This document shows positions 1 through 64,000 of a DNA stretch of 64,000 nt, piece after piece. Source of the stretch: Rotaria socialis (taxonomy: Eukaryota); assembly GCA_905331295.1 (NCBI GenBank), contig CAJNYD010000223.1, forward strand, positions 124,001 through 188,000. Direction: 5' to 3'. Position 1 is the stretch's first letter. Each line of letters opens with the position of its first letter. Both the position numbers and the translations under genes were made by a program. Below the pieces are notes generated by a model. The model was not told where the DNA came from. It saw only the letters and a list, made by a program, of their open reading frames with translations, and searched no databases.

Positions 1-157
1 ACTGAGACACACAAAGACCATCTCGGCAGTTAAAGGATAATATATAAACTTGCAATTGTATCGACGAACATAGATTAAGTATTGAATCATCAACAACATC
101 TACCACCATAGACAGAGACGTCCAAATAAAGAAATTCAATGAAAAAAGTACTACGCA
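1..157 (-). CDS. Possible 5' coding fragment of a secreted/membrane protein with an LDL-receptor class A-like repeat, running off the window start
   Basis: My translation of the minus strand gives ...CVVLFSLNFFIWTSLSMVVD...SFNCRDGLCVSQ (hydrophobic stretch followed by an F-x-C-x-x-G-x-C-V motif). No start codon was established. Confidence 0.25.
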
Positions 158-1466
158 TTTTTCTCTAATTATTTCGGAAAAATATATGAGGTGTCACAGC
201 GTACTCTATACTTTCAGTATCTATTAATGAGTTTCTTTATTTTATTAATATCTTCTCAGAAACTTGTTGACTCAGTGTTTCCGGTGCTAAAACGAAATAT
301 AAGCTTTTGATAAAAATATTCATCTTTCAACGTAAAACTAATTACCTAGTAACTAGAACGTCTTTCTTTCAGCTTTTCTTGGTCAATTCAATTTATAATG
401 GCTAATAATAAATGGGAAAATGTCAATGTTATTTTTTATGATATGATTGATATATGTATATGACTATCATTTGACAAAGTGTTAAAACAAACGATTCTTT
501 TAAGTAAAAATATGAAGACACATTTTTCAGACAAATTAGAGAACAATAGAACTATGAATGGAAAGTGTCAATTATAAAATTTATTTGTTTTTCATTCTAT
601 CTTGATCTGAATTTAAACTCTCTCGTTCGTTTTGATCTATGGTGCCTATTGGAAAACAGGCTACTAATGAAATACTCGATGAAGATACATTTCACTTATG
701 AAAGAAAGCTACTATTTGATGATCTCACATGGCATCATACACAAAATTTAGTTCACTATACACTTGCATATTCTCTCACTAATAGAAAACTGAAAAGAGC
801 TATTAAAGCATGTTAATTTTTCCAATTGAAACCGGTGAAACAATTAAACACCTCCTCAAAATAAGTTCTACTTGACATGTTTCATGAAAAAAATCACTCT
901 AGGCGAACAAATGTATCACATTTTTAAAATACTTTTTGAAAAAAAAATTTCTTTTGGCCTTAAATTATGTGCTAAAAGGTACCTGATAGTTCACAAAAAA
1001 ACTCATCGCGAAGTAAGAAAATTGCTAGAAGTGAAAAACGATTAAATACCAGGTAAATAAATGATATGCCGTTTCTCTTCACGATACCTACGATCAGTGT
1101 TTCTAATAGAAATCTGAAATAAAATGTTTTTGTACATTTCTTTTATGTGAAGAATGTGTATCTTCACACTTTGATTTTATAAACAAAGTGTATCAAAGTG
1201 TAAATAAACGAAAAGCGTTGAAATAATGTAGAAAGAGAATAAAAAAAAGTCCTTGCTTATCTGTTTCATAGAGAAAAAAGGTGACATCGATTATAAACAA
1301 CGAAATTAGAGCTATACATACAAGTGGCATCTTTTTATCTGACAATAAAATAAAAGAGTAGAAAAAACAAAATTACTGTGCTATGTACATCAATAGAGCT
1401 ATCTATCATTTAAGGTGGAAAAGAAGAAAGTGACATAGATGATAAACAACAAAATAAGAGCTATAG

Positions 1467-1785
1467 CCCAGGTCGTCGACGTACGGCGGGAAACGGCCGG
1501 AAAGCACAGGAAAGCGCTGGAAAGTGGAAGCAGTATTCCAGTTGGAAGTTACCGGATTTTCTTCCTGTAGATTCCGATCAACTTCCAGATGTAAAACACA
1601 GAAAACTGACCGGAAAACACAGGAAACTGACCGGAATCCACAGGAAAAAAATCCGGTAACTTCCAACTGGAATACTGCTTCCAGTTTCCAGTGCTTTCCC
1701 ATGCTTTCCGGCCAGATACGGTGATTTTTCCACATCTTTCCGGCCGGTTCCTACAGTATCCGTCCTCCGGAATCATTGACCTGGG
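1467..1785. mobile_element. Palindromic non-autonomous DNA transposon (MITE), CMC/EnSpm-like
   Basis: Termini CCCAGGTC...GACCTGGG, 2-bp flanking duplication AG/AG, and long internal inverted repeats (GGAAGCAGTATTCCAGTTGGAAGTTACCGGATTTT and its reverse complement). This explains the spurious mirrored ORFs at 1406-1806. Confidence 0.8.
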
Positions 1786-1809
1786 AGAGGCACATAATTT
1801 TTTCACGAT

Positions 1810-3649
1810 TAGGGATGCACCAAATCTTGATTAAGATTTGGATTCGGGAGCAAACCCTTGGTATTTGAACTCGGATTTGGATTTGTAGCCTAGATTTGAA
1901 ACTTAATTTAGATTAGTGCCTGATATTTGAAGGGGTGTGGCTGAGGGTGTGGGTATGGGGAAAGAGAAGACGGGCACCCACACCCTCTAGAGATAGTATT
2001 AAATCATCATCATATTCATCACTACTATCAGAGTAGCGATCGCTCTCATTTTCATCAAATATAATTGGTACATAATCTTCGTCATCGAGATCAGGATTAT
2101 TGACGTCAACCCATTCATCAGACGTTAGATCAAAATCAATCAGACGTATTGCTTCTAATTCATCGTCAGAATCGTTGCTTGGTGCATGTGTTGTTGTTGT
2201 TATCTGTGCTTTTACACTAAAAAGAACAGAAATATTCTACCTAAAGTTATTTTCTTTTAACAAAAATCAAACTGATTTACCCTTTTGATGTTGAAACTTT
2301 CCATAAACCTAATCCAATTGATATTTTTTGATTGATGTTGTGCGCATCACAAGAAAATCTTAATCCAAATTCATAAGATGACGTTGCAGCCTTGATGTCA
2401 CTACCACTATCGGTAGTTATCGAAATAATTTTCGATTCGATATTTAATTTTTTAATTTCATTAATTATAAATGGCTTTAGCCATACACTAAAGTGCCGAC
2501 CACGGAATCGTCGAAAAGAAATAATATCTGATAAATGCTGATGATATTCATCAAGATAATGAGCAGTAATGACAATAAAATGATTTCGACGAGAATTTAA
2601 CCAAAGATCTGTAGTTAAAGATATATGAGCAATGTTTTTTAATTTTTCTTTTAATGAAGAACGTCGTTCTTGATACATTTCATCAAGATTTTTACGAACA
2701 GTCTGTCGTGTTGGACCACGATAACCAGGTTTAATTATTTCAAGAAAATGTTGCATACTAGCACGTCGAAATGTTCCAAAAGATAAACTATCTTTCACTA
2801 TGCATTCAATGGCTGCAGTATCTAATTCTTATTTCAAATGGGATGAAATGGTTGACTTGGTTTCATGATGTGCTCGTTGTTTTATTTGAGATGGAAACAA
2901 ATAATCATATAAACCGTGCTTAAAACCAATAATGACTATGCAGATTGCTATCGGAGAATTGACCATATTTATATTCCTACAAGAGAAGATAAATATATAT
3001 TAAATAAAACAGAAGCAAAACAATGACTAAGAGTACTAGTGCAACGTCTCTTAAAGTATTCCTTTTAAGCACATTATTTACTGTTCCTTTAATGGAGCTA
3101 GTTTCTGCTCTATAAATTGTCGAGTATTCTGAAAAGAAAATTTTGAAGAAAAGCAAGAAACATGTTTCTTACATGTAAACATAACGAACATTTAACCTTT
3201 TCACCATCATTAGCATGTATAAAATATTCGATTGGTCGTGTTAATAATCGATTCTTATGATTTAAAGTTGCAGCTATAGTTGTATCAGCACTAGCACTTG
3301 ATATATTTAATAAATTTTGTTGTTCATCTTCATCACGCTGAGGTGAACTTGAATTATTGACATTATTAACATCATAGTCCATTGCAGTTTGAATGTCAAG
3401 ATCAATATCAATTTTTTTGTTTTCTCTTCTGGATTGAGGTGTACCTTTTGAAGATCTTCCATAACTAGAAGAAACATTTGTTTTTGAAATTCCTCTTCGA
3501 ACACCAGATTGACGACGAGCACCGGATACTTCTCTTGGATTAATTCTCGAAGGACTTCTTCGGTTTGATATTGGCATATTTTGTATATTGCTTGGCAATA
3601 GGGGTGAGTTCGTTGATGATGATTGATCATGCATAGTATTTTGGCTCAT
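1810..3649 (-). mobile_element. Degenerate, internally deleted hAT (Ac/ZBED-like) transposon with a transposase pseudogene
   Basis: The 2277-2798 ORF has hAT motifs (ISLTTDLW, FIVITAHY, ITTDSGSDI, CDAHNI). A BED finger (KCSLC...H...H) is split by an intron, with a frameshift near 2930 and an in-frame stop near 2830. An Ac-type terminus TAGGGATGCACC lies at 1810, and the C-terminal half of the transposase is missing. Confidence 0.8.
1931..1987. repeat. Mini-element bounded by inverted telomere-like repeats (GGGTGT...ACACCC)
   Basis: AGGGTGTGGGTATGGGGAAAGAGAAGACGGGCACCCACACCCT; the core is related to copies at 7270 and 14325 (opposite orientation). Confidence 0.7.
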
Positions 3650-4578
3650 TTTTTAGATGAGATAAGGTTGATTGTTCAAATGCTTAATTGTTACTTCACA
3701 CGTTATACGAGAAATTTCATATGATATAACGTTTAGAACAGCAATACAACGGTTTTTCTATTGTTTTTTTCTTTCATTAGCGGACGTCCAAGAATTTACA
3801 TTCATTAATTGTTTAGATTAATTTATTCTCTGTTTCTTCCCTTCTACAATATGCACTTATACGTCGTAACACAAATGAATCTAGATCAATTAATTTTAGT
3901 CTGGTCGGGAAAAGATAATCGTCACAATAAAAGAAAATAAATTTCATTCACTCATCTATATGTAATTGCACACAGGAGTAAACTCCCAAACCACGACAAT
4001 CTAGCAAGATTGTACTTATAGAATAACGCGTTTTTCTAATATATTTGTATATATGCTCAATAATATGTAACCATAAAGACAATATCATATTTAACTGTAC
4101 ATGAGCACCCGTTATTTTCTGAGAAACTTGTACTATTCTGTATGTAGGGTCTATTCTGGAAATAATAAGAACTTCTTTCATACAGCATATTGACCAATGA
4201 AACAATGATATAAACCTAATAGTTAATCAGTTATCGTCAATATTTTTCTACCACAAAAATCGAAAAATCATTTACGGTGAGTTTCACAATTTAACTCCTG
4301 TCGTCTTCGAGAACCGGCACTTTCATTGTTTAAAAAACGAGCAAATGTCAATTAATTATAGTCTACATATGATATTAAACTAATTTCAATATTTCCCTTG
4401 CGTTTAAAAGTAGAATCTAATTTAATCATATCTTTCTTTTAAATAATGGCAGTGGTGAGTCAAAAATAATTATCAGTATAAGTTGATTTCTATTTCATCT
4501 CAGGTCAATGAATTAGCTTGAATTTTTATGATAAAATCATAATAACAAATTAAATAAGGACAACATAACTATGTTATA

Positions 4579-5446
4579 CCCAGTGAAAAATATTACTAAA
4601 AAAGAACGGTAAAGAATGCGTTCCAAAAGAACTGAAGCTCTTTTTTTAAGAAAATAAAACGTTCCACAACAAATGGAAACCGTTCTCAAATGCAACGAAC
4701 TAGAACGCATTCTATCATTCTAAGAAGGTGTTCTTGGTCGTTTCGAAATGGAACAGTGAAGAACGCATTCTGCCACTTGTGGAACGCTTTCTCTTCTTTA
4801 AAAAGGTTAACCTTTCTGATCACCTGGGTGATCATTAATAGATGAATCTACAATTAGTCAAAAGACTGTTCCTGATGCAACTTGACGAGCTCTATCGAAT
4901 GGCGTACTCCAATTCGTTGTAACTGAAACCGTTATTAAAATAATAATTTTTCTAAATCAGACCAAATATCCCTAAAGTAAAATCGAATGAAGATTCCATC
5001 ATTTCTCACATCAATTTCAACCTGCTTTGCTTCAGACCTTTCATTTTAGAATGAAAATGTGGTTTGCTTCGAAAAGAAAGCATTCATCTCTTCAGAGAAT
5101 CCATTGTCTTAAAGGCTCGTGAGAGAACGTAAAAGGAAGCTATTTTATTTCGATGAAATGCTATGTTAACCGTTCCGAAAGAAAATGAACTAGAATGAAT
5201 TCTACTGGTTTAAGAATGATTCAGAATGCTTTCTCTTCAAATAGGGAACGATTTTTCAGTATAGAAGAAAGTATTCCATACTAGTGTGGAACGGTAAAGA
5301 ACGAGTTCCTTCAGATCGAGAATATTTCTTTCTGACTCTGAACGCATTCGCTCAAACAAGGAACGCATTCTCTACGTAGGAGATAGGTTTCCATATCCGC
5401 ATGAAACCATTCTATTCCGTTTTTTTTCGAAATATTTTTCACTGGG
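4579..5446. mobile_element. Non-autonomous DNA transposon (MITE) with CCC...GGG ends
   Basis: 16-bp perfect TIR CCCAGTGAAAAATATT / AATATTTTTCACTGGG, TA on both flanks, and many internal AGAACGCATTCT-like subterminal repeats. Confidence 0.8.
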
Positions 5447-6600
5447 TAGTAATTTTTTAATTTCCTTATTCTGTGCTTTGCATTTGTAGTCAACACAAAT
5501 ACTTTGCATCATATACTTCCAATTAACTTGTTCTATTGATATATCAGAAATTTGTTTCTCTGTCAATCATAGAAAAATATCGCATCTTTATATTTATTTT
5601 TCCAAATTTACTGATTTATTTATCTTTATTTTATAAATATAAAGACTTCATTTATCTTTATTTTTTAAATAATAAAGATTTTCAAATTTATTGATCCTTA
5701 CTTTTTAAACATAAATAAAACGTTTATCTTTGTTTTGCAAATATAAAGATTTAATTTATAATTATTTCATAATGTAAATATAAAGTAACACCTCTAGATA
5801 CTATTAGATGACCTTTTTAAAATCGGATTTGATAAATTTCAGGTTAGTTTTAGAAAAATTTTCATTAACCTTAAATAATAAAAGACAATTTCGTATGAAT
5901 TACAAAATAACTCAAATTATCTCATAATAATTTCATGCCAATTTTAGTATATCTAAGACAAAACACAAATAATCCTATGCTAGCTTTTATCAGTTTGAGT
6001 GAATTTCTACAAAATTTGATCAACTAGAACAAATTCCTATAGAATTCATATTAGTGATAATCTGTCTCTAGTAGTCCCCCTTCAATTCTAATCAAGTTGA
6101 GTCAATTAAAACCAATTTCATATTGCCAACTAAAAGAAATACCTGGCAACTTCATGTAATTTCCAGGTTTATTAAATTGATTTTAGATAGATCCTGACCA
6201 AGCTCAGACCAATTCCAATCGAATCCGACCGATTCCGATCCCGACCGATTCTAGAATCGGAATCGACTCGGATCGGAATCGTTGCATTCCTACTTGTAAG
6301 GGTATTTTTAGAACGAAACTCTTCATGTTACCTTATTATCAAGTATTCCTGATAATATTTCAACTTTCGTGTTTTCTACTTGTAGTTAGAAGTGTAAGGC
6401 ACCACCGTAATGAATGTATACCTTTTTAAAGAGAACAATTCACTTTTGGCCAAATTCAAATTAATATTTCCATCAAATGAGTTTTCATCTTTTTTTTCTG
6501 ATAAGATTTTTAAGAAATAGCTAATTCTGTAGCCTTAATGTCGACACAAATCTGATAAAGGCATGAAAGAGATTTAGACCAATATTTTGAAACAGTACAG

Positions 6601-6926
6601 CCCATATCGAACAAACGCCGTCGTAAATGATCATATAGCGAATGATAAGAAAAAAATATCTGACTCAATATTACGATCGTAAATCAAAGTATCGTATACG
6701 AAAAAATACGATTGTAAAAGAAGACAAATATGGTTGTTTTGCAAGCTTCATACATGTAGCCTGTATATACTATCGGTTTTATTTCGTTTTCCTCAGTAAA
6801 TGATCATACTTCGTTATATACAATCATGACAATATCGAATCGCAATACTTAGCGAGACATTACGGTAAAGTACGATTGTATGCGGGCAAAATTGAGCGTA
6901 TAAGGGTCGTATTTCTCATTCTGGGA
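6601..6926. mobile_element. Degenerate MITE with TACGATCGTA-like internal repeats
   Basis: CCCA... and ...CTGGG ends with repeated CGTA/TACG motifs; TIRs are imperfect. Confidence 0.4.
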
Positions 6927-7269
6927 CGCTTTTCAAATTTTTTCCATTCATCGATGACAACCATCCAAACTAAGATTACGATAAAGATGACAGTAGATTG
7001 ATGAAAAATACTTTTGCTTTTTCGCGCTAAGATTCCCTTTAACATCCCTAGTCTCAATCCTGTCAATTCCTAGAGGAAACCTAGTAGGATATGCTAGGTC
7101 TCTAACTCCGAAGGATCCTGTCAAGTTTTACACAAGATCCTTTTTCAAATCCTAGTAAAATCTGTTTATAGGATTTTCGAGGATCCTGTTCAGGATTTGG
7201 TTAAGTTCCTGACTAGATATGTTTCGACTGAGAATGCAAGGTCCTGATTAAGATTGGAGATGAATCCAG

Positions 7270-7738
7270 AGGGTGTGGGTGCAAGTGCCTGTCTTGTCTT
7301 TCCCCACACCCACACCCACACACACCCAAAGAAGAATTTGTTAAGGGTATAGGTGTGGGGTGTATGTCTTATCTTATCACCCACACCCCACACCCATCCG
7401 AGTGGTTCTGTAAAAAATTAGGCTTAAATGACTGTCTTCTGGAAACTTTGAAAGCATGGCTCTGGGTTGCACAAGTACCAATTATGACGAAGGACATCTT
7501 TCGTGAGGTAGTTTGGATTGACTTTATGTCGAGTAAACCTGGGTTCCTTCAGGCTCTGCGTATGTATCGTGTCTTGGAGTTGATTTATATACTTGAATTC
7601 TGTGATATCCTTGAGTTTCTATCGATTCTTGACATCCTTCAGCTCTAACTCTCGGCTTATTTATTTGATGCGTATGTACCATAGCTGTGCCTGAGGGTGT
7701 AGGTGTGGGGTGTATGTCTTCTCTTGTCACCCACACCC
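7270..7738. repeat. Cluster of three telomere-repeat-bounded mini-elements (7270-7327, 7345-7396, 7694-7738)
   Basis: GGGTGT.../...ACACCC inverted ends. The copies at 7345 and 7694 share the core GGGGTGTATGTCTT(A/C)TCTT(A/G)TCACCCACACCC. Confidence 0.7.
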
Positions 7739-7817
7739 TTTACTTCCTAGAAATTTCATCTGTCTAATATTTACTGCTGTTAGAGAAACATAGTTTTCAG
7801 ATGATTCTTTTGTTTTA

Positions 7818-8750
7818 ATGGTATCAATGCGTGCCAGTCAACTGGATATTCCTATCCATGCCACATGGTCACAGACGGGTGTTACTGTAGCTGGAGGGAA
7901 TGGTCGAGGTAAAGGAACTCATCAACTCTACCATCCGCACGGTTTGTTCGTTGATGATGACCAAACAATTTACATTGCTGATTACAGCAACGATTGGATC
8001 GTGGAATGGAAACCTGGTGCCAGCAATGGACAAGTCGTTGCTGGTGGTAACGGATATGGAAAAGGCGATCATCAATTGAACGGACCCTTGGATGTCATTG
8101 TTGACAAAGAAACAGATAGTCTCATCATCAGTGACAAAGGCAACGCGAGAGTTGTGAAATGGCCTCGCCGAGATGGGGAAAAAGGTGAAACACTGATTTC
8201 GAATGTCTATTGCACTGGTTTAACTATGGACCAACAAGGATCACTCTATGTCGTTGAGAAATACGGTCACAAAGTAGACCGGTATCGAAGAGGTGACACT
8301 CAAGGAGAAGTAGTTGCAGGTTATAATAGAGAAGGAAATGACCTTGATCAACTATCTCGTCCTTGGAGTATCTTTGTCGATCAAGAACACTCAGTTTATG
8401 TGTCTGACTCTGGTAATCATCGAGTGATGAAATTTAAACAAGGTGCAAAAAAAGGAAATGTCATCGCTGGCGCCCAGGAAGATGAAGACAGTCTACCAGA
8501 ATTGTACTCTCCCCGAGGAATTGTTGTTGATCAATTAGAGACCATCTATGTTGCTGATGAGTTGAACAGTCGAATTATGCGTTGGCCCAAAAGAGCTAAA
8601 CATGGAAGTGTCATAATTGGCGGAAATGGGAAAGGAAGCAATTCGAATCAATTAAATTATCCCATAGGTTTATCATTTGATCGTCATGGAAATCTTTATG
8701 TCGTCGATTCCGATAATGCCCGTGTTCAACGCTTCGATATTAATATCTAA
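7818..8750 (+). CDS. NHL-repeat (six-bladed beta-propeller) protein, intronless
   Basis: 310-aa ORF with repeated VAGGNG.G....QL..P.G..VD....YVAD..N.R units. Confidence 0.92.
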   Translation: MVSMRASQLDIPIHATWSQTGVTVAGGNGRGKGTHQLYHPHGLFVDDDQTIYIADYSNDWIVEWKPGASNGQVVAGGNGYGKGDHQLNGPLDVIVDKETDSLIISDKGNARVVKWPRRDGEKGETLISNVYCTGLTMDQQGSLYVVEKYGHKVDRYRRGDTQGEVVAGYNREGNDLDQLSRPWSIFVDQEHSVYVSDSGNHRVMKFKQGAKKGNVIAGAQEDEDSLPELYSPRGIVVDQLETIYVADELNSRIMRWPKRAKHGSVIIGGNGKGSNSNQLNYPIGLSFDRHGNLYVVDSDNARVQRFDINI

Positions 8751-9543
8751 TGAGCTCTGCTTCCTCTAATTCAAACGTCTTTTTTTCGTCTCCCCTTCTT
8801 CTATTTCAAAAAGATCACAATCAAACGATATGTTGTGTTATGTTTTCCTTTTTTGATAACAACGATGGCAATGATAATTGAAGCTAACACTCGTAGAAAT
8901 TATATCCATTTTGGATTGGCTTCATTGGTATTGGTCGTCGTGAAATTGGACCATACACGAGTTGAATGTAGAAAATAGGCATGAATTAGAAACAATTGAA
9001 ACGAGATATTAAAACTTCTCAGTATCAGTATATTGTATTTTGTGGAACTCGCATATATTTTCGAAAAGAATAGCGAGTGTAAGTTATGTATCGAGGTTTT
9101 CCGGCTCCCCCAACCCTCTCCATTACAGACATGCCCCACCTAATTACCCCCCCCCCCTCTCTGTTTACATTAGACGCAATAACTATCATCGGCAATACGC
9201 TTAAACAATAAAAAGCATACGAACCGAATACAAGAAAATAATACGCGCGTAGCAATAGAGATAAATAGCGCCTACCAAAAGCAAAAAAAGTTATTACTAT
9301 AGAAAGAGAACTAAAATAGATCATTTTCACGTTGATCGACTGTATTCGAAAACAACTGTGATGTGATACAGTTGTTTTATTTTACATATATTGTATCGAT
9401 GTTAGTATAATGAAACTGTAGAGATTATGTGAGTTCCACATTTTAGCTCCAACGGAGCTGCGCTGATAAGCTTTTTCTACCGTCCTGATTCTCTGTTTTA
9501 GAATAGAAAGCAATTGACGATTATTGTCTTAACTCATTTCTCG

Positions 9544-12500
9544 ATGGTAATCATGTCTCTTACTAATCTTCCTCTCGAACTTATTCATCGAATTTTCGAT
9601 TATTGTGATATATTAACGATACTTTCTGTTCGTGTTACCAGTAAATACTTATACTTGGCTGCTAATGCCTTTGATCGATATGACCTCGACAATAATTATG
9701 CGTCAGAAAATACATTATCATTAATTACTCGTTTTATTCGACTGCAAAACTTTGTTTCACTGAATCTGTCCAGTGGTTATGTGACAGATGACTCGTTTAC
9801 TGAACTGATGTCACATATCGATATTCGTCAGTTAATTCGACTTCGTTCATTAACTCTTTCTAATCTAAGCGATGTGAAATTGAAGCAAATTTTATCCATG
9901 GTAAATTCAGAATCTCTTCTCTCACTTTCTATTCAGTTTGATGTGAAGAAATATAGTGGAGTATTTAATATTTTGTCATCAGCGATTACGCGACTTATTG
10001 CATTACAAAGGCTTCATTTAAATACGGTTGGCTATAAGGAAATGCAGATAGCATGGCCCACTAACTGTAGTTTGAAATATGCGATTATCGATACCTGCAC
10101 GTACAATCAATATCGAGTTATGATTCATAGCCTACCCCATTTAGAAAGTGTTTCTATAGAGGATTGCACTTTAAACGAGTACAATGGGAAAACTCTATTA
10201 TTATCTGCGCCTACGTTACATCCATCATTGAAGTCTCTAACTATGGCCAAAAGTAGACTTCCTGCAGAGTATATTCAACGTCTACTTTCAGAAACACCCA
10301 ATCTTGTCAATCTAACACTGATTTCACATAAACGACAATTTGATTCCCTTTTCGATGGTGCTTATTGGGAAAATTTTATCCAAATGAAGTTACCTTTGCT
10401 GGCTAAATTCGAATTTTTCTTCGAAAGTTGTCTAAGCAAAGTAGAATGTGACTATAAAGGCGACTACCATTACAAAGAAAAGGACGAAAATTATACTCAT
10501 ACTAGCCTCAGCTCACTTATTCTTCCATTTCGAACACCATTCTGGCTCGATGAAAAACGCTGGTTTGTTACTTGTGATTTTCTGATAGAGTCTGCAGATT
10601 TAAGAATCTGTACCGTTCCTGTCATTGTTGTTGATAAGTGGCAGTGCTACAGATGTGAGTTGTCTCCGTTCGATGATAAACCTCGTATTACTGAACGATT
10701 AGTCAATGAAGCCATCGGCACTTCTACAGATAAGGTATTTAAAGAAGGTCTCTTATACCTGAAAGTGAATTATCTTACTGAGTGCATTTGAAAATATGAA
10801 TAATCAAAGTCAGTTATTGACTAGATCTTGAGGCTCTTGCAATATGGATAAAATTAACTGATTTCTAAATCGATTTCCCCCGAATTTGAACTAAAAAATA
10901 GTTGAATATCGTTCATACATTTGGTTCAACTTTTCTCAATTTGTACATTTTCTCTCATTACCAATCATATTCATGCGGAAACTTCATATAATCGATGTTG
11001 ACAAGTATTCATGTTGATTATATACACAACTGTATATTTAAAAGCATGATTTTAATTCGAATAGATCTAAACCAAAAATCTCTGGAGCTCTTTGCAAGCT
11101 ATATAGGACAGTGATTGTCATTTCTTTCTTTCTATACAGGTACTCACCACACTCAAGTTTGAAAATTGTGGAATCAATAGTATACGAATAGGATATCTTG
11201 CCGATGTTTTACGACATGATAAAGTGATTTTTTGTTTTACAGTATCCTCATACGTGAGATACATTCTTCTTTGTACATAGACAATTACCAACTTGAATCT
11301 CAAAAATAATACAATAGGACCAAAAGGAATTCAATATATTGCCGAAGCTTTACAACAGAACAAGGTAATTTTCTGTCTTATCTAATGTTCTGCAAATGTG
11401 ACTTTCTTCTCTTTACAGACACTTACTACACTGAATCTTCAGCAAAACTGCATCGGAACCAATGGGGCACCATATATTTGCGATATTCTCCAGCACAATA
11501 CAGTGCACTATATTCTCTCTTTATCTCTCTCATATCAATCTGTTCTTCTGCGTATAGACACTCACGAGACTGAATATTGGCATGAGCGGCATCGGAGTTG
11601 ATAAAATGATAGAAATCTTTAATGCATTACAAGCTAATACAGTAGTCAAGCCTCTCTCGCTATCTCGCTCATATTCATGTTCTTTGCCATATAAAGACAC
11701 TCAAAGCAATTGATTTGTATCACTGTAGCATTGGAAGATATGGTATGGATTACCTCACTAATGCTCTACAAAAAAATACGGTAACCCTAATTTTCTCATA
11801 ATTTCTTGCATGTCTACTTTATTCTCTTTACATAGACACTCACTGAACTGAATCTCACTTCGAACGATATCAAAGTTGCTGCTGCAGAACATCTAGCTTG
11901 TCTTTTCCGAAAGACAACTGTTAGTTATACTATCACTTCATTTTCCGTGACATTAACCTTATTTAGTACTCAAAGGCGCTCTCTATATTAAATCTTTACG
12001 ACAATGAAATCAATGCTATTGCCGCTAAACATCTTGCTGATGGATTACAACACAATAAGGCAAACTGCAGTTAATATTGATATTTCTCATGTTGATTTTG
12101 TTCTTGACCATCAGACTCTTACTTTCCTGAACATTGGACGCAATGAAATGGAGGAAGAAGGAATAAAATATATTGCTGATGCCTTACAGACTAATACGGT
12201 GAGCTAATTATATTTCGTTTTTGCCTCGTATGTGCTTCTTGTCTTTTAAATGTAGACACTTCGCATACTACAGATTGATTGGAATACGATCAGAACTACT
12301 GGAGCACGGCATCTCAGTGATGCTATGCGCAAAAACACGGTAAATTTCATTCATTTTATATCTCTCAATGATATCCAACTTCAACTTGGCATAGACACTT
12401 ACTGAGCTGTCTGTTGTCTATAATTGCATTGGAGACAAGGGAGTGGAACACTTGTGTGATGCTCTACGACATAACAAAGTAACTCGGGTTCTCTTTTTAT

Positions 12501-13799
12501 CTGTTTTGTATTCAACGCCTGATTTGAAAGAAATGTTGAAGAGTTCAGAGTTATAATTTTAAATCCATTATCCTCAGTTTGTTTTACTCAATTTCTATAA
12601 GAGTGAGGAAATTAAAATTACCTTCTTGATGTTATATTGAAGCAAAATTAATATGGATCAAAAATAAACATGGTGAAATTTTAGAATGAAAGAAACAGAC
12701 ACTGTTGCTATAAATTCTTTTGATAAATGAATATCTCTCAAAAGTTATATATCTGTACAATTCGTTTAATATTTCTTCAAATAATCCGAGTAAATCGACG
12801 AGCATTGTAGTCTTAACCTCTTCTATAAGCGGGACTTTTCTCACCGACATTATAGAACTATAAGTAGATAATAGCTGGTCTATTATATGACTAATGAAAC
12901 AGATTGTTGTACATTTTAAAGGTATGTTTAGCTATCGTGTTTTCGAACCAAGTGAATCACCGATTAGAATTACTTTTTTTAAGATCTTTTACACGGGAAA
13001 ATACATCGATTCATTCGAAATTTTAATTGCGTCGAAAACTTTCGTCTTTATTTTATCCTGTTCTTGTAGACGCTTACCTCACTTAGACTAATTAACAATG
13101 GTATAGGACCTATTGGAGCACAACATTTTTCTAATGTCCTACGAGACAATTCGGTGACTTTCTTTTTCTTCTTATATACTTTATACACGTTTTTTTCTAC
13201 AAGTAGACATTCACTGCTATAGAACTTGGTGCTAATCTAATCGAAGACAAAGGAGTAGGGTACCTAGCTGATGTCTTTCGAACCAATAAGGTAATTTGCA
13301 TGTTATCTTCATCTTTTTCATGTCTATTTTCTTCAGTATATAGACAATCACCAAGGTAGACTTTAGATCGAACTACATCGGAGACAAAGGTGTCGAATAT
13401 CTCGCTGATAGCTTACGGTATAACAAGGTAGTTCACAGTTTGCTTCCATACATATATCTGGTATTTTCCGGCTTCTATACATGCAGACAATTACCGAAAT
13501 CGATCTAAGCGACAATAAAATCGGAGACAAAGGAGTAAAACTTATTAGTGATGCTTTAAGAGAAAACATGGTAACTCTTACTAGTTTCAGGCTTCTCTCA
13601 CGTTTACTTTTACCTGTACACAGACACTTAAAAAAATAGATCTTGGCAACAATCGATTCATTCAGAAAGGGACACAATACTTACGTGACATCCTAGAAAT
13701 AAATAACGTAATTTACACTCCTTCTTTACCTATCTTATATATATATATATATTTTTTTTTGTTCTTTTCATACAGATGTTTCAAGAAGAAATGGACTAA
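9544..13799 (+). CDS. F-box protein with an RNI/NLRC3-type leucine-rich repeat array (17 exons)
   Basis: Exon 1 (9544-10734) has an F-box (LTNLPLELIHRIFDY). It is followed by fifteen 84-nt exons, each one 28-aa LRR (e.g. TITNLNLKNNTIGPKGIQYIAEALQQNK), starting at 11140, 11281, 11419, 11558, 11697, 11836, 11976, 12115, 12256, 12395, 13070, 13207, 13344, 13487 and 13624. The last exon 13776-13799 reads MFQEEMD*. Confidence 0.85.
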
Positions 13800-14324
13800 G
13801 TCTGAGGGACTTCGTAGGAAGTGCCACATGATCACCAAAAGAAAATCAATAGAATTCAATGGATTCATTTTTTTTCTTGTATCCATATTTCATTTCTTCC
13901 TTTTTTCTCCAGTGCTTTTCTTTCTTTTAGCCGTTCGAAATAGAATCACGTACTTGAAAGCATAAAAGTCGAATAGGTGCATTATCAGAGGATAAGAGTG
14001 GTGTTGTTACAGTTGACATGAGAATTTACTTGAGATTGGAATTGATAAACAACACGAAATTTCATGAACATTCTATGAGTCATCAGATAATCAATGTTTG
14101 CTCTTAATTTTTTTTCGTTTGAGTTTCGAGAGCTAGCGATTTCGATTCATTGACTGAGGCTGTGTAGCCTCGAATATGATCGAAAAAGAATAATAACTAA
14201 AATATGTTTACATTGAGAATATTATAATATTTTTATGAAATATGCTTAAAAATAGTAATAAAATGCTACAATTTTGTTCAACAATGGTACAATCTCTTCT
14301 ATCACCCGGGATCAAAGCAACGAC

Positions 14325-14367
14325 TAGGGTGTGGGTGTCCGTCTTCTCTTTTCCCACACCCACACCC
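14325..14367. repeat. Telomere-repeat-bounded mini-element
   Basis: TAGGGTGTGGGTGTCCGTCTTCTCTTTTCCCACACCCACACCC. Confidence 0.7.
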
Positions 14368-15130
14368 AGTTCCAACAATGAAAAATAGTGTACACCGAGT
14401 GGCCTCAACTACTTCGGAAGCAAAGTAGTTTTGACACTTCTAATTGTGATATATTCGTAATCGGTGCCCTTGAATCCACAATTACATGTGACGTTGATTC
14501 GTGAAAAAATAAACTTTGTTTTCGATGATACCTATGGGTTACCTCAGGCAAAAAAAATCGTCAATGCTAATTTTCGGGAAACAAAGTTGAAAAAAGTGAT
14601 CAAGAACGATCCTTGATTAATAGATGATAGAAATAACTCAAGTATGACGGAGGGGGGGGGGGAAGAAAAAACGAATNCAGAAAAAACGAATTTATCCGGC
14701 CTCCTCCTTTATTTAGATTTTATTTGAACATTCATTTCATAGGAAACCAGAACTAGAGCAAGAATTATGATTCTTAAAAAAGAGGTCTTAGATTGATTTT
14801 AACAAAATTTGCAAAAAAACTTATGGAATTAAGTCAACCACACTATTCTCCTAAATATGTCATTGTTGCAGAATGATCACTTCATCCTAATCTTAGCTAA
14901 ACAACACAACATTCGAATTCAGTTGGCTCTGTACGAGAAATCACATGTTTTTCTTCTTCTTAAACAATTACATATCATTGTGGACTAGTGACACCATCTA
15001 TAGAATCTATGATTGCATAAGATCATAAACGTATAGTAATAGTCTCCGCTTCGAATGTGAAATCATAATAGAGATAATATTCAAATAATTAATTAATTTT
15101 ATCTTCATTATCACTCAAACAATAGCTTCC

Positions 15131-18100
15131 ATGTCAACGATGACCGATATAAATATGATAACAAACTATTCTGCTGAAGATATAGGTTAGTTCTTTTATT
15201 TTTTTTCTATTATTTCAAATATTATGTATTTCAAATTAGAACGAATTATTAATAGTTTCTATTCTCCTACATCTCAATTAACTATAGAACAACGTCAACA
15301 ATTAAATGCCATTCTTGAAAATTTACAATATTCAAAATTAGCATGGGATTTCTCATGGAAACTATTAGATATCAATAAATCTGCAAGTGTACAATTTTTC
15401 GGTGCTGTTGCTCTTTGTAATAAAATTTCAAAACATTTGTGAGTTGTCTCAGTGAATTTTTAGTTTATTTTATTGATTTAAAATTTCAGATCCGAATTAG
15501 ATGATAATCAAATTCAACAACTTTTCCAACAACTTATTCAACGATTAATTTTCTATATTTCGATTCATTCAAAACAGATTATTACAAAATTAACTGTTGC
15601 TGTTCGTAAAAGATTTTCAAACAAAAAGAAAAGATTTCTTAGTGAATTTTTCTCAATTTAGTTAGATCATTTAATTTTGCATATGATACCAGACAAATGG
15701 AATAATGGTATCATAACTATTGTTAATTTATTTACACAATCTCAAAATGAATTTTTACTTCAACATGTTTGTGAATTAATAAATTTTCTATTAAAATATC
15801 ACATTTTTATGTGTTACATTTCTTTTAGCCGGAAAAAGGACACCTAATTGTATTGAATATTTTAACTATATTGCCTGAAGAAGTAAGTCGTATACATTAG
15901 AATTCACTAGATGTTTGATTTCTGTTAGTCAGTATTTACATACTGCAAAGCAAAAAACATGGTGAATCAAACTAAAATTCTTTTTTTCTTTTGTATTTTA
16001 GTTTTCGCGCATTAATGTATCAAAATCTCAACGTTCGTTAATTCGACTTGAACTTGAAAAAGAATTTCCTAATGGTAATGAAAGAAAATTAAATCAAAAT
16101 TTCTCTCTTAAATCGTTTTTTTTCTTCTTAATTTAGTTCTTAATTATCTACAATTTATTATTTCGACTTATAATCAAACAGATATTCTTGGTAAAATATT
16201 TTCTTGTCTATCGAAATGGCTTGAATTTGGCATATCAATCCTTCAAATTGAAATACTTTTTGAATATTTATTTAACTCATTAAATAATGAAAATCTATTT
16301 GAAGATGTTTGTGATTGTCTTACGGTTCTATTTACTTCACCTGATGCATTAAAATATCCATCAACATTTTCTCGTTTGTTTCCTTATATTCTGCAATTTG
16401 AAATAATACTTGATCAATGTTTAACAGCAGGAAATAAAGTAAAAGAAAAAGGCATTTTACTTCTCTTTCTTAACTTAGTTTTTTCAACAAAAAGGAAAAA
16501 GCTGAATGTATAACGAAATTACTCACACAATTTGGTGAGAATCTTGCTCAACTTATCGTACAAATGTCGACGACACCAAACTCACAAATGCTTGCACATA
16601 ATTTTTGTCGTCTTGTTATGGTAAAATTTGTTTATTTGATAGCTAAGTTATATTTTATTTTAATTTTAGAAATGTACGGAGATCAAAGGGCAATATCCCA
16701 TTGATGAAACATGTTCAATAATAGCATTAGAATTTTGGAATACATTAGAAGTATTGTATAGGAGTTATTTTCAGTATTCAGCCATGAGACTATTTTTTTG
16801 TTAGGAAGAAGTTACTTCAATCAATGAAAAAATAAATCAAGAAGCTCGATTAGAATTCTTCCGTCCGTATTTTGAATATTTGATTGAAGTGTTAATATTA
16901 AAAGGACAATTACCAGCTAATGAGAATATATTTACCAATGAAGATAAAGAAACATTTCGGTGCTATCGTTCGGCTATCATAGAAACTATGGTAAATAATC
17001 AGTATACGCAGAATAAAAACATAGACTGGTATATTTAGATATGTATGCATAATGCTCTCGATAAAAGAGCGATGAAAGGTAAGCTGAATTGAATTCTAAA
17101 AACAAACGATAGAATTAAGTAACAACACCAGACAGGACCAACTGAATCCTCCTGTGACATTCTCGGGCAGTCAATAAAACTCGAAGCCATCGGCGGATAG
17201 TGTTAATTGGAAAATTTATTTATTTTTCTTATAGTATTACTCAATCGTTTATTAATATCTATTGAGCAAAGTCAACCATGGCAAATGCAAGAATCAATAG
17301 TCCAATTAACTGGTGCTGTATCTGAATGTATTTCACCTGATGAGAATCAAGATTTGCCGCATATTTTTTCACTCTTACCAAAATTAAATTTTTCAAATAG
17401 TTTAATTATGAATACTACGTTGATTGTTTTAGGTAGGCTAATTTCTGAGAAAATCAATGATTTATCGTTAATTCTGATTTTATTTAAGGAAAATATAGTA
17501 GTTGGCTAGGCAATCATCCTGATATACTGCAACATTGTGTACATCTATGTATAAATGCTTTATCGAATCCAGAACTAATTCAATCGGCTTCGGTTGCTTT
17601 AAAAGAATTAATTAAAGAAAATCGAATGTATATGTCGAAATATTTGAATGATATTTTTCCAATTATGAAAGTAATTGAAATCTAAATGTGAATATAAACA
17701 TAGAATGTGTTGTATTTCTCATTTGTAAAGAATGTTCTTGAGAATGTTCATGTTCAGGAAGATGATCGTATTCGGTGTTTATCAATTATTGGTTATATTC
17801 TATCGGGACATCCATCGAAAATTGTGATTGATCATTTGAATATTATACTTGTACCTGAAGTGAATAAATTATTCGATTATTTATCAAAAACAAACAATAA
17901 TCAGGTAAAAATAAAGAGTTTTTTTCTCCTAAAATTCAAATAGAATATTGCTAGGAAAATATTTGTACAACATTAAATTTTATATCTGTACTTCTTGTTG
18001 CGATTGGTTATTATGGTGATCAAAATGATGGCGAAGAAAATGAACAAAAATATCAAACAGTACAAAATCCGAGTAATATATCTGAAGTGGTAAGAAATTA

Positions 18101-19410
18101 TACTTCATTACAAATGTAGAAACTTTTGTTTGTTTTCTTCATTTAAGTTATGCTGTATTCTTCGTGATCTTGATCCTATTCTTCAAATGATTGTTAAACA
18201 ATATACGGATGATTTTCAAGTCACAGAAGTAAAGATGAATTTCTATTGATTTTTTTCTATTGATTTGATTTAATATTTTGAAGAAAATTTGTGAAATTCT
18301 TACAAGAATAGTAACCATATTGAGAGAAGCAAGTAGTCTAGTATTAAATATATTTGTTCAACTTTTACAAAATATGGGACCAACGATATTACACGATGGA
18401 TTTTTAAGTTTAGTTCGAAATGTAAGTTGAAAGATTCTTTATTAGTGAAAAATATTTTTTTACTGCTTGATCTAGATTCTTCTTCTGTTTTCAAAAGATG
18501 TTGATAAACCAGTGTTTAATCTTTTTCTCATTGTTCTGCAAAAAATTCGATGCCTATTCAATGGAGGTTTGTTTCTTTAACTTTCGTTTTTTCTTTCATT
18601 ACTTAAATGATTTTTAGATATACAACGGTTAAAAAATCATGTCGATACGATAGAAGATGTTGCTAATTTCTTTAGTCAGGTTATAAAAAAATTGCCAAAT
18701 GTTGTACATCAATGTCCTGAGGAAGCATTCATTCTATTCATCGAATTCAGTAAGTATTAAACTCAAATGTGCATACATTTATTTTATTTAAGTTTATATA
18801 TTTTAAGTAAAAATTGGTATTCAATTACATGAACAAGGAACATTAAAAAGTATATCAACATTTACTGTAAGCGGATAATAAATATTTTTGAATAATTCCA
18901 ATGCTGGTTTTGTTTTTGTAGTCTAATTTTATTGAATATACAAAATCAAATCATCAAGCAGCAAACCTTCTACAACAAAATGGACTTGAAATAGTTCAAA
19001 TTCTATTCAAGGTTAGATTCATTGCCAATAATCATTTATTATCTTCTAATGCTCAACTTTTCTAATAAATTCTTGTTTAGTGTATCGGTGGAACAAGTCC
19101 TCATCATCTAATAGAACATTTATCATTACCTCTTTTTACTCTATCAAAAACATATTTTGATTGGACAATATGTTGGGTTCAACAATGCTTGAATGATCCA
19201 AATTTCCCAACACCATCTGCTAGTCGTCATCATCGTGAAACACTATTGAAAATGTTAACAGCGTAAGCTTGTAGTTTTTATTCAATTAACTACCATTATA
19301 ACCTATTTATTTGATTTAGTAAACACACTAGTCGTTCGACTTTCAAAGATCATATCACAAAATTTTCATTGGCATGCCGTGAAACAATATCGAAAGAAAA
19401 CAATTCATGA
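15131..19410 (+). CDS. IPO13: Importin-13 (importin-beta family), multi-exon
   Basis: Importin-beta N-terminus (LQYSKLAWDFSWKLL...VQFFGA) and the importin-13-like motif GQYPIDETCS...EFW, spread over roughly twenty short exons with GT-AG introns; ends ...ETISKENNS*. Confidence 0.8.
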
Positions 19411-20329
19411 AGATTGATCATGAATTGCATGTTTTTTTATTCCTACCAATTGATAACGCTGTTGTTGTTTTCTACTTCCTTTTGTTTATTGTATACAATT
19501 ATATGTTCTGCGTGTTGAATTACCACTCCGCTGACAGAAGAGAGAGAGCGGTACCCATAAAAATGCGTTTATATTCATGTTTAATGATTTATTTTACTGT
19601 CGAAAAAATATGATAGAATGTTAGAATGCGTATACTTTCTCTACGATCAAAATGACATTGTGATTAGTGATGTTTGGCTAGTAGAATTAATCACTTTCTG
19701 ATAAAGACACTTCTTAGTGTAAGAATGCGTCACACAATGAGGTATATTCTCTCGCCCATGATATGAATCGCCGACGCCCGGTTCATATTTTTGCATAACT
19801 TTTGAATTTTATTACTTTTTAGTTGTCATGTTATCATTGACCAAAGAATTTCCTAAATTTTCACAAATACATACAGTTGCAGGATGGTCGCAAGGTAGCA
19901 TGACAGCATTTTTACGGAGTGCTCCCTGATACAGTTTGATAGCTGTTTTAAATTTTCCGATTTTATCGAATACAGTACCAATATTATCCTATGTGGTAGC
20001 TAAATCAGGTGGATTCCGGTCTAAAGTTTGTTTTCGTATATCTAGAACTTTGCAATGTAAGAATAATGCTTTCTTAAGTAGACCGCATCCTTCGTATGCC
20101 ATACTCATGTTGCTCAGCGTAGTAAGTAAAAGTACGTGTCTCTGAAACCAACGCTTTGATAAGGTTTTTCATTGCATATTTATAGTACTTCATATTAATA
20201 AAAAGCATGCTCATGCTATTGTAGGTAGTAGCTAAAACGAGGTGGTGCTCGGCTTTCTTTTTGACAAACGTTTTGGTGCCATTTTATTATAAAATAAAGT
20301 TCTTCTGCCATCCCCTCGGCAGTCATGGA

Positions 20330-21803
20330 CAGTAGCGATACCTAATAGCTTTCGGCAAACACTTTAGGGTTGATGGGAAATGTATGAAGGATAACTTCTT
20401 GTGCTTGATGATAATAATTTAGAGCCTTATCATATTCACCTAGCTGTTGACATTCGAGAGCAAGTTTGCTCAAAACTATGTATATGTCGAAATGGAGGAG
20501 TGGTAGACTGCTTTTTCTAAATTAGTCATTCATCAGATTGTGAATGCTGCTTATGTTCGAATACGTCATCAGAAAACTTGGATGATTCCCAATAAGTCAT
20601 ACCTAGATTCATATATTCGATTGACATCTCTTCATCCTCCTTTATTTTCGTTTTCCGCTCCATCTCAATCGAAGTTTGATGATATGTTAATGCATCCTGA
20701 TATTCGCCAAGTGCAATTTTGCCTGACCGTTTTGCTGCTGCCAAATCCTCAAGTTTGCACTCATAATAACATAAATGCGTATAGATATGCATTTTTTCTT
20801 CATCTGATGGGTCTTCTCTCAGAATTAGTTCACAATAGCGTTTTGCTTGAGCAAATTGGCCCATCGTTTCAAGTAGCGTTAAATTCACCACCGAAATATT
20901 AGGTATCAATTCTGCCACATCAACAATGCGAAACACACTACCCATACCAAATAACACTTCACCTTCATTTTTATTGAAGCTAACATTGCGAATGGTACCT
21001 TCCTATTGGAATCAATTTTATTATCGACCAAAACTTTAAACATAACGCACTCAAATCAATGAAGAAATAGCAAAACTTGAAGATGTTATCAAGATTTCGT
21101 GCCCGAAAAGCATGATTATAATCAGGCGAAATAGAAAACAATCGTGTGTGTACCATGCAACAGCTTGATCAGCCTTATCATTTGACTCGAAGTCAGATAT
21201 GTTTTGTTGTTCTTTTGCATCTTTTGAGTAGCATTTTCGGCATTCATCAATTAAATCTCGTTTATTTTGTTCACTTTTTGGCAATCGAGCCAAAACATCA
21301 ATAAGTAATTGAAACCACAAGAAAGCGGTCTTGTCTTTGTCAATATTGTGGAATGATGTTTGATGAACGTCTTGTAATGGAAAAATATTTGCAGGTGTGA
21401 AATGGTGTCGCAGAAATTGGACATCGTGCTGAATTTTTCCTACTAACTCCGCTGGTCTATTATACACGCCACGTATTTTCGAATATCCATTTGCCCAGTC
21501 TCTATGCTCAGTTGTATCATTACAATATATAAAAACAAACGATCTGAACTTGTTCATAAAAATGTAAAAGAGTGAATTTTTACCGATTGACCCGGAGATG
21601 ATAAAAAACACTTTATCGGCGACATCCGATGCAGAAAAATACTTCAGACATTCCTCTATAATATTGAAAATATAAAGGTGATTGACCAAGTTACCTAAGT
21701 CCATTTCACGATTCAAATAATCAAGTTCATTTAATTCATTTGTTGTCTAGCTATCGAGCCAAACAAGTTCGAATTCACATCCTGGCTCTTCAATAGTAAC
21801 CAT
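20330..21803 (-). pseudogene. Pseudogene of a receiver-like + ADP-ribosyltransferase + TPR protein
   Basis: MVTIEEPGCEFELVWLDS* has an early stop. FLWFQLLID, WYTHDCFLFRL and EGEVLFGMGSVFRI match the neighbouring paralogues. Frameshifts and deletions remove most of the ART core; the 3' boundary is approximate. Confidence 0.75.
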
Positions 21804-21984
21804 GATTAAATTCTATCAAGTTAACTCAAAAATTGTATGCTTACCGAACACAAGAAAATATGCTGCATTATAATGCGAAGAAACAATGGAGCGAGTTGCA
21901 TGCAGCATAAATTATGCTTAAACAAATTCTTGTGTTTACTCTTAACAGAACTGTTGTTCGGTGATTCACATTTTCAATAGTTAG

Positions 21985-22345
21985 TGTGTGTGAGTGTGGG
22001 TGTGGGTGAATAGAGGAATGACACTCATACCCACCCACACCTACATCCGTATATTGAAGCTATGAAAAAAATAATGATTTAAATTACTTAGCACCGTCTT
22101 CTTCATCTCGATTCACAGCCAAATCTTGCACAAGTGCTAAACAGCAAATCACCAAACTAATGATACCTGATAGGATTATATCGTTCTTAACAGTTCTATA
22201 CTAATCTTTTCTTATTTCGCAGACAAAACGATGTTATATATCATAGAACGATAAACAGCGATTTATTGAAGAAAATAAATTCATAAATTGGGTGTGGGGT
22301 GTGGATGTTGATCTTTTTTTATCCTAGACTTCACACTCACATCCT
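21985..22345. repeat. Two degenerate telomere-repeat-bounded mini-elements (21985-22047, 22288-22345)
   Basis: GTGTGGGTGTGGGTG...CACTCATACCCACCCACACC and GGGTGTGGGGTGTGGATG...CACACTCACATCC. Confidence 0.55.
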
Positions 22346-22367
22346 GAGTTCCAATGATTCTGCTAAA

Positions 22368-24221
22368 TTAGTTAGACTGATGTTGTTTGAATACTTCAAG
22401 ATTGTTCATGTGGAGCAAAGTCTGAGGGTGATCTGGTGGTAGAGCCTGTCGATCGATATCGACTGCCTTTTGAGCATATTCAATAGCCTTTGCATACGAT
22501 CCCATGCTGTGAAGTATATTAGCAATGGTACCATATCCACTTGCTACAGATGGATGAATCGCTGGAAAAATTTTTATGCGAATCTTGAGGGACTCTTCAC
22601 TTTTTGCCAGAGCTTCCTCGTATTTGCCTTGATCATCGAGAATCGTAGCTATATTGGCGTGCAATGTGGCCACTAGACCGTCATCTGTATTTCCCTGAGC
22701 ATTGCAGGCTTCGATCGCTTTCTGAAAATATTCAATGGCTTGATCCTTTTTCTTTTGCTTGTGATAAAGAGTTGCAATATTGTTATATGTGGTCGCTTTG
22801 TCTGTTTTACTATCGGAACCTTCTGCATTCTTCAGTTCCAGTGACTTTTGGTAATAAGCTAATGCTTCGTCATATTTTCCCAGTTCTCCTTTAACCATTG
22901 CAAGATCATTGAATAAGACTGAACGACGTTGCCATCCAGTCTCATTTTCCAGCGCCATCAAATAGAAATATTCAGATTTCTTCCAAGCCGCTAATTGATG
23001 CATTAACTTAGCAAAATTAAGGCAAGTATTCCTATCGGCCATGGACTTTTTGAAATGTTCTTTCAAAGCATTGAGTTGTTCGTCTTGATCATTTGTGAAT
23101 GTTAAAGGGATGACCCATATTCCCTCAGGTGAGCATTCTACTGAACCAATACGAAACACCGATCCCATAGAGAAGAGCCACTCTTGTTCCATCTTGTATG
23201 CACTAAGATCAGTTATGTTGGCGAGAGGAACCACCGCATTCTTATCGACTGTAATTTCCATCAGGACACTCACCAGCTTTTTATTATTAAGAGCTGCACG
23301 AGCAAAATGAAGGGCTGCTTCAAGCTCTAAACTGGTAGAAAGAAAATTCGAGATGGATAAAAGCCCACCTTTGTTCAGACGAATTCGATCGAAAGTTTCT
23401 TTGTCCATTCCTTGTCCACGAAATAGCTTCCTTTCACCAATGCTCTCCTCTTTTTGTTTTACAATGATTTCTTCATGGAGGTGCCGAACAAATACTCGCA
23501 GAAGATAAAGTATATCGTACTGATGAGTCCGAAGAGCTTTATTCACCATACGATAAAGAAATGCCTCCTGACTGTACCACCAGACGGGAGAATGGGAAGA
23601 ATACTTTTGTTTGAGTGTTTTCAGAAATAATTGCTCTTGAGCGTTTCCTCGGTATTGCTTTTCACAAAATTCATACATATCTTGTATGCTGTCATCCGAT
23701 ACTGACAAGACAATATCTCGAAACAACTGATCATACATAAACAATGCTTCTTGTTGATTAGTCTTCGATGTAGTGTCTGACAACGATAGTTCCATCACTT
23801 CAAACCCCAACAGACTACGATCGAGATTTTTCACATCCTTGCCTAGTTGTTTGCATAGCGACAGCATGGTAGTGTAAATACCGCTGATTTCTGGGTATTG
23901 ACTAATCCAAGTTTCTTCTTTTGCCTTATCGGAAGATAATATATATATTGACTCCAGTTGCTTTTCGTCGTGTATACTTGAAACAAAGTTTTCTTCAACT
24001 TTTCCTGAAACAACTACAAAAATCTTTTCGTCTTTGATACTAGACATAAAAGTGTGACATTTTTTTTGATCCGTAAATGTTATAACTGAATTCACAATTT
24101 GTTGCAATTGAGTTTTTGACTGTTCGTTGTGCTTAGTGTGCCCTATTGATTGGTCCAACCAAACAATGATAAAGTTTTCTACGTGTTCTACTTGCGGCTG
24201 TGGTTTTGTAGGTTTCGGCAT
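22368..24221 (-). CDS. Receiver-like domain + R-S-E clade ADP-ribosyltransferase + TPR repeats (intact, intronless)
   Basis: The ORF from MPKPTK contains ENFIIVWLD, the ART motifs LFRGQ / FLSTS / EQEWLF, and C-terminal TPRs (YDEALAYYQKSLE, ATTYNNIA, HPSVASGYGTIA). Confidence 0.9.
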   Translation of the reverse strand: MPKPTKPQPQVEHVENFIIVWLDQSIGHTKHNEQSKTQLQQIVNSVITFTDQKKCHTFMSSIKDEKIFVVVSGKVEENFVSSIHDEKQLESIYILSSDKAKEETWISQYPEISGIYTTMLSLCKQLGKDVKNLDRSLLGFEVMELSLSDTTSKTNQQEALFMYDQLFRDIVLSVSDDSIQDMYEFCEKQYRGNAQEQLFLKTLKQKYSSHSPVWWYSQEAFLYRMVNKALRTHQYDILYLLRVFVRHLHEEIIVKQKEESIGERKLFRGQGMDKETFDRIRLNKGGLLSISNFLSTSLELEAALHFARAALNNKKLVSVLMEITVDKNAVVPLANITDLSAYKMEQEWLFSMGSVFRIGSVECSPEGIWVIPLTFTNDQDEQLNALKEHFKKSMADRNTCLNFAKLMHQLAAWKKSEYFYLMALENETGWQRRSVLFNDLAMVKGELGKYDEALAYYQKSLELKNAEGSDSKTDKATTYNNIATLYHKQKKKDQAIEYFQKAIEACNAQGNTDDGLVATLHANIATILDDQGKYEEALAKSEESLKIRIKIFPAIHPSVASGYGTIANILHSMGSYAKAIEYAQKAVDIDRQALPPDHPQTLLHMNNLEVFKQHQSN

Positions 24222-27200
24222 TGTAAATTTAGACACAGACACCAAAAACACCCTGAAACCTGTTGGAAAAGATGTCAAATTAAAAACCGATCTGGTAGCT
24301 TCCCATTAAAATCACAATAACTTTTTACCGAGCTAATGGACTTTTTTGTCAAGTATTTTTAGGAATCTTATAAGCGTTAAGGACTCTAGTGAGGCTCCTC
24401 TAGTCGTGAATAGTTTTTGCTTATCTTTAGAGGTGTTCGAATGAATTTTATGTTTTCGTCAGCAATCGTCTTGAAACTTGGTCAATTCGCTGTTCCCCTA
24501 AATTGGCAGAAAGATGGCTGAATCTCGAATCCAGGTTGAGCTACAGGCAGCTTCGACAGTTTTTTTTTTCTAACCATGTTTTTTTATGTGCTTCTGCCAC
24601 ATGCCAGTTGTAAAAAAGATAATTGTCAAAACGAGGCGTTGCCGCCATCATTCTTTCTCAGAATCTAACTCAGTTTCCTCTGAACTTCTAACAAAAAGTC
24701 GTACATTTTGGTATGAGAGTCGCCCTTCTTCTCTCGCTCTAGTAGGATTTCATCCACGTCGAGAATATTGGGTGTGATGTGGTCTGCTCAATTCTCGAGA
24801 ACAATTAGAGTATTATTTTAACCATACAACGATTGACTTGAAATCTATTGTTTACTACATGACAGAATTTTTCCATCAAAAAACTATATTGAGTTAATCT
24901 TCCCTGTCTGGCAAGGTGTATGGCTTTTGAACGAAATCTATATCTAATTGCTATTCGAAAAATGCGAGAAATACCTTTTTGTAAACCAAACCGTTGAGAT
25001 GGCGGCAATTTAGAATCGAATTTGCCATCGTTTGTAAAAAGTTGCCAATCAGTTTTCTTCTTCCGTCTGCCAGTTATAACTGTAGCTTCGGCCATTAAAG
25101 CTTTTCTATGTGTTCAAAGAAGCAATTTTCGTATTTTAGTAGAATTATGAAAAAAAACAACAGTTAACTGCTGTACTGAATTAAATATATTTCTCTTCGA
25201 AATGGCTTCCAGATTACTTTTCGTCGAATTTTACAGAACAAAGAAATTTTTGTTATGAACTGTTCTTTTTTTTCTTGGAAAAAACAACTTACACATTATG
25301 ACCACGTTGACAGCGGCAAAACAGTTTATTACGAATAAACCTTTCTCATATTTTTTCTTTCTTTTTTTTTCTTTTATGTTTGTTTTACTTCGTACGTCAG
25401 ATCAATAATGTTCTTGACAAAGAAAACAAAAGAAACAACACCCTTTCAGAGAATCATGTAGCTAGCGGTGACAATTTTACTTTCTTTCTACTTTCAGAAA
25501 GGAAAGTTACGAAGTGTAATGAATCCGAGCGAAGAATATTTATTGAAAAACAAAACGGAAAAGAATGCCTTCACCAGAATATGGAAAGCTATATTTTTCA
25601 CGAAGAGCGCGTTCTATAAGTTGACGAATATGTTCGTTACTGAAAAGAACTCGTTCAACATCTGACTGAATGCATTCTTCAACGTTTCATACTGTTATGG
25701 AATGTTTTCTTTTCATTCTATTTGGGAACCGTTAGAAGTGAGGTCTATTTTGNAACTGAATAATGATAATCACAGGGACAGATATGCTCGTATTCAATTA
25801 TCTCCAATGAGATAAAGAATACATAATAATGTGTAGAGGACAATAGGAGAAAGAAAGATAGATGATGCTAATGATCTGTGTGTGCATACACAGATCATAA
25901 CACGTTCTCTACCATTCTGCATTTTTTCAAATGTACATACTTACACATATATATTCATTTGATAAATATAAATGCATTTATAGAGCCATTGCACGTAAGC
26001 CACGACCTACAGTCCTCGATTGAGTATGTCAGATATCGTTCATATTGATATATATGATAGACAAAAGTGATTGATGATGTTTGACACAAACCGCAATAAA
26101 AAATGTTGAACCAAAACATTTTTATTGGATTTTTACGAAAAGCGCTGAAATTCAAAATTTAAACGAATCCGTTCAGTATTGCGATTATATCTCGAGAACA
26201 AGTGAATCGATTCAGCTGAAATTTCGTGTAGATACTTACAATGGGTCATGCTCTTACAATAAAAAATTTCAAGTGAAACGGTTGTATTTTAACTTTTCTG
26301 TGTATAGCTTTGTATAAGCAAAAAATGATCATTTTATCAATTTTCATGGTCTAATATCTCGTGACCAAAACATAGTGTAGTGCTAAAATTTTATCTATAG
26401 AAAGTCATTACTCATGCCTTATTCTAGTGAAACTTTCAGCTTCTCAACACAAAACCTTCGTTCAGGTGAACCTTGGCCAAAATTAGCTTTTTCAGGCTGT
26501 GGCGATCTAAAAAACTATATCTTTTTTAACGATTTTTATTCTTCGCCCTGATAGGCCTGTCTTTGTTATATTAGATTCTGCAAAGAGTAGCGTGGAATTT
26601 TTATGGGAGTCATGACCAGGTTAGCTGCTTTTTTCAAGCTGAGCTTCGCAAACTAAAAAACATTTGGGACATGTGAACAAATTTTCATGAAGAGAATGAT
26701 GGCGTTAATATGCTGCATGTGGTTGGCTCGTATTTCAGTAAGGTGGAGGGGGCTGGGAGGTGGCATTAAAAAATTTATATCTTGAAAATGTATATTGTGT
26801 TGGAGGAGATAGAATATTTTTCTATTTCAACCATTATTAGACTCATGAACCTATGATAGAAGTGGGATCGCCTTTTAACTTTCATGATACTGCTGGTACC
26901 CATTGTTTATCGAAATCAGCACGAGTACAAACTATTTATGAACTGAACGTAGCAAGAGACGTTCAGTTCAAATTTAATGTTTCTAGATCGACTAATACAT
27001 TCTACATTACTCAATGTAGATAATATTAACAGTACACCTATTGTGTCAGAAATCAGTATTGAAATATATAGTATTCGAAAAATGTGTTCGACATAATGGA
27101 ATCCGGTGTGTGATAAAATGATCAGTGGCACATATGTAATTGTCACTTTAGGTTAGAGTCTACTATATTATGGGGCAGTGGAATTCTAAATAATCTTTAT

Positions 27201-27587
27201 TGAATAAACATTATAGCGGAAAATGTGAGTTTATATTGTATGTATGTTCGGCTTGATCACGAGAATGATTGAGACAGTCGACAGTGATGAGCGTATTGGA
27301 TTACGTCACACTCAAGGGAGAGACATTATTCAACGGAGCATTGTTGAGAGGAGAAATGACCTTTATTTTTTCTCTATTTCTCACAATAAATGATCTCGTC
27401 GATAAAAATAAATTGCAAGGAGTGCGACGAAATCAAGGACGAAAGAAGCAAATCGCTATGAAAAATAACTTTTTCGTGTAAGATGACTGATCAATACTAT
27501 CGTCCTGGTCGTGGCGTACCAGCTTACCCACTTTCAAGGGTAGGTAGTGATTCAACTATTAATAGCGATGGAACCTCGCGAATTTTG

Positions 27588-27737
27588 AGGGGTGTGGGTG
27601 TGGGTGTGGGTGTAGGTGTGGGTGTAGGTGCGGGTGTGGGTGTAGGTGTGCGTGTGGGTGTGGGTGTGGGTCTGGGTGTGGGTTTAAATAGCCACTTCAT
27701 TCATCCACAACCACACCCACACCCACACCCACACCCT
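27588..27737. repeat. Long telomere-repeat-bounded mini-element: ~15 (TGTGGG) units, a core, then (CCCACA)n
   Basis: Core GGGTTTAAATAGCCACTTCATTCATCCACAACCACACCC is near-identical to the copy at 40507. Confidence 0.8.
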
Positions 27738-28909
27738 CAGGAAATTAAGAGTCTTACCTTGTTAAATCGAACAATTGCAGTGTAAGGAGCCATAGTCTTT
27801 CAACTGATATTCATAGCATCTCGCAGCGAATGTATTTGAAGGCCCAGTGGTACCGGAAGACAGTTTAAAATAGATAACTGTTATCATATTTCATGTGAAA
27901 TTAAAGAGAAACATTTTAAATATAACTACGAAGAGCGACTACTCTTATTTTTGAATTAGCCAAATATTATAAATATATAGATGAGACTGGTCTATTCTTT
28001 CTGGTTATTTGAGTCAATTTTAGGCAAAAAAGGCATCAAGAATAGCTTTTCTACAAACTAAATTCGAAATTCATTTTTAAGGTAGAGCATGTTCTGATTT
28101 ATCATTTATTTTGTGTTTGAAACTGCATATTTCCAAACACTATAATTTGATCTTGAGTAAAAACTTTCGTCTCCTGCTGTCTCATGCGGAGCTCTGGACC
28201 TAATGATTGGCAGTTGTATTACTCGCTAAAATAACTTCTATTTATATAAGTACTCCATTAAGTGAATAGTATTCGATAGCATATTGAATACACAGGATTT
28301 CTAATTTAATCATTAAAAGCTTTATGAATCATTCCATTATAGAATTTTTCGCTTTTATTAGATAAACCAATAAAATAGTATACAGATAATTGTAATAGAA
28401 TATTTACTTCGATTCAATCGAAAACACTAACAAAAAATTAAAAAGATTTAAAAAATACATTTCAAATAATTATAGTTCGAGACGTGAAGGCTATTCTGTG
28501 TTGATTAGTTGGCTTGCTAAATCAATGGTAGATTATTTACATTAAAACATACCAGCGCACTCATCCCCATTGAACGCTTGATCCTCCGTTTCATTTTTCA
28601 GTTCGATCTCTCACTAAATCAATTCTTAGTAAGAAATAATTAGAACATAAATACTATGACAAAAGATATATGATTGAAAACGTAGGATTCAGTTTAAAAT
28701 ATAACAACATCTTTTTTCTTGTCTATGCAACGATACTACTTTTTCTGTGAGACATTGCAATTGATTTAAACCTGTGAAAGTAGACTCAGAAGAAATAAAT
28801 GATAGAGCAACTACGGTATGTAATTGCACAACATCAATATGGATGCAGTTGAAATAATATATTCTATATGAATTGTAACAACAGAAGGCTAAAGCGTCTC
28901 GATTACTTC

Positions 28910-28979
28910 GCTTTGTAAATCAATGGTAGATTATTTTTCTGAAACAAAAAACGTTGCGAGTTCAATTCTCGCCGAAGCA
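28910..28979 (+). pseudogene. tRNA-like sequence (GAA anticodon; tRNA pseudogene or tRNA-derived repeat)
   Basis: Acceptor GCTTTG/CGAAGC, D-loop-like TGGTAGA, anticodon arm TTTTT-CTGAAAC-AAAAA and T-arm GCGAG-TTCAATT-CTCGC. The 6-bp acceptor and weak D-stem argue against function. Confidence 0.55.
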
Positions 28980-29398
28980 CCCAACCCAACCGAACGCGCA
29001 ATCCTTCTCTGTATTTTTACTTTAAAATAGATTTGCCATGAAATTCGTTTTCAGCGTGTCACAAGAAATATATATTTAATCAAAAAACAAAAAGACTCTT
29101 AATTTAAAAATAAACTATATGCCATTGTTTATCCTTGCGAATGTATAAAAAAATGAAGTTTTGTGGTTTTCTGTTTGATCTATGCAAAAACAATGTTTGT
29201 ATAAATATGGTTAACGACATGAGAGTTTAGTCAAATGAATTGAATAGTTTTTTTTCCATCAGAGATTTTTATTCATGACATTTTATAGGATATCTACGCA
29301 TATAGTATTTCGTATAGCTTTGAAATCAATAGATAGTAACAACTTACCTCCTTCTACGGTAGACTCCACCGAGTTTTCTCTTAAAATCTTTCAAGTAA

Positions 29399-30326
29399 CG
29401 GGTGGGCCATAAAGAATTACATTATTCTGTTTTCGCTATAACTCAGTCAGTTTTGATGCTATTGGCCAAAGCTTTTTTCAAAAAGATTTGCCATTCAATT
29501 CTCTACAAAACCATATGTAAAATATTCTTGTAAACTATCAAACGGCTAAGTTATAAAACGAAGAGAACAGGTTTCTAAAATGTTTAACTTTCATGCTCAA
29601 AAGCCGTTTTTTTCTCAAATTCGCTTTCTATGGGAGAGCTACGAAGAAACTAAGACAACCATCTTAAAGAGCATTAAATTCTAGACAAGATGAATATCTT
29701 TGAAAATTTTCTTGATTAAAAAATGCGTAAAAAATTCAGGATAAATTTTTTCACTTTTTTGGAAAAACTCAACTTTCATTTCATGTTTTCTTGCTTGCAC
29801 GAAAACGCATGCCATTCAATAAAAAAAAAGATCTTTTTTGACGAGTTTTTTTTCTTTAAAAGTCAACATACTAGACTATATCTCTGCATACTCCTTCGAG
29901 TCATGCAAAGTTTTCCTCCGGTTGGTTTTCGTGAAAACCCCAATTAAAACGCTTCGGACGAGTTTTCGAAAAGTATCGATTTAAGAGGCGAAGGTCACTT
30001 TGAAAGAAAAGCTTTTCAAGGATATCGGAAGAAGCGTATTTGAAAATGCCAGAAAATGTTTCTCGGGCAATTTAGCTAATCCTGCGTATAAATTGGCGAA
30101 ACGTACTCCAAATATTAATGCATCTTGAGCTTGTAAGTTGAACATTTTAGAAACCTGTTCTCTTCGTTTTATAACTTAGCCGTTTGATAGTTTACAAGAA
30201 TATTTTACATATGGTTTTGTAGAGAATTGAATGGCGAATCTTTTTGAAAAAAGCTTTGGTCAATAGCATCAAAACTGACTGAGTTATAGCGAAAACAAAA
30301 TAGTGTAATTCTTTATGGCCCACCCG
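29399..30326. mobile_element. Tc1/mariner-type MITE with ~200-bp TIRs
   Basis: 29399-29600 is a near-perfect reverse complement of ~30125-30326 (CGGGTGGGCCATAAAGAATTACA...). TA lies on the right flank and TAA on the left. Confidence 0.85.
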
Positions 30327-30571
30327 TATAGTCGAACGAATTTTCTCATGCTACACGACTCATCATAATCGAGCTGAAAAACATCGCTCAAAAGTATAAG
30401 TAGTATCTTGGAAAACCAGTCAAAAAGAAAAGACAAATCTATTTGTGTTCAATGTTCTATTGAGCAACAGGTTTTCGTTTCATAAAAATTTCTGGAATTA
30501 AGACAGCATATAGATTCCTAATACTATAGCAATAGGTCTTTCTGATATAATAAAAAATGAATATCTCAAAA

Positions 30572-32494
30572 TTATGTTGCAGAATTCATAGCATTCGCTT
30601 GTGTATAATATTCTTGTGCTTTTTTTATGGAACCCTTTTTTTCATGAACCATACCAATATTTCGAAGTGCTGCTGCAATACTAGGATGTTGATTAGGTAA
30701 AAATTTTAATTTGATTTGAAATGCTTCATTATAGTGCTCTAGTGCATGATCATATTTTTTGATCATAAAATAGATATTACCGATATTGTTATGTATCGCA
30801 CTTAGACTGCGATAATCGATCGGTACATGTTGTTTTGCTATGTTTAATGCCATGTTATAGTATTCGAGTGCCTTTAAATAATCTTTCTGATCTTCATAGA
30901 CAGCGCCAATGTTATTTAGACACATGGCTACTTTTGAATGATTCTCGCCGAATGATTGTTCCCAAATTTTCAAAGCTTTCTCATATGACTTCAGTGCTTG
31001 AACATAATCATGTTTTTTCCGGTAAACTATTGCAATACTATTGTAACTCGATGCTATATTGGGATCGCTTGAATTTAGATTTTCTACTCTGATTGCCAAT
31101 GCATCCATATGCCACTGAAGACTTTCATCGTATTTGCCTTTCGCAGTAGCTAGAGTACCTAATGAATAATAGCAATCAGCATTATCTTTAGGGCTATGTG
31201 ACGATTCATTTAGAAAACGGCGATAGTATTTTTCGGCTTCATTAAATTTTCCCATATCACGTATTGTATTACCATATGTAAGCATATTTGTGTCTTGTTT
31301 TATATATTCATTTTTCATTTGATTAATAATCGATTTTGAATCATGATGTTCATCACTGGCAAGAGCAAGTTGAACGGTCCATAATTCATCTTTGTCACAG
31401 TCAACATTAAGTATTTTAAAAATTGATCCGAACATAAACAGGACCTCTTCTTCGTCTGGATAAAAACTAGATGATGTTATATTAGCAAACGGTTTGATAC
31501 CTTTCAATTGAGGATCAGCTTCAATTTCGAATAAAACCTGTTCAAGATCACTCGAATAATCGAGAAATAGAAGAGCTTTATCACGACGCGTACTTGTAGA
31601 AAAAAATGAATTCATAGCGATATGTTTACAAATGTAATTTTTAAATAATTCGATTTCATCTTTTGACATTAGTTGACATCGATAGAGACGCAGTGACGAC
31701 GAACACCGTCGTTTTTCTAATTGTTGTCCAATATCACGAATAAAAAAACGAAACAAAAATAGTAAATCAATATTTAACACACGAAGTGCTTTATTCATAA
31801 GCCGATAGAGAAATGCCTCTCGTGTATACCACCATAAACATCTTTCAGAAGAATAATATTTTTCGAAATCATTGAGCACTGATAATTCTGACAGAGGGTA
31901 ATGAATTCTTTCTTTTCAACTGAATTTGATTTCATACGCAGAAGACAATCGATCAATAATTCAGACTGAATAAATTGACCACTAAGATCATTCGTTGATT
32001 GTTCTTGTTTAGTATTTCTATTACTTAAATTTATAGGCAAAGGCTCATCAACCTTATTGCGACTTCGCCGTTCTTGATCTGACCGAATCAGAGAAATCAG
32101 TTCATCTAATAAAACAATTATACCCCTAACCTAAAACGACCAATAAATATGACTCGAGTAATTATTTGTAATATTCATCTACTTTTTTAAATTGATTAGC
32201 CCATAGTTCATTTCGTTTCTTATCTTTACAGTAGACATAAATAGCAGCGAGTTGTCGTAATGAATGAATGCGTGGTACTATGATTTGACCGAGCCGACCA
32301 CTCGCTATGAGTACAACGCGATCGTCTCTTTGCAATGATTTAATATAGGTTTCACACTTATCAGCATCATCAAATGTTTTCAAAAAATTTATCGAGGTTC
32401 GAAGTTGATGTTGAGCATCGATATTTTCTTGTGTTTCATTTACTGAGGCATCGAGCCAAATAAGAGAGAATGTTTCAAGATTTTCTTCAATCAT
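30572..32494 (-). pseudogene. Receiver-like + ART + TPR paralogue with a single frameshift (recent pseudogene or assembly error)
   Basis: Exon 1 reads MIEENLETFSLIWLD...QFKK, followed by intron 32131-32182. There is a frameshift near 31885 (ITLCQNY / ELSVLNDFE), then ART motifs LYRCQ / FFSTS / EEEVLF and TPR repeats. Confidence 0.75.
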
Positions 32495-32841
32495 GAATGT
32501 TGCCACTATATTTTCAATTCAGTCACGCGTTTGCAAAGTAATCTATGCAATGCAAAGCTACCACGATACAACAACCAATCACATAACGGAAGAAAAGAGC
32601 TGTCTATTGGTGATAAATTTAGCCAAGCAGAAAATTGAAAGCCTAGGAATATGATTATAGAGGACAGAATGGTTCTTAGTAACTAGCATAAATTCCAACC
32701 ATAATGTGTATAATACTTACTCTCATAGTTTAACCATACCTAATCACAAACGGATACGTATTGATATCGATGACTAAGATTACGTAGGAAATATATTTGC
32801 TCTTCAAGTCACTTTCATTGAGTTACAGATAGTAGCGTCCA

Positions 32842-32940
32842 AGGGTGTGGGTGTGGGTGTGGGTGTAGGTGAAAGCATAGATATAGTGTTTAGACCAACA
32901 CCATACCCAAACCCACACACATGCATACCCACACCCACTC
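32842..32940. repeat. Telomere-repeat-bounded mini-element at the gag truncation point
   Basis: AGGGTGTGGGTGTGGGTGTGGGTG...CATACCCACACCCACTC. Confidence 0.7.
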
Positions 32941-34159
32941 TTCTCGTAGACGGATACATTTTTGATCTGTATGTAAAGATAATTGGAATCGATTTTTGAT
33001 TTCGATTGTGAAAGTTTGCCATGATAAAAGTCGATGTTTTTTTTGCTCGAACCAACTTTTAGCATCATTGGTTAGACTTTTCGGAATAAGTTTTAATTTG
33101 ATTTCTTCACTGACTAATGTGGAAGAAAAATCCTGTTCAATATTCTGTAACCATTCGTCTACATCATCATGTTTATTGCCAGAGTGTTTTCGAATATTAT
33201 TAATTTTTTCTTTAATTAACTGTTGTTCGATGAAGTTATCATATTTAAATGAATTATTTCCAAGTGATTTCTGAAGTGGTTGTGGTTCCATGGATGATAA
33301 AGATGACATTGAATTAATATTAGAATTATTATAAATGACAGAATGTGATGCAACTCCATGATGTTGTTGGTGAAATTTTTCATTCATTAATTCTTGAATA
33401 TGTATCTGTTGTTGAAGTAAAAGTTAGCGTTGATCTTCAATAACTTTCTGTGTTTGAGCTAATTCGGCAGCAAATGTTTCACGTAATTGTTGTAATAGAG
33501 TATTTGAATGCGATGATCCACCGTCAGTTTTGATATTGTCAATTGTTTCCTGGATTGGAGAATGTATTAAACATTTCTTTTCTACGTCATGGAATTGTTG
33601 ATGTTCTTTATCAGTATTAGATATAAACGATAATGAATCGATATTTGTGGTTAACTGTTCCATATTATCTCCTTGTTGTACTAAGTCAATTTCGTTGAAA
33701 TCGGTATTTTCTGTATGTGTCTGTGATCGAGTACGTGAAGCGATAGGATTATCGATTGATTGTTCCATAACAACGAATGTTGACTAGTAATAAGAGTATT
33801 GCCGGGTTCGTTCGCTTGATTGAGAGTTGTTATTCAATAAGCGTGGCTAGTGCACCAATTGTTACAGTTTATCAAGGCCAAGAAAATTGTCCCTATCTTC
33901 GCTTCCTTTTATTAATGAATAATAATCACTTTTCACCTCCTTAACAACAAACGCTCTTGTACATATATATATATATATATGAGTAGAAGAAAAAGAAGAT
34001 CAACGAAGAGAAGAGAATGTAGTAGAAGAAGATCAAAGAAGAGAGGAGAAGGAGAAAGAAAAGAAAATACATATATCAACCATGTACTACATCTAGCGAA
34101 CAAGAATATAATTGTTCGCTTACACTGTTCTCTGTCGTTCTTCTCCTTTGCACGTGACA
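32941..34159 (-). mobile_element. Truncated Ty3/gypsy-type LTR retrotransposon: 5' LTR, PBS and gag fragment
   Basis: 300-bp LTR at 33860-34159 (TGTCAC...GTAACA on the minus strand), followed by PBS TGGTGCACTAGCC. The gag starts at 33768, has one in-frame stop at 33424 and a retrotransposon-gag motif (DVDEWL...LTNDAKSWF...SWQTF...NRF). Confidence 0.8.
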
Positions 34160-34368
34160 AAGTGTAAGCGGCAGAGCGGTATAAAGTTATTATTTCTGCG
34201 CTGCATTTTTCGTCAAACCATTCTAGTACTGTAGTTTGTGTGCATAGCGGCGTCTACACATACACACACATCAGTTTGTGTGAATGTAGCGATGTAGTCA
34301 AAATATAGTAGTACCAGTTACATTCATATTCACTTTAGATTGTTCATATTGAAGACAGTGGCAGTTCC

Positions 34369-36963
34369 ATGCTTAAAATAAGTATCTTTTATTTTCTATC
34401 TTGTTTAATTGCTTCTGAACTATTTCAACATAATTCTGATCAATCTGATTACGAAAAAAAGAAAAATTATATTGTTCTTTCCGTCATTTTTGGAACAACG
34501 TCTCATGCAAAGCCAATGCTTTACATTGGAGAAGAAATGTCTAAACGAGACCATGAAGTTGTTTATATGGGTACCCCAACAACTATACAATTTGCTAAAT
34601 GATTCAATATTCTGACTATTCCTCTTAAAACTCCTTCAGACATTCAACCTGTTAAAATGTTTACTTCCAATATGATAGATAAAGATGCGCTCATGCTAAA
34701 CGGATATTCAGATGCAAAAATTAAAAAATTGGAAGAAGAAATGGTTGAATTAAGGAGGAGCACAGCCGAACAGGTATCCATTGCCACTTTGATTTCAACA
34801 GGATTTCACCTGGTTGTTGATGAAGCCTATGAAACAGCTGTCTTTGGATTATTGGATGCTTTTGAAAAAAGAAGACCCGACTTGATTATTTGCGATTTTA
34901 TGGGAATGGCTTGTATAGATGTATGCGCTCATCTTCATATACCTTATATGATTATGGTTTTCTCTCTTGCATACATCGACCATCTTGAATTGCCCAAATA
35001 CATTCCCAATCAGCACATTGGTAGATCATTTTTCTCAATTACTTTTTGGAAACGTTTCTATGATAAATTTATTCTTGGTCCTCGTGCTTTTGCGCTCATT
35101 TTTCTTGGAATTCAAAAAATGAATCGAATTTGAACCAAGTACGGATTACGAACATACTATAATCCTCTAAGTAATATTGCGCATCATCATGTTCTTCTGA
35201 CCTGTTTCGTTGGCTGGACTATTCCTCACTTGATCTCACATTTCATTCACACGGTCAGACCCATAATAGGAAAAAACGAACTTGGAAAACAAAATCCTGA
35301 TGATTTATTTCATTGGTTGGAAGAAGCCAGAACATTGAATGAATCAGTTATTCATGTTCCCTCTACTGAAAGGAGGGTATTACGAAAAACGAGTTAAATG
35401 TGTTCGTTCGTAAGTTCGTAAGTTCGCAAGTTCGTAAGTTCGTTCGTCCAATAGGAAAGCAGATGCATAAATTTCACAAATCTCAAACAATATCTGCAGA
35501 GATAGGTTTCACCGAAGGTAATCGGGGTCGGGGAACACGATGGCGTTGTCAGATTTTTTATATTTTGCTTTTCCCTTTTTTTACGAGAGAGAGAGACTTT
35601 TTTACAGAAAAAATTAGTTTAATATAAGGGTTGACCGAAGGTAATCGGGTCCGGGAACACGATGGCGTTGTCAGATTTTTGAAATTATGAAGTTGAAGCA
35701 AGTTTATAATGGGTTACGAGCTGTTTAGATCGTCACATTTTCTTGATAGGAATTCTCTGTAGGGAAATTTTTTGAGGGTACCATTCGATGATGATTATAG
35801 TGTTAGATGTATCGTATGGTTATGTGAGATTTCATTACGAATAGGCATCGTGCGGTGGAATTGATTCTCAATTTGGGAGCGGCTAGCCGNNNNNNNNNNN
35901 NNNNNNNNNNNNNNNNNNNNNNNNNNNNNNNNNNNNNNNNNCTCCGTTATCAAGCTGATCGAAAGTTTTCGGAGCATAGCTTGAGGTGTAGCAGATCGGA
36001 TGCACTTAACTTTACTATTGCCATATAGTATTAGTGAGTACTACTTAAATGCCGTTTTCTGGGTGATACTTCCAAGCATGTTTTCTATTTATGCTCGATT
36101 ATCAATCGTGTTTTCCATGAAAATCATTTCAAAGCTATAAAATGTGAAGTCTCTCAGCTAGATAGTTTAGAATAGGTACGTTCTACATGACTAAATCCTT
36201 TCAGTAGAGGGTCAGCGGCGCTTATGCCGCGTTACTTGTTGCCTTTGGTAGTATTGCCATTCCTTCTAGCGATCATATCAAAGTTCTACTGGATGGATTT
36301 TTTATGGATTCATCCTGTACTTTTCATATAAGAAAAGATTCATCTTCTTTAAGAATCTTATGGTCCTTGAGTGGACTTTCAATGATAAATTTTCCGCTGG
36401 AAACTATAAACAAATACGATGGGTACAATATTCGTTTTGAAGAGTGGGTGCCTCAATTGAATGTCCTTGCTCATGAGTCAGTAAAATTGTTTGTTACACA
36501 TGGCGGAATGGAAAGTATTCATGAAGTACTTTATGTGGGTAAACCATCTATTATCGTACCATTCTTTGGTGACCAGCATGCAAAAGCTGTTTTGAGTCGT
36601 GATCGAGGTCTTGGAGATTTTTTAAACAAGAACACAATGACTTCTATAGATATTTGTAAAAAAGTACACAATCTTATTATCGACTACGGAAATCGCTCTT
36701 CAGAACTCTACCATAATTTTTATAAAATGAGTCGAATTGTTAATTATAATCTCAACAGCTATAAAGAGATTTATAATGTGCTGGAAATGGAAATGGAAAA
36801 TGGATCACAACATCTGATTCCACCTTCTGTTTCATGGATTGTTGCGAATGATGCAGACCTTTGGGCAACTATTTTCGCAATAATATCGATCTCGGTTTAT
36901 GCCATATGGTTTGCATACAAGAAATTATGTAGCAAACAAAAAGTAAAAGTAAAAACTAACTAA
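34369..36963 (+). pseudogene. UDP-glycosyltransferase (GT1/UGT) pseudogene, intronless
   Basis: Signal peptide, GTTSHAKP...RDHEV, PDLIICD, the UGT signature WVPQLNVLAHESVKLFVTHGGMESIHE...PFFGDQ and a C-terminal TM helix plus Lys-rich tail. There are in-frame TGA codons at 34600 and 35131 and an insertion at 35359-36240. Confidence 0.85.
35359..36240 (+). mobile_element. Helentron-associated non-autonomous element (HINE/DINE-1-like) inserted in the UGT gene
   Basis: Subterminal IR CCCTCTACTGAAAGGA / TCCTTTCAGTAGAGGG, 3' hairpin GCGGC-GCTTAT-GCCGC, (GTTC/GTAA) microsatellite and T-rich end ...ACTTGTT. Removing it restores VIHV|AFGS. It contains an assembly gap at 35890-35941. Confidence 0.75.
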
Positions 36964-37344
36964 CGTACAATCAGGTAGAAAACAAAAACTGTCATTTGTC
37001 TTGATTTTTATTACCGCGACTAAATGGAGGGTCATATGAAATAAAATGAGTTTGCTTGCTTGATTGCATGCATCCATGTTCCAGATCACGTGTTCAAATG
37101 TGTCTTGAAAGGTATAAAGTTTGACCGAAGGTAATCGGAGTCGAACAATCCGAATTGGAGTACTAGGTTGAAGAAATATTGTTTGAGGAAAACGATGTTC
37201 AAGTACGAGGTTACTAAAATTGTCTATGTTTGTATTTTTACTAGAGATAGGCTTGCTGCGGATCCACAATAATCATCTGCTGTAAAAGCGTATATCAAGC
37301 AGAGACCAACTAGGCTTGAGTGATGCCCAAACGGACGGTTAGAC

Positions 37345-37622
37345 TAGGGTGTGGGTGTTCAATCTCCTCTACATCCACACCCTCATGTGGATACGACTGA
37401 AACACTCACTCTTTTTCTAGTTTATAGCCTTTTTTTGTCATAGCATATAATCACAAGTATGAGATAGTCAAAATGTGCATATTAAAATAAGATCTGCGTT
37501 ATAAAACGATAAACATCTCGCCTGTGGTCAAGTTTCGAATTCATTATTTCACTTAGGATGAGCTTGTAGGGACCAGGGTGTGAGTGTGGGTGTATTTTCT
37601 TCTCAATAACACCCACACCCTG
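37345..37622. repeat. Two telomere-repeat-bounded mini-elements (37345-37383, 37574-37622)
   Basis: TAGGGTGTGGGTG...CATCCACACCCT and CAGGGTGTGAGTGTGGGTG...CACCCACACCCTG. Confidence 0.7.
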
Positions 37623-38512
37623 AAGCTATCTCAAATAAATGCATCTGTTGATAACTGCTATATACACGTTAGAAGCACTCATTTTTCTTAGATCGATGTA
37701 TGAAATCAGCTAACGTAAAAGCACCTCGAATATCTCTAAGAGATGAATTTGCTGATGTCGCATACAAAAGGACTTCAACTTTGTTTCGAAATTCTCCTTC
37801 GTGCTTCGTCCTATGTCAAAAATTATACAAGGCGAATATCGACATACAGTCCTCTATAACTTTCACACAAATGTCTTCAATCATGAAAAGAATTCCCCCG
37901 AAAGTTTTCGTAGCACTGTGGAGGACTTCTTGAAGTGAACGTCTTTTCAAGAGGCCTGGGAAGGTTAGCGAGGATTTTAAAACTAATCCTTCTTTCATTT
38001 GCGCACAATATTTGTAGAAGGAACCAAATAAGCTACTTTTACCAACTCCTTTTTTCAACAGGAACTTGTTGTTAAATTAAGGATACATAAATTATGATAA
38101 TATTTCAGCACACTTACATAAGCATGAACATAAATTTATCTACACTCACCCTTACCCATATAATCACGTCTTCAATTTTGTAAAGCATTGCTATCTCGGC
38201 TTGCCTCCATAGTTTAGAGAGCCATTCTTTAGATAATACTTTTATCGAAAAAGAGGAATTTAATTAGGAGAGGCCTTTCACTTTCAACTTAATCGTAACT
38301 CAAATATTTTTATTAGTTCCCTGAAAATCTACAAAGAGAGATGGCATGCCCATAATCCTTGTTATTCTTATCTTGAGAGATACTCATTTTTTTAACTAGG
38401 ATTAGTTTCCTACAAATTTTGATAGCATATCTTAATCTTAGTCTAAGAACAAGCCAACAATCACTGACGGTATATAAAAGACGCAAAATTGAGCTAGACA
38501 ATATACAGAAGG

Positions 38513-38977
38513 ATGAAAAATCAGTTATTCATCGTGATCCAGATCATTGGTTGCTTATATCAAGGGTTTGGATTCTCTGATGGACTATGTCCAGCAGGTT
38601 TCTCATGTCGAAACTTCAAAAATAGTTCTCCACCGGCTCCTTGCCCACCGGGTACATTTAGTATCCTTGGTCAACATGACTGTAAACCGTGTGCTCCAGG
38701 CTACTACACGAATCACAGTGCTTCTGAGTCCTGCGAAGCATGTCCAGCAGGTTTTATGTGCCCATTTGCCGATCAAAATCCAGTGGCTTGTCCTGTAGGT
38801 ACATATACTTCTTTTACCAGACAATCATGCTGTTCTCTCTGCCCAGTTGGTACTTACAACACTCGTATTGCATCAACCAATTGCGTAAAATGTCCTGCCG
38901 GTGCCTCGTGTCGTCCAGTCTCTCCACCTAGCTGCGGTGAGTTTAAATTAGAAACTATCTTTAGATCTGTCCAGTAA
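38513..38977 (+). CDS. Secreted cysteine-rich repeat protein (GCC2/GCC3, ephrin-receptor-like/TNFR-like repeats)
   Basis: Signal peptide followed by repeated CP.G.Y/F...C..CP.G units. A likely splice donor lies near 38937, so the true 3' end is uncertain. Confidence 0.8.
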   Translation: MKNQLFIVIQIIGCLYQGFGFSDGLCPAGFSCRNFKNSSPPAPCPPGTFSILGQHDCKPCAPGYYTNHSASESCEACPAGFMCPFADQNPVACPVGTYTSFTRQSCCSLCPVGTYNTRIASTNCVKCPAGASCRPVSPPSCGEFKLETIFRSVQ

Positions 38978-39657
38978 TTTTAGTACGAACTACAATAGCA
39001 CTTGAAAAGGCAACTCTATTAAACTTCTCCCTTATTCTGTTATTTCACGTTTTAATCTACAACTTCAAGGTTCATGTAACATATAGATGCTACCCAATTA
39101 CATTTCTATAAGAATACAATGAAAAAACGATTTTGAGATTCCAAGGTAAAAAAATGATGTCGCATACACTAGAAAACCAAAAACTGGTTTATAACTTTTC
39201 GATGAGAACGAGGCCTTTTTTCTGTGCTATACCCCAATTTTCTTGAAATATAATCTAGTTTAAAGTCGTATGTGAATCTCCGGCGAAAATTTGATGAAAT
39301 TGGTGGTCATTTGCCAATTCTCGGTCACATTGACTGCTTTCTTTGAGTAGTCATGATATTATTGAGAAAGCAAATAAATACTCCAACGCTGAAATTTCAT
39401 GGTTCAAACGCGCCTCAATAATACCAAATTGTACGCACTATCTAATCCGGTGTTGTTGCTTACAAGTCGAAGATTAAATGCTATAAAATGTCGTGTAAAC
39501 TGCTCGACGATAAACAAAAGCTGTTAGCGCAATCCCTGTGGGATTAAAATGTGAAACACGATGAAACTTCTTTGTTGGAACTCGTCTACCACGGTCTGTA
39601 ATCATATATGCAGCTTTTCGGTCACAGTCTGTATGTTGATCTATGAACTCGGTAGAG

Positions 39658-39772
39658 ATCATCACAGAGTGTGACAGAATTTACCTACCATCACAGGCCG
39701 TGACAGAGAAATCACAAACCATCACAGAACGTGACAGAGAATTTACAAACCATCACAGACAGTGGCAGAGAA
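39658..39772. repeat. Short tandem array of ATCACAG..(C/T)GTGACAGAG units (probable transposon subterminal relic)
   Basis: Four imperfect ~30-bp units visible directly. Confidence 0.55.
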
Positions 39773-40506
39773 ATGAATTAATTAACCAATTAGTTAATTA
39801 ATTAATTTCTCTGTCCCGGTCTGTGGGGGTGGGGGGTGGGGGATGGGTCCAAATTTCTACCCTATATACTTCAACACTCCTTTCAGATCGTGTTTCACAA
39901 AAGTTAGTAGTCAATTCGAGTTTTTCCAAAGATGATTCATTTCGATGGTTAAGTCACAAAAACACAATAGTCAGCTATGTGCATCTCACTGTACTCTATT
40001 CTATGGTATATGCGACTCTGATATACAAGGCACTATGATGCCAATATTACAAAAACTAGCGAGAACCCGTCCATACTTCTCGGCTGTTTTCTCCTTTAAT
40101 TTATGATCGTATACCTTGAATCATTTATCTGGTAACACATATAGATAGACAGTCTTCGACCTTATAGCCTCATATATGCTGTAAATCTTAGAGTCATATC
40201 TCTTTATTATCTTACATCCTTGAGAATCTATCAATACCCCAATATAATAGCCCTGTTGCTTTCCAGTGCAGCGTTATTAGAACTTTAGCATTTGACCTTC
40301 GAACCGGCACATATGTTTGTTTGTCTTTTCTAGATTGCTTTTTCATTTGATAAAAAAACAATTGAGTTCATCAAATGTTTTAGCTTTACTGAATTAATAA
40401 TAAATTTTATTTTTAATTATTGTCGCATGATTTATTTTGGTATGAGGTGTTTACTTTACGGCGCTCACCGTCTTATTTATACCGAGTTATCTGATAACTC
40501 ATGAGA

Positions 40507-40617
40507 AGGGTGTGGGTGTGGGTGTGGGTGCGGGTTTAAATAGTCACTTCATTCATCCACAACCACACCCACCCACATCCACTCACACCCACACCCACAC
40601 CCAAAATATGGGTGTGG
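40507..40617. repeat. Telomere-repeat-bounded mini-element, same subfamily as 27588
   Basis: Core GGGTTTAAATAGTCACTTCATTCATCCACAACCACACCC. Confidence 0.8.
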
Positions 40618-41277
40618 TAGTTTTGAAGGATGGCATTTCGAATGTACATGAATAGAATGAAAATATTAAATTTCCGCCAGTGCCTAATATACTAGGCTAA
40701 TCCTCGGTATTCTCACGGATGTTCTCGTAAATGCTAATCTACGTAGTTCATCTTTCAAATTCACTCCGAATACAGCTCTCTCCACGATCGATACCTTTGA
40801 CATCGGTTTCTAAGGCGAACTAAGTTGCGTCTTTAAAATGCAATTATTAAAAGCAGGAAAAATAATTTCACAGAGCAGCGTTTGTAAAAAGCCCAACCCA
40901 GTTTGGAACGATATTGACTCTTATAATGTGTATTTCTACTCGTGGATAACATTTTTCGTATCCTATTAGCGTCTGACACCTTTGTTTTCTTTGTAGATTA
41001 AACGGTCTAATGCATAAAAATATAGAACTGCCACTATATTATTCAAAACCTTTATTCTTCTATAGTAGGATAAGTAATACGACTTTTAAATTCTGTTCTC
41101 GCACGTGTATGAAAAAATTGCAAAAATCATTCTACAGCTTTCTTTATTTTGAAGAGCTAAAATTTAATTAATCGATCTATTCCTCGTACCAATCCTGTCT
41201 GTCATAGGAAACTAGAGCAGCAATTAGTCCACTGTTTTCAACTTATTACAATTGCTCATTTAAAAAATCCACAACTC

Positions 41278-41796
41278 ATGGCAACAAACTCGTCGTATTC
41301 TCAAAAAGTGCTCAACTGCCGTGGTCGTGCTTGTGCTAAATGTGGTTACTGCCGTGATTGGTACTACACACCTCATCATCCTACGAAGATTTATACAAAG
41401 CGTCAGGATGCAATCTGCACTTCTGCTTATGCTTATGGTCATCGTGGTTTTGGTCCTGGTTGTGGTGGTTGCTGTCTTTGTTGTGTTGCTCACATTCCTT
41501 TTGGTAATCTTTGTTCTCGTCCTTATTATGGTGGTAGTGGTTTTCTTCGTGGTGGTCTTAATTATAATATTCAGACTCTTGCTGGTGTTGATCATGCTGC
41601 TCGTCGTCGCCGTAATAATGCTGTTGGTGTTGCTACTCATGTTGATCTTGTTCTTGGTAGTATGTTTCGTGATGTTACTGTTTTTGCTAATGGTATCGCT
41701 GATCTTACTGATGATACTCTTAATGCTCGTATTGCTCTTGGTCGTGCTCATCATGATGATGGCCGTTTGTGTGAATGTAGTGACAATCAGCAGTAA
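41278..41796 (+). CDS. Small Cys-framed protein with an NNT-codon central region (unknown function)
   Basis: ATG-initiated 172-aa intronless ORF with an N-terminal C-x4-C-x2-C-x2-CRDW motif, a C-terminal LCEC and a central region in which 108 of 114 codons end in T. Confidence 0.65.
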   Translation: MATNSSYSQKVLNCRGRACAKCGYCRDWYYTPHHPTKIYTKRQDAICTSAYAYGHRGFGPGCGGCCLCCVAHIPFGNLCSRPYYGGSGFLRGGLNYNIQTLAGVDHAARRRRNNAVGVATHVDLVLGSMFRDVTVFANGIADLTDDTLNARIALGRAHHDDGRLCECSDNQQ

Positions 41797-42972
41797 CTGT
41801 CCTTTAGTGGCGCTGAAAGTGTTTTTGTAGTTTTCATTATTAGTTGAAGAAATAGAGCATATTAAGGGAACGATTGTAGTCCCTTTGTCCGATGTGGATC
41901 AGTCTGACGAAAGTCTCATGAATGTTCATTTGTGTTAACTAACAGTTTCATTACTTATTTTATGTGTATGGCAATTGCTAATCAATAGTCTTAATTATTC
42001 GAAAAGTTTGAGTTTGGCGATGATTGTTCCTCTCAAGAAGTATGATAAATAATATTGAGGGTAACAATCGGTGTTGATTGCCAAGTGAGATCTTTGTCAT
42101 GTTTATAATGAAGATTGGTTTTATAGTTGAGTATTTTACCCATTTTCAATATCAATAAAATATCTGCTTTATAGCTCGTGTCTTCATATGATAAATACAT
42201 TAAATTTGACTTGGAGGAATTAATAGCTTGGGTATCCTATGTAAATCAGAAAGAATTGAACGGTGAGAACAGTTAATATTACTGGTTACGTCTTACCTTA
42301 AGGAACTCGTCACGTAATTTTATCCCTAGTCCCATTCAAACAGATCAAGTTGAGACTGTTTACTCTGTTACAAATTCAATTATCTAAACCAAATCCACAA
42401 TTGCAATTTCAGAACACGATGACATATTGCTTGAATTAAAAGCTATACTTGTTTCACGTGAACCAGACATTAGTCTAAAAGTAGCGAAGTAGTGCACATT
42501 AAAGATGCTGATCAATCACTTTCATCCTTAAAAGGTTCAATAGTAGTGATAAATTATTTGACTTACGAGGGAAGGTCCCTGGGTGTTTCTCTGGGATTTC
42601 AATGAAACCTATGTGGGTTTGTGAGGCTCAGTGTTAGTATCTCAAATACAGTAAAATTAGCGGCTGAGATTAATCGGTTCAAAAAGTTTGCAATAAAAAC
42701 ATTTTTTACTTAGAATCCCGAGGCGAACCACAGGTAAATGCTTTTGACTAAGAAAGTTCACAAAAAAGTTGAAATACCCGGCTTAGTTTTTAACTCTAAT
42801 TCCAAATATATTACTGGTTTTCACTCATGCTGTATTCGTCTCACCAAAAGTTGCAAATTATATGTCAAAAAAAGTAGAAAATGATATCTTAACATTAATC
42901 TTTCACGAAGTTCGTAAATTACGAATCTTTTAGGAGTTTAAAAAATGCATGACTTCATAATGTTTCAAAGGC

Positions 42973-43032
42973 AGGTGTGAGTGTGAGTGCGGGTGTGAGA
43001 GCAAATGGTAACCACATCCACACCCACACCCT
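42973..43032. repeat. Telomere-repeat-bounded mini-element
   Basis: AGGTGTGAGTGTGAGTGCGGGTGTGAG...CACATCCACACCCACACCCT. Confidence 0.65.
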
Positions 43033-43286
43033 CTGTTACTATTGAGTGTTAAGTAAAGCCGCTCAGTTGAGTCTCTTAATTAACTTAAATAACTCAGATT
43101 AAAATCAACCGTCCACCCCTAGTAAAACCTACTGAGTATTGATCAGAGTTTACGAAACATTCCTCCCACATTCGGCCTATTTCCCTAAGTATGACGACTT
43201 CGATACCCTGACATATAACTATATGTTATCAGTTGAGGGATTTAAGCTTCTTTGGTGTATTGCCATTAGGATGCCGAAGTCGTTAC

Positions 43287-43625
43287 TAGAGGTGGACCGT
43301 TGATTTTAATTTGAGTTAATTAAGAGAGTTAATTAAGTAGTTTTACTTAACACTCAATATTAAGAAAAAAACGTTTACTTTAGCGACTTAATTACTTAAT
43401 ATTAAGTGGGTAATCTACACATTTTTTTCTTAATATTAAGTGCTCTAGCAATACTTAATTTTTAAAATTAAGTGCTTCGTTAACACTTAATATTAAAAAT
43501 TAAGTATTGCGTTAACGCTTAATATTAAGTAATTAAGTCGCTAATGTAAACGTTTTCTTCTTAATATTAAGTGTTAAGTTAAAACTTAACACTTAATATT
43601 AAATTAACCTAAAGTGCCACCCCTA
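43287..43625. mobile_element. hAT-type MITE (TTAA-rich)
   Basis: Termini TAGAGGTGG...CCACCCCTA with 8-bp TSD GTCGTTAC/GTCATTAC. An inverted partial copy lies at ~43040-43122. Confidence 0.8.
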
Positions 43626-44027
43626 GTCATTACCCTAAGAGCAATATACCAAGATGAACTCGATGGGCATTACAGCATATACGCCGCCTTAAAGAATCCT
43701 TGTATGTTAAATATAATAGGTAAAGTATGCTCTTTCTGAAAACTCCTAACCTACAGAGATGAACAAAGATAGTTTGTGTCGCTCGATAGGTAAACCTATT
43801 TTCATACCCACCATACACCCTCACCCCGATTTTTCTCCCACAAATAAAGTCTAATTTTGTTAACCAAGCTGTTTCACTTGAAACCTTCCAACTCCCTATC
43901 GAAAATTTTTATCTTCACTTGTATATGCATTGCATTTATTAGTTTGTAATGTGTTATCAAAAGTAAGGTAACGATACATTTTCGTGCTTATCTTGCATGA
44001 AAAACACAACATGGACGTCAGGTAGAC

Positions 44028-44295
44028 TAGGGGTGGTAAATTTACATTAATTTAAAATTAACGTTAACGTCTAAGTTAATTAACGCTGTTAATTAACTCG
44101 CGTTTAATAAAATGGTTCAGCCCTGGGGTGGTAAGCTTACGTTCATTGTGAATTAAGGTTAACTAAAAGCATTAACCATTAATATCAATGGTTAACGGTT
44201 TTGGTCAAAGCGTTAATCCGTTAATATTAACGGTTAACGCTTTTATTTTATTAACGGCGTTAATTAATTCGCATTAAATTAAATGGTCCAGCCCT
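44028..44295. mobile_element. Tandem hAT-like MITE relics (TAGGGGTGG...CAGCCCT)
   Basis: Two related GGGGTGGTAA...ATGGT(T/C)CAGCCCT units rich in TTAAC. Confidence 0.55.
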
Positions 44296-44566
44296 AAAAT
44301 AGATGTGTTACCAGTAGTGTCAAACTTGAAACTTGAATCCTACAGAAACTTCAAGTTTCAAGTAGCGACTATTCAATTATTAACGTTTCCGATTTTCAGA
44401 CATTGATTTTTCATAGACTTCAACCAGTACGCTTCGTCAGCGTAGTTTGATATTCCCTGTATGTATTTTTGTTATGTGTCCGTCTGACATGACACCCATA
44501 CTAGAGTCTCCCTGTATGCATGTTTGTTACATCCAATCCCTCAAATTTATTTCTGGAGCCGTGCAT

Positions 44567-45060
44567 TAGGGATGCACCGAGGCCGAGATAAAACGGAGAC
44601 TTGCGGTCTCGATCAATATATGCTTTGCCTTGGCCTTCCTTGCATTTTATTTTGTTGTGGATGTGCGTTTGGAGTAGGGGTGTCAATGTACACTTTATTT
44701 AATTTAATTTTAACTTCGTGAAAAGTTAATATTAATTTTAAATTAAATTCTATAAAGTTAAATTTAAAATAAATTAAAATTTTTCTCATACAAAAATTTT
44801 AATTTAATTCAAATTTAATTTTTGAAAATTTTTTTCTCGATTTAATAAATTTTTTTAAATTTAAATGTGACACTCCTAGTCCTGGTACGGAAAAAACCAT
44901 GTGTTAATCAATCACCAATAATTAACATAGATGCACGTATGCATCTTAGATGACAGTTACACCTCTTGGAGTGATTATTTGTAACCTAGACCGACATTTA
45001 ATGATATCAGACTGAGACTGACCGAGACCGAGACCGAGAACTAAGTATCGGTACATCTCC
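44567..45060. mobile_element. Ac-like hAT relic containing a nested AT-rich MITE (44675-44878)
   Basis: Outer ends TAGGGATGCACCGA...TCGGTACATCTCC with CCGAGA subterminal repeats; inner ends TAGGGGTGTCA...TGACACTCCTA. Confidence 0.55.
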
Positions 45061-45531
45061 ACCTGATATTATCGATCAGGGTATAATAAAGGCAAAAAGG
45101 TGCTTGTATATTTCAACAGAATTCGATTATATTTAATTAGAAGCTCAATAACTTTAAAGCAAGCGTAATGGCGCTAAGCGCCCAGTCCTCATTCCGGTAA
45201 CACCGCTATGAAAGAAGTATTTCACCTCTCTATTTCTATCCAAATATCAATCAAACTTTGTGATCGTGGTCCCCCGATACTGGTCCCTTAGAGACAACCA
45301 GAGACAAGTGCAGGAGAATATTTTCTGTCCTGTCTTGTGCACAACTTTGGTGACATGATTGCTTTCTGAAAAACTACCAGTTTGTTTACATTTCCAGTTA
45401 AAAGTAACGGGTACAACGCAAAATCTTTACAGTAACTCTTTCAAAATGTAAAAAAAAGTCGAATACTTTCAGTTTTAGCTGGAAAGCACTAGGTCCTACC
45501 AACCCCAATTTGTATTCCGGTTTGCATCAGC

Positions 45532-45584
45532 TAGGGTTGGCATTTTAATTTTAACATTTAAAATAAAGTTAAAGTGCCACCCTA
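45532..45584. mobile_element. 53-bp minimal hAT-like derivative
   Basis: TAGGGTTGGCA...TGCCACCCTA; same end family as 43287-43625, no clean TSD. Confidence 0.5.
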
Positions 45585-46303
45585 GTCTTAACATAATTCT
45601 AGCACATTATTTTTGTCGATCAACTAAGACACTTAATGCGTTTAGATAAATATGATCTTCATAAGTCTATGCTTTCTCTACGTATATTACCTCGCTACGC
45701 AATAATCAACTTACTAAAATCAAAGAGAAGCAAGTTGGTGATATATTAACTACGAAACTGTAGGAAAATTTTGATGTTGTCCTCAGTAAAAGGAATTAAA
45801 AGTACGCACGTAGACCATTATGCAGAGAATTGAATTTAGTATACAATAATATGGAGGTCAGCATAAAAAGTTTTTTGTTAGAGAATCTGAAATTCATCTT
45901 TTGAAGAGTTTAAAACCTATTTTAGTTACAGCTGCCTATTTTTAAGAAAAAGAATTAATTTCTTAATCAGCGACTTCTCATGTTGCGTGAGCAAGCCGAT
46001 CCTCCATTTTTATAAGTAAATGTCATCAAGAGAGTATAGTAAACAATTTAAAAGATCCTAGTAGTTAATTAAGCTATAATGAATCACACATCCCACTTAT
46101 GCAGTTTCTGCATATAAAATCGACTTTTCATTCGATAATTTCTCGTTTGCTTGAATTTACAACATCGCCAATCAGGAGCATAAATCTGCACCCTTGAGTT
46201 TAGTACATTTGTAGTATTGGATTATGGTTCGTTTCTAGAATTTCTATTGCAAACATTATTCAATTGTGATTAAAATCGTAAAAAATAAATCAGCTAAAAT
46301 ACT

Positions 46304-49300
46304 ATGATTAGCTCTACATTGAACGACACGGCAGATGATACAGGTGGCAATAAAGATTCAGACACCAAATTAGTGGTACCTACGAATACTATCAATGATT
46401 TAACAACCATTCAGTCAATGACCCCCACAAATTCTACAACAGTACAATCTGGCGAGCAACTCGAGCAAAATAAATATCTTGAATCTAATAGAAAGCTACT
46501 GAATGACAAAACTAATGACACGATGAACGTAACTGAGAAAATTATCGCAGATTCGTCAGCAGTGATGCACAGTAGTTCCAATGCCGAAAGTAGGGAAGGT
46601 TTTACCTTGAAGTATAATGAAAATGGCAACGAAAAAGACGACTTTTTAATAAAACATAATAATGAATTAAATATAACTGAAAATCAAGAACTAAATGAAA
46701 GAACTTCATTACCGGTCGATGAATCGAGTGGCACAATCAGTAAGGAAATCACAATGAGTGGTGATTCCCTATATTTCGATAAAAGTAAGGACGCAATTGA
46801 GAAAAAAGCTTGTAATACAAAAATCTTTTCCGACAAAGTTGTTGATGGTACAAATACTTCTGAATTTCTCAATAATCCAATTGAAAAACCTACTGATTTA
46901 TCAGAATCTTCTTCATCAGCCAACATAAACACTTGCACACAAAATTCAACCAAATTTTCTTTAAATTCAAAAAAATCTCGTTTGCATATATATGTAATGC
47001 GGGACATTGAACCAAAGGAGGTCTTCAATATGGAAGTTGTTTTCTCAAAATCAAGTACGTTTCCGATGGTATCGACTCCGATAAATGCATATACTCGAAA
47101 ACCTGGCCCATTCATTTACTCCATTCAATTAGATTTAACACAGGCACCAGATGGATGTTGGTTCTGTCCAAATGAATCTTCGTGTAATCGTTGCGATTCA
47201 TTTTACATCAGGATCAAGCAAACTAGTTTAAAAGTCACAAAGTGGCATTATGATGATCAACAAAAGCACTCAACAAATATTTTGGCAGAAACATCACATT
47301 TGTTCATACTCGATTCTCACTTCAACAAAAGCTACGGAACCCATGCACCAGGTAAACTATGACGAATTCAATTATGATGGTAATCCGAACGTTGCATTTT
47401 AGGCTCTCAGATACCAATTTTGCGTCAACTTTCTCTCTATACTTCACATATATTAAATAAACATCTGTATGGTACCTTCGACACGCTAGCTAAGCAGGTG
47501 GAAGATTTTTTAAAAAGATCGAATTGCTCTATCGATAATCAACAGGTGAATGACTTCTTAGAGATGTGTTGTCAGTACTTACTGCCAACATTATTGCATG
47601 CCTCTTCACGTGATAGAGTCGTGATTACAATCATTGTTCGTATGATTGGATTGTTAAAAATAGAACGACATACACTTGATGAAAATTCTGAATTGCTTAA
47701 ATTATTTGCAAATAATACATTGTCTTGTGTATCAAAGTACTTAAATGATTTAATTGATTCTCTGAAACCTTCTGAATGTGATCAATTCGAAAATGGTTTA
47801 GCTCTACTGCTATGCGTCCAGTTAGCGACTCGAATATCGATAGAACCTCACTCAAAGAGAGATCATTCCTTCGGAATCGAACTACTTCAGAGTATATCAA
47901 ATGAAGTACAACGCAGAAAAATTATTGATAAAACTGTGAGCTATATAAAACTTTTAAGATGGATAATGAAATTGGAAACAAAAACATGGGGTTCACTTTT
48001 AATGCTTGTTCGATTGGATTACTACTCGTTTACAAATTTAAATCAATGCACTTCTTTCAAAGAATATTTTGAAATTTTAATGAAAATTGTACCGGTACTA
48101 GCACAAAAAGAGACTTTTGAACATAATTTGGAACAAAATTTTCAACATAAGATGCAGAGAAACGTGTTCCCAAGTATGATTATTTCTTCTGCCATCTGAT
48201 AAATTAAAATTCATTGACCTGTACTTTTAGTAACTTTCGAGAGTATCATATATTTGGATACATTCCTAAAAGAAAAGTTATCGGGCAACGATGAATTCAT
48301 GGAAAAATCTTTGAAAACAATTCATTTGGCAATTGAATCCAATCATCTGTTATCAACACAAATAGAAAAATTCATGGGATCTGTGCGCATTGACGATAGA
48401 AACTTCGATGTCATTTGCAGTATTCTGCAACGGATCCCAAGTTCAACTATTTTATATAGTATTGATAGAAAACAAATAATATTAGAATCCCTCAAAAGTT
48501 CGTATTGCCAAAAAACAGATGCATTCTATATGAAATGGTTTAACAGTTTCTTGGTTCCACATCAAGAACAACATTTATTGACTACTGAAAGCGATTTCAA
48601 CTACTGTCTGACGATTTGGCTGTCTTCTTGTATACGTAGTTACGATCAACTTGTTAGATTGTTATCAGGAATTGATCAAATCATAGATGATTTTCATCAA
48701 CATCCATATCTTATCTGCTTTTTAAATCATGTAAACGATCTTTGTTTTCAGGAAGGTAAATCTCTAGAAAATAATTCAGACTTAATCAGTCTATTGTTTA
48801 AATTTCTTCTATAGACACCCGCACGTTTCAGTTATTAGTCGATGTACTTGGAAACATTCGAACAACAAGTTTTCTTGATGAATTCAAGAAGAGATTCATT
48901 CATCTTATTATCATGCCTGCGAAACAGGACTTAAAACGGATGGAAAAAGTCAATAATCCTTTATTAAAACTAGTAGAAATCTATGAAAAACCAAATCGAC
49001 AACAGAAACTTAATGAGATAGTATGTGGCTTAATTAAATTGACATGTGACCAAATAGACATCACCGATGATGTTATAAAACAAAATACGTTCATTCAACC
49101 GAATAGTCAATCACTCGTGTATAAAGTTTTATTTAAGGGATGTTTTAAAGAAACAAAAATCTATCAAAAAACTACAGATTGGATGCTTTGCCAGTGGATT
49201 TTATGGGGAGAAAAAAAAGAATTTAAAATACAAGATATCTATGAATACAAAGATCATACAAAAGAACAACGTGAGGTCTTTAATCGTATTTGGAAATTTA

Positions 49301-52300
49301 TTAGCAATATGTCACAGAAAAACTTTGATTTTGACATGTTGATCAATGAGCAAGAAAAGCAAATCGAAGATTTTACACGTAACATAAATGATATTCTAAC
49401 ATGTTTGAAAATGTATTGTCACAATGGATCCGATATTAATTACTACATCGATCTTCTTGATCAAATACAGAAATCAATCCAGGCGCAAATTATCCGGAAT
49501 GTTTCACTTTCTGAAGATCTCCAGAAACTTTTACCATTGGCCCAAAAACTTAATCCGTATTCTAAGTCGAAAACTTGGAAGATTTTTCTCCAGGATTATT
49601 CAAAACGTAAGATTATATTATCTATTACTGCATGTCTCTAGAAAGCAAACAGAAATTTCTCAACACAATTCAGTTGAGAAATCAATAAGCAAATTGAAAA
49701 TTATATTCAAGGGCATCCAGTAAAGAGTGCGTTAAATAAGAAAGAAGGCTTGCTCGTTAGTAGTTTATCTGAAAGCAACTTATAATAGAATTTCAATAAC
49801 TTCTTCTCATCTCATATTGTGAATACCGGATCATTTTTTGCGGTAAACCGTGGTGCTTATCATTCCTTAGGTAAATTACACTGATATAGGACTCAGTAGC
49901 CGGACCGGTAAAACCGCGGTTAACCGTCGATTTTCTTGTGGTTTTTATTACATGGGATCGTTTTATGAATACTCATTGCTTACAGTCAGTCTATCCAAAT
50001 CAAAGGGCTTGATATAGATTTCAAGAAGCATGGGGATCGAAGGGCTAAATAAAAATATTTTCCTATTATTTTGAACATTTTATAAGTATTTGTGAGAGGC
50101 TCATTCTTAATAAAAGCTAATTTTAAGCATTGTCCACAAGATATTCTTCAATTCTGAAGACTTATGGTCGTTTTCAATTTGCAAAAATCTAAGATATTTC
50201 TTGAATATAATTGAAAAATTGAAATTTTATGCGGAATGATGAAAAAATCTCATAAAATGATTGCTCACTTTTCAGTTGAGACATTTTCTCTGAGTAGATT
50301 TTTGTGAATTTAAAAACGCATATCAAGTCGTTTGTTTGTAATTAGTATATGCGTCCTAACGTTTATTTACAATTACATTCAGTCAGATTTACGTCTTAAA
50401 AGTGAACAGTTTCACTTCTTGACGGACGAATAAAACAAAAATCTATAGTGCTTAGATCTTACGGTCACCGGCCAATTTAAAACTCAAATAAAAAATTATA
50501 GTGTTTGATTCATATCTAAGCTATAGAATGAAAATCAAGACTTCACGTACATGTTCCAATGAATCCGAGGGCTTTGAATACCTAAACACATTTATATGCA
50601 TAGCAGATATTACAGCTTAAAAAAATTAGATAATATCCGAGGTAGAGAAGTATGGGCCGGTTCTCGCTGGAAAACACCTGAACATAGAAGCAGTATTTCG
50701 GCCGCAAAATGTTCTTACTTTGTTCCGGTGGAATCCTGCACTGTCCGGCAGGAACCGGTTGGAAATCATCGGAAAAAATCTGAAGAATTTCCAGTGGGAA
50801 TACTGCTTCCATGTTCCGATGATTTCCGGTGTTTTCCTGCAGGATATGACGATTTTCCCGCATCTTCCCTGCCGGCCCCTGCAGTATCTGGTGGTCGGAA
50901 TGATTGACATGAATATAGATAAGGATTATTTCAGAATATATCTATGGAATCTTCCAGTATTATTATATTATATCCGAACAGCTGCATTCGTTTACATCAT
51001 TCACATTAATTGAACATGATTCTTTATTAACACTCAGAAACACTTCTCTAGTAAAAATTATTGATTATTATGAATTAAATGCTAGAGCATATCTATTTAT
51101 GTTTATTCCATTTACCATATAATCCTTTCGCTGTAGTTTCTCGGCGAAATTTAGTTTCCCAACATATGTAGAATTTATAGGATTATTTAACATAACATTC
51201 AGCCAGTGGCGGCGGAGCCATTGAGAGCCACGAGGCTTGAGCCTCATCTAGATTTCGCAAGATGAGGCTCAACCTCACTTGCATTTGTACTGAATATTGC
51301 TATTTTTTATTCTTGCATCAAAGAAACAGCAAAGAAAAGAGTTTTTTTAGTATTTTCAAATCTTTTCTTTTGTACCCACCATTTCTATTTTTTCTGAAGT
51401 TCAATAAAAAGAAGACTTATTTTCTGATTGAAGCTTACATCAAATTCCACGATAGAAAAACAAATTATGAGCCTCACCTAGCTTAATGACGCTCCGCCGC
51501 CCCAGCATTCAGCAAACATGTTGTAACTTTATTTCGGTGTGCTTTCAATATCTTGAAAACGATTTATATAGTTTTAGTCAAATTTGAAAAGTTGAAAATA
51601 AATATTTGCTGAATATTCTATAGCTGAAAATATTCTCTCTATTTGATCACCATTTTAGTAGCTAAATCAACGACGGGTAACCTTGATCAGGAAATAACAA
51701 CAGATTGCAATGTTGATGTACCACATCAAATCCACTGCTTGGATGAGCTTGAACGAATCAAAGCACTGTTCGACATATTTGATGTAGAATTAAAACGTAT
51801 ATCTGCCCAATGGGATCATCTTCCTATCTCACAAATAATTGCACTTTTCCCTGAATTGCAATTCATTGATGATGATTTTCTCACTCTTAAATCGCTTTTC
51901 AATGATTCGGCTATTCCATCACTTGAAAAAATTCTTAACTATTGGAAACATCATCAGCGTATTAATGAGATGTGCCAAAGTATAATAAAATTACTCAAAT
52001 ATCTTAATTTAACCAATGATAATGATGGTTCATCAATAACTGAACGTATGCTCAAGTTGAACGAAGAAACGCCAGGTGAAATCTGTTGTAAAACGTACAA
52101 TGAATATTGTACGTCTTATTTCAAAAAATATTCGAACGAAACTCTTGATTTCATAGAAAAATTTAACGCTTCAACAGAACTTCTTGAATTTATACGCCCA
52201 TTAACTTCAATTGATATTGAAAGTTTACTTGAATCTATAAACGATTCAGATGAAACGCTGATTGATGCACCAACAATCATTAATTTGACTAAGATAAAAT

Positions 52301-55300
52301 CCTTTTTCGAACATATAAATCAAGAAGTTGAAACAATTCGTAAACAAATATCAACGTCTGTTCCACATGATATAATTATCAAGTGTTTAGAAAATTTATT
52401 GAACAAAACAGAGTTCAAAAACATTGTTTCATATATTGATTCAGGTTTGAACTCTTTAACCTCCATTCAGCGGTTGTACATGGAATTAACAAATAAAGGA
52501 CTGTCGAAACGACAACGTATTCTCGAGATAATGCAAACATCACAGCTGGCTTTTTTAGAACAACGGGAAAATATATATGGAAATATTGAACATCAGTTCA
52601 ATGTTAAAATCACAATTAAAGAGCAAACTCTATCTACTATTAATCATAAATCTACTGTAACTAAAGAAAACATAAAAGAACGATCAATAACTTATGTTGA
52701 TCTTCATGAACTTCGTGATCGAGCACGTCTAATAGAATACTCAACTAATAAAGTAAAAGAAGATTCGGAAGATCAACTTGATAAGCTTCGTTCATTTATC
52801 GAAATGGTAGATCTTATTGAAACAATTTTAAAAGATTTGACATCACTGAATCTTACTGGGCATCCATCTATATTAGAATATCTAGAACCAAAACGTTTAT
52901 TTAGATGCGATGCCGGTCACTTCGACGAGTTGAAAGTCATGTCAAGTCAGCTTAATCAAATTCTTACCGATTGGAATAATTATTTATGTGAAAAATATAA
53001 AGATTATGTTTGTTTGACTTACTTTTCACATCAACAAATCTGGTGGGTGGAAGATTATTTGTATGAAGACGAGTCAGAGTCAACAAAATATTTTGGCTAT
53101 CATTTTATGAAATTTATTGATATTGATATTCCATCGATTCAGACAAATCTTTTACAGAAAAAAGCAGTCAAACCAGAAGAACGTTTACAAAATATTGCTC
53201 GAATATTGAATGATGTGCAAATAGCAACTCCGATAGGATTCTCGAATGAATCAAACATGAATAAAACCATTTATCTTGTGAGCACCACGGATGAGAGTAT
53301 TTTACGTTCAATACTTTCAATCTTTGAATTGAACAAGATGCAACCGAAAATGAACCACCTTTTCTATTGTACACCGACAACAAGTTGGATTGAAATACGA
53401 GCATTTGTATATCGCTGTTTCTATTCGAAAAAATCCCTACATCAATTGATTCGACCTGATCTATTGTCGCTGTCAATTCAAGATCAATTTACACATTTAA
53501 TCCGAGATTTAATTAAAAGCGATCCAGAACGCTCGTTTCATTTAGGTATTGTTACAACAGCATCAACTGATCAATTACAATTAATCAACGGTTTGAAAGT
53601 GCTTAAAATTGATCAAACGGTAGCAGATCATGAATTGCTTGATGAAGAAAAAATGAAAAATGAAATTGAAAAACTCATCGGTGAAAATTGTCAAATGGTA
53701 ACATCGGATATTGTAGGTCTAGGCAAGTCGACGTATATACGAGACAAAATTCAAGAATTGAAGAAAGAATACATCAAAATTACTATTAATGGTAATTTTG
53801 ATGCTGATACAATTACTGAAAGGTTAACCAAAATAACAGCTAAATTGTCATCATCACAAGCCGCTATTCATCTTGATATTGGTATCATGGATAATGTTCA
53901 ACAATTTAATGAATTTCTCTATTGTCTTTTAATGTTTCGTGCTTTTCGATCAGGACGCATGGCTGTAACAATTCCTGCTGATATACCAATATTTATTGAG
54001 TTCGATTCATCGTATTCATCAAGTCGCATAACAAGTAAAGCTGTCGTTTTACGATATTTACCAAAACATCATATTGATCATATCGATTGGAATCAACTAA
54101 AAATTGAAAATCGATGGAGTACACTTTTTGTTGTTCAGTATTTGAAAGCTATTCAGGATCAGACAATTTCTAGTCAGAATATTCAGAGAGATACAAATCA
54201 ATTGAAAGATTTGACTGTCGAACAATGTATCACACATTTGAAAAATCAATTCGATACGGGAAAAAACAACGAACTGGCTACTTGGACACAATTGAACATT
54301 TATACATCTATATACGACACTATATTTAGTGGATTTTCCCTATGTGGACATTTTATGGTATTTATATTTAATGATAAAGACGAACAAAAATCTCAACTAC
54401 GTATTCAGATATTTGACGATGAACAAGAACAAATACAAAAGGCTCAACTACGTATTCATATACTCCAAACTTTATTAGATTCATCTAGCCAATTCACATC
54501 TCTGTCAGTTAGAAATGTTCGTAATAAGCAGCGATCACTAGACATTACTGATACTTCACTGAGCGATGCTATAGTACGGTGGGACAAGACAGATCCTTTT
54601 ACTGTTGTGTTTTCTGATACATATGATCCCTTATTCATTTACAAGGCCATCAACGATATACCGGAGTCACTTCGAATCGAGTTTCAAAGATGTAACAGAA
54701 TAGAAAGAAGAGCTACCCAGGGCACACACACTCGACAGGATCTTTTCCGACTCAGAAGAAGCCGATTGAGTGGCCTGGATAGGCAACAACACAACACACA
54801 AACACAAGAATTATTACCAGATTATAGCAAATTGAAACATGAGGAGCTCTTTTTAAAACTAGCTTCATTATCGAAGAAGTATTATCGAAGACCAATTTGC
54901 CGAAAATGTTTCAAACAATATGAATCGACAGTGAAACATTGCCAATCGTGTCCAGCCAAAGATCAATTATATTGGGCTCATGAACTGAAAACTAATCAGA
55001 TGGAAAGTCTTATAAAAGATATTGGCAATAATCTTGGAACTCATTATGTTTTGACGCCGGATAATTACATCAAAATGCTATTGATCTACTTGCGTATTCA
55101 AAGCAATATACCCGTGTTAATTATGGGTGAAACAGGTATAGATCTATATATAACAGCTATGTCTTAATAATTATGTATTACAACTGATATTGATCTGAAA
55201 GGCTTTCTGATTTGAGGCTAAAAGATTCATAGGAAAGAAACCAATAAAAACTTTTTAAGTACTAGAGCTTTTATATTCCATTTGTTTCTCCTGTATTTCA

Positions 55301-58300
55301 ATCTTTTTCATTATTCGTCTCAAATATTGTGTCTATTGAAGTGGCTGTTAAGAAAAAGGGTCGAAGTTTTATTTATTTTTCTTTCTGGCATCTAACATCG
55401 TATTTAACGTTCCTTTACCGTTTAGGAAATAGCATAGCACGTTTATGTTTTACACAACCGATTTCTTTTATGCTAATTAGATCTACGTATGCTACGCGTA
55501 TTTCTTGTATCAAAACTGGGATATATTGATTTTTGACTTAGCAAAACGGTTTCTGTCTACTTGATTATTTCAAATCATTGAAAAACCACTGTAATATTGA
55601 GTAGACGATTAGAAAAATAGCCAGATATAGCACATAAAATATAATTCATAGGTATTTTTATTCAAGCATGAGGGATACGGATGTACGGTGTAGTTGCGAA
55701 TGAAAACAAAACTCAGAATTCAGATTTTTTTCCCGCTACATATAGGCTTATTTTTCAACAGATATCCACCCCGAATGATATGGAAATGGTCGAGATGAAA
55801 ATATCGAATATAAAAAAATGCCGAAACGTTCGAAGATGACTTAAATAAACAGTTTAATATTAAATTGTATCCTATTGGTAGCTACAGTTAAGTAATGATA
55901 TTTTTCTCATTATACATTGTATGATACCCCCACTATAGAAGCCCTCCAGAGAAAGGTCAATATGAAAATGGGTTAGAAGCCCCCTGGGCTTCTATTAATA
56001 CAGTAGTAAATTTTGTTGTCTCTCTATATAAAATTTCACAGATTTTCGCAAAATTATTTGAGCTTATCGCAAATAAATAGTGAAGATCATTGAAATAATG
56101 ACTCACTTACAAGGAGCAAACAGCTGAAATCAGACTTTTCTTCTTTTTTGTGATTTTTCTTATTTGCTTGATTTTAAATTAGAAAAACTCAAAAAAAAAT
56201 CAGCAATAAATTAAAAGTTTTAAAAAATAAAAAAATAAAATAAACTTACAAATTAGAAAAAACAATAAAAAATTTAAAAGAATCAAAATTTTAACAAATT
56301 ATAGAAATCAAAACAATCTGTTTCAAGTTGTCTCAGCCTAAATTGATATTTCGGACAGCAGAGATTAAAAATTTTATGAATCATGTTAGATCGAGTCATT
56401 GATTATTTTTATTTTCCTGATTTTTTGATTCTTTTATTTTTTTATTTTTTGTTTTTGAAACTTCTGTACGAAAGCCGCATTAGTCGCCCTCTCATAATAG
56501 AAGACCCATTAAAAAAATTTTGAACGCTGTTCAGTTAAGAAACCCCCGGGATATTCTATTATGGGTGGGGGTACGTGATGGTGCAGCTGTGAGCATCGCC
56601 ATATTGAGCATCTTCACACCCTCCCCTTCCTTTAATTATGGTGTAGCCATGAGTTATGATCGAACACCACCTTTTCAGAGTATAGAATGAATAAAAGCAA
56701 GATGAATTTTTTACGGTGTGGTGGTAAATGTCGATGTGCCTCTTAAATAAATAAGTGACACACCTACATCCTCACCGCATCTAATTTTAGTTGCTAAGCC
56801 ATATTTTGAGTTTCGGATAATATGTACATTGCGGATATCCGCATTCAAGTGTTTTGTTCTGAGAAAGTTTCTTTAAGCATATTTTCAGTTTTAAAACATT
56901 GACTACGATAAATATAGTTCAGCGATAGTTTATTGCTTGATAGATTTTTAATTCAATTGACCAATTTTTTTTTTAATTACTATGAGTATGTTGGTTATAG
57001 GATGCGGTAAGACATCATTGATACAAAGCTTATGTCAATACATTCTTGAAGATGAACTAGCAGTATTTAGTGTTCATGCTGGTATTATGAACGAAGATAT
57101 TGTCGAAAAGATGAACGAATTTAAAACGGAAGCCGAAAAATGTAAAGATCATGATCCACCGAAACGATTATGGATATTTTTCGATGAATTCAATACAACA
57201 TCATGTATTGGTCTATTCAAAGAAATAATTTGTGAGAGAACATTACTTGGTGAATCTTTACCAGATAATATGGTTTTTTTGGGTGCATGTAATCCACAGC
57301 GACAAAAAACTAATAAAATTACATTCGACAGCGATATCGGTATTAAAAAAGATCGTTACGCATCGGACAGATTGATTCATATCAGTGGTAATGTATCGCT
57401 GTTGTACAATGTTGTATCAATACCTGAAACAATGCTTGAATATGTTTGGGACTTTGGTTTTCTCGATAAAGATACTGAAAAAAAATATATTGAGACAATG
57501 TTAAATACATGCCAAGAACTGAAATCAAATTCGATTTGGTTTCAAATTGCAATAGAACTAGTTGTTACATCCCAGGCGTTTTTCCGGGAATATGAAGATG
57601 TTAGCAGTGTTTCATTGCGAGATGTGTCTCGGTTTTGTCGTTTATATAATTGGTATTTTGATTCTATTCGCAAAGCTGAATACAGAGGAAGCATGAACAC
57701 ATGCGCATCGGATATATTAAGTTGCTCCTGTTTAATCGCTTTAGCTCTCTGCTATTATTTCCGCATAAGTTCACCTGAACAACGTGTTAACTATGTCAAT
57801 GAAATTGAAACTGTTCTAAACAATATTACTGACATAAGTTCAAAGATAAGCAAATCGTTCATCGATATTCTACGCGATGAAGAGAACACTTTAGTTAATC
57901 AAATGGAATTGCCGGCAGGTACAGCTAAAAATCGTGGATTAATTGACAATATATTTGTACTTGTTGCCTGTATTATCAATCGAATACCTGTTATTCTATG
58001 TGGAAAGCCGGGTTGTGGCAAAACATCATCAGTACAAATTGTGATGGCAAATCTCAAAGGGAAAAAATCTAAAGATCTTTACTTTCAGCAATTGCCCTCG
58101 TTGATTCCAGTTTCATATCAGGGTTCCCAAAATTGTACATCGGAAAGTGTTAAAAAAGTTTTCGAACGTGCTAATAAATATTTAGAAGACAAACAAACAA
58201 ATGAAATCTTACCGGTAATAGTATTCGATGAAATTGGTCTTGCTGAATTATCACCACACAATCCCTTGAAAGTTTTACACAGTGAACTTGAAGTTGATTC

Positions 58301-61300
58301 ATGTCAACACGGTTTTGTAGGTCTATCGAATTGGCGTTTGGATGCATCGAAAATGAATCGTGCTCTTTATCTCGCCTGTCCTGATCCAGACGAAAATGAC
58401 TTACAATCGACTGCTACCGCTATTTTACAAGCGGAAATAGTGGAAATGTCAAAACATAAACAGATTATACGACCTGACGAGGTAATTATTCAAAGTTTAG
58501 TCACTGCCTATCATGGTTTATATGAATTGATCAATAGCGAACGAAAATATGAGAATTATTTCGGTCTTAGAGACTACTATGCCATGATGAAAAGCGTGGT
58601 ACACGATTTAGTCGTACCTCAGCAAGAACATGATATATTTAAAAGTATTCGACGGCACTTGAAAGTCAATTTTGATGGTACATGGGATGCATCAGAATAT
58701 ATGTGGAAAAGGTTTTGTGAAAATATGGGGCAAGATAATCTCATCGGTCGGTATAAATCAGTATCGAAATTTGATCAAATACTTGATCAATGTTTATCAG
58801 CTAGAACTGGTCGATATTTAATGTTGATCGGTAAAGATGAGAGCGTTATCGATTATGCCGAACAACATATTCGATCTAAATATACAACATGCCCATATCG
58901 ATCATTAATCGGAAGTTCGCTCTCGGGCGATCTATTCGATGGACATACATACACCGAGCGATATAATTATAAAGTATTAATGGATGTTATTCTATATGTT
59001 GAAACAAAAGTCACTTTGATCATGCGTCGTATGGGTCATCTTTATGATAATCTCTATGATTTATTCAATCAAAATTTTGCTGTATCAGCACAAAAGAAAT
59101 TTTGTCGTATTGCACTTGGTGATCTATATCATCCACGTTGTTTAGTCAACGATGAATTCTATTGTATCGTATTTGTTCAAGAAGCAGATTTATCTAAATG
59201 TGATCCACCATTTTTGAACCGTTTCGAAAAACATGTAATCGATATGAAAAGTTTAGTTCATCAATATCATTGGTCAGTTCAACTCAAAATTATAGATTGG
59301 TTAAAAAGTCTTTTACCTAAAGATTGTAATGATCATTTTCCATTGTTTCAACATTTATTCGTCGATTACAGTGATAATTATATATGTACTATAGTACTGG
59401 ATGCATTTCAACACCTAAAAATTTCAGTGGACGACGAACCAACTGAGACGAACATAAATGCTGCACTCAAATACTGCCAAGATAAGTTAATTGACACAAG
59501 TTCATTGGATTTTCCATTGATATTGTCATTGAAGGAAAATAATACCAATACAGATGTTAATTGTCTCATCGAAAAATATTATGAGAAACACAATTCTCTA
59601 CTATTTCCATCTCTTCTTACAACTACCCTCGAAAAAGCACAGATACCGAATAAAGTCATTTACACCTATACTCAGATTTATGATCCAATTAATTTTGAGA
59701 ATGGCACAGGTGAAATCGAAGAAATCAAATTGGGCACTTTTAAAACGGAACTTGAATTTACAAAAAGAATAAAAGCACATTTTAAACAATCAGAAAAAAA
59801 ATGTCGCTTATTATTGATTCGTGTCGATTATCATGAAGATCATAAACATATACTTTTAACTAAACATATTCTACTCAATGAACATGTAATGAACAGCAAA
59901 TGTGGTGTATGGTTAATACTTCATCTTCAGCGTAATATGTTAAATCAAACAACAAATGATGTTCTATTCAACGGTTGGTCACCTGTGATGATTGATGATC
60001 TTAATAAATCTCAACTTATTTCAAAAGATGCTTTTATTAATTCATTTTATATTAATTTAATTGAACACGGTGGATATCATCTTTCTGATTGTTTATTTAA
60101 TGATACACTTTCTCGGTGTCTTGGTAAATTCAATTATCAAGTTGCTCATAAAAAATTCCAAACAAGAATTAATGCTCGTCGCTTGGAATTAATTAATTCG
60201 TTTATAACCGATAAGACTACAACTACCCAGCCTGAAACCCTGCGTTCTATTGTTCACAATCAATTGAGTATGTTGATTGAAAGAGTTGGATCGTCTCAAG
60301 AGTTGTTAGGTTTATACGATTGGCGTAGAGATTTATTAATAAATCCTATTATTATTGGTCGATGCCGATCCGTTCTCGATGGTATTGATATGATCGTTTC
60401 ATTATTCTATGAGAAATGTTTCTTGTTGCTTTTTACACATATTGAAAAACACTCTTTTATTGATACATATCAGTTTATTTCAACCTATGACGATAAACCT
60501 ATCGGTAGTGGCTTATATTCGATTTGGCATCAATGTCTAATATTTGTACTTGAAAAGATCGACTTAACCATAATTCAACGAAATTTGGACAGTATCTCAT
60601 TCACTTTTGATTTACACTTGCCATGCGCCAAAATTGAATATAAAACAATTCGAAAAATGCGAGATATAATCGCACAAGAGATTCATACGAAGGATGATGA
60701 TGATGATTTTGATGATGAGAAAATCCTGAAGAGAGCAGTAGAATTATGGCGTTCAACGAGTTTCTATCAATTTCTAGAAAATTTTCAATTAATTGAAAAT
60801 AATTTTGACATATTCAAACATTACTATCATGATCAAGTGACACTCGCATTAGAAGAAGCGAAAATATATAATTTGTCATCAGAGTTTGTTGAATCTCTAC
60901 TGACAACAAATTCCTATCGATCTATTGCCAATAGACTTCAACATTTATTAATTGATCACGAAGAATTATTTGAATTATTACGAATATTTGAAATTGGATC
61001 AGAGCTGATCGATGAAAAGACAGTAATGACGACATTCAAACAACTTATATTTCTTGATGATTCAGTATTTGCAACGCAAAGAAAAAATGGCGCACTTTAT
61101 GCGCTCGTTTTAGCTAAAGAACGCAAATTTTATTTGATACCACCCAATGAGACGCTAACAAGCCAAAATGATTTTGAATTCGAATGTGAAGGTGATCCTT
61201 GGATTGAAACATGCCTAATGAACTTAATTGAATTACTTGTTTCTGAATCAGTTATTAAGAAAAACAAAGATATCGAGAGATTATCAACAATTTACGGTCT

Positions 61301-64000
61301 TATTGAACAAGGCGTCTTTGCACTGAACCACTATAATTGTAAGAATCTTGAGAAACTGCGTTCATTCAATAGTCTACTACGCTGTATAAAGACTCTATTG
61401 CCCAATGATTTATTTTTGACAACATTCAACGATGCTTGTTTGTATGGAGGCTTTATCGGAACATTTACAACGTGTGAGAAGATTGATACGTTTATTAAGC
61501 ACTTGAGTGGAATGATATCAGGAGCTAAATCAATTGTAAGTAAAGATATTGTTGAACGAACATTAATTAAGCTTGAAGTTGAATTTTTAAAAAATTGGCT
61601 CATTGATCATCCTGATAAATATGAGAATGTTCTTCGTCTAATTAACGACGAAGAAAATGATTTGTGGTTATATTCCACAAAAATATTTCTTTATTTGGAT
61701 AAAAAGTTTGATATTATGTCATCAATTAAGAGAGATAATGGAAATATTACGTCGATAGATGGTTTTGAAGAACTAAATGGATCTATTAAACGTATACCAA
61801 CTGGAAAGATTCATCATTTAATGGTCAATTATATACATATGCATCTAATGGTCGATCGTGACAAAAACATTGAAACTATTGAGAAAAAAATTGAAGTTCA
61901 GTTTGAAAGCTTTAAAGAAAATATAAAACTTTTGCAAGATAATATCAAGCAATCTGAACAAACTCACGATCTTAAAATAGTCTGTTTAATTGCCTGGATT
62001 AAATATTATAGCGAACTTTACGCATGTACATTGAATAATCGTTGTAAAAATAATATGTTAAAGACATTAGATAAATACTTATCCAATGAAGAATCATCAT
62101 TAATTCGAACTATCAAATTATTCATCATAAAACAGCTGTGTCAATTATCAAAACTGAAACTGAGTGAGTTATATGACGTTTATCGAAAACGACAAGTTGT
62201 TTGGATTCATGCGATGCTTGGTGATGAGATGGATTTTCAATCACAACAAAAGTCACAAAATATTATTTTACCAACACCATTATTCAAATTTTATGACAAA
62301 TACAAACAAATTAGTGACATTCTCGATAGCAATCCTACTTTAGATAAACTCAAAAAATTAATTAACACTTGTTCAACTGAACAAGATTCATCATATTGTT
62401 TTCTTATTTGGTTTATAAACTTTTATTCACGATATTCGCTAGAAGATAGAAAAAGTGGTGATCAAATAAAAGAATTCATTTCAAAAAATCTCGAAAAAGA
62501 ATTGATTGCATGTTTCGAATCAGTTGGTTATAAATTTCTTATTGGATTATCGAATAATTTCGATACAACTTCCTACTTTCATTTGAAAGCAACGATGAAA
62601 TCAGTGGAAATTCAACAACGTTTACTTGCACTTCACATATTTGCATTGATTTTATCATTTAAAGCACGTACATCGTCAAACTTTCTTAGTAGTCTTCTCT
62701 TTGATCAAAATCTCAAAGTACCAAACAACTATAATGAATATTTTCAAACATCTATTTGTATTCCGGGTCTTAGATCGGATAATCCAGTTATTACTCAAAT
62801 GATCGATGTACGAACACAAGTTCAGCAACGCTTAAAAACTATCGCACCCATATGGAAAGAAAAACAGTTTATATTCAAATGCTCGGAACGTTGTGATTGG
62901 ATGTTCTATTTCGAAGATTGCGGTCAACCAAATAGTGAAAGTACATGTCCGTTATGTAAAGCAATCATAGGCGGTTTAAGACATACGCTTCATATTCGGA
63001 ATCCACCACAAATAAAAATGTCGATCGACGAGGCAAATGTATTCATTACGCATTTCATTGAGAAACATGATCGAAACATCGCTTTTGGTTATCATACAAT
63101 CAAGCCACCTGAAGAAAGTCAATCTGGAGAAAAATCCGATTATCTTGATCGACCTCTTTCGTTTCGTTTTCTGCATATTATCAGTCATAGCATTCTTCTT
63201 GTTTTACATGAACTTAATCTATTAACCGATTCAAATATGCCTGATCGAACATTTTTTCGAGCACATTTTGAAAAAGATTACGAGTTAATTTGTCAGCAAT
63301 TGGATGATTCAACTTATGGTTGTACGTGGCTGTTCAAACTACTTAATCTTATGATCGATACACAATTTATACTCGATGGCCAACTTGATAGCAGAGAAAA
63401 ATTATTTCGATTCGAAAAAGAATTTGAAAAACAGCTCATTTTCAATTATATCAGTTCCATATCGAACGATATCAAATTGTATTTGAAAAAGTATGCGGAA
63501 CTAGCCCGTAAACAAAGCGAGGTTCCATTAATTAATTTCATTGATGAAATCGCTGAAAACGAACAACGTTTTCCACTTCTAACTTATTTCAATGCGACTG
63601 ATATTTATACAACAAATCCAATTGCTAAATTACTTATGAAACTTGAAAATGTTCCACATGCTAATACATTGTATCCAATGACAACAACTATTATTGAAAA
63701 TCTTGAAGAATATGCCAATATTCGTTATGTTTATCCAATTGTTTCATTTACAAACTATCTCATTGATAAATTCGATCATCGCATTAAACGTAACGATGCA
63801 GCATCTGCAACTATAGTAAACTGTTTTGAAAACGATGAATTGAATACGATGCAGAATGTTTATTTGGACAATGATCAAGAAAGAAAAGCAATGGTGAAAC
63901 TCTATGAAACATTTAGAGACGCTTGGTACAAACTTACATTGAAAAAAGTTCAGTACGGTTGTCATCAAGAAGTGCTCGATCTGAATAACGTCAAAAAAGA
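46304..64000 (+). CDS. RNF213: RNF213/mysterin-like giant AAA+ ATPase / RZ-finger E3 ligase (3' end beyond window)
   Basis: Exons 46304-47351, 47403-48173, 48231-48755, 48815-49606, 51659-55135 and 57001->64000, with phase-compatible junctions where checked. Motifs: IPVLIMGETG|CGKT, WIFFDEFNT, GACNP, RIPVILCGKPGCGKT, FDEIGLAE.SP.NPLKVLH, YDNLYDLFNQN, DPPFLNRFEKH, and an RZ finger at 62880-62984. Orthology versus lineage-specific paralogy is not established. Confidence 0.88.
50637..50912. mobile_element. Degenerate MITE related to the 1467-1785 element, in an RNF213-like intron
   Basis: Shares GAAGCAGTATT / GGAATACTGCTTCC and a 3' CGGAAT(C/G)ATTGAC terminus. Confidence 0.65.
51204..51505. mobile_element. 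hAT-type MITE in an RNF213-like intron
   Basis: TIR CAGTGGCGGCGGAGC / GCTCCGCCGCCCCAG with perfect 8-bp TSD CATTCAGC. Confidence 0.85.
55927..56571. mobile_element. TA-flanked MITE in the intron splitting the Walker A motif
   Basis: CCCCCAC...GTGGGGG ends with TA on both sides and ATAGAAG(C/A)CCC subterminal repeats. Confidence 0.65.

Follow-up and report, generated by a model that had tools for sequence, protein, structure and literature searches.

Conotoxins make up a family of Cys-framed, hypervariable peptides. In mussel MgCRP-I, as described in PMC4558851, invariant Cys surround fast-changing sequence in a multigene family with a possible role in defence, and in diversity-generating retroelements (DGRs), as outlined in PMC3240598, the adenines of a template repeat give random bases in a variable repeat. 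The nearest bdelloid precedent in print, as far as the account in PMC3846280 extends, would be the N-rich inserts in Penelope ORFs of Adineta vaga.

The gene reported here lies in the window (the whole 64-kb stretch of rotifer DNA that was analysed) and encodes a small protein, P0001, whose conserved Cys frame an insert of 114 codons that nearly all end in T. Like a DGR target of the BPP-1 type (PMC3240598), it has a variable stretch within a constant scaffold and codons that cannot be stops; unlike the DGRs outlined there, it has an animal host, shows no variation among individuals and no adenine-specific change, has no template repeat or reverse transcriptase (RT) in the 64-kb window, and carries T at the third base instead of a template-copied mix of C and T. 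With the low-complexity or cryptic-simple inserts of the A. vaga Penelope ORFs (PMC3846280) it shares an in-frame position, variable length and skewed composition, and some family members also carry tandem duplications; the tract differs from those N-rich inserts in having no dominant residue or unit and using all 16 NNT codons, in a constraint that falls on one base in triplet phase, and in being hosted by a small Cys protein and not a retroelement ORF. The invariant Cys, the fast-changing sequence, the multigene family and the possible defence role recall MgCRP-I, but in contrast to MgCRP-I, as far as it is described, and to conotoxins, P0001 has no evident N-terminal hydrophobic signal, its variable part is a single long insert, and the codon restriction applies to every insert codon and not to the Cys. 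Judged by the 64-kb window and the contigs compared, the locus is not a DGR, does not behave like one over the time span of individuals, and resembles a DGR target in layout only. Neither this seven-Cys family nor the T phase was described in the literature searched, which took in few subscription papers and no supplements (the NNT codons of PMC3119063 reflect genome-wide bias in an archaeon and were judged irrelevant). The NNT insert is a real, expressed and family-wide feature, apparently undescribed in print.

Gene, transcript and reading frames

The features of the gene are given below; L001 denotes the corresponding locus of a different rotifer.

41153..41154, + strand: spliced-leader AG acceptor with a T-rich tract upstream, where run X9 contig 18 joins
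41155..41907, + strand: transcript over the reach of the 780-nt contig, with 5' UTR, CDS, about 110 nt of 3' UTR and no intron
41278..41796, + strand: CDS of P0001, 172 aa, from the first ATG of the transcript; scaffold dN/dS 0.26 in frame 0 (window against L001), 14 full-length homologues
41278..41418, + strand: N-terminal scaffold Cx4Cx2Cx2CxDW...KR..A.C, five conserved Cys in invariant alignment columns, mixed third positions
41419..41760, + strand: NNT-coded insert, 114 codons, by third-base counts (T in 101/119 codons of orthologue L001)
41614..41721, + strand: residues 113-148, where the insert varies most and most homologue indels fall (34% mean identity, 13 homologues)
41761..41796, + strand: C-terminal scaffold, CxC (LCEC.DN) and stop (89% identity among homologues)
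41408..41830, + strand: open +1 frame, 140 aa, nearly all V/L/I/F/M (two stops in L001)
41260..41754, - strand: open antisense frame, 164 aa, rich in T/S/I/K/N/R/M (two stops in L001)

A 780-nt contig of run X9 equals window 41153-41907 with 0 mismatches and 0 gaps, and its 21 loose 5' letters, which have no genomic counterpart in the 41153 region of the window, agree with the rotifer spliced leader given in PMC3795323 (Table 1) apart from an additional A and the initial G. Because the contig bears this leader, the + strand is transcribed, as judged from one contig, with a leader one base longer than the published one, of a single run that is presumed to be RNA. With a leader exon joined at an AG upstream of the ATG, the gene has the sequence character of a spliced-leader trans-spliced rotifer gene. 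The first ATG 3' of the join, at 41278, opens + frame 0, so that the frame proposed in the initial annotation stands to the extent that this single contig from a guessed RNA run can support it. No NTN or ANN codon can be a stop, which leaves the +1 and antisense frames open in the window; they are read here as probable by-products of the T phase.

Gene models P0054 and P0057, which fuse the ORF to upstream glycosyltransferase and Cys-repeat exons, were rejected in favour of the leader-spliced form, and the fusions in P0016, P0045, P0051 and P0077 may therefore be prediction errors too. The glycosyltransferase exon, the Cys-repeat exon and the NNT gene, which some models fuse, all run in one direction over window 36304-41796 (+ strand); together with the leader acceptor at 41154, these neighbours could form an operon-like arrangement.

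The tract of T-ending codons

Third bases of the 114 codons at 41419-41760 are T in 108, C in 4, G in 2 and A in 0, exactly the counts first reported, and all 16 NNT codons occur, whereas the 47 N-terminal codons 5' of the tract have mixed third positions (T 20, C 10, G 9, A 8), as had also been stated. The background comprises 4771 codons from 13 further ORFs in the window, with T at 37.6% of third bases and 36.6% of four-fold sites and K/E/Q/W/M at 21.5% of codons. Compared with these, the tract has T at 68/69 four-fold sites (P 9e-29), T endings in 37/39 NNY codons (P 4e-4) and, as its K/E/Q/W/M codons, one CAG and one ATG (2/114, P 5e-10); the last figure agrees with the initial view that the constraint acts on the DNA and not just on synonymous choice. 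Other in-phase 114-codon stretches on the + strand of the window contain at most 65 T-ending codons and at most 63 A-ending ones, the latter count covering the - strand. A mild rise in third-base T (29/40 codons), far weaker than the tract, is seen at 59984-60154 (+ strand) in a long AAA ORF.

Several simple origins were rejected. The tract has no tandem repeats by TRF, the internal repeats in its DNA and in the L001 tract do not exceed codon shuffles, and its commonest codon accounts for 17/114 with no dominant unit; the absence of a repeating unit that had been noted from the letters is thus borne out, and one decayed trinucleotide microsatellite, named at that stage as the case that would count against a special process, is not what is found. 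Strand-wide mutation to T is discarded with positions 1 and 2 holding T in just 18 and 28 of the 114 codons, and an assembly artefact with DNA contigs of run X7 and the X9 contig identical to the window; all sampled words are present in six runs, none of them recorded as RNA, which are flagged as possible sources of the window itself. Gene-wide codon bias is ruled out by the restriction of the T bias to the insert inside one mRNA, with four-fold T at 68/69 insert sites versus 12/23 scaffold sites in the window (P 3e-7) and 65/71 versus 10/23 in L001 (P 5e-6). A separate 251-nt contig of run X9 matches 41444-41483 and has 30-letter loose ends made up largely of T-ending Cys/Gly/Ser codons; further T-phased tracts are likely in the organism of this contig.

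The orthologous locus

L001, the one locus kept from 214 pattern matches in a metagenome scan, differs from the window at 43/301 and 56/308 bases in its flanks. The 18 non-T third bases of its 119 insert codons include A five times. Over 108 codons aligned with the window, differences at positions 1, 2 and 3 number 33, 33 and 17, same-residue codons differ in 4/59 cases, and one non-T synonymous codon is common to both; pS and pN are 0.096 and 0.216 for the 77 best-aligned insert codons and 0.39 and 0.13 for the scaffold. Scans for more relatives' DNA kept 0/22 and 0/52 pattern matches in viral sequence and 0/11 and 1/137 in genomes, the last being L002, which was discarded as a fortuitous match on the opposite strand of what looks like a bacterial secDF gene. 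Matching L001 against four runs gave 3' UTR pieces only. A 162-nt contig of run X14 lying on L001 837-933 comes from another organism and has the same 3' UTR and LCEC end; the 30 letters before LCEC are off the T phase, seemingly shifted by one base, and the contig seems to be either a broken copy or a counter-example to the phase.

A family of Cys-framed proteins

The gene is of bdelloid origin: the identical P0001 protein is present on 9 contigs, its cluster mates being named Rotaria socialis, and homologues are named from R. socialis, R. magnacalcarata, Adineta steineri, A. vaga and Didymodactylos carnosus. Fourteen full-length homologues from several genera can be aligned along the entire insert, with 51-66% identity, and mean identity to 13 of them is 74% in the N-terminal scaffold, 61% at residues 48-112, 34% at 113-148, 77% at 149-163 and 89% in the C-terminal scaffold. 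A wider search returned 36 distant proteins (P0016-P0051) and a profile search 7 proteins. Seven invariant Cys and the DW motif are common to the wider family and frame the insert, which ranges in length over 8-147 residues, and over 8-101 in the distant set of 32 proteins, from which P0016 and P0037 (no final CxC), P0024 (unrelated) and P0050 were dropped. Only 4/528 insert pairs among these 32 and P0001 align above shuffles, so the proposed fixed Cys scaffold around length-variable, mostly unalignable middles holds at the level of the family. The initial annotation would have been refuted by an alignable middle with ordinary third positions, and half of this is seen, since the middles of the 14 homologues do align but the third bases are not ordinary.

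Outside the window and L001, the only two members with DNA, the NNT rule is read from residue content. K/E/Q/M/W make up 4.8% of the distant inserts (n=32) and 3.2% of the close inserts (n=14, with P0015 dropped from the 15 close proteins) as against 19.7% of the scaffolds; all 32 distant inserts lie below the window background of 21.5% and 9/32 have none of these residues, in line with the expectation that all middles would be poor in residues without a T-ending codon, although single inserts differ in this share, with values between 0 and 16% (P 2e-6 for heterogeneity). The same inserts have D:E 137:29, N:K 76:12 and H:Q 71:13, compared with 298:290, 279:343 and 133:231 in window ORFs. The claim that relatives keep T at the third base is accordingly confirmed for the one orthologue with DNA, L001 (101/119), and judged from residues for the others.

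Neither P0001 nor the module as it occurs in 13 relatives matches Pfam, a PDB sequence search gave nothing under E 0.17, and an Atlas search gave no usable match. AlphaFold models have pLDDT 38 and 52; fold searches on the latter returned only WW-domain-like rows with E above 5 in Foldseek and none in VIA. The seven-Cys frame is a predicted metal binder, and with models this poor both metal binding and closure of the scaffold halves are putative. In some gene models the module follows an ADP-ribosyltransferase (P0016, P0077) or a U-box kinase (P0045), fusions that may be gene-prediction errors; a search for longer fused forms gave 0 candidates and missed even the existing P0045.

Genomic neighbourhood

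Palindromic elements of the form (GGGTGT)n, a 25-50 nt spacer and (CCACAC)n occur at 40508-40603, 27590-27736, about 32843-32940 and about 42973-43031. The spacer is identical in two of them, and two flank the NNT gene, about 670 nt upstream and about 1180 nt downstream. They are possibly a small mobile element; TGTGGG is given as the bdelloid telomeric repeat in PMC7943196. From 46298 to 63998 (+ strand) runs a large gene of several exons that encodes AAA domains and an RZ-type zinc finger and continues past the window end. We take its layout to be RNF213-like. Two ORFs in which TPR repeats follow an ADP-ribosyltransferase-like domain lie at 22368-24278 and 30572-31879 (both - strand), with an NHL-repeat ORF (7818-8750) and an F-box ORF (9514-10791) near them, and from these predicted domains the neighbourhood appears to consist of expanded, defence-like families. 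A 177-codon frame at 32893-33423 (- strand) matches prok_STING (E 0.002) and Ty3/Arc capsid and gag (E 0.016-0.05), all below cut-off, and may be a retrotransposon gag remnant.

How the insert changes

In 15 close pairs, which are not all independent, 82/1299 insert sites and 61/788 scaffold sites have changed (P 0.21), with multi-base changes in 11/82 and 9/61 of these (P 0.81), and 72/82 insert changes stay among NNT-codable residues. In 12 close pairs with codons inferred, transitions account for 71/106 base changes, and of the 97 codons changed 88 differ at a single base and 9 at two. The insert therefore changes by ordinary, transition-rich point mutation. Contigs of runs X7 and X9 that match the locus carry no variant, although contigs hide rare variants, and the hypervariability first supposed for this locus is contradicted by the same protein on 9 contigs, by these invariant contigs and by an insert that is no faster than the scaffold in close pairs.

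At greater distance the transition share is 0.35, equal to the random share and thus saturated. Between window and L001, transitions at positions 1-2 are 3/33 in the insert (a count noticed post hoc and among the lowest of the pairs) versus 54/99 in the flanks, which are 14-18% apart. Together these figures indicate that the variable codons outrun the flanks, and saturation of these codons while the flanks are still close suggests that they are under diversifying selection. In-frame duplication and exchange between copies also occur among the proteins compared: P0028 carries tandem units and a 16-residue unit that P0070 lacks, P0011 contains an inserted (GL)n stretch, and P0063 of A. steineri seems to combine parts of P0061 and P0014.

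Why the third base stays T

The candidates for keeping T at the third base rank, in falling likelihood, as selection on that base, slippage with conversion, a relic state, a dedicated diversifier and an overlapping frame. Our tentative preference, held at rather less than an even chance, is that purifying selection on the message holds the third T while positions 1 and 2 change by ordinary mutation. Four-fold sites differ between window and L001 at 2/34 in the insert versus 6/16 in the scaffold (P 0.009), and the insert can be aligned both with A. steineri and with a second copy in R. socialis. For Rotaria ohnologues KS is 0.70 and the tetraploidy is older than the families, according to the figures in PMC5916493; neutral decay over half that distance would leave about 75% T (P 6e-8 for 68/69), and the T bias thus seems too old for a relic, an argument that presumes vertical descent and uses a tree split, making P0006 the ohnologue, that is weak (70/86). 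Counted against maintenance of T are the weakness of the 2/34 figure when non-coding flanks serve as neutral yardstick (P 0.12 and 0.04), the fit of the L001 T count to neutral decay since the split (P 0.6-0.8), the presence of just two supporting DNA copies, the uneven K/E/Q/M/W content, as birth-and-decay would give, and the X14 contig that leaves the T phase just before LCEC. No case of selection at the codon level that is equally strong and equally local is known to us. RNA structure of the tract is not above shuffles (z 0.37), and Rfam places no family on it, with sub-threshold hairpin matches on the flanking repeat elements only.

A possible, though in our estimate somewhat unlikely, explanation is that the inserts are cryptic simple sequence, born and refreshed by slippage in triplet register and short conversion, so that T at the third base is a by-product of turnover and selection acts at the protein level only. 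The repeated units of P0028 and P0070, the (GL)n of P0011 and the mosaic in A. steineri would fit this, as would di- to tetrapeptide repeats above shuffles in the 32 inserts, the span of insert lengths and their heterogeneous K/E/Q/M/W content, and bdelloid Penelope ORFs are described in PMC3846280 with in-frame inserts at (AAY)n motifs. The repeat excess, however, is nearly gone without P0026 and P0028 (P 0.016, 0.05, 0.18), the DNA of neither tract shows one, repetitiveness and K/E/Q/M/W content are uncorrelated (rho -0.01), and residues 48-112 are colinear across genera with T kept all the same. Close pairs are separated by single transitions and not by blocks, and events that look templated are too rare among them for third positions to be reset in that way; we infer that such a reset would need events far outnumbering point mutations, the opposite of what close pairs show. 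Less probable again is an insert that was once pure NNT and whose third bases are simply undecayed, with fast protein change and copies younger than apparent through conversion or exchange between lineages. The 65/71 four-fold T of L001 is compatible with this, and the protein distance between window and L001 is large for flanks so little different, yet residues 48-112 align with A. steineri at 58%, the two DNA copies have a single non-T synonymous codon in common, decay on the ohnologue scale predicts far less T than is seen, and the origin of the tract would be left unexplained.

That a dedicated diversifier writes NNT inserts into the scaffold, by DGR-like copying or templated triplet addition, we regard as quite improbable, even though family-wide unalignable inserts, the NNT signature, sharp borders at the scaffold Cys and block-like replacement between A. 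steineri copies are what it would produce. Blastn and tblastn found no template repeat in the 64-kb window, where the longest (AAY)n run is 4 codons and there is no paralogue of the gene, and Pfam found no RT family in the window (20 and 45 ORFs of about 85 codons or longer). The initial annotation had seen no template or RT, which these searches uphold for the window, the part of the genome that they covered. Its suggestion of DGR-like mutagenic copying is not supported: A is involved in 16/33 differences at positions 1-2 between window and L001 while 17 A sites are unchanged, the A-containing D, Y and H codons are conserved and N is the majority residue in 4/32 variable columns, the protein is the same on 9 contigs and X7/X9 contigs lack variants, and the insert rate in close pairs is not above that of the scaffold. 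Least probable of all is that an overlapping frame fixes T, through either the hydrophobic +1 product (NTN) or the antisense product (ANN). In the window neither frame is interrupted within the tract, and about 87 codons of +1 stay open in L001, so that a shorter product is conceivable, but openness is automatic by construction, each frame has its two stops in L001, the five third-base A of L001 would put polar residues or stops in +1, frame 0 has the first ATG and the purifying selection, and neither product occurs as an exact sequence in the protein collection.

Under selection on the third base, the leader-spliced gene would give a seven-Cys frame, predicted to bind metal, around an NNT-coded loop, and the two scaffold halves may close around that loop. 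NNU codons are all wobble-read by I34 or G34 tRNAs, which makes the pace of decoding the leading candidate for the selected trait; selection would most likely act on the decoding of the stretch, and we would guess that a wobble-read NNU run paces translation between the two scaffold halves. Active maintenance of T is argued from the age of the loop, new loop sequence would arise by in-frame duplication of T-ending codons, and the loop might serve, again as a guess, as a binding surface or bait in defence.

Implications

A family-wide one-base rule in triplet phase that is confined to a variable loop and strong enough to exclude five amino acids is more than gene-wide bias or a simple repeat can account for, and the tract provides a clean test case for either local selection at synonymous sites or an unknown self-templating process. 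A bolder and, to us, doubtful proposal is that bdelloids carry a germ-line library of Cys-clasped loops in which an unknown triplet-phased process writes or resets NNT rarely and in blocks, followed by tuning through point mutation, the loops acting as binding surfaces or baits and some being fused to an ADP-ribosyltransferase or kinase. If true, such a library would be the animal counterpart of the engineered NNT library. It also indicates a fast-changing and apparently undescribed protein family in an asexual animal, with a bearing on where such an animal might draw its diversity in defence.
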